This document shows, one piece after another, positions 1 through 64,000 of a DNA stretch of 64,000 bases. The stretch spans positions 1,824,001-1,888,000 of the forward strand of contig CAWIAD010000002.1 in assembly GCA_963833985.1 (NCBI GenBank), written 5' to 3'. Below the pieces are notes generated by a model. The model ran no database searches and had not been told where the DNA came from. It saw only the letters and a list, made by a program, of their open reading frames with translations. Positions within the stretch are counted from its first letter, which is position 1. Every line of letters starts with the position of its first letter. Made by a program: the position numbers and the translations under genes. This DNA is from an uncultured Planctomycetaceae bacterium. GTDB taxonomy: Bacteria > Planctomycetota > Planctomycetia > Isosphaerales > Isosphaeraceae.

Positions 1-968
1 TCGAACTGCTGGTCGTGATGGCCATCATCGGCGTTGTCGTGGCCGTGCTGCTGCCTGCGCTGGTGGGAGCGCGTGCCGCGTGCCGGCGGGTCCATTGCGT
101 GAATAACCTCAAGCAGCTCGAGCTGGCCATCCAGAGCTACGTGACGGCTTACGAGGTGCTTCCCTCGGGAACCACCAGCGACTCCCGGCCCGTGACCAGC
201 GAGCCCGGCGGCTACAAGCTGAGCTGGATCGTCTCGATTCTCCCATACATGGAGCAGACCATGCTCAGCCAGTCGTTCGATCCCGACTATGGCGCGGAAG
301 ACCCCGTCAACCAGACAGCCCGGATGGCCTGGATCAACTCGCTTCTGTGCCCCAGCGAGGGGTTGCCCGAAGACCCCGCCGGTACGATCTCGATGCCGGC
401 GATGGCGCGCGGCAACCCGGCGCGAATCAGCTTCCTCTCGTCGACCTCTCCCGCACTGGCGCGCACCGGCCCGGGGCGGACAAGCTACGTGGCCTGCCAT
501 GATGACATCGAAGCGCCGATTGACGTCGATAATCACGGAGCCTTCTCTCTGAATAGCCACACGCGCCTGGTCGAGGTGTCTGACGGGCTGTCCAACACGG
601 TGTTCCTGGGCGAGGTGCCGTGGTCGCTCTCGCCCGGATGGGCCGTCGGCACCCGATCGACGCTACGCAACACGGGGCATCCGATCAATGGTGTCTCCGA
701 CGGCTCGGTCCCCATCACCGGCGCGAACGAGCCGCGGCTTCCCGTGCCGCAGAGCCTGATGCAGCTCGACTACGAGATTGATTCCGGCGAACTGATCGTG
801 GCGCCGACCTTCGTGGGCGGATTCGGCAGCAGCCACGCCGGCGGCGGATCAAACTTCGCGTTCGGCGACGGCTCGGTCCGGTTCCTCAAGCAGACGATCG
901 ATCGCACGGTTTTCCAGCGGCTCGGGAATCGTTGCGACGGAGAGATGATTGATGATGAGGCATACTGA
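1..968 (+). CDS. DUF1559 / prepilin-type N-terminal cleavage-methylation domain protein (5'-partial)
   Basis: Frame reads ELLVVMAIIGVVVAVLLPAL from base 3, then RRVHCVNNLKQLELA, DGLSNT and a C-terminal H...NFAFGDGSVRF motif. The start lies upstream of the window. Confidence 0.9.
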   Translation, partial: ELLVVMAIIGVVVAVLLPALVGARAACRRVHCVNNLKQLELAIQSYVTAYEVLPSGTTSDSRPVTSEPGGYKLSWIVSILPYMEQTMLSQSFDPDYGAEDPVNQTARMAWINSLLCPSEGLPEDPAGTISMPAMARGNPARISFLSSTSPALARTGPGRTSYVACHDDIEAPIDVDNHGAFSLNSHTRLVEVSDGLSNTVFLGEVPWSLSPGWAVGTRSTLRNTGHPINGVSDGSVPITGANEPRLPVPQSLMQLDYEIDSGELIVAPTFVGGFGSSHAGGGSNFAFGDGSVRFLKQTIDRTVFQRLGNRCDGEMIDDEAY

Positions 969-1914
969 GGTTGCGAGGTCCGGCCGGGGTGTGTTCCGGG
1001 CGGAAAGCCCCGGCGGCTTCACGCTTCTCGAGTTGCTCGTCGTGCTGATCATCATTGGCGTGCTGGTCGGCCTGCTGCTGCCGGCCCTGAACAGTGCGCG
1101 CGAGGCCGCCCGCCGCGTGCAGTGCGAGAACAACCTGATGCAGCTTGGCCTGGCGCTCCAGCACTATGCCTCGGATCACCGTGTGCTTCCGCCCGGCGTG
1201 GTCCAGGAGACCGGGCCGATCGCCACCGGTCCATCCGGGTATCACTATAGCTGGATCGTGCAACTGCTTCCGTACCTGGACCAGCGGGAACTTTTTCACC
1301 GGGTCGACTTCCGGACCAGCGCCTATGATCCGGCCAACGACACGGTGCGGCAGACCTCCCTCGGCGTGTTGCACTGCCCCGATGACGACTCCGGCCGGCG
1401 TAATCCTTCCACGGGCGCGACGCTGACAAATTACGCGGGATGCCATCACGAGGTCGAGGCGCCCATTGACGCGGATAACCACGGCGTGTTTTTCCTGAAC
1501 AGTCATGTGGCGCTGGGCGACGTCTCCGACGGCCTCTCCTGCACGATCTTCCTGGGCGAGGTGGCACGGGCGCATCCGCTCGGCTGGTTCTCGGGCACCC
1601 GGGCAACATTGCGGAACACGGGCCACCCGATCAACGGGCTCGATATGACTGCGGCCAACGCACCTTTCTCCGGCACGTCTCCCCTGGGGTCCGACCTGGA
1701 GCCTGGCGAAATCGACGACATGATCGATTCGGGAACGCTCAAGATCGGCCCGCTCTTCGTCGGCGGTTTCGGCAGCGATCATGGCCGCGACGGCGCGAAT
1801 TTTGCCCTCGGCGACGGCTCGGTCCGGTTCGTGAGGGCGAGCATCGACCAGACTGCCTACCGCCGCCTGGGGCACCGTTGTGATGGAGAGCTCATCGATG
1901 ACGAACAGTTCTGA
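949..1914 (+). CDS. DUF1559 / prepilin-type domain protein
   Basis: [38 protein letters not shown] and [17 protein letters not shown]. Exact start codon among 949/955/958 is uncertain. Confidence 0.92.
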
Positions 1915-1927
1915 GAACCCGCTGCCC

Positions 1928-2840
1928 ATGCGCGGCAGCCGCGGCAGCAAGGGGACGGATCCGAGGTGCCGGCGCGGTTTCACGCTCATCGAGCTGCTGC
2001 TGGTCATCGGCATCATCGCGGTGTTGATATCGCTGCTGTTGCCGGCGATCCAGGCTGCACGCGAGAACGCCCGGCGCGTGCAATGCCAGAAGAACCTCGG
2101 CCAGATCGGCCTCGCCCTGGCTCAGTACGCGTCGAGCCACCGGGTCTTTCCGCCGGGCGTGGTCGACGAAAAGGGCCCGATCTCGAACCTGCCGGTGGGC
2201 TACCACTACGGCTGGGCGGCACAGATCTTGCCCGAGCTGGAGGCCCCGGCCATCTACCATGAGCTCAACTTCGCCCTCAGCGTCTACGATGAGAGTAACG
2301 ACACCGCGCGGGCACCGCATCAGCGCGTTCCTCTGCCCCTCGGATAGCAGCCCCGGCCTGATGAGCTACGCCGCATGCCACCACGACGTCGAGGCACCCA
2401 TCGACACCACCAATCAGGGCGTCTTCTTCCTGAACAGCCGGGTATCCAGAGACGAGCTCAGCGACGGCCCGGCGTTCACCATCCTGGTGGGCGAAATGCA
2501 CGGCAACGGCCCTAGCCTGGGCTGGGCGGTCGGCACCATGTCGTCGCTGCGAAACGCGGGGACGGCCATCAACGACGACGCTCGCGTCGTGCCGCCTGGC
2601 ACTCCCGGCCGGTTTCCGATCGGTCTCCAGACCGGCATTGCCGAGTTCCAGACCGTGGTCGAGAGCGGGGCGCTACCGGCTGGGTACGTCGGCGGCTTCT
2701 CCAGCAGGCACCGGGGAGGGGCGAACTTTGTTTTCGCCGATGGCTCGGTCCGCTTCGAGAGCCAGAAGATCAACATGTCCGTCTACCGATCGCTGGCGAA
2801 TCGCCATGATGGCAACCTGATCAGCGCCGATGACTATTGA
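1928..2840 (+). CDS. DUF1559 / prepilin-type domain protein (frameshift near 2308)
   Basis: ORF 1880-2347 gives [14 protein letters not shown]...QCQKNL. ORF 2259-2840 continues with FLCPSD...[16 protein letters not shown]. The joined product is collinear with the two upstream paralogs. Confidence 0.85.
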
Positions 2841-2854
2841 GGGCTGAATCAGCC

Positions 2855-3214
2855 CCGATACCGTTGAGATAGCGGTAAGTTGAGTGTGGGTAGAGGTTTG
2901 CCCCTCGTTCCCACGCCGAGCGTGGGAACAAGTCTCTCACAAATCTCTTAAATGATTCATATGCTTGTCCCTCGTTCCCACGCTCCGCGTGGGAATGCCG
3001 TCTGCGACGCTCCGCGTCGATCGGGGCCCGTGCGGAGGCTGGGAAATCCATGGGACGCAGCGTGTCCTCACCGGTGTTCCCACGCTCGGCGTGGGAACAA
3101 GTCTCTCACAAATTATTAATTATTACATATGTATATTCATGGTTTCCACGCTCTGCGTGGGAACAAGTCCGCCGCAAACCTCTTGCCTGGTCAGGGCTAT
3201 TTCAACGGTATTGG
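2855..3214. mobile_element. Non-autonomous MITE/REPIN-like element: four REP-like palindromes inside imperfect terminal inverted repeats
   Basis: GTTCCCACGC-nnn-GCGTGGGAAC hairpins at 2907-2929, 2974-2996, 3076-3098 and 3142-3164. The ends CCGATACCGTTGAGATAGC (2855-2873) and GCTATTTCAACGGTATTGG (3196-3214) are inverted repeats. Lies between convergent genes. Confidence 0.7.
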
Positions 3215-3234
3215 ATTTAGCTCCTGATGTCCTC

Positions 3235-6200
3235 CTATTCCGCTCCAAGCACGGCCGCCAGGGCCTTGAGGCCTTGAGGGTCCCGGAAGTAGCTCAGGTG
3301 ATCGCAGGCAACGGGATGGACCTGGAACGAGGCTTTCCATCCGTCCGGGACGTTCTCCATGCTGGCCACGGAGACGGCGATGTCGTTTTCCTGGCTGAAG
3401 AAGAATGCGTTTGCAACCTGGTGCAGGAGCTCGGGCGATCGCAGCCGCGCAAGCAGCCGCGTGAACAGAGCCCGGGCGCCTTCGGCCGGTTGCTGGGGCA
3501 CCTGCTTGATCATCGACGTGTTGCCTGCCAGCAGGACATAGGGAATGCCCGGGTCTGCGCCCTGCTTCAGGGCTTGCAAGACCCCGGACGTGGGCAGCAT
3601 CTCGTTCAGCGCGACGGTGGGGTTCTCGATCCAGGCAGCCAGGCCGCCAACGATCGACGCCGGCCAGGCGATGGCGGTGAGGTGGTTCAAACCGAGCGTC
3701 AGCGCAAGCGTGGCCCAGTCAAAGACCTGGGGCCAGGGTGAACCGCCGTTGGGCGTGCCCAGCATGACCAGCCGGCGCACGACATGGTTGCCCCCTTCTT
3801 GCTCGATGAACCAGCGCGCGACCAGACCGCCCATCGAGTGTGCGACGACGTCGACCACCTTGCCGTGCCCGGGCGCAGTCCCACGGCCTCCAGCCGCTCT
3901 TTCAGGAGCCGGCCATTCTCCTCGATGCGGGTATTCAGGTTCTCGTAGTCGAAGGTCAAGACCAGGTCATACAGGCTGGCCAGGGGCCAGTTGTCGGCGC
4001 TCCGGGCAAGCTGGAGGCCTGGCACCATGCTCGAGGTGTCGTCGATGATTCCGTGCACCAGGACCACGATGCGCCCGGCCTGTGCGACCCGGTTGCGGAC
4101 CTCGATATGATCGCGCACGGAGCTGACGGTTCCGTCAGCCGCCACGTCCGCGGCCGCCAGGATCGGGTACGGGAACTCCAGGTGAACCGCCTTGCTGACG
4201 ACCTTCTGGAAGAAGATCTTGATGGCTCCGCCGAGAGTCCGGCTATCGACAAAAGGATCAGGAAGCCGGTCCAGGGCAATGGTGGTCCGGCCTTCGGACC
4301 GGCTTTCCACGCGGCCCAGGGGCAGGAAGAACTCGCCGTCGTACGCAACCGGCAGGACATGCTCGTGCGGCAGCAGGGCGACGGGGACGTCCAGCCGCAA
4401 GGGTGCCTCGCGCGTCACGAGCGCGGGGTTCTTCACCTCGGAGAGTTCCAGCACGCTCAGCCCCACTTCAAGGCCCCGGCTGGGGGAAAGGAGCAGGGGC
4501 TGGCTCAGCTCCGGGTCGTCATAGAGCAGCCTCGGCAGCCGGACATGGCCCAGGTCGCGCGTGGCCAGGGAAGCAGTGGCCAGCCGGGCTGTGGCCTCGA
4601 GTGCGGGGTGCGGTTGCAGGATCACGCCGGGCGCCAGTTCGACCGCCGGCTGGCTGGCCATCGGAACGGCCCTGCCGTCGAGCGGGCGGACCGTGGTGAA
4701 CGCCAGCTCGGCGGCCTGCCAGTCGTCGATGGACGCGGGCGCGCCGGTGCCGAAGTCGCGGGTCTGCACCTTTCTCATAAGGTGCTCCAGCGAGCCGCCC
4801 CTGCCGCTTCCCCGCATGCCGCCGCCGGCTGCGCGGGCGCGGCATGTCCAGCCGCGGCTGCTCCAGCAGCCTGGGGTCGAACTCCTCCGTGCAAACGATC
4901 AGTTTGAGCAGGTCCTTGTATTCGATCACTCCCTGCTTCCAGAGCTCGTCCGGCACGTTCGCCGTGATCGGCTGGCCGTCGTTCGCCCAGGCCGTCTCGC
5001 CCGGCTCCAGCTTCACGCACCCGGACCGGATCAGCCCGGCGGATACCTGGAACCGCTGGGTCAGGTCCAGCAAGCCGCAGAAGAGCCTGCGATTGCTGGT
5101 GTTGGTCAGGCTCACCTGGAACCCGGGCTCGACCGTTTTGCCTTTCTTGACCTGGTATTCCAGGCGGATCTCGCTGCCGGCAACCTCCTTGCCGTCGACG
5201 AGCACGCTCAGCTTGATGGCGCCCGGCTCGATGGTGGTGGCGGGATTGGCAAGCCGAGCGGTCTGGTTCCAGCGGGCCATGTGCTCCAGCCGTTCCACGG
5301 TCTGTTTCGCCCCGGCCGCGTCCAGGCCGTCTATCTGTGCCACCAGCGGGCGGTCCTGGTCCGGCCGGGTGATGGTGTACTGACTGTCGCGCACGAGCAC
5401 GCGGAACTCCGCGGCGCTCGTCTCCTTGGCCTCGATGATGAAGAGCGACGGCTTGCCCTCCGGCGACGAGGTCGCGATGGCGTGGCGGACCAGCGCGCAG
5501 TCCGCGGCCTGTCCTTCCAGCACGACTCCCAGCGGTGGCACGGGCAGGCTGATGATCACGGCCTTGTACGTGTTTTGGGGATCGAGCGCCGTGGCTTGCT
5601 CGACGGCCAGCCGGCTTGTCGTGGGCAGGACCTCGGCCACGTGAGCCATCGCCAGCGCTCGGGACGGGTCGGCGAGGTCGGCGGCCGGCGCATCAAACGC
5701 GTACAGCGCCACCCGGGCGGCGTCGGCACCAGAAGGCGCCGGAATGCCGCTGGCCGCGCCGGCGCTCAGCACCCAGCGCGACCCCATGAGCTGCACCGGG
5801 ATTGCGGCCGGTGCCGGCCGGATGAGTCCGTCCAGGAACGTGGCGTCGAGGTCCTCGTTCCACGCGGTCTCGAGCTGGGCCGACTGGTCGCTCACCTGCG
5901 TGGCAAGCAGGGCCGACGTGCGTGTGAACAGGTCGCGATAGGTGGGAACGCCCGATGCGCTGCGGAGTGACTGGCCCAGGAAGAAGGAAAAGGCCCCGCG
6001 ATGCTTGCCGTCTCCCGAGTATTCCTTGGCCTCCTGGTCATCGCGGCAGGCTGCCATCAGCACGTGCCGTCCCGCGGGAGGCATGTCCCAGCCTCTCTTT
6101 TTGTTGCCGGTGCTGCGCGTGGCAGCCGCCTGGGCTTCATCCGCCGTGACCAGAAAGGTCTCGATGGGTCGCTGGCGGAGATCGGTGGGAGCGCGGCGGA

Positions 6201-6681
6201 CCACGGTATCGCTGCCGCGCGTGCCGGATCCGGAGTGGCAGCAATCAAGGATCACGGCGACGTGCGGCCCGTTTGCCGCCACCTGGCCGATCAGCTTGGC
6301 GAGCTCCTTGTCGGCCAGGTCCCAGCTTCCGGGCTCGCGGCTGTCGTAGAGCACGAGCGTCTCGTCGAGATGGTCCGGCTCGATCGTCCAGAACTGTTCG
6401 GGCGCCGGCTCCTGCGAGCCGTGGCCGCTGTAATACAGAAGAGCGACGTCGCCGCCCGCCGCCTGGCCCAGGTGCTCCTGGAACGCCGCGACCACCGCCT
6501 TGCGGGTGGCCTCGCCATTCTTCAGCGTCCTGGCCTCCAGCCGGACCATCTTGTCGCCAGCAACACGCTCCTGGAGATAGGCCGAGATGGCGTCGATGTC
6601 GTTGACGCAGCCCTGAAGCCTCGGTATCGGAGCGGGATAATCATCGATGCCAATCAGCAAGGCGAAGATGGTGCGGGCCAT
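3235..6681 (-). CDS. Caspase-like (peptidase C14) protease fused to a C-terminal alpha/beta-hydrolase (lipase-like); two frameshifts (~4835, ~3875)
   Basis: N-terminus ALLIGIDDY...GCVND with YYSGHG (His) and ILDCCHSG (Cys). C-terminus VLVHGI, AHSMGG, LGTPNGGS, ND.V and CDHLSYF. The three ORFs 4519-6681, 3699-4817 and 3235-3858 join across single indels. Confidence 0.85.
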
Positions 6682-6725
6682 GCGATGGTCTCCTGAAGAA
6701 CTGGCTGTCCGGTCACCGGGCGAAG

Positions 6726-7940
6726 TCAGGGTCCCTGCGAGGGGAGAGTGATGCTCCCATTCTGCTGGGTGTTCGTTCCGGCGTCGATGAAATCGACGGT
6801 CGTTTGATCAAAATGGTTGGCCACGTCGCCCGGGTTGGTGAAGCGCTGGCCGTCGAGGGCGAAGATGATGTCGCCGGCGTCGAGCGGCAGTTGCGACGCG
6901 GGCGAGCCGGGCAGGGGGGCTCTGGTGAGCTTGAGCCCGACCGTGCCGTCGCCGAATCGGATCGGGACGTAGACGACGCCCAGGTTCGCCGCCACCAGCG
7001 AGCCGGGCCCGCCCGCTGAGGGCTGCGGTCCCGGCTGCGGCCCGTTGCCGGCGTTCGCTAGCTGCCCGAACTGGTTCGTCCCATTCATCGCCATCGGGGC
7101 CGGGGCGTACCTGGGCGGGGTTCGACCGGTGTCAGACGCGGAAGGGAGAGTGATGTTGCCGCGCTGCACGGTGTTGGTGGCCGCGTTGATGAAATCGACG
7201 GTCGTTTGATCGAAATGGTTGGCGACGTCGCCCGGGTTGGTGAAGCGCTGGCCGTCGAGGGCGAGGATGATGTCGCCGGTATCCAGCGGCAGTTGCGATG
7301 CCGGCGAGCCGGGCAGGGGGGCTCTTGCGAGCCTGAGCCCGATGGTGCCGTCCCCAAGCTGTATGGGCACGTAAACGATGCCGAGGTTTCTTGCCGTCAT
7401 CGGCCTGGGGCCGCCTTGCGCGATTCCCGGTTGCGCGGACATCGGGCCCGCTCCCATGTTTTGCTGGCCCCACTGATTCACTCCATTCATCACCATCGGG
7501 GCGTTCGGCTGTCCTCCGGGAGTCGGTTGCAATGGGTTGGCGGGTGGTTGCGGTACGCCGTTCGCTGACGGCAGCATGATGTTGCCGCGATGCAGTGTGT
7601 TGGTCCGCGCAGCGACGAAGTCAACGGTGGTCTGATCGAAATGGCTGGCGACGTCGCCGGGGTTGGCGAAGCGCTGGCCGTCGAGGGCGAAGATGATGTC
7701 ACCGGCGTCGAGCGGCAGTTGCGACGCGGGCGAGCCGGGCAGGGGAGGCCGGGTCAACCTGAGACCCATCGTGCCGTCCTGAAAGCCGATTGGTATGTAA
7801 ACAACGCCCAGGTTGGCCGCCAGCAGGGGCTGCGGGGCCATGGGGGCGGGCACCGGCGCAGGGCCCTGGCCGAAAGCCGGCCAGCAGGGGCCGGCGGCGA
7901 TGCATGTTGCGACGAGTGCCATCCTGGTGAACTGGTTCAT
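6726..7940 (-). CDS. Secreted protein with three tandem PDZ-like repeats
   Basis: Signal-peptide-like N-terminus. Three ~85-aa copies of NLGVVY.PI...G..L...PLPGSPASQLPLDAGDIIFALDGQRF separated by P/G/Q/N-rich linkers. Confidence 0.75.
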   Translation of the reverse strand: MNQFTRMALVATCIAAGPCWPAFGQGPAPVPAPMAPQPLLAANLGVVYIPIGFQDGTMGLRLTRPPLPGSPASQLPLDAGDIIFALDGQRFANPGDVASHFDQTTVDFVAARTNTLHRGNIMLPSANGVPQPPANPLQPTPGGQPNAPMVMNGVNQWGQQNMGAGPMSAQPGIAQGGPRPMTARNLGIVYVPIQLGDGTIGLRLARAPLPGSPASQLPLDTGDIILALDGQRFTNPGDVANHFDQTTVDFINAATNTVQRGNITLPSASDTGRTPPRYAPAPMAMNGTNQFGQLANAGNGPQPGPQPSAGGPGSLVAANLGVVYVPIRFGDGTVGLKLTRAPLPGSPASQLPLDAGDIIFALDGQRFTNPGDVANHFDQTTVDFIDAGTNTQQNGSITLPSQGP

Positions 7941-8051
7941 GATCTGGTCCTTCGGGTGCGGGTGAAAAGCGACGATGGGAACCTGGTTGTGACTGCGTCA
8001 GCTCTGTCGCCAGAATCCTGTCCCGGTTCCTGCCGGCCTCCTCGGCCGCGT

Positions 8052-11000
8052 TCAACCAGGCTTTGGGGGGTAAGTTCGGACGATGCGAAACCCGACGGCG
8101 GTCCAGCGGCTGGTCGGCCGGGTGGCATCCCGGTAGGCGGCCCTCAGGTTCAAGGCGAGCTCACCGAAGGACCCGCCGCGGTAGACCCGGCTGTCCACGT
8201 CCAGGACTGTCCGGTCGGTGCGCTCGCTCCCGAGGTCATCGACGGGCGGGCCGTCTGTTGCCGGGTAGGTCGGTCTGCGATCGGAGCACCACTCGTTGAC
8301 GTTTCCGTGCATGTCGAAAAGCCCGAACGCATTCGGCTTCTTCTGGCCGCCCTCCTGAGCCTGCTGCCGCAGGTTCTTCGTGATGGAGTTATCGAGGAAC
8401 CATGCAAAATCCTTCATGAGCGCGCTGTCGGACCCGAAGGCCCAGGGCGTTTCCGCCCCCGCGCGGCAGGCGTATTCCCACTCGGCCTCGGTGGGGAGCC
8501 GGTATCCCGTGCGGGTCAGGTGGTCGGCGAATAGCTCCATGCCCTCCTTGATCCGGGGGATCGGGGGGTAACATTGCTCCTTCTCCGGCAGACCTTCCTG
8601 CTCACCGAGCCAGCGGCAGTACTGGGCGGCCTCGAACCAGGTCACCGACAGGATCGGCCCTGTCCGCCGGGGGCTATAGCTTTGCAGGTCGGCATATACA
8701 AAATTCGCCTTCGCTTCTTGCGCGGCTGGATCGTCCAGGAACCTGAGGTAGTCGGCAACGGTCACCTCGCGCGTGCCGATGGCGAAGGAACGAGGGATGC
8801 GCCGGTGGTGTTGCCGTTCGTTCGGGTTCCGGCCCAGCTCGTTTTCCTCGTCGGGTGAACCCATGACGAAGACGCCGGGGTTCTTGACGATGACGAAGGT
8901 CTGGCCTTGCTTGTTGACGTACCACGCCTGCCTCGGGCCGGGCGGCTTGCCGGCCAGCGACTCATCCACGGCCACTCCGTCAAAGCAGAGCAGGTTCGGC
9001 AGCAGCCAGGCCAGCGCGGAGTGGAACCCCGGCTCCGGGTCGTGAGCGTAGGCGTCGAGCAGCTTCGCCGTCAGCGTGCGGTTCATCTCACCGGTCCGTA
9101 GCTCGTAGGGAAACTCGCCCAGAGCCAGCACGATGGCCGCGCGGATCGATGGCTCCTGCTCCTCGAACAGGTGACTGGCAAGGAGCTTGAAATCCACGCC
9201 CAGGCGCCCCATGCGTTCGATCAGGTACGTGCGCAGGCGCGGTTCCGGGCTCTGTCTCAGGGCGGGCCAGAGCCGGTCAGTCTGGCCCAGCATGGCGAGA
9301 GTGATCAGGGCATTGGCTTGCCGGCCCGCCAGTTCATCTTTCTGCTTGTAGATGCTTTTCAGCGGGGCCTTCTTGCCCAGCTCGTTCTTCATGGACCGGA
9401 CGGCCGCCCCGGGGTGATCCCTGGCCTTCGCGAACACGATGGGGAACTGGCGGGCGTCGGCCTGCTTGAGCAAATCGAAGGCGACCTCGTCGGTCATCGA
9501 CCGCACGGCTTCCTCGGGGTTGGCACGGGCCCTGGAGAAGAGGATCCGGAATTGCTGGGTGTCGGCATTCTTCAGCAAGGTGAGGATCTTGACGATATCG
9601 TCGGCGGCGTAATCGTTCAGGATCGTGGCCGCGACCTCCCGTTCGTGCGGTTGTCCCTCGTTGAACTTCACCTCCAGTGAGGGGATGAGCTGCTTCTTGA
9701 CGAGGCGGAACGCGTCGGTCCAGCCGCCGAGCTGAAGGGCGTTGACCGCGAGGACGTCGGCGACGACGCGCTCGGCCACCTGCCCCCAGCGCGTGTCTTG
9801 ATCGCTGAAGGCGGCAACCACCGCGGCATGGCGCAGGCGGAGCTCCGGGACGCTCTTGGTGTTCTTCACCGTCTGCCACAAGCGCTCGACAGTCTCTTGC
9901 GACAGGTAGGGACGCAGGTAATCCCGGACGAGCAGCAGCTCTTCGGGGTCGGAGTCGGCTGTGAGCACCTGCTGGAGCAAGAAATCGACCTCCGCGGGGT
10001 CCCTGTCCAGCAGGGCCAGGGCCGCCCGGCCTCTTTCCTTGGTGCTCGCTCCCTCTTTCGACCGCACGCCCCGCAGCCGGTCCATCGCTTCATCGCTCTC
10101 GCGCACGGACTTGAGGATGTCGGGCACGGCTTGAGGGTCGGCCTCGAGTAATTCCTCGGCCTGGGCGAGGGAGCGCACCTTCTTCTCGCTGGTGAGCTTG
10201 AGCAGGCTGTCGCTGAGATTGTTCCCCTTCGTACGGGCGTCGGACCATTCCATCGCCGCGATGCTCGCCACCAGCACCATGATCGCGGCCGCGGCACCCA
10301 GCAAGTAGGTCCCTTGCCGGAGACGGGTGTTGGTCTGTTTCTGCTTGAGATTGGCCTCCTCCAGGCGCTGGTTCGCCTCGAGCTGCTGCTCGTTGGCCGT
10401 CTGCTGTTCCGCCAGCCGGTGCTCGGCTTCCTGCCGGGCCTGGGCCTCTGCCTTCAGCCGCCCTTCCTCGGCCTCGTGCAATCGGCGGGCCTCCTCGGCT
10501 TCCTGGGTCTTGACGCGTTCGTCCTCATCCCGGCTTGCCATCACCAGGCGCTCTTCCACGCCGGTCCAGCCGCGCATTCCGGAAGCGCCTTCGAGGACCG
10601 TGGCCAGGTCCGCGCGGTCGAGACAGGGGCCGGTCTTGCCGTCAACCCAGTCGGGCACGCGGTTTTCCAGCAGGCGGCGCGCACGCTGACCGGGAGCGAC
10701 GGAGATCCGAAACCGTTGCTGAACCAGCGGCGCAAGCAGGTCGTGAGCCAGCCGTGTGGAGCGGGTGGTGGTCCCGGCCACCGGCTCGGCCTCCACGATG
10801 AGATAGTGGTCCTTACACTTGCCGAGCAGGCCGTCGAGCACCCCGGCCTGGTGGGCATAGCGCGCGTGGAGTGCCTCGCAGGTCTGCTGGGCGGCCGTGC
10901 CGAGATCGGTGGTATGGTACAGCAGCAAGTCAAGCGCCAGCCCTGAGTGCTCGACCTCGGGATTCCAGCGGCCGATGGCCTTCAGCCCCTCGTCGAGCAC

Positions 11001-12557
11001 GTCCTTGAGAAGGTAGCCCTCCGCCTTGAGAGATTCGTAGAGCGCGCGGTCGAAACGCGGCTGGCCCGGGTTTGCCTGGCGGGCCCTTTCCCACATCTTG
11101 GCGAGCAGGACCTGGAGCGTGGACGACAGCGCCGATCCGGCGTCGGCCAGCAAATCCTCGGCAATCACTGCGGGCAAGCCGTCCTCGATCTCCAGCCGGT
11201 ACTGCCGCTGGAGCCGGCCGGGCCGTGACGGGCCCTGGATCGCGCTGATGATGCCGCGCCGGTCGAGCGGCTTCAGGAACATCGGCGAGCGGGGAAGCCT
11301 CGCCTCGGCCAGCCGGCGGTCCAGCTCTGCCAGCCACTCCTTGCGAAACCCCAGCACCAGCTTGCCGCGCGGACGAAGCTCGCGATTGCCCAGCGTGGCC
11401 GCCAGCGCCGCCATGAACTCGTCAAGCTCGCGCGGCCGATCCGGGTCGGGCCGTGTGAACACCTCTTCCACCTGGTCCAGGAAGACCACCACGGGCCGGC
11501 CCGAGCTTGCCTCCGCGGACCGCCACGCCGCGTTCAGGGCGGTCAACTCGTCCGCGAGCCCGAGCGCATCGCCCAGCGAGCCCAGCAGGCCCTTCTTTTC
11601 ATCACGCCGGCGATAGCGAACCAGGCTGCCGCCGGTCTCCAGGCGCGGCACGAGCCCGGCGTCCAGCAGCGACGACTTGCCGACGCCCGATGTCCCGTAC
11701 AGCAGCAAGATCGGCGGCCCGGCCGGGTCAATGATCTCCTCGTACAATTCCCGGATCTGGTAGCCGCGACCGAAGAAGACCTCGGCATGCTCGGCCGTGA
11801 ACCAGTTCAGATGCCGGAACGGGCTCTCGGGCAGATCGCGCTCGGGCAGGCGTGGGAGGCCGAATTCCGGATGACCGGCCGCATCCGGCAAGCTCCAGCG
11901 CTCGACCAGCTCGGTCCCGGGCCGGAATTCCCACGGGAACCCGTGGTCGTCGGCCGGATCTGAGTTCGCCGTTTCCGCGGTCGTGCCGAAGTCGCGCTGC
12001 CCGTAATAGGCCTCGGGCACGGTGTCGTGGGCCGCCAGGACTCGTCCCCTTGCCCTTTCGAACGCGGCGCGGAGCGGGAATCCGGCGGCCAGCTCAGTAT
12101 AAAAGGCCACGGCGAAGGCGCGTGCCTTGCCATCGTCGATCGCGCGCGCCGTGGCGATCACGGCGGCGACGCCCGCCTGGAGCAGCCGCGCCACCTGGCC
12201 GCGGGTCGAGCAGCCGTTGAGAAAGACCAGTTGCAAACCGCCGCAGTGGCCCAGGAACGTTGCCAGCCCGTCCGCATGCGCCGGGGCTGCTCCCGCGTTC
12301 GATTCCAGCAGCAACCGGCCGCTGTCGGCATGCCCGGCGTAGTGCAGAATGGTGACCTGGTCACGGTTCAGGGTGAAGACGTCGAAGATCTGGTCCAGGG
12401 TCGCGTTGGAAAGCACTTCCAGGCGGCAGAGTCCGTCATGCTGCGCATCCTTGAGAATGCCTTGAAGCTGTCGCAGTTCCTCGGGCAAGTCCCTCAGGTA
12501 ACGCCGGCCCTCCTGCTCATTCGCAAAAGCCAGAACAACGATCGGCAGCTCTGCCAT
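8052..12557 (-). CDS. CHAT protease - nSTAND-type NTPase - coiled coil - TM helix - helical repeats - FGE/SUMF1 domain protein
   Basis: LHYAGH and LVFLNGCST (CHAT His/Cys dyad); GTSGVGKSSLL (Walker A); VFLDQVEE (Walker B); TM helix YLLGAAAAIMVLVASIAA; RLPTEAEWEYACRAG and PNAFGLFDMHGNVNEW (FGE-sulfatase fold). Probable start MAELPIVV at 12557. Confidence 0.88.
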   Translation of the reverse strand: MAELPIVVLAFANEQEGRRYLRDLPEELRQLQGILKDAQHDGLCRLEVLSNATLDQIFDVFTLNRDQVTILHYAGHADSGRLLLESNAGAAPAHADGLATFLGHCGGLQLVFLNGCSTRGQVARLLQAGVAAVIATARAIDDGKARAFAVAFYTELAAGFPLRAAFERARGRVLAAHDTVPEAYYGQRDFGTTAETANSDPADDHGFPWEFRPGTELVERWSLPDAAGHPEFGLPRLPERDLPESPFRHLNWFTAEHAEVFFGRGYQIRELYEEIIDPAGPPILLLYGTSGVGKSSLLDAGLVPRLETGGSLVRYRRRDEKKGLLGSLGDALGLADELTALNAAWRSAEASSGRPVVVFLDQVEEVFTRPDPDRPRELDEFMAALAATLGNRELRPRGKLVLGFRKEWLAELDRRLAEARLPRSPMFLKPLDRRGIISAIQGPSRPGRLQRQYRLEIEDGLPAVIAEDLLADAGSALSSTLQVLLAKMWERARQANPGQPRFDRALYESLKAEGYLLKDVLDEGLKAIGRWNPEVEHSGLALDLLLYHTTDLGTAAQQTCEALHARYAHQAGVLDGLLGKCKDHYLIVEAEPVAGTTTRSTRLAHDLLAPLVQQRFRISVAPGQRARRLLENRVPDWVDGKTGPCLDRADLATVLEGASGMRGWTGVEERLVMASRDEDERVKTQEAEEARRLHEAEEGRLKAEAQARQEAEHRLAEQQTANEQQLEANQRLEEANLKQKQTNTRLRQGTYLLGAAAAIMVLVASIAAMEWSDARTKGNNLSDSLLKLTSEKKVRSLAQAEELLEADPQAVPDILKSVRESDEAMDRLRGVRSKEGASTKERGRAALALLDRDPAEVDFLLQQVLTADSDPEELLLVRDYLRPYLSQETVERLWQTVKNTKSVPELRLRHAAVVAAFSDQDTRWGQVAERVVADVLAVNALQLGGWTDAFRLVKKQLIPSLEVKFNEGQPHEREVAATILNDYAADDIVKILTLLKNADTQQFRILFSRARANPEEAVRSMTDEVAFDLLKQADARQFPIVFAKARDHPGAAVRSMKNELGKKAPLKSIYKQKDELAGRQANALITLAMLGQTDRLWPALRQSPEPRLRTYLIERMGRLGVDFKLLASHLFEEQEPSIRAAIVLALGEFPYELRTGEMNRTLTAKLLDAYAHDPEPGFHSALAWLLPNLLCFDGVAVDESLAGKPPGPRQAWYVNKQGQTFVIVKNPGVFVMGSPDEENELGRNPNERQHHRRIPRSFAIGTREVTVADYLRFLDDPAAQEAKANFVYADLQSYSPRRTGPILSVTWFEAAQYCRWLGEQEGLPEKEQCYPPIPRIKEGMELFADHLTRTGYRLPTEAEWEYACRAGAETPWAFGSDSALMKDFAWFLDNSITKNLRQQAQEGGQKKPNAFGLFDMHGNVNEWCSDRRPTYPATDGPPVDDLGSERTDRTVLDVDSRVYRGGSFGELALNLRAAYRDATRPTSRWTAVGFRIVRTYPPKPG

Positions 12558-12738
12558 ATTCCTGACCCCCGAGCCAGCCGGCCGGGAGCCCACGGCGGCA
12601 CGCTGGCGCATGGCAACATGAGAACGGGCGGCGACCGATGCGCCGCTGCCCCGCACGGACTCCGGCCGCCGTCGGGTTCACGCCGGTTCTCCAGGCCGTG
12701 CGTGACCACCGGCCGCCCTCGAAGCCCCTGCGCTGGCT

Positions 12739-12912
12739 TCACTGCTCAATGATCTCGATGTTCTCCTGAACCTCGCTGATGTTCTCCTGAACCTCGCTGA
12801 ACTGTTCGATAAACTCTTGTCCCTGGGGTGTATTGATCACCTCGACGTTCTCGGTTACCTGGGTGATCTGCTCTCTCACTTCGATGATCTCTTCTTCAAA
12901 GAATTCCGGCAT
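12739..12912 (-). CDS. Small acidic heptad-repeat protein (57 aa), absent from the ORF track
   Basis: Manual translation gives MPEFFEEEIIEVREQITQVTENVEVINTPQGQEFIEQFSEVQENISEVQENIEIIEQ*. GGAG lies 9 nt upstream of the ATG, third codon positions are GC-biased, and there is an in-frame 21-bp tandem duplication at ~12758-12799. Confidence 0.7.
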   Translation of the reverse strand: MPEFFEEEIIEVREQITQVTENVEVINTPQGQEFIEQFSEVQENISEVQENIEIIEQ

Positions 12913-13174
12913 GACGATATGCTCCGGCTCTCAAGTGGATGGCGGCGCGGAAAGTAGCCCTCCAAGGAATATCAGCGACTCCCTTCCCGGGCGAAATTCC
13001 TGCCGGAAGAATCTCGTGGAAGTGTACGTGCGTGATGGTTCGGCCTCTCCTTTTCACGGTTGCGCTGAAGGCGTCTTGCCCGTTCCGATGCGGGTGGTGG
13101 CTTGACTGACCTGGCTGCCGTAGCATGGTCGGGCCGTACGTCGTGAGCATCCATCTCCGTCTGCGCGAGTGAAC

Positions 13175-13870
13175 ATGATCAGGGTACCGATCAAGTCGAG
13201 GGAAGGCGTCTACCGCGTCATGCGGACGAGGGTGCCGCGCACCCGAACGTTTTTTCTGTACCGCCAGGCCGAGGCCAACGACAAAGCCTGGCTCCAGGCT
13301 CTTTACGCCGCCATCTGCAACCTGGTGCAAGCCCATCCCGAAGCAAGGTCGCATCGCGCCGTGGCGCTGATGGCGGAAGTTTCTGCCCAAGGATCCCGCG
13401 CAGCGCGAACACTCAAATTTTCGTTCTCCGATGCGAAGCAGCGCTCGCTCTTCGAACAGGTGCTCTGGACCTTCTTCTTCGACCAGCCCGACACCTGGGA
13501 AACCTCGTGGCCGGAACCGGGCCAGGACGACGCGGAATACGTCGCGGTACGCGCCGGCCGGATTGCGCAACATCCCGCGGATCCGCGTCAGATGGCCCCT
13601 GCCGCCCGTGCCGCCAAAGCGCGCAGCCGCGGGCTGGACGCGGCTCCGGCGGCTACGACAGCCGTGGCGTCCGACGATGAGCTGAAAATCGGGGATATCG
13701 TCAAGGTTGTCGAGGGCCGGTACACCGGCCTCATTGGCCAGGTGGTAGCCATCCCGGTCGTGGGAGGGTTCGAGCGCTATACGGTCCGGCTGCCCGGCGA
13801 CGACCAGTATTATGACGTGCCGAATTTTCCCGCCTTCGCGCTCGAGAAGGTTTCCGCACCGGCGCATTGA
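13175..13870 (+). CDS. Hypothetical protein with C-terminal KOW/SH3-like motif
   Basis: LKIGDIVKVVEGRYTGLIGQVV resembles a KOW motif. It follows an Ala-rich linker; the N-terminal domain is not recognised. Confidence 0.6.
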   Translation: MIRVPIKSREGVYRVMRTRVPRTRTFFLYRQAEANDKAWLQALYAAICNLVQAHPEARSHRAVALMAEVSAQGSRAARTLKFSFSDAKQRSLFEQVLWTFFFDQPDTWETSWPEPGQDDAEYVAVRAGRIAQHPADPRQMAPAARAAKARSRGLDAAPAATTAVASDDELKIGDIVKVVEGRYTGLIGQVVAIPVVGGFERYTVRLPGDDQYYDVPNFPAFALEKVSAPAH

Positions 13871-13877
13871 CCGCGCA

Positions 13878-15419
13878 TCAAGGCAAGATCCGCTGCCCGA
13901 CGGCCGTGTTCAGCTTGAGCATGCTGCGGCGGTGCTGGATCTTCAGCTCGTCAAGCTTCGCGAGCTGGTTATCGTCGTCATCCGCGATGAGCCGTTGCAG
14001 GCGCTCCAGTAGCATGAGCATCTGAAGATCCGGCGTCCGTCCCCCTTTCTCGAACCGCTTCATGAGCGGCTTGATCACCAGGCCCTCGTCGGAGAGGGTC
14101 TCCGGCCTGACGCGCTCGACGGCCCTGAGCGTGAACTCGTGCTGACGGTAAGCCCGCCGCACCTCGGACTCGACAACGTTTTCCAGCCAGAGAAGCTGGG
14201 TTCGCGCCTGCGCGGCCATCGCCCCCGCCTTGGCGATGTTGCCTTGCTGCCGGTTGTAAATGGGCAGCGGGACCGTCACGCCCAGCGCCCAGGCGAGCGT
14301 ATTCTGGGGAGCGACGTTCGGAATGCCGGTGTAGAAGGTGTAGGGCTGGTACATGAGCAGGGCGTCGTCGAACCGGTTGGCGCGCGCCGCGGCGATATCG
14401 GCCTGGGCGCGTGCCACGTTGAGACGCAGGGTCACAAGGTCCGGGCGCTGAGCGAGCGCCAGCCGGATGAGCTCATCCTCCGGTGGCAGCGGGGGCTCGT
14501 CCCGGCGAGTGAAGTGCACCCGGCCGTAGAGGCCCCGTTCCTTGAGCTCCCTGGGCGGCAGGTTCAACTGGAGGGCGAGCGTGCTCATCGCCTCCTCGTA
14601 GACCTCGCTCGCGTCTTCACGATCGATCGCCGAGAAGAGACTGGTGTTCTCCCCGCGCCCCTTGAGCAGATCAGGGTTTTTCCGCTCTTCAAACTCGACA
14701 TTCCGCTGAGCCAGCAAGGCGTCCACGTAGGCGGTGTACAGGTTATCGATCGCGAGCCGGACGAGGTCGCGGTACTTCGCCTCGACGGCGCGCTTGTTCC
14801 ACCACGCCGATTTCATGCGTGCCTGGCGCTTGTGAGACAGATCCAGCGGGTGCACCAGGTTGAAGTCGTACTGATTGGGTCCTCCGGACGTCTGACTCGT
14901 GTATTTTCCATAGGGGACGCCCTGGGTGTCGACATAGGCGATGGGATTGGTGCGCAACCCCGCCGTGATCAGGTCGGCCTCGGCCTGGGAGATGTCGCAG
15001 CGACTCTGCGCCAGCTCAAGGCTGTTGTGCAACAAGATGTCGATGGCCAGGTCGAGCGTGATGCCTTCGGGCTTGCCGAAGACCGGCTTGAGCGCCGGCA
15101 GGCCGGGACGAGGACGCGCGGGATCGGGATCGAGCGGCAAGGGCAGATCGCGGGGCGTCCGGACCCGGGGAATCTTCAGGTTGGCGGGATCGGATGGGCC
15201 AAAATCGACGGGCGGAAGGACCCCGAACCCCGGCTGCGTCCGTCCCACCGACGGACCCGGCTGGCCGCCGACCAGACCTTGCGGGCCAGATTGACGGGGG
15301 TTGACCAGCGACTCGCGCGCTGCCTGCGCGCGGGCCGAACCCGATCCCGCAAGCAGGACGGCCAGAAGCGCTGTTGCCGCCAGTGCCCGCTCTTCCATGG
15401 CAGTGAGACCGCATCCCAT
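13878..15419 (-). CDS. TolC-family outer membrane efflux protein
   Basis: ITLDLAIDILLHNS, ADLITAGLRTNP, ALAQRPDL and VPLPIYNRQQGNIAKA. Signal-like N-terminus with AAGGAGG upstream; start uncertain (15398-15470). Confidence 0.8.
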   Translation of the reverse strand: MGCGLTAMEERALAATALLAVLLAGSGSARAQAARESLVNPRQSGPQGLVGGQPGPSVGRTQPGFGVLPPVDFGPSDPANLKIPRVRTPRDLPLPLDPDPARPRPGLPALKPVFGKPEGITLDLAIDILLHNSLELAQSRCDISQAEADLITAGLRTNPIAYVDTQGVPYGKYTSQTSGGPNQYDFNLVHPLDLSHKRQARMKSAWWNKRAVEAKYRDLVRLAIDNLYTAYVDALLAQRNVEFEERKNPDLLKGRGENTSLFSAIDREDASEVYEEAMSTLALQLNLPPRELKERGLYGRVHFTRRDEPPLPPEDELIRLALAQRPDLVTLRLNVARAQADIAAARANRFDDALLMYQPYTFYTGIPNVAPQNTLAWALGVTVPLPIYNRQQGNIAKAGAMAAQARTQLLWLENVVESEVRRAYRQHEFTLRAVERVRPETLSDEGLVIKPLMKRFEKGGRTPDLQMLMLLERLQRLIADDDDNQLAKLDELKIQHRRSMLKLNTAVGQRILP

Positions 15420-15553
15420 GCACCGCGCCGAGTCCCTCCTCCTTGAACCTTGACTCGGCCGTGCTTTCACCCATTCTTTCGGTCTTGTGGCCTCCGCAAA
15501 TCCAGAAAAGCCGTTCCTTCCGCTGGCACCGGCTCACTTCGCCCCGTGCGATT

Positions 15554-18500
15554 TCACTCCACGGTCATGATCCCGTTCATGACCATCCAGTGGCCCGGGA
15601 AGGTGCAGAGGTACGGATACCGGCCCGTAGCCGCCGGAGCGCGGAAGGAGATCGTGAAGTCACTTCCCGGGTTCACGATGTCCATGTAAACGAGGATGTC
15701 GTCGCTGCGGGGGATGTAGTGACGGGCCGCGGCGTCGGGCTCGGCAATGATCTTGTTCACGAGGTCGCCCACTTTTTCGAGCGTTCCCGGACGCGCGAGG
15801 GCCCAGTTGTGCGGCACGACGTCAGGGTTCGAGAAGGTCAGCTTGATCGCCTCGCCGGCATGCACTCGAAACGAGGTCGGCAGGAAGCTCAGGTTCGGGC
15901 CGGCCGCAAGATGAATCTCGCGTGCGCCGCGGATGGACGCGCGCCACGGATTGGGAACCTTCGGAGCGCTCGAGCGCTGCCATGTCGGCGAGCATGGGAT
16001 GCGCGGCGATGATCTTGACGGTGGGCCGATAGCCGGGGTACCCGGTGAACGCCGGTGCCAGCCGGTGGACCGTGGCATACAGGTCATGGGGGTCGCCGGA
16101 ATCCACCCGCAGGTGGAGATGAAGCTGGCTGACCGGCTGGAGCTCGGGAATCTCAAGGAAGAGAGTCTTGCCGTCGCCCAGGAGATGTGCCGAGGCGACG
16201 GTGAGCGGATCGTGGCCGGGCAGGCCCGGATGGCGGGGTGAGAGCTCGGGAGATCCGTATCCGCTGCTGTAGTGATAATTCCAGGCCTGCACGAAATGGT
16301 TGCGCGGCTGCTCGGCAACCGCGCGATCGAGCGGCTGGCTGAAGGTCACAAGCACACCGTTCTCGACGGCGTGCCAGGCGAGCGGAAGCTGCGCGGGGCT
16401 ACCCGTATAACGCACCCGCTGAAAGCAGCCGTCCTGGCTGGTGTACGTTCCCCAGCCGGCCATGCCCGTGACGTAAAGCTGTCCATCCGCCGGGTTGAAG
16501 CGTCCGCGGTGCACGCCCGAATCAAAATCGCCGGGTAAGGGGACGACGGCCCCTTGAGGTTGCCCGTCGACCTGGTCGCGCAGCACCAGAAAATGGGTTC
16601 CCGCGCCGAAGGAGAAGTGGATGAGCTGGCCCTTGAGCGGGCCCCAGCGGTCGGAGGTCACCTCCACCTGGGCGGAGCTCGAATTGTCCAGCCCGCGCGG
16701 CAGGTAGACCAGCGGCAGGTCCGGCGCGCGGCCGTGGAGCGGTCCGCCGTAGCCGTAGTGCCCTCCCGGCTTGACCTCGCAGATCATCGACGCGGGCACC
16801 CAGTCCCCCTCGGAATTGGGCACGGTCAGGACGCCGCCGGAGCACAGGCCCAGGCCGTCGGGGTTCCGGAAGCCCGTGGCCAGAACGTCGACTGATCTGC
16901 CGTCCGGTGCAATCTTCAGCAGCCCTTGCTTTCCGGATACCGTGTAGAAGTTGCCGGCAGCGTCGTTCTGAAGGCCGCAGATGAAGTCGTGGCCGGCGGG
17001 AGAGGTCTCGTAGGCGTTGCTCACGCATTCGTAGGCATCGGCCTCGCCGTCGCCGTTGAGGTCGCGCAGCCGCGTGATCTGGTCGCGGCCCAGCACATGG
17101 ACGGCGCCATCGGCCACCACCAGCCCGAGCGCCTGGTGCAGCCCCGAGGCGAACCTCCGCCAGCGCACTGCGCTGAGGCTGGAATCAAGACCCTCCACGT
17201 GCCAGACGTCGCCCTGCATGGTGCAGAGCATGGCCGAGCCATCAGGTAGAAAATCATGGTCGCCGAAGAAGAGGGGGACTTTCCAAGGGTTCTCGAAAGG
17301 AGGCCCGATCGTGTCGATCGCGTAGGGCTGGCCCTGGCCGAGCGTGCCACGGGTGGTCAGCACCTGCGGCCATTGCGCGGGGCCTCCACGCGTCAGCCTT
17401 GCGAGCGAGTCATCGGTGGCGGGAACGACCCGCCGCGCGAACTTGCCGTCCTCCACCCAGGCCGAGTCGAGCCGCTCCTCGCCGCCGATCCGGTACGCGA
17501 AGACCACTCGCTTGCCGTGCCGGAAGAAACCATGGTAGACGAAGGGCTGCGTGGGCCGGCTGCCGGGCGGGCGGGACAATGGGGTGCCGCTCAGGATCAG
17601 GCCGTCCATGAAACCATGCCGGGTTGCCGAGAACTTGACGAAGCCGCCCGACCAGAGGGCCTCGTAACAAAGCGTCTCGGGGTTGAAGCAGGCGCTCAGC
17701 TCGCCATGGTCGCCCAGGCGAACGCAGACGCCTTTCGGCACGACCACACCGGCCCCTCGGAAAACGCCACTGAGCACCGAGCCGAGCTCCGTATCATTCC
17801 AGCGCGGGTCGGCCCAGCTCTGCTCGTTCTGGTTGCCCCAGTGGCCATGTGAACCGCCGTCGAGCCCGGGATAGGGGGGCAAGAGCATCGGTAGGGGAGA
17901 CTGCTTGCGGAAGTACTCGGCCTCCTTCGCGTAGTAGTCATAGATCCGCTCGCGATTGACCGGCTGCTGCCAGTTCGGCCGGGCTTCGGGGTGTAGGGGA
18001 GCCCGGTCAAAGGGGAAGGTTGCAGCCGCGTGCGGCTGGTGGGCCATGGCCGTGACAGCCGCACTGCCGGGCTTGCCCAGGTCCATCAAGAAGCGGACCA
18101 GGTCGCGGCGATCGCGGGCCGTCATGGTGGCCGCGATCCCCTCCGGCATCAGGCTGCCGACGGTACGCAGCTCTTCGATGGATGCGCGCGGAACCTGCAA
18201 ACCGGTGCCGGTGGTGGCCTCGGTGAGCGTGATCGCGCGCGATCCTGCGCACGTGGATAGCCCTGGATGACCTTGCCATCGCTGGTCGCCAGCGCGATGG
18301 CCTCGTATCCCGTCTTGACCGTACGGCGCGGCCAGAGCACCGACTCGACAATTTGCTCGGGGGTCAGGCAGACGCCCGCCGTGGTCAGCTCGGGTCCCAC
18401 GATCCCTCCCGCGGCTCCCACCTTGTGGCACGACGTGCAACTGAAGCGCGGGTCCGAGAAGACCTCGGCCCCGTGGCGAGGATCGCCCGCGCTCCGGGCC

Positions 18501-19570
18501 TCGGCCACCAGGGCGGCCACCAGGGCGGCTTCCCTGGCCGGCAAGTCCGCCGCGCGGGCGGGCCGCGGAGCCACCGGCGTGCGCGGTACGGGTTTCGGGC
18601 CGGGAGGCTTGCCCTCGAGCTGGGGGAGCAGCCAGTCCAGGCCGTCCAGGTTGTCGCGCAGCCGGGCCTCGGCGTCGTCCTGCGTGTGGCCGAGGATGCC
18701 GATCGGGCCGCGGTAGCCGCTGTCGCGGATGATCCGCAGCAGCTCCAGGTCGTGCTCGCCCTGGCCCAGCGGCAAGATCTTGCGGCCCACCCTGTCGCCC
18801 CCCCTGTCCATGCCGTTGAGATTGAGCGCCCGCAGGTACGGCTTCATGGACTGGAGCAAGGCAGGGAACCGGTCGATATGCTCGTGGCCGTGGTGCAGGT
18901 TGTAGACCATTCCGACGTTCTTCACACCCGCGGTCTCGAGCCGTTTGATGATCGCGATCTGGTTCTCCGGCTCGCCGAACCAGCCGCCGTGGTTATAGAG
19001 CGCCAGCGTGCAACCGATTTTCTCGGCCTCGACTGCCAGGGGACGCAGCTTCTCCGCGGCGACGCTGATCCTACGCTCCTGCTCGGCGCCGCTGGCTCGG
19101 TCGCCGCCCAGGTCCAGCAAGACCCAGAGCTGGGCCTTGATGGCATGGCGACGCAGCAGGTCGAGGATGATCCGCGATTCGCGGTTCAGCTCGCCGGGAG
19201 CCACCCAGAAGGCGTCCAGCGCGATGCCATGCCGCTTGAGCGCCTCGACCTCGGCGTCGAAGCTGGGAATGTGCTCGGCGCGCCAGTCGTAAGCGAAGTG
19301 CTTGAAGCCAAGGCGCTGAAGCATGGCCGCACGCTTCTCGGGCCCGCGCTGCTTCGCATCGAACGGCACGATGCACCAGGCGATCAGGTTGTCGCGCGCG
19401 AAGAGCGATTGAGCCGGTTTCTCGTCCCGCGCACCGGCTGGCTGATCCGGACCGGTCACGGCGCAGCGCCCCACCAGGCCCGTGCCCGGCACGAGCGCCA
19501 GGAACAGAGCACCGCGGCCGACGAGATCAACGAGGTCGCGCCGGGTTTTTCCGATGGAAAAGCAGATCAT
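15554..19570 (-). CDS. Large multidomain protein: sugar-isomerase-like TIM barrel + c-type heme (PVC-type) + beta-propeller-like region + azurin/plastocyanin domain; two frameshifts (~18235, ~15968)
   Basis: AWCIVPFD...LYNHGGWFGEP...YNLHHGH; CTSCH heme motif; SLMPEG; GFRNPDG; C-terminal HNWAL...CTFPGHWMVM type-1 copper ligands. Confidence 0.8.
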
Positions 19571-19702
19571 GCAGCAGTCCTTCAAGGCCAGCGCCGCCGC
19601 AGCTTGCTCGAGGACGGACTCCGCGAGCACCAGCGTCGAGATCGCTTCAAGCTATCTTGCCTGGTGCGAGATCGCAACCGATCGACTGCCGCGCCGCGGC
19701 GC

Positions 19703-22700
19703 TCAGTCATCGCTGACGAGGTCGAATTCGTCGGGACTCCAGAAACCGGTCATCTGCTGCACAAGGCGGCGCCGCTCGTCGCCCTGGGAGGCCAGCAGGC
19801 GGGCGACGAGCCGGCGCTGTCTCGTCCAGCCCTGGCGCCGCTGACTGTCCGGCGCTGCCGGCAGCGCAGCCATAAGGGCGGCCGCGCGTCCGGGATCGAC
19901 GACCGCGGGACCGCCGAACATCGCATCGGGAAGGTAGCCCGTGCCCCCGGCAACAAGACGAGGCAGCCGGACAAACACCGGTTCAAGCAAGGCATGCGCG
20001 ATCGCTGGTTCATACGGCAGGATGAGCATGGCGATCACGGCATCGGTCCCGAGCCGGCCGACCTCCTCGCGCTCGTCCTCGTACCTCGGCCCGCGCAGGG
20101 CCAGGGCACGCCAGAGATATTCCGAAACGCGCCCCGGATCGATCCGCTCCACCGCTTCCAGCAGGGTCGCGGCCGTCGAGGCTGCGCACCGCGTGTTGAG
20201 GTAGCTCTCCTTCTTCGCCGCGATGGCCTCCAGTGCCCGATAAGCCTCATCCACCAAACCCGTTGCCGCGGCCTTATCGGAGGAGCTCGAAGACCAGCGC
20301 CATCTGGCCGAGCGTATATGCCCGCGTGTACAGATCGCCGATCCTGGCAGCGATGGCGCGTGCCCGGGGCAGGTCTTTTGGTGCCATCGCGTAGCAGACG
20401 CGGAGTGCGTAGAAGTCACGCATGATCGGCCGCTTGAGCATTTGCCAGACGCGCTCGGCTTCCGCCGGCTGGGTGGATGCCAGCCGCTGGGCGATGTTGC
20501 CGTGATGACGGTCGAATTCCTGCTCGTCGGTCAACCCCTCGATCAGCCCTAGCGCCGCGGGCACATCGACGCGCACCAGTTCATCGGCAAAGGCACCCCG
20601 GCCAAAGCCGCCCACGGCCGACGTCGCCAGTTCCCCGGCAATTCTCTGCCCGTCGCGAAAGATCTTCGTCGCCCTTTCCTGATCGCCCAGATCGAGCAGC
20701 CGGCTAGCAATCTGGCCCTGGAAAATAAGCCGCAGCGCTGGGTCCTTGATGCCCTGGGTGTGAACCAGGGCCTGCATCAGGAGCGACCGCTTCTTGTCGC
20801 GCTCGGTCGCAGGCAAGAGATCGCTGGCCTTACGGTAGCCGTCGGTACGGCCGATCGGGTCGCCGAGCGACTCGACGAGCGTCAGCGCCTCGTCGGGTGT
20901 CTCCTTCATCAGGCGCCGCGCTGCGCCCACTTTCACACCGTCGCGCATCATCGGCTCGGCGAACTTCGCCTTCTCGGCAATCTCCATCGCCAGGGCCGGG
21001 TCGATGCGCGCCAGCGTCTGGAGAGTCTGGAATTCGGTCACTCCGCAAGGGCCCGTGCGCGCCCGCTCGATGTCCGGCTCCAGCACCCTGAGCGCCAGCC
21101 GGCGCCGTTCTTCCGCGGGGAAGCCGGCCGGTGAATCATGAGGCCCTGGAGCGGCCGGACCAGCCGCACGCGACAGCACCAGCTCGACCGAGTCAGCCGC
21201 CGGCTGAAGCAGGCTTCCCTGAAAACGGTAACCTTCCGCCTCGGCGCAGATCATCATCGTGCCGGCGGGAGGAAGGTTCACCTGGAATAAGCCATTCTCA
21301 GCGGATCTCGTGATGGGACGTTCGGGCTGCTCGCTCACGAGGCGAATCCTGGCACCGGCGACCGGCCGGCCATCGCCATCCGCGACACGTCCCGTGATCG
21401 GTTTCGGCCGGTCGACCACGAGATCGGGAAACACGACCTGGGTGCCCGGCCGAGGCCGCATCCAGTCCGACCAGTCCAGCGACAGGCCCGGCGCCGCGGC
21501 TCTTACCTTGTAGCGCTGGTCGATGCGGAACTGGCGGGGCGTTTCGAACCTGCCGTCGCTGCCGGTATGAGGGCTGCCGGCTGCGGCAGCGTTCAAAAGG
21601 ACCGGGTTGGAATACTCCTGCTCCTGTGCCCAGAACTCGAGCTCAGCCCCCGCGACCGGCTGTCCCGTGCGGTTCACCACCCGAGCGGCCAGGGAGACCA
21701 GGTTCGCCGAGCGAATCGTCAAGGTCACAGGCGTATCGAGCGCGGGGGAAACTTCGAACGGCTTATCCGTGCGAGCGTCCGCGGTGCTGGCCTCGAGCCG
21801 GAACCCCGCGCGCCTGGGGTCGAGCACTGCGAACACGAATGTTCCGTCGGGCGCGGTCGACGTGGTGAAATTCTCGCCTTCAATTCCTTGCTGCCAGACG
21901 AGGGTTCCGTCAACGCGGGCGCCGGCGACCGGAGTGCCCGAGGCGTCGACGACCTTACCTTGCAAGGCATCGCCTCGGGCCAGTTCGATCGGGGGAATCT
22001 CGAACTCCGAGACATTCGCGGGGATCTGTTCCTCGCGTCCGGGCGGCCGGGTCGGGAAGAAGGGGCGCGGAGTCAGCCAGTCAAAGAGGCTCGTGCCAAC
22101 GGTCCCTGGCAAGACGTAATCCTCGAAGCGCCCGGCGTCATCGCTGTAGACGACATTCGTCCGGTACTGGCTGCCGACCAGCACACCCGCTTCCGCGATG
22201 GGCCTGTTGGAGCCGCGCTCGCGCACCTGGCCTCGCACCCGCACGCCGCGCTTCAGAGTGATCTCCAGGTGGTTCTCCCGGTTCGCGGCAATGGGGGTGA
22301 ATGCCGGCTGAACGGGGCGATACGGTGACCGGGGCGCCACGCCAACCTGAAAGAGCATCAGGCCCTCGGCCAGGGCGGGGACAACAAAGCGGCCCTGGTC
22401 ATCGGTGCGCGTGCTGGCCAGTCCCGACACCGACTTGCCGTTGAACTGCGTGCCCAGGTAAATGGGAATGCCGCGCACCACCGCGGGATCATCCGCGCGG
22501 ACGCGTCCCACCACCCGACCCACTGGCAAGAGCGTGATGGCCTTGTCGGACGGGGGTTGCCACTGAATTTCTTGCACCCCCAGATCGGCCGTGCTGACCG
22601 TGAGGATGGGCGCCTCGCCCGGCTGGACGTAAGAGATCTCGGCCTTGCCTTGCTCATCGGTCCGCGCAGCGAGTTGCTCGGCCAGCGCGTCCGGTACGCT

Positions 22701-23165
22701 CAGGTAGTATGCCACCACCCGCGCGTTCGACGGCACCATGGAAAACGGCCTGACCTCGGCACCGGCGAGCGGCTTGCCATCCGGGCGCAGTAAAACGAGC
22801 CGGCACGGGCGCGCCGTCGGCAAGGTGAGACGGACTTCCTCTCGCGGCTTCTCGGCAGAGAGGCTCACGTGAATGCGCGCGGGCGCATGACCAGCCTGGT
22901 AGGCCCACACGGAAAGCATCTCCAGCCCTGACCCGGAGACGGGCACGCCTTGCGGAACAGGCACCAGGAAATGCCCATTCTCATCAGCCTTCGCGCGCGC
23001 CACCGAGGGCGTGACGCCGCTTCGGTTCCAGCCGCACGAGAGCCAGATCGCGACGCCCGGCACCGGTTTGCCGGCGGCGTCCTCCACGAGCCCGGAAAGC
23101 TCATGACCGATCATGCCGAAAAGGCCAAGGACGGGGAGGGCGAGTGTGCCGATCGGGAACATCAT
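19703..23165 (-). CDS. Secreted protein with repeated carboxypeptidase-regulatory-like (Ig) domains and a helical C-terminus; frameshift ~20295
   Basis: Repeated G.V.D..G.PV.GA.V...TD..G.F motifs; AGGAG before ATG 23165; ORF 19703-20419 continues the helical tail. Confidence 0.75.
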
Positions 23166-23366
23166 TCTGCTCCTGGAGATCCATCGTATGACGTTCGTCC
23201 AAGGTATCGCGCCATCCGGGGAAGCACAACGCAGCCTCTCCGTCGGGCCTGGCCAATTTCTTTTGGCTTCCCGCCTGGATTGGGTATGATGGCGAACGTT
23301 CCTTTTCCGGATCATGAAGCCGATATGAGCCTCGAGCGTTGCAGTGACGAAGCTTCGGAGCCACAC

Positions 23367-23738
23367 ATGAAGTCGAAGAAGCCGGCACGTCCCGGGGCCG
23401 GCCGGACTCCGGCCAGCACGGCCGGCCGCTCGTCCCGCAAGAATCGGGCGGTGGTCCTGGATTTCGTGCAGAGCCGGATCGAAGCCTTCAACGCCGAGCA
23501 GGGCGGCGGGGTGGCTGTGCGCAAGGACGCCCACGGCTACACGCTGCTGCAAGAAGACTCCGGCACGCCGATCGCGCGGTTGCGTCCCCGCGATACGGGC
23601 GATCGATTCGAGGTCCTCTACTGGAGCCCGTTTAGCAAACGCTGGTGCCCCATCGGAGACCTGGGCGGCATGGTGCTCTCGCTCGTCGACGCGCTCGAGT
23701 TCATCGCCAAGGACCCGGTGAACTGCTTCTGGCGCTGA
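23367..23738 (+). CDS. Hypothetical protein, DUF3024-like
   Basis: PIARLR...LYW....KRW...LEFIAKDPVNCFW resembles DUF3024; GGAG upstream. Confidence 0.55.
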   Translation: MKSKKPARPGAGRTPASTAGRSSRKNRAVVLDFVQSRIEAFNAEQGGGVAVRKDAHGYTLLQEDSGTPIARLRPRDTGDRFEVLYWSPFSKRWCPIGDLGGMVLSLVDALEFIAKDPVNCFWR

Positions 23739-23759
23739 TCGGCCAGTGCAGGTCTTGAC

Positions 23760-23991
23760 CTCAATACCTTTGAAAGAGCGCTAACGAGCCGGTGTAAGAG
23801 ATATGTGAGAAACTTGTTCTCACGCTCTGCGTGGGAACACCGGTCGGGACGCTCGGCGTCCCCTGGATTCTCCATCTTGAGCACGGGCCCGATCGACGCG
23901 GAGCGTCGCAGACGGCATTCCCACGCGGAGCGTGGGAATGAGGAAGAAACCTCTGCCTGCTCTCAGCTTATCGCTATTTCAACGGTATTGG
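23760..23991. mobile_element. Second, inverted copy of the TIR-bounded REP-palindrome element
   Basis: Hairpins at 23816-23838 and ~23917-23939. The interior is the reverse complement of ~2971-3115. Ends are TCAATACCTTTGAAAGAGC and GCTATTTCAACGGTATTGG. Confidence 0.7.
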
Positions 23992-24080
23992 GTCTTGAGC
24001 CACACTCACGCGGGGGCCGTTCCCGAACCGCGACGCCCGCCCGGCATTTCGAAAACGCGGATACTTGCGGAAGTTTTTTC

Positions 24081-24124
24081 TTGACCCGATCGTTTACTAT
24101 GGTAAATTTACTGCGATAGACGAT
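24081..24124 (+). promoter_or_regulatory. Sigma70-type promoter overlapped by a putative BlaI-family operator
   Basis: TTGACC (24081-86), 16 bp spacer, TAAATT preceded by TG. Tandem imperfect palindromes TTTACTATGGTAAA and TTTACTGCGATAGA at 24093-24120. Confidence 0.55.
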
Positions 24125-24148
24125 TGCCGGTCCTGGAGGGAGCGATTC

Positions 24149-24523
24149 ATGGGCGAGATTCAGCTCGGACGGTTGCAGTTCCAGATCATGCAGGTTCTCT
24201 GGGACCGAGGGCGCGCGACCGCCCGTGACATCACCGACGCTCTGGGCGGCTCCGAACCGGTCGCCCACAGCACCGTGCAGACGCTCCTGCGGCAGCTTGA
24301 AGCCAAGGGTGCGGTTGGCCACGAAGCGGAGGGGCGAACCTTCCTGTTCTTTCCCAGGCTCAAGGAGCACCGGGTGAAGCGTACGGCCGCGCGCGATCTC
24401 CTCGATCGGGTTTTCGGGGGGAACGTGGGCAGCCTGGTGTCTTACCTGCTGAAGAACGAGCGCCTCTCCAGGACTGAGCTCGAAGAACTTCAAAGGCTGA
24501 TTGACGAGCGGAAGCGGGGATGA
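24149..24523 (+). CDS. BlaI/MecI/CopY family transcriptional repressor
   Basis: LGRLQFQIMQVLWDRGRATARDI...STVQTLLRQLEAKG...LLDRVFGGN. Confidence 0.92.
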   Translation: MGEIQLGRLQFQIMQVLWDRGRATARDITDALGGSEPVAHSTVQTLLRQLEAKGAVGHEAEGRTFLFFPRLKEHRVKRTAARDLLDRVFGGNVGSLVSYLLKNERLSRTELEELQRLIDERKRG

Positions 24524-24547
24524 GAAATCGAAGGAAGGAGTGAGGCG

Positions 24548-27422
24548 ATGGGACTGGATCTTGCGACAGTCGCGACGAGCATGCTGGGGCTGGGTCTCAC
24601 CTGGCTGGCTCAGACCTCGGTTCTGCTGGTGCTCGGCCTGCTGCTCGGGCGCATCTTGCGGCGGAGCGGCCCGGCGGTATTGTCGGGTGTTTACCGGACC
24701 ACCCTGGTAGCGGTGCTCCTCTGCCCGTTCGTCTCGGCCGTTCTCGATGGAGCCGGGCTCGGCCGGCCGAAGCTGGTGCTGCCAACCGCGGCCCGCATCC
24801 GGGGGACGTTCCTGCCCGCGGCCTCGCTGCGCAACGGCTCCGCGCCCGCGGCGCGCTCTGCTGATCCCGTGCGCGGGTCCGCGCCCCGGCCTGCGGCGAC
24901 AGTCTCACTGCCGGCGCCCGGCGCGCGGCGATCCGGCGCAACCACGCCGCCGGCCCTGCTGCCGGCCGGGGCGGTCGCAGGTCCGGGATCCGCGGTCGCG
25001 GAGCCGCTCGAGGCGAGAGCGTTCGCACCTTGGGTGCTTCTCGTCTGGATACTCGGATCGCTGCTGCTGGGAATCCGCTTTCTGCTGGCACAGCGGCGCA
25101 TGAGCCAGGTGCGGGCCGCGGCCGTTCCGGCCGGGCACGACTGCGCAGGCCGTCTGCCAGGCGCTCGCCGGACAACTCCGGGTCAGCACCCCGCTGGTCT
25201 TGCACAGTCCCTTCCTGTTCAGCCCCTGCCTGGATGGCCTGCTGCAACCCGCGATCCTGCTGCCGGAGGATGCGGGCAGCAATCTCCGAGAGACGTTCCT
25301 GCATGAGCTGGCGCACCTGGCGCGCCGTGATAATGTGTGGAACCTGCTGTCCCGCGCGGCCATGGCGGGGCTCTGGCTCCAGCCGCTCCTCTGGATCCTC
25401 CTGCGCCGCATCGAGGCAGCCTCCGAGGAGGTCTGCGATGATGTGGTTGTGAACTCGGGCACAGACCGCACGCGCTACGCCGACCACCTGCTGGAGCTTG
25501 CCAGCCGCGCCCTGCCGCCTCCGGCCCCGGCCACCGTGGGAATGATCTCGCTGCGGTCCATGCTCGCCCGGCGGATCGTGCGGATCCTCGATCCCTCGCG
25601 CCGGCCGTCGATCCGCATCGGACGGCGGGTCGTCTCGTTCATGGCCTTTGCTGGGCTGGCCGGTACGTTGTTGACGGGGTTGATCGGGGTTGCTGGCGAG
25701 CCTGGAAAAGCGAGGACCACGCCACCATTATTAAGGGCCGAGCAGCCTGACGCCGCCCCGGCCGCACCCCAGCGCTCCGGTGACGTGCCGGTGACCGGCC
25801 GCATCATCGACCTCGAAGGGCGGCCGGTGGCGGGAGTGACGGTGAAGATCGGCGGTGTGCAGGGAGCGGCCTCGGGCGATCTCTCCTCCTGGATCGAGGG
25901 GGTGAAGAAAGGCGAGCCGCCCTGGATCGCCTACAAGCACATCGAGCGTGAGGTCGATCTCCCCAAAAGCGTCGTCCGCGAGGCAACCACGGACAGGGAC
26001 GGCCGCTTCCGGTTCGATGGCCTCGGCGCCGAGCATGTCGTTTCGCTGTCGATCCGGGGCGACACCGTGGCCTGTACCTCGATCGACGTCATCACGCGGA
26101 AGACCGAGCCCTTCGTGGCCCGTGGCTTCCCGGACACTTATGGGCCGGGTTCGCAGACCGTCTACGGTGCGGATTTCACCTACATAGCGCGTCCGAGCCG
26201 GCTCATCGAGGGCGTGGTTCGCGACGCCAGAACGAAGCAGCCAATGGTGGGCGTCGCCGTCGAGAGCTGGCATTTCGCGGGCTCCGACTTCGTCAGCATC
26301 CGCACACAGAAGACCGTCACTGACGCGAACGGCCGCTTCCGGCTGGCCGGCATGCCCAAGGCCAACGGGAACACGGTGATCGCCATTCCCGCTGACGATC
26401 AGCCTTATTTCCTGCACGAGGCCTCGGTCGGCGATCCGCCGGGGATCGATCCGGTCCATCTGGAAATCGAGCTCAATCGCGGCATCATGATCACCGGCAA
26501 GCTGACTGACAAGGCGACGGGCAAGCCGGTTACCGAAGGCCGCGTGCACTACCTGCCGTTCCTGGAGAACAAGTATGTGCAGGCGCTCCCTGAATTCGAC
26601 TCGAACGGCAACGTGCAGGGGTTCCAGGAGCGCTACACGACGAAGGCCGACGGCACTTACCGGCTGGTCGCCATGCCGGGCCGGGCGATCATCGGCTTCG
26701 AGAGCGTTGGCCAGACGCCATACCGCACCGGCGTCGGTTCCGAGAAGATCGCGGGACTGGACAAGCACGGCAACTACAACACCTGGCGCAATCCGATCTG
26801 GCCGGGCAAGCACTGGCCGAACACGCTGATGGAGATCAACCCTTCCGAGGGCACCGAGACGCTCGCGCTCGACGCCCAGCTCGATCCGGGTTTGAACCTC
26901 CGGATCAAAGTGGTGGACCCCGACGGGAAGCCGGTGCCGGACGCTATCGTGGGCGGTGGGAACCGGATGAAGGCGGGTCCGGCGTCGACGGACGCGGTCT
27001 TCGAGCTGGCCAGCTTCCGGCCGGACGAGACGCGCAGCGTGGTGGTCCGCCACGATGGACGCAAGCTCGGCAAGGTGGTGCGGATCAAGGCGGGGGATGA
27101 CGTCAATGGGCCCGTTCTCGTGACCCTTTCGCCCTGCGCGGCGATCAAGGGCCGCGCGGTGGATGCCGGCGACAATCCGGTCCCGGGAGCGACCCTGCGC
27201 GTGGACGTCGAGCCGACCGAGGGGTTCGTCCATGTTCTGACCAATGTCGGGGCTGATCGCGACGGCCGGTTCCGTGTGGAGAACGTCCCTGCCGGCTGCA
27301 AGTACGGACTGGTGCTCGAGGCCGGGACAATGATCAAGGAGCATCAGGTCGCCTTCGGTTCGGCCGAGGTGAAGCCGGGCGAGACGACGGACGTCGGCGA
27401 CATCAAGTTCAAGAACGACTGA
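24548..27422 (+). CDS. BlaR1-like M56 metallopeptidase with carboxypeptidase-regulatory-like repeats; frameshift ~25143
   Basis: N-terminal TM helices; SPCLDGLLQPAILLP, HELAHLARRD and EEVCDDVV; directly downstream of blaI. Confidence 0.88.
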
Positions 27423-27461
27423 GACCGAACCACGACTCATGACGGCTGGAGGTTCGCTTTC

Positions 27462-28830
27462 ATGAACGCGTCTCCATGGTCGCCCTACCGCCCGAGCCCG
27501 ACCGTACCCTGGAACCTCGAGCGGGCCTGGACGCTCCGCAGGCGGGCCGGTTTCGGAGCCACCTGGGAGGAGCTCGAGCGCGATGTCTCCAGCGGACCCG
27601 AGGCCGCGGTCGATCGCGTGCTGGCTGGCGAGTGCCGGATCGCAGGGGTCCCCGTCGGATTCCACCCGACCGCCGACATCCTGGGCCGCTCCGCCGCCGG
27701 CTCGTCGGACCCGCGACGTCTCCAGGCCTGGTGGCTCTACCGCATGCTCTGCTCGCCCGATCCGCTGCACGAGCGGCTGACACTGATGTGGCACGACCAC
27801 TTCGCCACCAGCCTGTTGAAGGTGGACGACGTGGCGGCGATGCACGCGCAGAACGAGACCTTCCGCCGGCTCGCCCGCGGCCCGTTTGGCGACCTGCTGC
27901 ACGCCATGCTGCGCGACCCGGCGGTCCTGATCTGGCTGGACGCTCCGTCGAACCGCCAAGGCAAACCCAATGAGAATCTGGCCCGGGAATTGATGGAGCT
28001 GTTCACGCTTGGCGTCGGCCGTTACACGGAACGTGATGTGAAGGAGGCGGCGCGGGCGCTCACGGGCCGCACAATCGTGCAGGGGCGGTTCCAGGTCCGC
28101 CAGGCAGATCACGATCCGGGCGCGAAAACCATCCTGGGCAAGACGGAGCGCTTCGACGGTGCCTCGCTTGCCGATCATCTGCTCGCCCAGCCCGCGGTGG
28201 CCGAGCGGCTGGCCTGGCGGCTCTGCTCCGCGTTTCTGGGGGAAGGCGTGGCCGACGCGGCAGCCCGCAGCACGCTTGCCGGCCTGCTGCGCGGACAACC
28301 TGCACATCGGCCGGGCCGTGGCGGTCATGCTCCGTTCGACGTTGTTCTTCTCCGACAGGAACCTGCGTGCGCGCGTTTCGGACCCGGTCGGCTTCGTGAT
28401 CGGCTCGGTGCGCGCGCTCGAGCATTTCGACCCGCCGCCGAGCACGTGGCTCCTGGCCGAGTGGACCGACCGGCTGGAGCAGCGACTGTTCTTCCCGCCC
28501 AACGTCGGCGGCTGGCCGGGCGGGCGAAGCTGGCTGTCAGGCCGGGCCGTCGTGGCCCGTGCCAACTTCGCGGCCGCACTGACGTCCGGTCAGCTCAACT
28601 CCGACGCCAGCCCACCGGACTTGCTTGCTCTGGCGGGGCGCCGTGGTCAGTCGGGCAACCCGGCCACTTCCCTGCGCTTCTTCAGCCGGCTCTTGCTGGG
28701 ACATCCTCTCGGCGATGGCTTGCTGGAAGGGCTGCTGCACGCCGCCGGGACCGCCGCAGCCTGCCGATCGCCGCAGGCCAACCGTGCGCTGGCCCTGCTG
28801 CTGGCTCGCCCCGAGGCTCAACTGGTTTGA
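27462..28830 (+). CDS. DUF1800 family protein; frameshift ~28292
   Basis: ERLTLMWHDHFATS, PNENLARELMELFTLG and PPNVGGWPGG. Confidence 0.88.
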
Positions 28831-28889
28831 GCCGAGCCCAGGTCCCTGGCAACTCTTCCGACCGTGATCCTGTTCCGGGAGCCATCGCG

Positions 28890-30095
28890 ATGATCACCCG
28901 ACGCGCCTTGCTGAAGAATTGTGGCTTTCTTTCCCTGGCACCGGCGATTCCCGGGTTTCTGGAACGCACGGCGAGGGCCGCAACGCCCGGGCGCGATGCG
29001 CGTGTGCTGGTCGTGCTTCAGCTCGACGGCGGCAACGACGGCATCAATACCGTCGTCCCCTTCGGAGACGAGCAATACAGGCGGCTGCGCCCCGAGCTTG
29101 CCTTGCCGGCGGGGAAGATTTGCAAGCTGGCCGAGGGGATCGGGCTGCACCCCGCGATGAAGGCCGCGGCCGCGCTGTTCGAGGCGGGACATCTGGCGAT
29201 CGTGCAGGGCGTCGGCTATCCCAACCCCAATCGATCGCACTTCGAAAGCATGGCCATCTGGCAGACCGCGCACCCCGGACGTCCGGAAGACGCCGAGTTC
29301 GGCTGGCTGGGGCGCGCTCTCGACGCCGCGCGCCCTGCCCGCCTCGGGCCGGACGCGGTGCATGTCGGCGATCGCGGACTGCCGCGTGCCCTGCTCGCCC
29401 GCCGCGCCGTGGCGACCTCGTTCGCGGATGCCTCGGACTTCGCGCTGGCGCTCGCTCCGCCGGCAGCACGGCCGGACTCGCAGAGGGCGACGGCCTCCGA
29501 TGTGGAGGACCTCACCGCGTTCGTGAACCGGATCGTCACCAGTGCCTACGCGTCGGCGGCCGAGCTCGAGCGCGCGACGGACCGTGTCAGGGACGGAGCA
29601 GGCGGCTATCCGGGTACCGAGCTGGCGCGCAAGCTCGGCCTGGTGGCCCGTTCCATCAAGGCGGGATCGCCGGCGCGTGTCTATTACGTGATCCAGGCCG
29701 GTTACGATTCGCACGCGGTCCAGTTACCGGCCCATGAACGCTTGCTGTCCGAACTTTCCGGGGCGCTCAAGGCGTTTCTCGACGACCTGGCCATGGCCGG
29801 GCTCGGCGATCGGGTGGCCGTGATGACGTTCAGCGAGTTCGGCCGGCGGCCCGCGGAGAACGGCTCGCTGGGAACCGATCACGGCACGTCCGGACCGGTG
29901 CTGCTCGCCGGAGCGAGCGTCCGGGGCGGGCTTTTCGGCAAGACCCCGGCGCTCTCCGACCTGGAGGGCGGAGACCTCAGGTGGTCCACCGATTTCCGCA
30001 GCGTCTACGCCACGCTGCTGGACCAGTGGCTCGAGCTGCCGGCGCTGGAGATCCTCGGCGGCCGGTTCGAATCTCTGCCGGTGATCCGGACATGA
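28890..30095 (+). CDS. DUF1501 family protein (Tat signal)
   Basis: MITRRALLK, LQLDGGNDGINTVVP, PNRSHFES, FSEFGRR and GTDHG. Confidence 0.9.
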   Translation: MITRRALLKNCGFLSLAPAIPGFLERTARAATPGRDARVLVVLQLDGGNDGINTVVPFGDEQYRRLRPELALPAGKICKLAEGIGLHPAMKAAAALFEAGHLAIVQGVGYPNPNRSHFESMAIWQTAHPGRPEDAEFGWLGRALDAARPARLGPDAVHVGDRGLPRALLARRAVATSFADASDFALALAPPAARPDSQRATASDVEDLTAFVNRIVTSAYASAAELERATDRVRDGAGGYPGTELARKLGLVARSIKAGSPARVYYVIQAGYDSHAVQLPAHERLLSELSGALKAFLDDLAMAGLGDRVAVMTFSEFGRRPAENGSLGTDHGTSGPVLLAGASVRGGLFGKTPALSDLEGGDLRWSTDFRSVYATLLDQWLELPALEILGGRFESLPVIRT

Positions 30096-30099
30096 TGCA

Positions 30100-31678
30100 C
30101 TACCGGCCGTCCGGCAAGTAGCGTGCGGCGAGAGCCTGGAACGCGGCCACCTGTCCGGCTTGCCAGGCATCGTCGCGGCCGAGCTCCCGAGCAAGCAGCG
30201 CGGCGACCTGGGCGCGGCCTCGGCGCTGGAACGGGCATCGAGGAAGAGCGCGCGGGTGCGGCGTGCCAGCACGTCTTCCACCGTGCGTGCCGCCTCCTCG
30301 CGTGCCGCCCAGACGACCTCGGCGGCGATGTAGGGCAGCTCCGCGTGCAGCGGAGTGCCAAGTTCCGGGCGGACGCGGACCAGGTCCTCGAGCCCGGCGC
30401 GATCGGAGCCGTACACGGCCATGTGAGACGGAGGCCCGTCGCCTGCCGCGGCAGCCCCGTGCAATCGCAGGGCCGCGGTGGGCGAAGGGCGTACGGGCAA
30501 ATCACCGACGCGGGCGGCATGGTCCACGGCGTCCTCGGCCATGGGCCGGTAGGTCGTCCACTTACCGCCGGTGACGGTGACCAGGCCAGTCCTGGAGACG
30601 ATCACCTCGTGTTCCCGCGAGAGGCGGGATGTGGTCCTGGACCGGAAGTGCGCGGGGCGGATCAGGGGCGCAGGCCGGCGAAGGCGCTCTTGATGTCGGA
30701 CTCGACCGGGCGCCGTTCCAGGTAACGCCCCGTGTGATCGAGCAGGTAATCGACTTCCTGCCTCAGCGGTTGCGGTTCGAGGGGCAGGGCGGAGATGGGC
30801 GTGTCCGTGGTACCCACGAGCACGCGGCCGCTCCAGGGAATGGCGAAGAGCACGCGGCCGTCATCGGTCCTGGGCACCATGAGGGCGCTCTGTCCGGGGA
30901 GGAACGAGCGGTCCAGCACGATGTGCGCGCCCTGGCTCGGCGCGATCAGCGGGGGGGCGGCCGCTTCATCGAGCTGACGAACCAGGTCGGCCTGCACGCC
31001 GGCGCCATTGACGATGGCACGCGCCGAGAGCGGAAATTCCTCGCCGGTTTCCTGATCGCGGGCCAGGGCCCCGGCCAGCTTGCCGGCGTGGTGGATGAGC
31101 TGGATGACCGGAGCATAGTTGAGTGCCAGGCCACCCAGGTCGGCGAGCGTTCGGGCCAGTGTGACCGCCAGCCTCGCATCGTCGAACTGGCCGTCGGTGT
31201 AGAGGATTCCGCCGCGCAGTCCGGCGGATTGAACCGTGGGCAGGCGCCGGATCGTCTCCCCGCGCGAGATCCAGCGAGACGCCGCGAGCCGGTGCTTCCC
31301 CGCGAGCCGGTCGTAGAGCCAGAGGCCTGCGCCGTAGTAGGGCAGTTGCCAGGAGTGAAAGGCCGGGACCACGAAGTCGCGGCGATGCACCAGGTGTGGC
31401 GCGTTCTCCAGGAGCCGGGCGCGTTCCCGGAGCGCCTCGCGTACCAGGGCGATATTGCCCTGGGCCAGGTAGCGCACTCCGCCGTGGATGAGCTTGGTGC
31501 TGCGGCTGGAGGTTCCGTGAGCAAAGTCGTGCGCCTCCAAAAGCGCCGTGTCGTAGCCACGGGCAGCCGCGTCCACCGCGGTCCCCAGACCGGTGGCGCC
31601 ACCGCCGATCACCAGGACATCCCAGCGCTTGCCGCTTCGAAGCCGGTCCAGGCACTCCTGGCGCGCCAGTTGGTTCAT
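30100..31678 (-). CDS. glpD: FAD-dependent glycerol-3-phosphate dehydrogenase; frameshifts ~30665 and ~30210
   Basis: DVLVIGGGATG, GTSSRSTKLIHGGVRYL, GQFDDAR, AGLRP, GGKWTTYR and EDVLARRTR. Confidence 0.9.
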
Positions 31679-31691
31679 GGGAACGGCTCGC

Positions 31692-32731
31692 TCAGACATC
31701 GTGTCCGGGGATTCCCAGGCTCCGCGCGACCGCCTGCAACTGGTCCCACGTCTTCTCATCGAGGGGAATGCCGTCGCGCGTGCGCTCGACTCGTGATCGA
31801 TGTTCGGGCTCGCCCGGCATGAGGATCTCGCCATCGGGCGTCACCGTCCGCGCGCTTTTCACCCACGCCGTGAAATCCGCGATGTCCTGGTCGAAATCGT
31901 CGCGGGCGCGGAGCCGTTGCGGGTCGATGACGATCGCCAGCATGTTGTTCGCCACGACCTTCGCACCGGGCCGGCTGCATGAGCCTCCCGACAGGGCGCC
32001 TGCGAGCACCTCGACGATCACCCCCAGCGCGAAGCCCTTGTGGCCGCCCAGGGGAAGCAGTGCGCCGGGAGGGGTTGCATAGAAGTCCTTCGGGTCGGTG
32101 GTCGGCCGCCCTTCGGCGTCGAGCAGGCAGCCCTCGGGGACGTGCGTGCCCCGGTTCGCCGCCAGCCGCACCTTGCCTTCGGCGATGACGCACGTGGATG
32201 CGTCCAGCAAGAGAGGCGGGCCTCCGGGAACCGGCACGCCCACGGCGATCGGGTCAGCCGAAAGCCGGCGCTGGGTGCCTCCGTGGGCGCGACCAGGATG
32301 CCTCCGCCGCCGGTGTTCACGAAGATGAGGGCGATCTTGTTCTCGCGCGCGGCCATCTCGGCCCAGTCGCCGATCCGGCCCAGGTGCCCCGAGTTGCGCA
32401 GGGCCAGCAGCGAGAGCCCGAAGCGGGCACTCTTGTCCAGCGCGATCCGCATGGCCTGCTCGCCGATCACCTGGCCGAAACCCAGCCGGCCGTCGAGGAC
32501 GGCGAGGACGTCGTTTTCCAGCACGATCTCCGCGGTCTGGTTGGGCACGACCTGTGCCGCCCGCATGCGCTCGACATACCGCGGAACCTGGATCACGCCG
32601 TGCGAGTCATGCCCGGTCAGGTTCGCCTCGACCAGGTAATGCGCGATCCGCTCGGCCTCGTGCGCGTGGCTTCCCGCGGCCGCGAAGATCTTGCCCACCA
32701 GTTGCTTGAGGGCCTCATGGCCGATCGTCAT
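31692..32731 (-). CDS. Ldh_2 family (malate/L-lactate/ureidoglycolate) dehydrogenase; frameshift ~32287
   Basis: [26 protein letters not shown] and MPGEPE. Confidence 0.88.
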
Positions 32732-32958
32732 CAGATGCTCCTCATGGCCGGGCCGTCGCGCCGTCAATCGGGCCATGCGGACCGGCGCCCGGTGCCACCA
32801 TTCTCCGGCCCCGCGGGGCCGGCCGCCAGCGGAAAGAGCGCCGGTACCTCGGCTTTGGGGCATTGCGGCAACCCAGGACCGCCGTTACGCTTCATGAACC
32901 GTGTGCACCACGCCCGGATCACTTGACGCTGCGCACTGCCCCTGGGAGAGCTGTCTTC

Positions 32959-33999
32959 ATGGAAACGATGCTGGCCCTTGTGAAGAAAGAGGCCAAGCCC
33001 GGACTGTGGCTGGATCATGTGCCGGTTCCCCGCATCGGCATCAACGATGTGCTCATCAAGATCCTCCGCACAGGAATCTGCGGGACTGATGTGCATATTT
33101 ACGAATGGGATGCCTGGGCGCAGCGGACGATCCCCGTGCCGATGGTGGTGGGCCATGAATTCGTCGGGCAAATCGCCGATGTCGGCTCGAACGTGAAGGA
33201 CTTCCACGTCGGCGAGATCGTCAGCGGAGAGGGGCACGTGGTCTGCGGCCGCTGCCGCAACTGCCTGGCCGGGCGGAGACATCTCTGCAAGGACACGAAG
33301 GGCGTGGGCGTGAACCGGCCCGGAGCCTTCGCCGAGTATTTGAGCCTGCCCATGACAAACGTCTGGGTGCATGACACGCAGATTCCCCGCGACGTGCAGG
33401 CCATCTTCGACCCGTTCGGCAACGCCGTGCACACGGCCCTCCAGTTCGACGTGCTGGGCGAGGACGTGCTCATCACCGGGGCCGGACCGATCGGGGTCAT
33501 GGCGGCCCGGATCGTGCGCCACGCGGGCGCCAGGCATGTCGTGGTGACGGACGTCAACCCGTTCCGGCTGGAGCTCGCACGCAAGATGGGCGCCACCCGC
33601 GGCGTCGATGTGCGCAGCCAGACGATCGCCGGCGTCCAGCAAGAGCTGGGTATGAAGGAGGGGTTCGACGTCGGCCTGGAAATGTCCGGCAATCCGCACG
33701 CCTTTCGCGACATGCTGGCGAACATCTGCCACGGGGGAAAGATCGCCATGCTCGGCATCCCGACCGAAGACATCGCCATCAACTGGCAGACCGTCGTCTT
33801 CAACATGATCACCATCCGCGGCATCTACGGCCGCGAGATGTACGAGACCTGGTACAAGATGACCGTGATGCTCCAGTCGGGCCTGGACATCTCACCGGTC
33901 ATCACCCACCGGTATGGCTTCGAGGATTTCGAGAAGGGGTTCGACGTCATGCGCTCGGGGCAGTCCGGCAAGGTGATCCTCACCTGGAGCGATGGTTAA
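32959..33999 (+). CDS. tdh: L-threonine 3-dehydrogenase
   Basis: [30 protein letters not shown] and [14 protein letters not shown]. Confidence 0.96.
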
Positions 34000-34026
34000 G
34001 TTTGAAGCCCACGGATACAACGAAAC

Positions 34027-34056
34027 CGAACTGAACTGAGTTGAACTGAATTGAAC
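34027..34056. repeat. Short degenerate (TGAAC)n pentamer tract
   Basis: cgaac tgaac tgagt tgaac tgaat tgaac between tdh and kbl. Confidence 0.6.
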
Positions 34057-34077
34057 CGGAGCGGGAGCCTCTTGACG

Positions 34078-35260
34078 ATGTACGGCGCCATCCAGCAGCA
34101 CCTTGCCGACCAGCTCGAGCAGATCCGCAACGCCGGCCTGTGGAAGGGCGAGCGCGTGCTCAGCTCACCCCAGCAGGCCCACGTGGGAGTTGGTGCGCGT
34201 TCGGATGTTCTGAACATGTGCGCCAACAACTATCTCGGCCTGGCCGATCATCCCGAGGTGGTGCAGGCCGCGCGCGGCCCTGGAGCGCTGGGGCAACGGC
34301 ATGGCGTCGGTTCGCTTCATCTGCGGGACCCAGGAGCCGCACAAGGCGCTGGAGCGGGCCATCTCGGAGTTCCTGGGCACCGAGGAGACCATCCTCTATT
34401 CCTCATGCTGGGATGCCAACGGCGGCCTCTTCGAGACGATCCTCGGGGCCGAGGATGCCGTGATCTCCGATGAGCTCAACCACGCCTCGATCATCGACGG
34501 CATCCGCCTCTGCAAGGCCCAGCGGCTGCGCTACAAGAACACCGACATGGCCGACCTGGAGGCGAAGCTGCTGGAAGCCGGCGATGCCCGGTTCAAGCTC
34601 ATCGCCACCGACGGCGTGTTCTCGATGGACGGCATCATCGCCGACCTCCAGTCGATCTGCGACCTCGCCGAGAAGCACGGGGCGCTGGTGATGGTGGATG
34701 ATTCGCACGCCGTTGGATTCCTGGGCAAACATGGCCGCGGCACACACGAGCACTGCAATGTCATGGGCCGGGTCGACATCATCACCGGCACGCTGGGCAA
34801 GGCGCTGGGAGGCGCCAGCGGAGGCTATACCAGCGGCCGGGCCGAGGTCGTGTCGCTGCTGCGCCAGCGGTCGCGCCCGTATCTCTTTTCGAATTCGGTC
34901 GCACCGCCGATTCTGGGCGCCTCGCTGAAGGCGATCGAGATCTGCCGGCGCTCCACCGAGCTGCGCGACCGGCTGGCGGAGAACACGCAATTCTTTCGCG
35001 CGGAGATGACACGCCGCAAGTTCCAGATCGTTCCGGGCGAGCACCCGATCACGCCCATCATGATCGGCGACGCCGCGCTGGCCGGCCGCATGGCCGACCT
35101 GCTGCTGGAACGCGGTGTCTACGCCGTCGGCTTCTCCTACCCCGTGGTCCCCCAGGGCAAAGCGCGCGTGCGCGTGCAGGTGTCGGCCGCGCACAGCCAC
35201 GCGGACCTCGAGTTCGCCATCGAGGCGTTCACGGCCGTGCGGGATGAGCTGGGGATCTGA
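34078..35260 (+). CDS. kbl: Glycine C-acetyltransferase (2-amino-3-ketobutyrate CoA ligase); frameshift ~34273
   Basis: [39 protein letters not shown] and [11 protein letters not shown]; adjacent to tdh. Confidence 0.93.
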
Positions 35261-35289
35261 TGAGCTGAGGCGCGGCTGACAGTAGGGCA

Positions 35290-35399
35290 GCAGGTCGGGC
35301 TGCGGAGGCGGGTAGGTCGGGCTGCGGGAGCGGGTAGGTCGGGCTGCGGAGGCGGGTAGGTCGGGCTGCGGAGGCGGGTAGGTCGGGCTGCGGGAGCGG
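35290..35399 (+). repeat. Five tandem 22-bp G-rich units
   Basis: GTAGGTCGGGCTGCGG(GA/AG)GCGG starting at 35290 (GCAG variant), 35312, 35334, 35356 and 35378. Confidence 0.9.
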
Positions 35400-35612
35400 G
35401 TAGGTCGGGCTCACGCCCGAGGTTGGGGGCTTCGCCAGTAGAAAACCACGGCCTTACGGCCGTGGCCGCGTGTGCCGAGCGCCGTGGCCTGTGTGCCGTG
35501 GCCGCGTGTCTCGGGCTTCCAGCCCCTGTCCGGCTGTGGCCGTGTGTATCGGGCCCCACGGCCTCGGGGGGCCGCGGCCGGGTGTATCGGGCCCCACGGC
35601 CTGGCGTCCGTG
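35400..35612 (+). repeat. Orphan direct copy of the IS200-like right end, followed by degenerate ~37-bp repeats
   Basis: 35400-35473 is nearly identical to 36493-36566, including the TCGGGC-TCAC-GCCCGA and CCACGGCC-TTAC-GGCCGTGG hairpins. GTGTATCGGGCCCCACGGCCT repeats follow. Confidence 0.8.
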
Positions 35613-35700
35613 CCCACGTCCGTGGATCATGAGGATGGTGAGCGAAGTGACCATGCCCGTGAGGGCATGGTTCGGACGGGCGAAGCCTCCAACCTCGGGC

Positions 35701-35853
35701 GTGAGCCCGACCTACACCGCCGACGTGATCCCGACCTACAGTGCCGACGTGATCCCGACCTACAGTGCCGATGTGATCCCGACCTGTGCTGCCGGCGTGA
35801 TCCCGACCTCCTTCTCTGCCGTGATCCCGACTCTTTTCCATGGAATCCCGACC
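35701..35853. repeat. Six 24-bp units (15-bp core + 9-bp variable part) plus a partial unit
   Basis: GTGATCCCGACCTAC-like cores at 35701, 35725, 35749, 35773, 35797 and 35821, degenerating toward tnpA. Confidence 0.9.
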
Positions 35854-36387
35854 ATGCGTCCGCGCTACACCACCACCTGCCTCATCGAGCATCACCATGA
35901 GGTGACTCGCTACGAGATCGGAGGGCACACGCACTACAAGCTCGACTATCATTTCGTCTGGCGCACGAAGTACAACCGCAAGCTCCTCGGGCCGGTCTTG
36001 ACGCCCTTCCTGGTCGATGAGGTCGAATCGATCTGCCGGGAGAAACATGTGAAGCGGCTCGGCCTTGCCATCGCCGTCAATCACGTGCACCTCTGCCTGC
36101 GTCTCCGGCCCAGCCAGTCGCCCGCCCAGGTCATGAGCTGGATCAAATCCACAACCAGCAGGAACGCCTTCGAGCGATTCCCGGAGCTGGGTCATCGTCT
36201 CGGCCTGCGGCATCTCTGGGCCACCGGCTATCACGTCGAGAGCCTGGGCGACAAGCCGGTCTTCGCCATCCTGGCCTACCTCGGCCGGCAGGACGAGAAG
36301 CATGACCTGCGCGCGCTGGAGAGCTACATGGACGAGGTGGATCGGTTCCTGCTGTCAAGCGATACGGTGGACGATGAAGCGGAGTGA
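35854..36387 (+). CDS. tnpA: IS200/IS605 family Y1 (HUH) transposase
   Basis: YHFVWRTKYNRKLL, NHVHL (HUH), IKSTTSR, LWATGYHVES and AYLGRQ (catalytic YxxxQ). Confidence 0.92.
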   Translation: MRPRYTTTCLIEHHHEVTRYEIGGHTHYKLDYHFVWRTKYNRKLLGPVLTPFLVDEVESICREKHVKRLGLAIAVNHVHLCLRLRPSQSPAQVMSWIKSTTSRNAFERFPELGHRLGLRHLWATGYHVESLGDKPVFAILAYLGRQDEKHDLRALESYMDEVDRFLLSSDTVDDEAE

Positions 36388-36402
36388 GAACGCCCTCAGA
36401 CA

Positions 36403-36492
36403 GCAGGTCGGGGTGAGGGTAGGGGAGCAGGTCAGGCCAGGGGAGCGTGTAGGTCGGGCTGCGGGAGCGGGTAGGTCGGGCTGCGGGAGCGG
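36403..36492 (+). repeat. 22-bp G-rich units downstream of tnpA (two perfect, two degenerate)
   Basis: GTAGGTCGGGCTGCGGGAGCGG at 36449 and 36471; degenerate units near 36403 and 36427. Confidence 0.85.
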
Positions 36493-36693
36493 GTAGGTCG
36501 GGCTCACGCCCGAGGTTGGAGGCTTCGCCAGTAGAAAACCACGGCCTTACGGCCGTGGCCGCGTGTATCGGGCTCCCAGCCCCTGTCCGCCCGAGGCCGC
36601 GTGTATCGGTCCCCACGGCCTCGGCGCCGTGGCCGCGTGCGTTGGAGCGCCAGGGGCTTGCGGCCGCCGGGCGCCGGCGTTTCTGCTTGCGGA

Positions 36694-37488
36694 TCACGGC
36701 TTGCGCGCGATGACGATCCAGCCGCCGGCACGCACGCTGTGCAGAAGGCCGGGGTGGACGATCGGCCGGTACGAGACGTCCTCGAGGGGGATCACCTCGG
36801 TGATCTTCAGCCCTGCGCCGCGGAACTCGCGTTTCAGCTCGGCCCAGCGGTAGAGGTGGACCTCCATGCCGGGAATGCCGCGGTAGGTCATCCGCCGGTC
36901 GCCCACGCCGGCTTCCATCCGCAGGGCCTTGCCGAACTGGCCGAGCAGCCAGAGCCGGCCCTGCGGGTCCCGGAGATTGAGCCAGAGATTGTGCGCGTGC
37001 AGGGCCAGCCGTCCGCCGGGTCGCAGCAGCCGGGCGGTCTCGTGCAGGGCTCGCTGCCGGGACGTCCGGCCGCGGATCATGCCCAGAGTGCTGAACATCG
37101 ACAGGGCGTAGTCGAACGAGCCGCTGGCCAGGCACCCCAGGTGGCAGAGGTTCGCCTGCAAGACATGCAGCGATGGCAGAGTCTGCGGATTCGCAGCCTT
37201 GCGCTGGACTGTCTGGAGCATGGGACGCGAGAGATCGACGGCGACCACCGAGAACCCCTTGCCGGCGAAGCGCAAGGCGTGCCGCCCGGCACCGCAGCCC
37301 AGATCGACCAGCCGGCCGGGCTGCGTGAAGCGCGCGTCAAGAATCTCCGCGTCGATCTCGAAGAGTGGATGGCCTGCGAAGTAGGCGTCTTCCTCGACGG
37401 CCAAGCGAGGCGTGTGTGTGTACTCCCAGAGCGGCACGTTGACGCCTTCGGGAAGACGCCAGCGGGGAGGGGCTCGGTGCACGGTCAT
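36694..37488 (-). CDS. Class I SAM-dependent methyltransferase
   Basis: LVDLGCGAGR, VAVDLS, SFDYA and LLRPGG. Confidence 0.88.
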   Translation of the reverse strand: MTVHRAPPRWRLPEGVNVPLWEYTHTPRLAVEEDAYFAGHPLFEIDAEILDARFTQPGRLVDLGCGAGRHALRFAGKGFSVVAVDLSRPMLQTVQRKAANPQTLPSLHVLQANLCHLGCLASGSFDYALSMFSTLGMIRGRTSRQRALHETARLLRPGGRLALHAHNLWLNLRDPQGRLWLLGQFGKALRMEAGVGDRRMTYRGIPGMEVHLYRWAELKREFRGAGLKITEVIPLEDVSYRPIVHPGLLHSVRAGGWIVIARKP

Positions 37489-37534
37489 CGCCGGGGCCCC
37501 GGGGTTGGTCGGACGGGTCTGGGTCTGCCAGTGC

Positions 37535-38996
37535 TCACGACAGCTGCGGTGTGGCCAGGACGACGCTCGAGCGGGGCGGAAGCTCGACGGGGAACTGGCC
37601 CTCCCGAACCCGGCCCCCCTGGCGCGTCCATACATCTTCCAGGATGGTGCCGTCCGCAACCAGACCTTGCACCGGAAGATGGAGCCGGCTGTTCGATCGG
37701 GCCGTATTGAACACGGCGATCAGCGTTTCCTCGCCCAGCTGACGTGCGTGGGCGAAGTGCTGGGGACCGGCCGCCAGGATGGTGTAGGTGCCTCGTCGCA
37801 GGGCCGGACGAGCCCGGCGCAGGGCGATGAGACGCTGGAATTCATGAAGCAGCGCGTGGTCCCAGTTCTCGGGACGGTGCCAGGGGAAGGCGCCGCGATT
37901 GGCCGGGTCGTGGCCGCCCCGCAAGCCGATCTCGTCACCGTAGTAAACAGACGGAGCGCCGGAATAGGTCATCTGGAAGGTCGTCGCCAGCCGCAGGGCC
38001 GTCTGGTCTCCCCCGGCCAGCGTCAGGAACCTGGCCATGTCGTGACTGCCCAGCAGGTTGAGCATCACGGCGGTGATTGCCTGCGGATAGAGACCATTGA
38101 GCCGCCTGATGGCCGCGGCGAACGCCTCTCCGCCGGACGGCCCGGCGGGATGCAGGCAGGTGTGGCGCAGTTCGGCCTCGTCCACCTCGGTGCCAATGAA
38201 GAAAGCAATGCAGGCGCGTGTGAAGTGATAGTTCATCACCGCGTCCCACATGTCGCCCTTGAGCCAGCGTACGGCGTCGGTCCAGACCTCGCCCACGATG
38301 TAGGCGTGGGGATTGCCTGCCTTCACCCGCACCCGGAACTCGCGCCAGAATGAGTCGTCGTCAATCTCGTTGGGCACGTCGAGCCGCCAGCCGTCGATGC
38401 CGAAATCGATCCACTGGCGGCCGATCCTCCAGAGAAACTCGCGAACCTCGGGGCTGCCGGTATTGAACTTGGGCAAGGCGGGCAGGCCCCACCAGGCCCC
38501 GTAGTTCGGCTTCTTGTCCGGGTCATAGGCGTTGAGCGGAAAGACGCTGACGTGAAACCAGTCGAGATAGGCCGAGTTCGGCCCGTTCTCCATGATGTCA
38601 TGGAACTGGAAGAACCCCCGGCTGGCATGGTTGAACACGCCGTCGAGGACGACCCGGATCCCCCGCGCATGGGCCTCGTCGACCAGCCTGCGCAGGGCGG
38701 GATTGCCGCCGAGCATCGGGTCGACCTTCTCGTAATCATGCGTGTGGTAGCGGTGGTTCGAGGCCGACTGGAAGACCGGCGTGAAGTAGATGGCGTTGAT
38801 GCCCAGGTCCTGAAGATAGTCCAGGTGTTCCACCACACCGACGAGGTCGCCGCCCTGGTAGCCATGGTAGGTGGGGGGTGCCCCCCAGTCGTCGAGATGC
38901 CCGGGCTTGGGAACGGCCACGCTGCGCGAAGCGGTCGGGGAAGATCTGGTAGAAGATTGCGTCGCGCACCCACTCGGGAGTTTGGGGATCGGCCAT
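37535..38996 (-). CDS. GH13 alpha-amylase family (neopullulanase/cyclomaltodextrinase-like); frameshift ~38925
   Basis: [51 protein letters not shown] and YYGDEIG. Confidence 0.9.
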
Positions 38997-39108
38997 GGAG
39001 ACTCACTCACATGCGGAACGCGGAGAGGCGAGCCAGATGGTGGAATGCAGAGGGTGGAATCCGGGTGCGGCGCGCGGACCTCATCCTGGCGGCCGTGCCA
39101 TTTCCGGC

Positions 39109-41442
39109 TCAGCCCACGGGCACCTTCATCCAGTACACTTGCTGGCGATCACCGCGGAGCCGGAGATCTTCCAGGAACGCGTCGAGCGTGAGCTTGACCG
39201 CACCCTTGTAGCGCGGGCGTTCGTTGATACGAACTTCCACCTTGCGCTTGAAGTCGATCATTCGGGGGCTGACCCAGATATCCACCCGCGCCAGCCCGTT
39301 CAGCCTGAGGTTGAGCAGATTGCCCTGCGTGCTGGACTTCATCTTGATGGTGGCAGGGTTCAGGTTCTGGCCAAGGATCTCCACGGCTTCGGGGGCCATG
39401 GACCGGCCGCGTACGAAGTCGTGCACGACCACGCCGTAGAACCGGGCGTCGCACAGTCGGGCGGTCACGGCGTCGAATGCCTTGGGAGCGGGCTCGCGAC
39501 GATGCCGGTCCATCCAGTCGAAGAACGTGGGGATCTCCTCGGGGAATTCTTCCAGGCCTCGATGGTAATACTCGACGTAGGTCACGTCCCAGGTCTTGAG
39601 CATCAGCGGCTTGAGGTAGGTGCCGAAGATGATCTCGCTGGAGGCGGGCGCCAGGTCGCCGACCACGAAGTAGAGCGGCATGCGTTCGTGGTGCGGGAGG
39701 TAGCGGGGGACGTACTTCGCGGGAAAGCCCGAGGCGACGACCGCTCCGGCGAACAGGTCGGGATGTCCCAGCGCCATGTCCCAGGCCATGTTGCCGCCGG
39801 TAAGCTGGCCGGCGATGAAGACGCGGTCGCTGTCGATGGCGTACCGCCTGCGCGCGTCGCGCAGGGCCAGTTCCACGGCGGCGTGTTCGCTGGGGGTGTA
39901 GCGATAGTCGTGCGGCTGGCCGGAGATGTTGTACTCCGGCGCGATCACGATATAACCGCGCCGCGCTGCCTCGGCGGCCCAGCCGTCCACGGCGGCCTGC
40001 GGCCCCTGGCCGGAATGGCATGCGATGATGGCGGGATAGGAGCGCAGCGGATGGTACTCCGGAGGCAGCCGCACCGCGTACTCGGTGGGTTCCTGGTTTT
40101 CATCCTCCAGGAGCTTGCGCAGCAAGGTTTTCTCCGGCCCCTCCGCCGGATCCGCGAGCGGGGGCGGCATGAGCTGGCTGATCCGGGTGGCGAGATCCAG
40201 CTTGTGATATCCTTCTTGCGCGACGTCGTCGGTGGGCCAGTTCAGCTCCTCGAGCTTCGCCAGGATGTTCTCTCGCCCCGTGGCACCGGAGCCCGCGAGA
40301 TAATCATGTATCAGATCGCGCGCCTGCCAGAGCGTGTCGGCGATACTCATGTCGGGAACCGCCGCGTCGCTGCCCGCGACGTATCCGGACATGGCCAGGG
40401 CGAACCGCTGCGGGTCGGTCGTGCCCCGCTCGGTGCGGGCTTTCCGCCAGGCCAGGAAACGGTCGCGGACGGCATCGGGGGCCTGCTCGATCGCCTTCAT
40501 GGCCTCCGCGACGCGCTTCTTCCAGAGTGAGCGGTCCGCGGCCGAGAGCTTTCCCTCCAGTTTTCGAAGGTCCGTCGCCAGTGCCAGGTCGCTGGCGCGC
40601 TGCTCATCCTCGCGGCGAATCACCGCGCGGACGTCCAGGAACAGTTCCGTGGCGATCTCTTTCTCCTTGAAGCTCTTGAGGATCGCGTACGCCTGCTGAT
40701 ACTGCTGAGCCTTGCGGCGCACATCCACCTCGGCCCGGAGCTGGTTGGCCTGCGCCTGGATGATGTAGGTCTTCGCTCCCGCGGCCCGCTCGCGCAGGTC
40801 GGACTGGGGAAAATCATGGATGATCCGGTCCAGCGCCTCGCGGGCTTCGGGATAGTAGCCCGCGTCCATGAGAAAGCGGACCGCGCGCTCGCGTTCGGAC
40901 TGGTCGTGCTGCTCCACGCGCGCGAGCAGGCTGGTCACCACCGTCCGGGGAATCTGGCTGGTCACCACCTGGCCCAGCCAGAAGCCGTCCACGCCGCGAT
41001 ATTTCGTGACATGCGGCCCGAGCTCGATGATGGCCTGTTCCATCGTGGTGGGCCCGGGCGCTCGCGAGCCGACGTAGCGGAACGACCTGCGGCCCTTCTC
41101 GTTCCAGGAGCCGGCCTGGACGCTGAGCACTTCCGAGGGCATCCTGCCGGCGTGAACCTCCAGGGGCTGGACCAGCCGGAACTTCTCGCCGGTGCGGTAG
41201 GTGTTGTCGCCCTCCATCTTGACGATCTTCGAGTTATTGAAGACGGTCTTCTTCAGACCGTCCCAGAGGAAGATCAGGGTGCCGTCTCTGTCCGGGGTTC
41301 CCTGGGACAGGTAGATCATGCCGTTTTTCAGAGTGATGGTGTCTGCCCGGCCTCCGGCCCACGCCGCGCAGAGCTGGACCAGCAGGCTCAGGCACAGTAA
41401 ACGGCCGGCCCGAGGTCGCGATGTCTTGCTCACGGTGATCAC
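39109..41442 (-). CDS. Secreted protein with C-terminal alpha/beta-hydrolase-like fold
   Basis: Signal peptide; [34 protein letters not shown] and HPDLFAG. Confidence 0.7.
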
Positions 41443-41782
41443 GTCGCTTTCTCCCCGGCACCACCCTTGCGTCGCGCTGCGACCGGCACCGGCCTGTCGA
41501 GGAACCGACCGGCTCGCAAGCCCGCTGCCCGCATGAGCCTACCCATTTCGCAGCACGTGAAGCGTCTTCCGCTCGCATGCCAATTGTGACAGTCCCGCCG
41601 ATAAGGTCAAGACGGCGTGGTTGCGCGGAGGGTCGTCCGCCGGCAGCCGGCTCGCCGCCGGAGCCGCTTGCGCCCGGCACGCGGCGCGGTGTGGCATGCC
41701 CGGGCGGCTCCGCGTAGGCTGGAATCATCAAGACGCGGTAAGCGGCGCCAGGCCGAAGCACAGATGAGGAGAATGCCCAGCC

Positions 41783-42553
41783 ATGGCCGAGGAATCATTC
41801 CGATTTCGCTGCACCAACTGCCGGCAGCTGCTCGGAGCGTCGTTCCGGAGAATCGGGACGGTCATTTCCTGCCCCAGGTGCGGCGCCGAGCTGAAGGTCC
41901 CTCACCCGGAGGAACAGCCGGCCACGTCCGAACCCGCGCGTCCCGCCCCGTCGTCCGCTGGCCGGAGCCGGAGCCCGAACCCGGTTGCGCGCACCAGCGC
42001 CGCCAGCCGCGCAATCCAAACCCGCGCTCCCCTCGTTCATGGAGGAGATTGCGGCGGCCATCCCCGACGAGCTTGCGGCACTCCGTCCCGAGGATATCCG
42101 GGTCGAGGCGGAATTCGCCGACCTCGTGATCAACACCGGCCCGAGCACCACCCCATCCGTTCCATCGGCCGGATCGCCCTCAGCCGAACCTGAAGTCGAT
42201 TCGGCGGCGCTGAGCGCCTATTTGCGCAGTCGGCTCCGGCATCCCAGGCTGCACCGGTTCTCCCCGAGGAACCCCCCGCGGCTCCGGCCCCGGAGGCACC
42301 GAGGGCCGCAACACTCGCGTTCTCTCCGAATCCACCGCCCGAGCCGCAGCTCCTTGCGGCTGCGGGAGATGCCGTCCTACCGCCGATCCATGTGGAGACG
42401 TCGGGGCGATTGCTGCCGGGCCGTCCCATGCAACCCGTCAGCGAAGTCGTGCTGCAACCCGCGACGGTGCTGGCATGGTCGCTACTGGTGCTTCTTGCGC
42501 TTCCCATGGCCTTTCTGGCGGGGCTGATGATCGGTCACTTCGTCTGGAAGTGA
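41783..42553 (+). CDS. Zinc-ribbon protein with Pro-rich linker and C-terminal TM helix (frameshifted)
   Basis: FRCTNC...ISCPRC; a later frame reads [28 protein letters not shown]. Confidence 0.6.
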
Positions 42554-42651
42554 GCGGGTCCCGGCGATCTCGCTTACCTTGGATGCCGCCGGGGCGTTTG
42601 CTACCATGGATCTGGATCACCGCGGTTCTCATTCCGGACGAGGCATCGAGC

Positions 42652-44562
42652 ATGCGTTCCGACACGATCAAGCAGGGCGACGCCAGGGCCGCACACCGCA
42701 GTCTGCTGCGGGCCACGGGGGTGGGCGAAGAAGACTGGGCCAAGCCCTTCATTGCGGTTTGCAACAGCCACGTGGACATCATTCCCGGTCATGTCCACTT
42801 GCAGGCCGTGGGCAACTACGTGAAGGAATGCGTCCGGGCCGCCGGCGGGGTGCCCTTCCTGTTCAATACCATCGGGGTGGATGACGGGATCGCCATGGGG
42901 CACGATGGGATGAAGTACTCGCTCCCCTCGCGCGAGCTGATCGCGGACTCCGTGGAGACGATGATCCAGGCACACATGTTTGATGGCATGATTTGCATTC
43001 CCAATTGCGACAAAATTGTACCCGGCATGTTCATGGGTGCAATGCGGGTGAACGTGCCGACGGTGTTCGTCTCGGGCGGGCCGATGGAGGCCGGCCGGAC
43101 GGCCAGCGGCAAGACAGTCGATCTCATCGATGCGTTCGTGGCGGGCGTGCAGAAGGCCAGCGGCAAGCTGACGGAGGCGGAGCTGGACGAGATCGAGAAG
43201 GCCGCGTGCCCCACCTGCGGCAGTTGTTCGGGGATGTTCACGGCCAACAGCATGAACTGCCTGGCGGAGGCGATTGGCATGGCGCTGCCCGGCAACGGCA
43301 CCATCCTGGCCACGTCGGCGGACCGCAAGACGCTCTATGAGCAGGCGTCTCGCAGGGTTGTGGAGATGGCCCGGCAGTTTGGCAAGGTCGGTCCCGGCCA
43401 CAGCCTGCTGCCGCGCGAGATCGCCTCGGCCGCGGCGTTCGACAACGCCATGGTCCTCGATATGGCGATGGGCGGCAGTACCAACACGGTCCTGCACATC
43501 CTGGCGATTGCTCACGAGGCCGGCGTGCCATACTCGCTCGAGCGGATCGACGAGCTGAGCAAGCAGACGCCGAATATCTGCAAGGTCAGCCCGTCCAGCC
43601 AGTACCACATCGAGGACGTGGCCCGGGCCGGAGGAATTCATACGATCCTGGGCGAGATCGCGCGGGGCTGCCCGGGCCTGCTCGACCTCTCCTGCATGAC
43701 CGTGACCGGCAAGACGCTGGGAGAGAACATCGCCGAGTACGACATCCGCAACCCGTCCAGCAGCAAGGCGGCGAAGATTCTCGCGGACGTCCGGCCGGGC
43801 CGTGAGCGGACCAGCCAGGCATGGACCGTGCCCAGTGTGGCCGCCGGCTCGCAGGCCGCCGGACTGGCCCTGCTGGACTCTGAAGGCGAGGATCAGGGTC
43901 CCGCCGGCGGCAGCGGTGATTCCTCAGGCAATGGGTCCGAGCCGAACGACGGCTTCGCTCCCCAGGACGTGATCCGCCCCGTCGCCAGCGCCTATTCGAA
44001 GACCGGCGGTCTGAACATGCTGCGGGGCAACCTCGCACCCCGCGGAGCCGTCATCAAGACGGCCGGGGTCAAGCCGTCGATGTACCGCCATTCGGGGCCC
44101 GCCGTGATCTTCGAGAGCGAGATGGACGCCTACAACGGCATCGTCTTCGACAAGGTCAAGCCGGGTGATGTGGTGGTGATCCGGTACGAAGGGCCGAGGG
44201 GCGGCCCGGGCATGCAGGAGATGCTGGCGCCGACCACCGCGCTGAAGGGCGTCGGTCTGGACGACCGCTGCGCCCTGATCACCGATGGTCGGTTCTCCGG
44301 CGGGACCGCCGGCGCCTCGATCGGCCATGTGAGCCCGGAGGCGGCCGTCGGCGGTCCGATCGCCCTGCTGCAAGACGGCGACATCATCGATATCGACATC
44401 CACGCCGGGACGCTCTCGGTGCGCCTCTCGGACGATGAGCTGGCCGCGCGCCGGAAGAACTGGTCGCCGCGCCCGCGGCGATTCAAGACCGGCTGGCTGG
44501 CACGGTACGCCAGCATGGCGACCAGCGCGGATACCGGTGCTATCCTTCAGTGGGCGGAGTGA
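42652..44562 (+). CDS. ilvD: Dihydroxy-acid dehydratase
   Basis: [47 protein letters not shown] and TDGRFSG. Confidence 0.96.
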
Positions 44563-44686
44563 GCCGCGCCGGCGCCGGGGGCCAAGGGCGGAGCCGGGGC
44601 CTGCGGAGACACGGGGGAGCCGCGCGGCACGCCCTGTCGCTTGAAGGACGCATTCCTGAACGACTCGCAGCGAGAGAACCGGACAC

Positions 44687-45448
44687 ATGGGCGGTGAGCC
44701 AGCGCAGACCGAGTTCCTGATCGTCACGCCCACCTATCACCGCGAAGCGCTGCTGGCCCGGTTCGTGAAGCAGGTGCGGTCGCAGGCCTATCCCCACTGG
44801 AAGCTGCTGGTGGTGCATGACGGGGCCAACCCCGACACCGGCAAGCTCATGGGCCGCCTGTCCGCGGCCGATGCACGCATCGGCTACCTGGAGACGAGTG
44901 CCCGCGGCAATGACTTCGGCGTGACGCCCAGGCTGGAAGGCCTGCGGCACGCGGTCCAGGCCGGCGCACCGCCGTACGCCGTGTTCTGGGACGACGATGA
45001 CTACTTCGTGAAGAACGCACTGGAGTTGATCGCCAGGAGCCTGCGGGCGTCCGGCTCTCCGGACCTCTTGCTCTCTCCCAACTATTACCGCAACCGCGTG
45101 ATCCCGCCGCCCGGCCTGCCGATCGCGGCGCTGGGGCCCGGACAGGTGACGACCGGCAACTTCACGGTCCGCACGGCGCTGGCGCTGCGGGCTTACGAGC
45201 AGATCATCACCATGAAGGAAGGCGCATCGCATGAAGTGATGTACGTGCAGGATTTCCTGCTGCTGGACCAGCTTCGAAAGCTGGAGCCCGCCTGCTCCAT
45301 GCACATTGCCGACGGTAGCGTGATCGGCATGCACGACGGCCTGCGGCCGCAGGTTTACATCAGGAACCGGCTGGGAATTCCCCCGCTGGGGCTGCTCGGT
45401 CGCGAGCGGATCGGCAAGTTGATGTTCTGGAAGGGCAGCCCCCGGTAA
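44687..45448 (+). CDS. Glycosyltransferase family 2
   Basis: IVTPTYHR, LLVVHDG and VFWDDDD. Confidence 0.75.
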   Translation: MGGEPAQTEFLIVTPTYHREALLARFVKQVRSQAYPHWKLLVVHDGANPDTGKLMGRLSAADARIGYLETSARGNDFGVTPRLEGLRHAVQAGAPPYAVFWDDDDYFVKNALELIARSLRASGSPDLLLSPNYYRNRVIPPPGLPIAALGPGQVTTGNFTVRTALALRAYEQIITMKEGASHEVMYVQDFLLLDQLRKLEPACSMHIADGSVIGMHDGLRPQVYIRNRLGIPPLGLLGRERIGKLMFWKGSPR

Positions 45449-45500
45449 GCGCGGGTGGCCGCATGAGACGGCGGGCTGCGCCGCGCCGGAGAGCCAGACC

Positions 45501-46271
45501 GTGGCGAACCCATTCGACTTGACGGGCAAGGTGGCCATCGTGACCGGCGGCAACGGCGGCATTGGTCTGGGGATCGCCCGCGGCCTGGCCGAGGCCGGGG
45601 CTGCCGTGGCCGTCCTGGGTCGGAACGAGGCCAAGTCGCGGCAGGCGGCAGGGGAGGTCGCCGCGGATACCGGCGCGCGAACCCTGGCCATCACGGCCGA
45701 CGTGTCCAGGCCCGATGAGGTGGACCGGGCGGTCGCCGAGGCTCACGCGGCGTTCGGCCGTATCGACATCCTGTTCAACAACGCGGGCATCAACATCCGC
45801 AAGCCGCCCCAGGACCTCGACGTCCAGGAATGGTCACGCGTGCTGGAAACGAACCTCACGAGCGCGTTCCTGATGTCCCGCGCCGTCTATCCCGTCATGA
45901 AGCGCGGTGGCCGTGGCAAGATCATCAACACGGGGAGCATGACCTCGATCTTTGGCTCCAGCTTCGCGGTCGCCTACGCCAGCAGCAAGGGAGGGATCGT
46001 GCAGTTGACCAGGAGCCTGGCGCTGGCCTGGGCGGTGGACAACATCCAGGTGAACGCCATCCTGCCGGGGTGGTTTGATACCGAATTGACGCAGCAGGCG
46101 CGGCAGGAGATTCCTGGGCTGCACGAGCGTGTGCTGGCCCGGATTGCGGCCGGGCGCTGGGCGAGGCCGGAAGACATGGCCGGGACGGCCGTCTGGCTGT
46201 CCAGCTCGGCCAGCGACTATGTCACCGGCGTGGCCATTGCCGTGGACGGGGGATATTCCGCGGCGCTGTGA
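45501..46271 (+). CDS. SDR family oxidoreductase (KduD/gluconate 5-dehydrogenase-like)
   Basis: TGGNGGIG, NNAG, YASSK and VNAILPG. Confidence 0.9.
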   Translation: MANPFDLTGKVAIVTGGNGGIGLGIARGLAEAGAAVAVLGRNEAKSRQAAGEVAADTGARTLAITADVSRPDEVDRAVAEAHAAFGRIDILFNNAGINIRKPPQDLDVQEWSRVLETNLTSAFLMSRAVYPVMKRGGRGKIINTGSMTSIFGSSFAVAYASSKGGIVQLTRSLALAWAVDNIQVNAILPGWFDTELTQQARQEIPGLHERVLARIAAGRWARPEDMAGTAVWLSSSASDYVTGVAIAVDGGYSAAL

Positions 46272-46330
46272 AGAGGAACAGTCCGCCGCGGCGCTCGATG
46301 GGCTTTGCCTGGAATGGACTGACAGTCAGC

Positions 46331-47892
46331 TCACTCGCCGTTGTCGCCGTCCTCGGCGGACGCGTCGGGGTCGGCCACGACGCGGCCGATCAGCTCCAGC
46401 TCCAGCTTCTGGTTGAAGGGAAGTCTCAGTGCCAGCGGCTTGAGCGGCATCATGAACTGGAGGCTGGGGAACGACAGGGGGCCCAGCGGGCTGTTCCGCA
46501 GCAGGTTGCTCGCCATCGAGAAGGCGGCCTTGGCGGCCCTGCCGTCTGCCTTGGCTGCCGGCCGGGTGGCCGAGCTCGCGGGCGCCGCGGGGGCCGGACG
46601 CGGCTTGTGCGACTGGGGGCTGGGACGCGGATCGGACGATCCCGCGGCGGACGTGTCGGCCTTGTCCTCCTCGGGCAGCGGAGGCAGTTCCGCGGGCGTG
46701 CCGTCGGCGTGGACGCCCTGCGGCAGCGTCCGGCTTGGCAGCGCAGGAAGGGCCAGCCTGGACGGGCTGACAGCCACGCGCGGCACGGGCCGGGGCAATT
46801 CGAGCGACTCGGCCCTGGCCGAAGCGGTCGGTTGCACGACCTCCTCGGCGCTGATCAGTGCCAGCCGTTCCCGGACCACGGCCTTGCCGTCCTTGTCGGC
46901 GACCGTGTGTGGACCGAAGCCGATGAGCAAGATCTCATCGCGCGGGATGAGCCACTCGCCGGCGATCTCCGCACGGCCGATCTCGGGAACCTGCACCTCG
47001 GCTCCGGGCGCGGCAGTGGCCGTCGCCGTGGGCTTGCTCGAGCTCGAGCATGCGATGGGCGATCCATGCCGCTCGGCCCGACCGCCGCAGTCATCGGCGC
47101 AGCAGGACTCTTCACCCGGGGCGTGCAGCCCCGCCTGCTTGGTTTCCGCGTCCGCGGTCTTCACCTCGGTCAGAGCCTGGAACGGGCGCCGGACGCCTCG
47201 ACCGGGGTGCTCCCATTCTGGACGCAGAAGTTCAGGACATCCTTGAAGGAGAGCGGCTTATCAAGGTCAATGACAATGTGATTCGCACTGAGCGCGCCCG
47301 TGGCCCCGACATCTCCCGGAACCGTATGGACGTCCGTGACGATCATGAGGTTCGCGGGTTCCTTCGCCGTCTCGGCGCTGGCCGTGCGAGCCGCATGCGG
47401 CGCCGGCGCGGGAACATGCAGCGTGTGCACCGAGCGAATGTCGGTGTCCTCGATGACGAGCTGGGCCAGCACTCCCTGGTCGATGCAGCGACCGGCGATG
47501 GTGGTGGTCATCCCTTCGCGGACGATCTCGGTGGTCTGGCGGGGAGGCGTGCCCTCACCACGCCAGGAGACCTGGGTGACGAACGGATGGTTCTTGCGGA
47601 TGGTGAAGTGCGCCGGGGCCTGGGAAAAGGAGGTGATCCGCGGCGCGGTCACAACGTCCTTTGTCGACCCTCCGGGCAGTGCCTTGAAGAAGTCGCGCGG
47701 GGCCGTCCAGACCGTGACGCCGCCCCGGCTGGCGACCGGCTTGAGCCCGCAGCCCGCCGACTGCCGCCACTCGAGGCCGCGCACCTCCACGACCTGAAAC
47801 TGATAGGTGATCTCCGGCCCACATTCTTTCGGCTCGGGTGTGCCGGCCAGGGCAAGTAAGACCACCGCAAGACCTTGCAGTGCGCTGCTCAT
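46331..47892 (-). CDS. Hypothetical secreted protein (probably one gene split near 47170)
   Basis: Signal-like MSSALQGLAVVLLALAG. Two consecutive ORFs (47170-47892, 46331-47164) lie in different frames with no gap. Confidence 0.5.
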
Positions 47893-48068
47893 GCGACGAC
47901 CTCCATTTCGTCTCTTCAAAGTGAGAGTTGCGCGAGGGGGATCCACGATCGGGCCCCGGCTCGGGCGGGATGATACGACCGATAGCCGGACGCGTCAATC
48001 GCGGCTGTCGGACGGCCGGAACGGGAACTTGAGCGATTCCCGTGGTCCTTCATGGTTTTCCCGCGGTT

Positions 48069-50021
48069 TCAATCCGTATTCTTGGTGCCGGATGGGGCGC
48101 CCTCCGGCCGCGGTTCTGGGGGCGTGGGTGGCGTCTTGCGGTCCTCCTCCGCTGGCATGAACTCGATTCCTTCGACGGTGGATTCTTCGGGCGGGTCCTG
48201 AAACTCGATTCCTTCGCGGCTGGCCGCGCCGGGACCCAAGTCGTCCGGCCTTCTCGGGCGGTCGACCTCGATGTCAAAACGGTTCAGGCACGTCTGGAAG
48301 AACGCGAACGCCAGGGCGCCGTAGAAGGCGATGCTGACCAGGTAGGTCACCACGAGCACGCCCCGGTTGGGTCCATAGGAATACGCGGCGTGCAAGAAGT
48401 CCTCGAGCTCACGGAACGAGAAGAGCGAGGCAGTGACAATCACCGGCGTGACACCCGCGGCCAGCAGCACGGCGTCGTCGCCCCGCATCGCGGGGATGCA
48501 GCAGAAGAGATAGCCGCCATTGAAGAAGACGAGGATGCCGATGATCGTGGCGATAGCCCGTGCCGAACTCTTCATGCGCAGGGAAACGAACGTGCCCAGG
48601 CAGGCGATGAAGGTGAGATCGACCGCGATGGCAAGCAGCGACGCCAGGAAGCCCAGGGGATGGACGGCTCCACAGACGAGCCCCAGGAACCAGAGTGTCA
48701 GGATCAGAGCCGGCAAGGAGCGAACCCGCCAGAGCGCACCCACGATCTTGCCGATGACGATCTCCTCGCCCTCCAGCGGAGTGGCTGTCAGGCTGGTCCA
48801 GCAATCCTTTTCGCGCTCCATGGTGATTCCGGTCGCTGCGCCCGCGCCGACCACCAGGGCCGTGAGCATGTACAGGCACGCGGTAAAGCTTCTGAGCCCG
48901 GCGTTCATGGTCTCGCGGGCGTGGTAGCTGGCCGTGGCGCCATAGCCGTAGTCGAGCTGCTCCTCGAACGCGGGAATGCCTGCGTACAGGGCCCAGTAGC
49001 CGATGCCAGTCATCGCGGCCAGGCCCATGCACAGGACAACGACGGTACGCATCAGGCTGGGGCTGGAAAGCGACCCGGTGCATTCTTTCCAGAGCATGGG
49101 AGCATTGCCGCAGGGTCGCCGCGCGAAGAAGCGCCTTGGCTGGAAAGACCTCCGCGTACTGAGCCACCGCAGGCCCCAGAGACGTGCGCCCTGTTCCACG
49201 GCACGGAGCCGGAGCGTGCACCAGCCGATCAGCAAGCTTCCTTGAAGGATTTGCAGCGCAATCAGCCACAGGGCGAGTGTCGCGATCGCCTGAGGGGATG
49301 ATCCTGCGCCGATCTGGATCCGGTAGAGCACGTACATGGGGCTGCTGCCGAGGATCCAGTCCGTGACCGGGCGCGCCTCCTGCGTGAGCCGGGCAACGGT
49401 CCCGCCCGCCGACACGCAGAGCCCTTCAAAGAACGGCAAGAGCAGCCACACCAGCTCCATTAGGTAGGCGCGCAGAATGGCGTCCCTGGGCCGCGCGGAG
49501 AACGTGGAGGCGAAGATCGAGAGGGCCGCCACCAGGTAGAGCGTGGAGAACGAGGCTCCGTACCAGAGCCAGACCTGCTCCGGAACGATGCCTCCCAGAA
49601 ACAGGGCGATGCTCACCACCGGCAGCCCGACGGCCACCAGAATGACCAGGTTGATGAGCCGGGCGGCCAGCTTGCCCAGGACGATCTCGGCGCCGGTGAG
49701 CGGGCTGGCCAGCAGGTAGGTGAGCACCTTGCGATTGCGGTCCTCGGCGATGGTTCCAGCCACGAACGCGGGAGTGAGCAGCAAGATGACGATCGATTGC
49801 AGCCAGATCACGGAGCTGAAGAGGCTCATTCCCATGTAGGCCAGATCGCTGGCGGAGTACTCGTGATCCGCCTCCGGCGGGTATGAATATCCTCTCCATC
49901 CGTAAAGCGACTGGACCACGAGGTAAAGCATGAACAGGCCCAGCCCTGTGCGCAGCACGAACGAGCGCCTGCGCCGGGCCACGCTTCGCAATTCGTGAAA
50001 GAAGACGGGTCCGGGCAACAT
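48069..50021 (-). CDS. ABC-2-type transporter permease (duplicated permease domain)
   Basis: GPVFFHELR, TPAFVAGTIAEDR...LLASPL...EIVLGKL, and a second EREK...LTATPL...IVIGK. Confidence 0.85.
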   Translation of the reverse strand: MLPGPVFFHELRSVARRRRSFVLRTGLGLFMLYLVVQSLYGWRGYSYPPEADHEYSASDLAYMGMSLFSSVIWLQSIVILLLTPAFVAGTIAEDRNRKVLTYLLASPLTGAEIVLGKLAARLINLVILVAVGLPVVSIALFLGGIVPEQVWLWYGASFSTLYLVAALSIFASTFSARPRDAILRAYLMELVWLLLPFFEGLCVSAGGTVARLTQEARPVTDWILGSSPMYVLYRIQIGAGSSPQAIATLALWLIALQILQGSLLIGWCTLRLRAVEQGARLWGLRWLSTRRSFQPRRFFARRPCGNAPMLWKECTGSLSSPSLMRTVVVLCMGLAAMTGIGYWALYAGIPAFEEQLDYGYGATASYHARETMNAGLRSFTACLYMLTALVVGAGAATGITMEREKDCWTSLTATPLEGEEIVIGKIVGALWRVRSLPALILTLWFLGLVCGAVHPLGFLASLLAIAVDLTFIACLGTFVSLRMKSSARAIATIIGILVFFNGGYLFCCIPAMRGDDAVLLAAGVTPVIVTASLFSFRELEDFLHAAYSYGPNRGVLVVTYLVSIAFYGALAFAFFQTCLNRFDIEVDRPRRPDDLGPGAASREGIEFQDPPEESTVEGIEFMPAEEDRKTPPTPPEPRPEGAPSGTKNTD

Positions 50022-50342
50022 GATGGGCGCGACAGCCGTTGAAGCGACGAGGGGAACAGGCGTTTGTGCGACGCTCGCTGCCGGCCTGGCGAGCGGGGAA
50101 GAGCGGACGCATGCACCCGTGCTGCCGGCGAGACTCCACGATCGCCGATTGCCCCGTTCAGTTCAAGCCCGTCCATCCTCGAGAGGCCGCGCTCGCTGGT
50201 GCGCTGCTGGCGAAGATTGATTCCCGGACACGCGTTCCCTAAGATGACCAGAGTATGCGGGATCCGCCCGGGGGACCCTGCTGATTCCGATGTGTGAGTC
50301 GCGGGCCCGGGGAACGGCCGAAGCCGCCGGGGAAGAGGTCGC

Positions 50343-51308
50343 ATGGCCACGGACACAAGGCTCAAGGAGTCGCTCCCGGCGATCACCGATCGGCTCGTGG
50401 AGACGTACGAGGAATGCGGGGCGATCCACCACCTGGGTCACTCGCCGCTTCCCAGCTATCGCGAAGTCGTCGAGCTCATGGCCGACCTGCGCGAGGTGCT
50501 TTACCCCGGTTACGGCCGCCGCCAGAATCTTCATCTGGGAAACGTGGCGTACCACGTGGGGGATCTGATCGACAGCCTGCACGACCGGCTCACTCAGCAG
50601 ATCGCCCGGGCCTTTCGGCACAACTGCCGCGCCCAGGACCTCGACGGCGATTTCGAGGCCAGGTCCCAGGAGATCGTGATCCAGTTTCTCGGCGCGCTGC
50701 CGGAGCTGCGCCGGGTGCTCAGCGAGGATGCCCAGGCGGCCTACGACGGCGACCCCGCCGCCAGGAGCCTGGACGAGATCGTCTTCTGCTATCCCGGCGT
50801 GGCGGCGATTGCGGTCCACCGGCTTGCTCATGTGCTTTATGAGCTTGGCGTCCCGCTCATTCCCCGGATGATGACCGAGTATGCGCACGGCAAGACGGGC
50901 ATCGACATTCATCCGGGTGCGCGAATCGGCCACCGCTTCTTCATTGACCACGGCACCGGTGTGGTCATCGGCGAGACGACCGAGATCGGTAACGGAGTGA
51001 AGATTTACCAGGGCGTGACGCTCGGTGCTTTGAGTTTTCCTCGCGACGAGGCCACCGGTGAGGTTCTCCGCGGCAACAAGCGGCACCCCACGATCGAGGA
51101 CGAGGTGGTGATCTACGCCAACGCCACCATCCTCGGCGGCGACACGGTCATCGGCCACCACTCGGTGATCGGCTCGTCCGCATGGCTCACCCGCAGCGTC
51201 GCGCCGCACACCACCGTGACGATCGAGAGCCCGCGCCTGCGCTATCGGGAAGGGGGCGATGTCCCGATCGGCGATGGCTATTCCGATCGCCTGAACTACC
51301 AGATCTGA
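50343..51308 (+). CDS. cysE: Serine O-acetyltransferase (CysE/EpsC type)
   Basis: [34 protein letters not shown] and KRHPT. Confidence 0.92.
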
Positions 51309-51403
51309 CGGCTCGCGGATCCTGACTCTTTCCGCTCCGGGACTTCCTCCTCTCCAGGACCTCTTCCGTGACCTTGCTCGAGATTCGCCCACGCGTGCGG
51401 CGG

Positions 51404-52198
51404 ATGGCCTTCAAACCCGGCCGGCCGCTTCTACTTGCCTGGATGACTGGTGCTCTGACGGCAGTCGGCGCGCTGCCGGGCGCCGGGTCGCTGCCTGCCA
51501 GGGCCCAGCCCCTGGCCGCGCAGCGCATCAACTTCCGGCAGCCTCTTCGGGAGTACAACCTCGTGCGTCTGGGTGAAATGTCTGTCCAGGTGGAGAAGCA
51601 GCTCCAGGCCGAGGCACCGGAGATTGCCAGGAAGGCACTGGACCGATTGCAGGCCGAACGCTCCCGCGCGCTGGCCGCACTGCCCCCGAAAGCCGCCAGG
51701 CGGCTGGCGAAGATCCGATTCTTTCTGATGTACGGCCCCAAGGCGCACGGCGGAGGCAAGTCGAACGGCCTGGAGTATTTCCAGAAAACCGCCCCACAGT
51801 ACCATCCCGAGCTCGACAGCCGGTGGGGTGATGCGATCGTCGTCTACTCCGCACCCAATTACACCAGGATCTCCGACCTCTGGGCCCAGAAGGCCCTGAT
51901 GCACGAGTTGGCTCATGCGTACCAGCTCGAGCAGTGGCCGGAGCATCAGCCGGACATCCAGCAAGCCTGGGAAAATGCCCGTGACAGTGGGCTCTACCAC
52001 AATGTCAAGGACGTCGAAACCGGGAAATCGATCCCGAATGCTTACGCCCTGGTGAACCAGCTCGAGTATTTCGCCGAAGTCACCTGCATGTACTTCGCCA
52101 GGTGCAACTATCAGCCCTCCGACCGCGAACAACTGAAAGCCTATGACCCGGTGGGCTACGCCATGATTCGCAAGCTCTGGCAGCCGGAAGGCTCGTGA
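51404..52198 (+). CDS. Secreted zincin-like metallopeptidase
   Basis: HELAH (HEXXH), downstream EYFAE and a signal-like N-terminus. Confidence 0.65.
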   Translation: MAFKPGRPLLLAWMTGALTAVGALPGAGSLPARAQPLAAQRINFRQPLREYNLVRLGEMSVQVEKQLQAEAPEIARKALDRLQAERSRALAALPPKAARRLAKIRFFLMYGPKAHGGGKSNGLEYFQKTAPQYHPELDSRWGDAIVVYSAPNYTRISDLWAQKALMHELAHAYQLEQWPEHQPDIQQAWENARDSGLYHNVKDVETGKSIPNAYALVNQLEYFAEVTCMYFARCNYQPSDREQLKAYDPVGYAMIRKLWQPEGS

Positions 52199-52238
52199 AG
52201 TCGCCAGCAGGCCGTGTTCAGGTTGCTCAATACACGGT

Positions 52239-53329
52239 TCAGTAATCGTACAGGACGGCGAAGATCGGCTGGTAACTGTACGCCTGGGGGCCGGTCATCG
52301 GCACGTTCACGTCCGCGAAGAAATACCACAGTCCCGTGCCAATCTTTTCGACGGGGCCCGGGATCTTGCAACGCATACCGGGAAGCAGGGTGAACGCGGT
52401 CTCGTGGCGCGGGGTGCCGGCGACCGTGCTCGTCTGGGTAGCGACCAGATAGAGCCACACTTGCTGGAGCCAGCCGTCCTTGGAACCAGGAAAGTATCGG
52501 CCGACCCCGAGAACGTTCTGGTACTGGGTGTACCCGGTGTGGGCAAACGGGATGACCGGCCCGGTCTCGCCTCGAATCATCCACATGCCGCCAAACGGAA
52601 ACCACAACCCTCGGAAAGACGTCGTGAGCGCGTTGTAACCTTGCCCGTTCTCCGTCCGGCCCGTGGGCGCGTTGTAACCCAGTGCCAGCCCGTATCCGTA
52701 GTTCTTGGTCTCGCAGAGCAGGGTCTTCAACCAGAAGGTCTGGTCGCCAATGTTGCTGTGGTAGGTGTTGCTGCGCCGCCCTTGTTCGAGACGATGAAGT
52801 AGGAATCAATCTGAAACTCGAGCCGCCGGTTCAGGGGAGCGAAGAGCGTGTAGCGGCCGACGTATCCGTTGCCGATTTTCTGGTTCACGCCCTGATCGTA
52901 GGCAAACGCGAAGAACCAGGCACGGAAGAACTGTCCGTCGAACGCCCCGACCCACCCTTGACGGGGAGCACCCGCACTGCTGGAGGTCGGCAGCACGAAG
53001 GGCGTGTTCCATCCGTCAGAAAAATATGTACGCAAATAGAGAGGTGTCCAGCGCGCCTTGGCCTCATCCGAATAGATGTCGTCAAAGAGCGACCTGCCGA
53101 TCACGTCCAGCACCGACAGCCGCGCCGGTGGGGCGATGTCGGGCGTGTTCGCGGGCAGGGCCTGAGGTGGGGTCACCAGCGGTTCGGCCAGCCCGGTATC
53201 TGAATAGGGCGCGGGGCTGATGGGGGTCTCCTGGGCGTGGACAAGGGAAAGCCGGAACAGGGCCAGTACAATCGCGCAGGCCATTGCACCAGCCCGGTTC
53301 CGGCTCGAATCAAAGCCGGGTCGCGGCAT
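52239..53329 (-). CDS. Hypothetical secreted, aromatic-rich (beta-barrel-like) protein; frameshift ~52773
   Basis: Signal peptide ending VHA-QE; the two ORFs join at NKGG|SNTYH; C-terminal aromatic residue (LYDY). Confidence 0.6.
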
Positions 53330-53551
53330 CGCATACTCCCGCAATTCAGGGTCGACGGCCAGGCCCCGTTCTCCGGCGGTTCTCAACCGAGAAACGGACC
53401 AGAGCAACGGCGGCATCACAGCCGCATGACGATGGCCTTTGGAATTATCGGAAGAATCGTCGGAGTTGCTTAAGATAGTCCCATCGACGCTGCCCGGATG
53501 ACGGCGCGACGAGCAGGTCTGCCTGGCCGGGATCAGCCCGCCGGGACGTGC

Positions 53552-53598
53552 CGGCACGGCGCTCGCACTGCAAATCAGTTGCCGGAATAGAAGTTGCA
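53552..53598 (+). promoter_or_regulatory. Candidate sigma54 -24/-12 motifs upstream of treZ
   Basis: CGGCACGGCGCTCGCA (53552-67) and CGGAATAGAAGTTGCA (53583-98), both GG-N10-GC. Confidence 0.4.
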
Positions 53599-53635
53599 GC
53601 AGAATGCCCGGGCATGCAGGGCATGAACAGTAGAC

Positions 53636-55759
53636 TTGGGCGAGCCGTTCGTCGCCCGCTGCTTCGCCGGCAGGGAGTACGCATTCTTCTACATCCCAGG
53701 AGCAATACCCTTGTCATCCCCTCCGAGCACGGATTCATCGACCACCAAGGCGGCGGGTCATGGACTGCATGAGCAGGATCAGCCGTCCCGCAGGCTGCCC
53801 ATCGGGGCCGAGGTCCAGGCGGCCGGCGGCGTCCACTTCCGGGTCTGGGCCCCCAGGTGCCGGCAGATCGAGGTGGTCTTTGAGGGCGAGGGTGAAGATC
53901 CCGGGCCTGTGGAACTCCAGGCCGAAGGGAACGGCTACTTCTCTGGGCTCGCTCCTGCCGCGCGCCACGGAATGCTCTATCGCTTGCGGATCGACGGCGC
54001 TGATTCCTACCCAGATCCGGCGTCACGCTTCCAGCCCCAGGGCACGCACGGGCCATCACAGGTGATCGACTGCGAATGCTTCGAATGGGACGACCACGAA
54101 TGGCAGGGCCTCAGGCTGGAAGGCCAGGTCCTGTACGAGCTGCACCTGGGAACCTTCACGGATGAGGGCACCTGGAGATCCGCGGCCGACGAGCTGGAGC
54201 GGCTCGTCGAGCTGGGCGTCACGGCGGTCGAGGTCATGCCGGTGGCCGAGTTCAGTGGAGCGTTCGGCTGGGGGTACGACGGCGTCGACCTGTACGCGCC
54301 CTACCACGTTTACGGCACCCCGGACGAAATGCGGCGATTCGTCGACCGGGCCCACAGCCTGGGGCTGGGGGTGATCCTGGATGTGGTTTACAACCACTTC
54401 GGTCCCGACGGCTGCTATCACCACGCCTTCTCCGAGCATTACTTGCACCGGGAACGCCACGGCAACGACTGGGGCGATGCGCTCAACTTCGACGGCGCCG
54501 AGAACGGGCCGGTGCGGGAGTATTTCATCAAGAACGCCGGTTACTGGATCTCGGAATTTCACCTCGATGGGCTGCGGCTCGACGCCACGCATGCGATCCA
54601 CGACGATTCGCCGGAGCACATTCTGGCAGCCATCAGCCGTGAAGCCCGGGCGGCGGGCGGCTCCCGGCAGGTCCTGCTCATTGCCGAGAACGAGGCGCAG
54701 AATGCGCGCCTGGTCCGGGACTTCGAACACGAGGGCTACGGGCTCGACGGAGTCTGGAATGACGATTTCCACCACTCGGCCCGCGTGGCGCTGACCGGCC
54801 GCCAGGAGGCCTATTACTGCGACTTCTCGGGCACTGTCCAGGAGATGATCTCGGCCGTGAAATGGGGCTACCTGTTCCAGGGCCAGTTTTGCAAATGGCA
54901 GCAGAAGCTGCGTGGAACCCCCACAACTGGCATCGCCGCGTCGCGATTCGTCACTTACCTGGAGAACCACGATCAGGTGGCCAATTCCGCGCGCGGGTTC
55001 CGGCTCAAGGACCTGACCAGCCCGGGGTGCTATCGGGCGGTCGCGGCGCTCTGGCTGCTGGCACCGCAAACGCCACTCTTTTTCCAGGGCCAGGAGCTTG
55101 GCAGCAGCCGGCCATTTCTCTATTTCAGCGATATGGCCGGCGAGCTGGGCGATGCCATCCGCACGGGCCGGGGCCAGGAGCTGGCGGGCTTCCGCAGCAC
55201 GACCCATCCCGATCTCAAGGCGTTTGCCACGGACCCGGTCTCTCAGGCCGCATTCCAGGAGTCGAAGCTTCCCGAGCCCGGAGACTTCCGCGCCAATCCG
55301 GTGTTCTTGCTGTTCCAGGACCTGCTCAGGTTGCGCCGCGACGACCCGACGTTCCGCCTCCAGCGGTCAGACACAATCGATGGTGCCGTCCTCGGGCCGC
55401 GGGCGCTGGTGCTTCGCTTCCGCAACGAAGGGAGCGGCGATCGGCTCCTGCTCTTGAACCTTGGCCAGGACCTCTATCCCGTGCCGAACTCCGAACCCTT
55501 GCTCGCTCCACCGGAGTCCATGGACTGGGCGATCCTCTGGTACAGCGAGCATCCCCGTTATGGAGGCTCCAGCGCGGCCCCGCTCGACTGCGGCCGTCCC
55601 TGGCGGCTCGCCGGCCACAGTGCCGTGGTGCTGGCCGCACGGCCCGCCGAGCCGCGGCCCGATCAATCGGAGATGGGTTCGCTTCATCCTGAGGATGAGA
55701 ACATTCACCCGGTGGTCCGCAGGAAGCGCAGTGAAGCCGCCGACGGACAGCCCTCGTAG
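53636..55759 (+). CDS. treZ: Malto-oligosyltrehalose trehalohydrolase
   Basis: FRVWAP, PDPASRFQPQG, WGYDGV, DVVYNHFGP, GLRLDATH, WNDDFHH and NHDQVAN. True start uncertain (53636-53770). Confidence 0.92.
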   Translation: MGEPFVARCFAGREYAFFYIPGAIPLSSPPSTDSSTTKAAGHGLHEQDQPSRRLPIGAEVQAAGGVHFRVWAPRCRQIEVVFEGEGEDPGPVELQAEGNGYFSGLAPAARHGMLYRLRIDGADSYPDPASRFQPQGTHGPSQVIDCECFEWDDHEWQGLRLEGQVLYELHLGTFTDEGTWRSAADELERLVELGVTAVEVMPVAEFSGAFGWGYDGVDLYAPYHVYGTPDEMRRFVDRAHSLGLGVILDVVYNHFGPDGCYHHAFSEHYLHRERHGNDWGDALNFDGAENGPVREYFIKNAGYWISEFHLDGLRLDATHAIHDDSPEHILAAISREARAAGGSRQVLLIAENEAQNARLVRDFEHEGYGLDGVWNDDFHHSARVALTGRQEAYYCDFSGTVQEMISAVKWGYLFQGQFCKWQQKLRGTPTTGIAASRFVTYLENHDQVANSARGFRLKDLTSPGCYRAVAALWLLAPQTPLFFQGQELGSSRPFLYFSDMAGELGDAIRTGRGQELAGFRSTTHPDLKAFATDPVSQAAFQESKLPEPGDFRANPVFLLFQDLLRLRRDDPTFRLQRSDTIDGAVLGPRALVLRFRNEGSGDRLLLLNLGQDLYPVPNSEPLLAPPESMDWAILWYSEHPRYGGSSAAPLDCGRPWRLAGHSAVVLAARPAEPRPDQSEMGSLHPEDENIHPVVRRKRSEAADGQPS

Positions 55760-55808
55760 CGGCCCTTCGCATCGCGAGCGAGCGAGCCAGGATATCATCC
55801 GCCGCAGG

Positions 55809-58800
55809 TCACTCGCTCAGCAGCAAGGCAATCGGGAAAGCCGCAAAGAGCGTGGCGGCTGCCAGGGTGACCTTTCCGCCAACCTGTTCAGCGGCCACGC
55901 TCTTGCCGCTGAACACATCCGTGAGCGTGGTACCCTGGCCGAGGCCGGGCACTTCCAGGGTCGTGTCCTGCCAGACGGCCTCTCCGAGCGGGAATGATGA
56001 CTCCGTGTCCAGCCGGGTTGTCAGCCGTGGGACCGCGACGATCGCCGTGCGCCTGCCGTCGCTGCGCAAGAATGCAAAGAAGCATTCCCCGAAACGGCCA
56101 TGACCTGACAGAGCCAGGTACTCGCCGGTGGTGAAGAGATCCGGGTTCCGCCGTCTTGCTTCCAGGGCACGCCAGTGCGTATACAGCTTGAGACGGCCGT
56201 CCGCCGGATGCGCCATCATTTCGCGGACCAGCTCCGCCGGGTTGCCCTGATGCGAGGTGATCTCCTCGAGCAGCGCCGAGCGTCTGGGATAATCAATGGG
56301 ACGGCGGTTGTCCGGATCGACCAGGCTGAAGTCCCAGAGCTCGGTGCCCTGGTAGAGGTCGGGCACTCCGGGCAGCGTGATCTTGAGCAGGGTCTGGGCC
56401 AGCGAGTTGATCATGCCGTGATGGCTGATGAACCGCTGGAACGGCAGGAAATCGTCCAGGAAAGCTGAGTCCTCCGCCCGATCCAGCACTCTGTGGACAA
56501 AGCGGTCGATCGCCTCGTCATACTCCGAGTCCGGGTTCAGCCAGCTACTGTGCAGCTTCGCTTCATGAATCGATTTGGCCATGTAGGCCCGCATGCGAAG
56601 GCAGAACGCGCACCAGCCCTCGTCATCCAGATCCTCGAGGGGCCAGGCGCCCAGCAGGTTCTGGTAGAAGAAGTTCTCCTCGTTACGATCCGGGGCGTCC
56701 TTGTCGTCGATCTGCGTCTTGTGCCGCTGGTTCAGTTCAGTCCAGCGCTCCAGGGCGCTGAACCAGCGGGCGGGAACCTCGGAAAGGACGTTGATCCTGG
56801 CGCGCACGTCCTCGCTGCGCTTCGTATCGTGCGTCGACAGCGGCGTGAGGGCGAACGGAAAGCGCGTGCGCCGCTCGCTGCTCCAGTGGTGAAGCTCATC
56901 GGGCGTGACGCCGAAGCGGCCCGGTTCGCCTCCCACCTCGTTGAGCGAGACGAGGCGGTTGTAGTTGTAGAACGTGGTGTCTTCCAGGCCCTTGGCCATG
57001 ACCGGGGCGGTCACCTGCTGAAACTTACCCGCGAATTCCTCGGGCCCGGGCTCGCCAGGCGGCAGCTCCTCGACCCCCGCAAAGCGGTTCAGCAAGACAT
57101 TTCGCAGGAACCGGAAGATCGCCGGGCTGGTGAGCGGGTTCAGCCGCATCGCCAGTCGAACCGCGCGCTCCACCAGGGCCCGATCCTGGTTGCTCTGGTG
57201 TCCGGGCGTGATGTAGCTGCGATACACCGGGAACGTGGCGATCACCTGCCGCAGGACGTGCCGCAAGGCGCTCTGCGTGAAATCACGCGAGCGCCGGTCG
57301 CGCAGGGCGATCCGCTCAAGCTGGTAGGCCAGGACATGCAGCTCGCTGGCGAGCGAGACCTCGAGGATGCGCAGCTTCTTCTGACGCACCAGCTCGCGGT
57401 AGGGCGTGTGGTCGTCGATCCAGTCGTGGTAGCGGCGCGTGAACTCGGCGGCGGAGGCCGGATCGACAAACAGCCCGCTGATCCGGTTCAGCGCCTCGTA
57501 GCCGGACGTGCCGCGGGTGCGCCAGTCGCCCGGGAAGTCCTCGTCGTAACCGAGGATCTTCTCGACGACCACGTAGAGCGGTGGAGTGTCCTGGTCGTGC
57601 GGGCTGCCGGCGCCCTCCGCCAGCCGCTGGCGCAGCAGCGGCTCGATCTCATCCCACGCGGGAAGATCCGCATCGCCGGACTCGTCATGCCGCTTGCGCG
57701 CGATGGCCAGGACGTAAGCCTCCTGAAGACGGTCCAGATACTGCTGCGGGTCGAGCAGGCCGTCAGGATGGTCGATGCGCAGCCCGATGGCGCCCTGGCG
57801 GGCCACGATATCGAAGATCAGGGCATGGGTCTCACGGAACACGTCCTCGCGATCGCTGCGCAGCGCGGCCAGAGCCGAGATATCAAAAAATCTCCGGTAG
57901 TTGATTTCATCGGAAGCGACGCGCCAGAACGCCAGCCGGTAGGGTTGGGCCGCGAGCAGGCCCTCGAGAGTGTCAAAACTGCGTGGATCTCCGGGAGTTC
58001 CGTTGAGGGTCGCAAGCGCGCCGTCGATGGCCGTGGCCACGGCCGGCTGGCCGGCGACGAGCGTGCCGATCCGCCGCTTGATGACTTCCTTTTCACGATG
58101 CCTCTCGGCCACGCCGGCAGGACTGCCGCTGGTATGTTCGGGCAGGTTGCGGATCGCGGTGAGGATGCTCTGATACTCCAGCGTGTCCTGGTGATCGGCG
58201 CCAATTGCTGCGCTGACGGTCGAGACCGCCGGTTCGAGGATCGTCTGGTAGCTCCTGGGGTCCAGCGGGAACCGATGGTCGTGGTACTGCACATGGAATG
58301 CGCCGCCCTCACGCTCGACGCGGAGCGCGCCTTGCTCGAGGATTTCCCCGAAGAGGTCCCCGAGAATGGGAATCAAGAGCCGGCCGCGGTTCTCGGGCCG
58401 GGTGGGAGCCAGCCAGTCGATGTCGAAGTACTGCGCGTGGGGAGACGCCTGGCCGTTCTCCAGCACATCGTTCCACCAGGGGTTCTCGTTACCCAGGATG
58501 CCCATGTGGTTGGGGACAACGTCGAGAACCAGGCCGAGCCCATGTTCCCGCAGGGCATGAACCCAGGCGGAATGCTCCTCGAGCGTGCCGATCTCCGGAT
58601 TGAGCGTCCGGTGGTCGGTGATATCGTAGCCGTGCGTGCTGCCCGGAGCGGCTTTCAGGTAGGGCGAGGCATAGCAGTCGGAGATTCCCAGCCGGGCCAG
58701 GTAGGGGACAATCTTCAGGGCATCGTCAAACCGGAATCCGGCGTGCAGCTGGATCCGGTAGGTGGCTTCCGGGACACTGCGCCGGCTGCAAATCTCCGCG

Positions 58801-58886
58801 CGGGCCGCGGAGAGCAGCACTTCGACGTAGGCGGCGTGATCACCGGGCGCCTCCTGCTCGGCGGCTGGCTTCGTGGCGGTGGACAC
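55809..58886 (-). CDS. treY: Malto-oligosyltrehalose synthase
   Basis: ATYRIQL, GSTHGYD, DVVPNHM, INYRRFFD, GLRIDHPDGL, VEKIL, STHDTKRSED and SLVDPDNRR. Confidence 0.95.
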   Translation of the reverse strand: MSTATKPAAEQEAPGDHAAYVEVLLSAARAEICSRRSVPEATYRIQLHAGFRFDDALKIVPYLARLGISDCYASPYLKAAPGSTHGYDITDHRTLNPEIGTLEEHSAWVHALREHGLGLVLDVVPNHMGILGNENPWWNDVLENGQASPHAQYFDIDWLAPTRPENRGRLLIPILGDLFGEILEQGALRVEREGGAFHVQYHDHRFPLDPRSYQTILEPAVSTVSAAIGADHQDTLEYQSILTAIRNLPEHTSGSPAGVAERHREKEVIKRRIGTLVAGQPAVATAIDGALATLNGTPGDPRSFDTLEGLLAAQPYRLAFWRVASDEINYRRFFDISALAALRSDREDVFRETHALIFDIVARQGAIGLRIDHPDGLLDPQQYLDRLQEAYVLAIARKRHDESGDADLPAWDEIEPLLRQRLAEGAGSPHDQDTPPLYVVVEKILGYDEDFPGDWRTRGTSGYEALNRISGLFVDPASAAEFTRRYHDWIDDHTPYRELVRQKKLRILEVSLASELHVLAYQLERIALRDRRSRDFTQSALRHVLRQVIATFPVYRSYITPGHQSNQDRALVERAVRLAMRLNPLTSPAIFRFLRNVLLNRFAGVEELPPGEPGPEEFAGKFQQVTAPVMAKGLEDTTFYNYNRLVSLNEVGGEPGRFGVTPDELHHWSSERRTRFPFALTPLSTHDTKRSEDVRARINVLSEVPARWFSALERWTELNQRHKTQIDDKDAPDRNEENFFYQNLLGAWPLEDLDDEGWCAFCLRMRAYMAKSIHEAKLHSSWLNPDSEYDEAIDRFVHRVLDRAEDSAFLDDFLPFQRFISHHGMINSLAQTLLKITLPGVPDLYQGTELWDFSLVDPDNRRPIDYPRRSALLEEITSHQGNPAELVREMMAHPADGRLKLYTHWRALEARRRNPDLFTTGEYLALSGHGRFGECFFAFLRSDGRRTAIVAVPRLTTRLDTESSFPLGEAVWQDTTLEVPGLGQGTTLTDVFSGKSVAAEQVGGKVTLAAATLFAAFPIALLLSE

Positions 58887-58904
58887 GGTCTCTCCCTTGT
58901 GCGC

Positions 58905-61134
58905 TCAGGAGTCTCGATGCCGCGGCAGCGTGGCGGAGGGCACGGGCATTTGCGGTTTGCGCGCCTCGCGGCGCAGCGATTCCACCTCGACGCGTGAGGC
59001 CGGCTGGCGGCCATCGGCCTCGTCGCGCGTGAACAGCACGACCAGGGAGCGATCGCGCAGGTCCAGGACGTCCCCGCCGTGCCTCGGCGACGGCATGTCG
59101 TCCCCGCTCGCGGTATCCAGCTCGCATTCCCAGATCTGCCCGTCCTGGGTCTTCGGTAGCGTGAACGGGATCGTTTCATGATGGGCGTTCAGGAGTACCA
59201 GGGCCGTCTCGTCCCTGATCGGCTCCCCGCGCTCGTCCACGTCGCCGATCACGTCGCCCGCCAGCCGCATGCCGATACACTTGACGAAGCCGCTGTCCCA
59301 CGCTTCGTCGCTCATCTCTTGCCCTGACGGTTCCAGGAACGTCAGGTCCTTGATGTCCGATCCGCGGAGGGCCCGGCCCTGGAAGAACTTCCGCCGCTGG
59401 AAGACGGGATGCTCGCGCCAGATCTGGCAGACGCGCCTGGTGAACTCGAGAAACTGCTTCTGCTCGTCGCTCAGATCCCAGTTCAGCCAGGTGAGCTCGT
59501 TGTCCTGGCAATAGGCGTTGTTGTTGCCTTTCTGGGTGTGGCAGATCTCGTCGCCGGCCAGCAGCATGGAGACGCCCTGCGAGAGCATGAGCGTGGCCAT
59601 GAAGTTTCGCTTCTGGCGCTGACGGATTTCCAGCACCACCGGGTTATCGGTCGGCCCCTCCGCCCCGCAGTTCCAGCTGTCGTTGCTGTTGGAGCCGTCG
59701 CGGTTCTCTTCGCCGTTGGCCTCGTTGTGCTTGTCGTTGTAGGAGACGAGGTCATGCAGGCTGAAGCCGTCGTGGCAGGTGATGAAGTTGATGCTGGCGT
59801 AGGGGGCGCGCCGGTCTGCTGGTAGAGGTCGCTCGAGCCCGCCAGCCGGGTGGCGAATTCCGAGACCGTGCCGCCATCGCCTTTCCAGAAGCGCCGCACG
59901 TTGTCGCGGTATTTGCCGTTCCATTCGGTCCAGAGCACCGGAAACGCGCCCACCTGGTAACCGCCCGGGCCAACGTCCCAGGGTTCGGCGATGAGCTTCA
60001 CCTGGGAGAGGATCGGGTCCTGATGGATGATGTCGAAGAAGGCGCCCAGGCGGTCGACCTCATAGAGCTCGCGGGCCAGGGTGCTGGCCAGGTCGAACCG
60101 GAAGCCGTCAACGTGCATCTCCACGACCCAGTAGCGCAGGCTGTCCATGATGAGCTGCAACACCTGCGGATGCCGCATGTTGAACGTGTTGCCGCAGCCC
60201 GTGAAATCCATGTAATAACGCGGGTCGGGCGCCAGGCGATAGTAGCTGGCGTTGTCGATGCCCCGGAACGAGAGCGTGGGGCCAAGCTGGTTCCCCTCCG
60301 CCGTGTGGTTGTACACGACGTCCAGAATCACCTCGATACCCGAGGCATGCAGCGAGCGGACCATCATCTTGAACTCACGCAGGGTTCCCTCGGGGCTGCC
60401 GTCGCTCGAATAGCGCGGATCGGCGCGAAGAAGCCAAGCGTGTTGTATCCCCAGTAATTGACCAGCCCCTTGTCCGTCAAGAAGCGGTCGTCGACGTGGT
60501 AATGCACCGGCAGCAGTTCCACGGCGGTGACGCCCAGGCCGCGGAGGTGCTGGATGGCGGCCTCCGACGCCAGCCCGGCGTAGGTCCCGCGGAGCTTCTC
60601 GGGCACGTCGGGCATCAGTTTGGTGAATCCCTTGACGTGCAGCTCGTAGATGAAGGTCTTGTGCCAGGGCGTGAGCGGCAAACGGTCATCGCCCCAGGTG
60701 AACGCGGTGTCGACCACCGCCGCGAGGGGAGCGAACTGGGCGCTATCGCGCTCGTCGACCGTGAGATCGGCCTCGGGGTGCTGAAGCTGGTAAGCGAACA
60801 GCGAGTCGTCCCAGGTCAGGTCCCGGCCGATCGCCTTGGCATACGGGTCGAGCAAGAGCTTTTTGGAGTTGAACCGCTGGCCGTTCTGCGGCTCGAACGG
60901 GCCATGGACGCGATAGCCGTACAGTTGCCCGGGAATGATGTCGGGAAAGTAATTGTGCCACACCTGCGCCGTCTGCTCCGCCAGCGGAAGCGTCACCGAC
61001 TCCTTGGCGTCATCGGCGGAATTGAACAGGCAGAGCTCGACCTTGGTCGCGTTCTCGGCAAAAAGACTGAAATTGACGCCCGCCCCATCCCAGGTCGCTC
61101 CCAGGGGGTAAGGTCGACCAGGCCAGACGCGCAT
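58905..61134 (-). CDS. glgX: Glycogen debranching enzyme; frameshifts ~60422 and ~59812
   Basis: [52 protein letters not shown] and GNNNAYCQD. Confidence 0.93.
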
Positions 61135-61213
61135 GGAGATCTCCGGAAAGTGGAAGAGGATCGTCAAGGAGCTGGATCACTCGCTCAACACAAACGTCGT
61201 GCGGCTCTCATTA

Positions 61214-61229
61214 TGCAGCTTTCGTGCCA
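61214..61229 (-). promoter_or_regulatory. Candidate sigma54 promoter for glgX-treY
   Basis: Minus strand TGGCACGAAAGCTGCA, close to the TGGCACG-N4-TTGC consensus, 80 bp upstream of the glgX ATG. Confidence 0.55.
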
Positions 61230-61324
61230 ATGCCGTTCCGTTCCGCCGGCTTCCGTCCGGCGTCATGCCAGGATCGCTGCCACGGCTCGCCGGGTGCCAG
61301 CGGACGAGTTCGTTCGCGCCTGCC

Positions 61325-61340
61325 CGGCATCCCGTTTGCG
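61325..61340 (+). promoter_or_regulatory. Candidate sigma54 promoter for the topoisomerase IB gene
   Basis: CGGCATCCCGTTTGCG, ending 12 bp before ATG 61353. Confidence 0.45.
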
Positions 61341-61352
61341 AACGGCTTCGAC

Positions 61353-62459
61353 ATGAGCAAGAAACTTCCCGAGGCGCACGTTCCGGTGCCTGTTTCGGAC
61401 CCGGTCATCGCCGCGCGGGCCGCGGGGCTGCGGTACACCAGCGACGCGCACCCCGGCATCACACGCAAGCGATCGGGCAGGGCCTTTCGCTACCTGGACT
61501 CGGACGGTCACGCGGTTCGCGAGCGCGAGACCCTGAGCCGGATCAAGAGCCTGGCCATTCCCCCCGCCTGGAAGGACGTCTGGATCTGTCCCTTGCCGTC
61601 GGGCCATCTTCAGGCGACCGGCCGGGATGAGAAAGGACGGAAGCAATACCGTTACCATCCGCGCTGGCGTATGGTTCGCGACGAGAACAAGTACGGCCGC
61701 ATGATCGCGTTCGGCAAGACGCTGCCGCGGATCCGCGAACGCACGGACCGCGACCTGGCCCTCCCTGGATTGCCGAGAGAAAAGGTGCTTGCCACCGTGG
61801 TCCGGCTGCTCGAGCTCTCCCTCATCCGCGTGGGCAATGACGAGTACGCCCGCAGCAACCGCTCCTACGGCCTGACCACCATGCGCAATCGGCACGTCGC
61901 GGTGGAGGGCTCGAGGGTCCGGTTCAGGTTCCGGGGCAAGAGCGGCATCGTCCACGAGATCGACATCGCCGACCGCAGGCTCGCCCGCATCGTCAACCAC
62001 TGCCAGGACCTGCCCGGACAGAAGCTCTTCGAGTACATCGACGAGGACGGTACGGTGCAGGAGCTGAACTCGGAAGCCGTCAACGACTACCTGCGCGAGA
62101 TCACCGGCCATGACTTCACCGCGAAGGACTTTCGCACCTGGGCCGGGACGGTGCTGGCGGCCCTGGCGCTCCAGGAATTCGAGGCATTCGACTCGCAGAC
62201 CCAGGCCAAGAAGAACGTCGTCTCCGCCATCCAGCGCGTGGCCGAGCGGCTGGGCAACACCCCGGCGGTCTGCCGGAAATGCTATGTTCACCCGAGTGTC
62301 CTCGACGCCTACCTGGACGGTTCCATGATCGAGTCGCTGAAGCGCAGGACCAAGGAGGAGATGGACGAATCGCTCGGCGACCTGCGCCCCGAGGAAGCCG
62401 CTGTTATGGCCTTGCTCCAGAACCGCCTGGCCCGCGAGCACGAAGCGCGCTCGGCGTGA
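61353..62459 (+). CDS. Bacterial DNA topoisomerase IB
   Basis: AIPPAW, GRKQYRYH, IRVGNDEY, FRGKSG, KDFRTW and LGNTPAVCRKCYVHP (catalytic Tyr). Confidence 0.93.
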   Translation: MSKKLPEAHVPVPVSDPVIAARAAGLRYTSDAHPGITRKRSGRAFRYLDSDGHAVRERETLSRIKSLAIPPAWKDVWICPLPSGHLQATGRDEKGRKQYRYHPRWRMVRDENKYGRMIAFGKTLPRIRERTDRDLALPGLPREKVLATVVRLLELSLIRVGNDEYARSNRSYGLTTMRNRHVAVEGSRVRFRFRGKSGIVHEIDIADRRLARIVNHCQDLPGQKLFEYIDEDGTVQELNSEAVNDYLREITGHDFTAKDFRTWAGTVLAALALQEFEAFDSQTQAKKNVVSAIQRVAERLGNTPAVCRKCYVHPSVLDAYLDGSMIESLKRRTKEEMDESLGDLRPEEAAVMALLQNRLAREHEARSA

Positions 62460-62506
62460 CCGGCAGCCGCCCGCTTCATTCCATTCCGCGGGCCGGCCGG
62501 CAAGGT

Positions 62507-63264
62507 TCACTGCCTGAGCTGCGTCCGGTACCGCTCCACGAAGCGGTCGTAATCCTCGGGGGTGTCGATGCCGATGCTGGGTTCCTCGACCACGGCGATG
62601 GCGATGGGATGGTCAGCCTCGAGCACGCGCAGCTGCTCCAGTTTCTCGGCGGTCTCCAGGTCGGATCGCGGCAGGGCGCTGATGGACAGCAGGAACTCGC
62701 GACGGTAGGCGTAGATGCCAAGGTGCAGGTGCGCGATCGGGCCGCCCGCGGTACCGCTGGCTGGCAGTCCGTCGCGGTGACAGGGAATCGGGCTGCGCGA
62801 GAAATAGAGGGCGCGCCCGCGGCGCGAGCAAACGACCTTCACGCAGGATGGGTCGCGGTACACGGCCGGGTCGCGGATGGGCGTGGCCAGCGTGGCCATG
62901 GGCGCGTCAGGATCCTGGACCAGGAGCGCGACGAGGCGGTCGATCGTGGTACCGGCGATTTCCGGCTCGTCTCCCTGGATGTTGACGATGATGTCGGCTC
63001 GCTCGATGCGCCGGCAACCTCGGCCACGCGGTCTGTGCCGGTGGCATGATCGCCGCGGGTCATCATGGATTCACCGCCGAAGGCGGCGACGGCGTCGGCG
63101 ATGCGCGGATCGTCCGTCGCGACGATGATCCGCTGTAGTGATTGTGCCTGCCGCGCGGCTTCCACCACGTGCTGGATGAGCGGTTTACCGGTGGCGGTCA
63201 GAAGGGGTTTGCCGGGCAAACGGGTGGAAGCGAAACGAGCCGGGATCACCGCGATGATTTCCAT
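62507..63264 (-). CDS. kdsB: 3-deoxy-manno-octulosonate cytidylyltransferase; frameshift ~63010
   Basis: [27 protein letters not shown] (alternate frame), [24 protein letters not shown] and GIDTPED. Confidence 0.93.
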
Positions 63265-64000
63265 TTTCGGGGCGACCTTGCTTGATTGCTGAACCGATAG
63301 AAGGGGCACTGACCGAGGACAGGTCTCAGGCAGGGCCGTCGAAAGTCGCCCACACTCTAGAGTGTCCCATGAAGGGACACAAGACGGAGTGAACGGCCGA
63401 TCGAGGCAGCCAGGCAAGGGCCCTCTCCCCGAGGCATCGATGGCCCGCTCCCCGCACGGCGGGGCAGGGCAGAACGGGGCGAGCGGATCGCGCCGAGGAC
63501 CAGGCCGCGTGGCGGCCGGGTTCGATGGGATCGGAGGCTGCTAGCCCCGCTCTCCCTCAGGAGGTCGTTGCTGAATCACCGTTGCCGGCAGCGGGGGAAG
63601 AGTGTCCCCAGACTCTTTTGCCCCGTACCGGAGCGACGTGGATTCTCTGCGCTCAGGCTGGCGGATCGGAGGTGGCGGAGAGAGGCGTGATCGGATTGCC
63701 TGCACGTCTGGGAATCTGCAAGCGCTTCTCGAACGACGGTCAGCCGCCGTTTCTGGAACCGAACAACATTGTCACACGCTCTGTAGACCCTGTCTCGACC
63801 AGCAGTTGGGCCGGGTCTCCGGGCGCCGTGCGCTCGGCCGAAATGATTCGGCCCGCGTTCGGCGCACGCCATGGACGGGGGGCGTTCACATCCGATTTGC
63901 GGGGCGGCCTGAGCCAATGGTATGGCGGCCGTCTGGGGAGTTTCGATTCATGGTATGGACCCAGAACCGCATCCGCAGTCGCCTGTCTCTGCGTCGACAT

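Follow-up and report, generated by a model that had tools for sequence, protein, structure and literature searches.

The window, by which we mean the whole stretch of 64,000 nt of planctomycete DNA that was analyzed, carries on its reverse strand a short gene for a hyperacidic protein of 57 aa. The gene contains a perfect tandem repeat, is preceded by a Shine-Dalgarno motif and a conserved leader with a predicted promoter region, and is followed by a GC-rich hairpin (Table 1). Behind the hairpin, and outside the peptide unit, lies the gene for a large CHAT-STAND protein. Genes for a three-PDZ protein, a caspase and a 372-aa protein are found further along the same strand.

Table 1. Features of the peptide locus, with positions counted in the window
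Feature	Position	Strand	Basis or remark
P0001, coding sequence of the 57-aa hyperacidic protein	12739..12912, stop codon within	(-)	translation, 13 homologues, dN/dS, charge
Shine-Dalgarno GGAG	12922..12925 (read 12925-12922), 9 nt 5' of ATG	(-)	sequence; invariant in 20/20 aligned family loci
Perfect tandem repeat of a 21-bp unit (2.1 copies), the source of both SEVQENI heptads	12757..12800	.	Tandem Repeats Finder, 100% matches, score 88
5' leader and predicted promoter region, homologous to the family upstream cassette	12913..13045	(-)	upstream-region alignments
GC-rich hairpin (stem-loop 12651-12626) and T-rich tail, 87 nt after the peptide stop	12612..12651	(-)	loci alignment
P0002, CHAT-nSTAND1-coiled coil-TM-HEAT-FGE-sulfatase protein, neighbor outside the peptide unit	8052..12557	(-)	Pfam
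Three-PDZ protein	6726-7940	(-)	downstream of the STAND gene
Peptidase_C14 caspase	4519-6681	(-)	PADLOC 'caspase', E = 7.9e-38; 6 kb downstream of the peptide
372-aa protein	within 3699-7940	(-)	G024 homologue matches DUF7379

The translation bears out what the original prediction had read from this open reading frame (ORF), namely its composition, a ribosome-binding site in front of the ATG, and 7-residue units arranged around a TPQG turn. It comprises 16 Glu, 9 Ile, 8 Gln, 6 Val, 4 Phe, 4 Asn, 3 Thr, 2 Pro, 2 Ser and one each of Met, Arg and Gly, and lacks Ala, Leu, Asp, Lys, Cys, His, Trp and Tyr; its net charge is -15.5, with Glu accounting for 28% of the residues. The lack of Ala, Leu, Asp and Lys, to which the prediction had drawn attention, holds for the window peptide but not for its homologues, where K13, A32 and other such residues occur, and is peculiar to the window copy. 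The two SEVQENI heptads are identical in the window peptide, while in the homologues the two heptads are unlike each other. A length of 57 aa is by itself within chance, because 113 ORFs of at least 40 aa overlap positions 9000-22000 of the window. The ORF exceeds chance by its difference in GC content between third and second codon positions (GC1 0.58, GC2 0.16 and GC3 0.72 in the peptide frame, in a genome of 65% GC), its conserved homologues, its dN/dS ratios and its heptad pattern.

Thirteen close homologues of about 55-57 aa (67-80% identity) retain the frame and the TPQG turn. Four were found in the protein database (P0003-P0006, 56-96 aa, 71-80% identity), the two longer ones being upstream mis-starts on short contigs where the sequence runs off the end. 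A metagenome scan added nine further short-form loci (67-79% identity), which encode 56-57 aa except for the longer L028. The conserved homologues on which the original prediction hinged do, in other words, exist. About 19 columns, T-P-Q-G among them, are invariant in nine aligned short-form sequences. Six comparisons of the window copy with homologues in the range L027-L034, which exclude L028 and L032 with their other lengths as well as L026, where an indel puts the rows out of register, gave pS values of 0.53-0.63, pN values of 0.15-0.18 and dN/dS ratios of 0.13-0.19. Judged by this conservation, the 57-aa ORF is a genuine conserved gene, and its substitution pattern shows purifying selection. 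An Rfam E-value scan of 12300-13400 returned two matches only, both at chance level (E 0.29 and 0.42) and far under the gathering scores. In L028 (3683-3919) the stop codon TGA has become TCA, and the peptide is extended to 78 aa by a non-acidic tail.

The peptide also has much longer relatives. These long forms were reached via genome searches, in which weak but specific matches begin at the initiator Met of far longer hyperacidic proteins in the genomes of relatives; with the 57-aa sequence as query, none of the longer database proteins was retrieved at E <= 0.1. The window peptide is the shortest member of the family, other members being hyperacidic repeat proteins of 112-479 aa. Short and long forms have the first ~45 residues in common, and in the long forms these are followed by 70-430 residues of repeats rich in Glu, Val, Pro, Ile and Thr, in which Lys and Arg are nearly lacking. 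More diverged short forms (P0026, P0039) exist as well. In 14 short and long sequences, residues 1-37 can be aligned with hardly a gap, the long forms being 30-44% identical to the window copy. Five long forms for which charge was computed contain 0-3 Lys and Arg residues and have net charges of -32 to -80. The C-terminus of the 277-aa long form of genome G024 also matches the second half of the peptide, and P0017, a database protein of 179 aa, consists of a ~55-residue helix-turn-helix unit repeated three times in tandem, which suggests that the ~55-residue unit is itself a repeat module.

A profile of the N-terminal part matched in 18 of 121 genomes of the order, a set identical to that of the family search, distributed over 12 of 53 genera, with a single copy in each genome except G032, which has two. 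These carrier genomes measure 8.8-16.5 Mb each. The same profile found no family member in G004 and G013, two near-complete genomes from the genus of the window genome. The window genome itself holds the short form only: composition-corrected tblastn detected no long-form paralogue there, and an uncorrected run yielded nothing beyond compositional noise. At E <= 0.001, 30 cluster representatives were retrieved out of 1.84 billion, and the sources name family members only as 'hypothetical protein'. Pfam, NCBIfam, PHROGs and PADLOC assigned no family to short or long forms, and no relatives of the peptide family were found in viral contigs (IMG/VR) or in phage and plasmid collections. Full-text literature searches on Glu-rich or acidic Gemmata proteins and on small acidic DNA-mimic hairpins returned nothing relevant, which cannot prove absence from print. 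As far as sequence searches reach, the peptide belongs to a small unnamed hyperacidic family restricted to this planctomycete family. The analysis thus recognizes, in a planctomycete genome of 10 Mb, a small protein missing from the annotation, and it defines a family that had no name before, with a striking modular pattern in which a constant head is combined with an acidic part of varying length and with conserved expression signals. A RiPP precursor, with a conserved leader and a repeated core, was considered and ruled out because the neighbors of the family are not conserved.

About 130 nt upstream of the ATG are conserved across 19 loci from many genera, and this cassette contains an AT-rich block, an extended -10-like element with the consensus TGGTAATAT, a C/U-rich leader and the invariant GGAG. 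The window has CTGATATT at 12975-12968 on the reverse strand, a degenerate version of the family consensus, and a consensus promoter scan of 12400-13300 reported no site. RNAalifold on 20 loci found no consensus pairs in the leader, neither a structured leader nor a hairpin sequestering the Shine-Dalgarno motif. The peptide gene is divergent from a conserved gene for a 233-aa protein (13169-13870, forward strand). The 233-aa frame is better conserved than an overlapping 323-aa ORF of the reverse strand, from which we infer that the peptide gene heads its transcription unit. This 323-aa ORF (12896-13867), which overlaps the start of the peptide gene, is probably a shadow of the conserved 233-aa gene; the product of the latter has a weak KOW motif under the Pfam cut-off.

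On the 3' side, the hairpin has a 9-bp consensus stem in 7/7 aligned loci, the long-form locus of G024, which has no STAND gene, being one of them, and one of its pairs covaries (UA/GC/CG). Its folding energy of -17.9 kcal/mol is no lower than that of shuffled sequences (z = -0.19), its U-tract is weak, and a terminator scan of the region did not flag 12612-12651; hairpin stability was accordingly dropped as evidence in itself. Based on the conserved stem, the hairpin is likely the gene's own terminator or an attenuator. Given the unremarkable energy and the silent terminator scan, termination at this site is likely but may be partial, and the degenerate promoter element, the weak U-tract and the z-score together make read-through into the STAND gene quite possible. 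Taken together with the upstream cassette, the alignments suggest that the peptide gene likely has its own promoter and its own terminator.

A short ORF with many Ile, Val and Glu codons, a hairpin and a large gene follow one another here, an order that could also be that of a leader peptide (uORF), with translation of the ORF governing a terminator or antiterminator in front of the large STAND gene. We consider this very improbable. The hairpin begins 87 nt beyond the stop codon, it is the protein sequence that is under selection, the homologues are up to 479 aa long and stand ahead of unrelated genes, and in G024 the hairpin is kept with no STAND gene downstream. With its gap to the hairpin, its low dN/dS and its long homologues before unrelated genes, the ORF does not fit the pattern of an attenuation leader peptide.

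The extreme charge of the family raises another possibility, namely that the peptide is a bulk polyanion with no specific partner, which would buffer Ca, Mg or Fe or act as a hydrophilin-like stress protectant expressed from a strong stress promoter. The highly negative long forms, the number of repeats, which varies freely between 112 and 479 aa, an unstructured leader with an invariant Shine-Dalgarno motif, and the patchy distribution of an accessory gene would all be in line with such a role. So would the AF2 model of a long form, which is disordered throughout, the N-terminus included (pLDDT 54, pTM 0.10). Conservation of the TPQG turn and of the ~45 N-terminal residues is, however, one of sequence and not merely of composition, which argues for a specific contact, and the short form has no tail at all. 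We therefore regard a purely bulk role as unlikely.

Regarding the fold, the original prediction had left a choice between a coiled-coil and a cross-beta hairpin, and the results favor the former. Hydrophobic residues occupy 6/6 heptad a/d positions in the first half of the window peptide and 7/7 in the second, a pattern matched by 56 and 15 of 10,000 shuffles, respectively. The maximum of the hydrophobic moment falls at 105-110 degrees, and values at 170-180 degrees are low. AF2, given a five-sequence alignment, places helices at residues 3-22, 24-27 and 29-56 with moderate confidence (mean pLDDT 68.4, pTM 0.40). A coiled-coil hairpin of two amphipathic helices fits both the periodicity and the AF2 model, and a cross-beta structure does not. 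In sequence and model, the peptide shows the hydrophobic a/d heptads, the two helices and the turn that characterize the structural class of coiled-coil hairpins. Position 19 is Glu in several homologues, so that the heptad pattern of helix 1 is only partly kept among them. Co-folding of two peptide copies scored 0.02, and a search of the ESM Atlas with the peptide gave no usable match.

Structure searches point in the same direction at a low level. Foldseek returned nothing significant, its top matches being helical hairpins, the Get1 coiled coil among them, and a PDB profile search gave only marginal matches, to designed antiparallel coiled coils. With the cytosolic hairpin of Get1 and the designed sc-apCC proteins, the peptide would share two amphipathic helices of ~20-25 residues, a tight turn and hydrophobic a/d positions. 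It differs from them in that its sequence is unrelated (E 0.003-0.07 over 16 residues) and in that it has no basic residues for salt bridges at e/g positions. A stable fold of the peptide would probably need neutralization of its charge.

The cross-beta reading deserves separate discussion, since it would make the peptide an amyloid signaling element of the NLR type, similar to BASS or HET-s motifs. BASS motifs are beta-prone stretches of ~25 aa with a high content of Q, N, G, V and I; one copy forms the C-terminus of an effector, and another forms the N-terminus of the NLR next to it (10.1101/2020.01.06.895854). With BASS1-10 and the fungal HET-s/HRAM motifs, the peptide has in common that it is short, with many Q, N, V and I residues, that it contains two pseudo-repeats on either side of a Pro/Gly turn, and that an NLR-like (STAND) gene is adjacent. 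Such motifs are depleted in K, P and L. The peptide shows the enrichment in Q, N, V and I and has neither K nor L, yet it contains a single Gly and its Glu content is high, and its likeness in composition is only partial. The bacterial and fungal motifs form the C-terminus of an effector protein (e.g. Bell), whereas the peptide is 57 aa as a whole and has no Pfam domain. The motif recurs at the N-terminus of the NLR in those systems, whereas the STAND protein begins directly with CHAT and has no counterpart: BLASTP of P0001 against P0002 gave a best E of 5.2, not at the STAND N-terminus, and revealed no shared motif. In contrast to the beta-prone BASS motifs, the periodicity of the peptide is helical, its AF2 model is all-helical, and it carries 28% Glu with a net charge far below zero. 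An amyloid role is scarcely credible on these grounds, and a tempting link from a small ORF to NLR-type amyloid signaling, which the original prediction had entertained, is removed as unsupported.

Alignment with orthologues (MAELPIVV versus MEMAELPIIV) indicates ATG 12557 as the likely start of the neighboring STAND protein, 181 nt past the peptide stop. In the best-aligned segments of its first ~700 residues it has 74-90% aa identity to orthologues, and its C-terminal part is diverged or different in L030, L033 and G006. One TM segment is predicted at about residues 795-817 (GTG numbering), after a long coiled coil and before the HEAT repeats; the coiled coil and the hydrophobic segment suggest that the STAND sensor may sit across the membrane from the protease and the NTPase. 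Conflict systems of the nSTAND1/FGE-sulfatase (CLec) kind, with effector-associated adaptor domains, were reportedly treated by Kaur et al. in 2020. The neighbor resembles these systems in its architecture of effector, nSTAND1 and C-terminal FGE/CLec sensor, an arrangement described for putative conflict sensors (Dore et al. 2024, PMC10907252). The peptide does not resemble their adaptors, which are domains common to the STAND protein and an effector encoded separately. In the neighbor, CHAT is part of the STAND protein itself, with which the peptide has nothing in common. Searches for an effector-associated adaptor found no similarity of the peptide to P0002 and no Pfam or PADLOC match.

Whether the peptide and the STAND protein work together can be judged from the neighborhoods of the homologues. 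A STAND orthologue lies 3' of the peptide in seven of the nine short-form metagenome loci, and the other two have downstream flanks of only 124 nt (L031) and 507 nt (L032). The distance is 181-438 nt in other loci, and L032, which has the peptide and the upstream genes, shows no STAND start within its 507 nt. All nine short-form loci share the 233-aa upstream gene except L033, where the upstream flank is too small; most share a TolC-like upstream gene as well, and several are near-identical. The pairing is thus confined to loci with the same upstream genes, which probably reflects a single inheritance, and the adjacency is probably not functional; linkage limited to a shared neighborhood is weak evidence of function.

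Among the long forms the association was not found. No CHAT-nSTAND1 relative was detected within 8-10 kb of any of the 18 long-form loci (17 genomes) at E <= 1e-5, and L049 matched only the HEAT/FGE part of the STAND protein. The caspase and the 372-aa protein were neighbors at just one of the 18 loci, that of G024, where their genes lie directly upstream of the long form. Pfam was run on 55 of the 141 listed ORFs at five loci and found no CHAT, STAND or caspase; the families it did find were those of transposases, reverse transcriptases and housekeeping enzymes. Nor is there conservation of neighbors from one long-form locus to another. The expectation of the original prediction that homologues would lie near STAND or protease genes therefore holds for the STAND gene at the short-form loci and for the caspase at G024, and fails for CHAT-nSTAND1 at the long-form loci.

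The converse situation is found in G006, a genome of the same genus. It has a STAND orthologue (82% identity over 698 aa), and the peptide was not found in its assembly, which is 91% complete. The DNA upstream of this orthologue is unrelated to the window, and homology to L030 starts 64 nt before the STAND start, 3' of the hairpin. AT-rich DNA lies 5' of STAND at about 4360-8036 of this locus (L043, G006:C36); the peptide unit may have been replaced there by an insertion or a rearrangement. In L030, a second CHAT-STAND paralogue is located at 2055-4180, ~6 kb upstream of the peptide; its nucleotide sequence is ~70% identical to that of the STAND orthologue in G006.

The original prediction had placed the peptide at the head of a STAND operon. 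A functional unit of this kind is not supported by the comparison of loci, given the conserved hairpin between the genes, the peptide's own upstream cassette, the long-form loci with no CHAT-nSTAND1 and the STAND gene of G006 that has no peptide beside it. This bears on the view that the peptide serves the CHAT-STAND protein as a functional partner (inhibitor, bait or guardee, adaptor or substrate), co-transcribed with it by read-through. The two genes lie on the same strand with 181 nt between them, across a hairpin with a weak U-tract. Since the two unpaired short-form loci are limited by contig ends, the pairing appears to have been kept throughout the group. A lone conserved basic residue, R/K13, stands amid the acidic sequence, and the caspase 6 kb downstream has an orthologue adjoining the G024 long form. 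On the other side are the probable single inheritance of every paired locus, CHAT-nSTAND1 at 0/18 and caspase at 1/18 long-form loci, the peptide-less STAND orthologue of G006, the missing STAND start in L032 and the lack of a motif common to both proteins. An adaptor would, moreover, be unnecessary where the CHAT effector is fused to STAND. We consider a partnership with the STAND protein quite unlikely.

We posit instead that the locus holds a conserved gene, likely served by a promoter and a terminator of its own. Its product of 57 residues, with a charge of about -15, is predicted to form an antiparallel two-helix coiled-coil hairpin; as a polyanion it would bind a basic partner or act as its decoy, rather than serve the CHAT-STAND protein as an amyloid adaptor, a reading to which we assign roughly even odds. 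According to this proposal, the peptide gene would be transcribed largely on its own. The conserved N-terminal part may serve as a specific docking module for the basic partner, and the acidic remainder, which would be the second helix in the window copy and a disordered tail of variable length elsewhere, may supply the charge. The helices would form only when the charge is neutralized by the basic protein, by cations or by low pH, and the peptide would then work as a polyanionic binder, decoy or mimic. Such a role is suggested by charge and conservation.

Acidic proteins of such kinds are known: Ocr, ArdA and phi29 p56 are nucleic-acid mimics, and PopZ is a disordered acidic scaffold. The likeness to these would lie in small size or acidic tails, a very low pI, and electrostatic mimicry or scaffolding. 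Searches of Pfam, NCBIfam, PHROGs and PADLOC gave no match to known DNA-mimic or anti-restriction families, and no viral, phage or plasmid relatives were found. Should a basic partner come to light, the family could point to a regulator of nucleoid or RNA biology that is specific to this lineage of unusual bacteria. A bolder version, which we offer as a long shot, is that the family pairs a ~45-residue docking module with a polyanion of freely evolving length, found in this lineage only and expressed from a self-contained promoter-leader-terminator cassette, conserved to an unusual degree, that relocates between genomes. Its members would be nucleic-acid or polyanion mimics titrating a basic DNA- or RNA-binding protein, and the minimal hairpin of the window may have become a bait that the adjacent CHAT-STAND sensor monitors.

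Some further features were observed at the long-form loci. Between about -130 and -60 before the ATG, long-form cassettes contain the palindrome TCGAATTTTCGA and an inverted GCATC...GATGC pair (e.g. L014, 10628-10700), which together could be a candidate operator. After the long-form gene of G010 (L013, 1619-8755) come two reverse-transcriptase genes, of which one encodes a maturase domain of the group II intron type, as well as an IS110 transposase. In L014, an IS200-like transposase lies 2 kb from the long-form gene.
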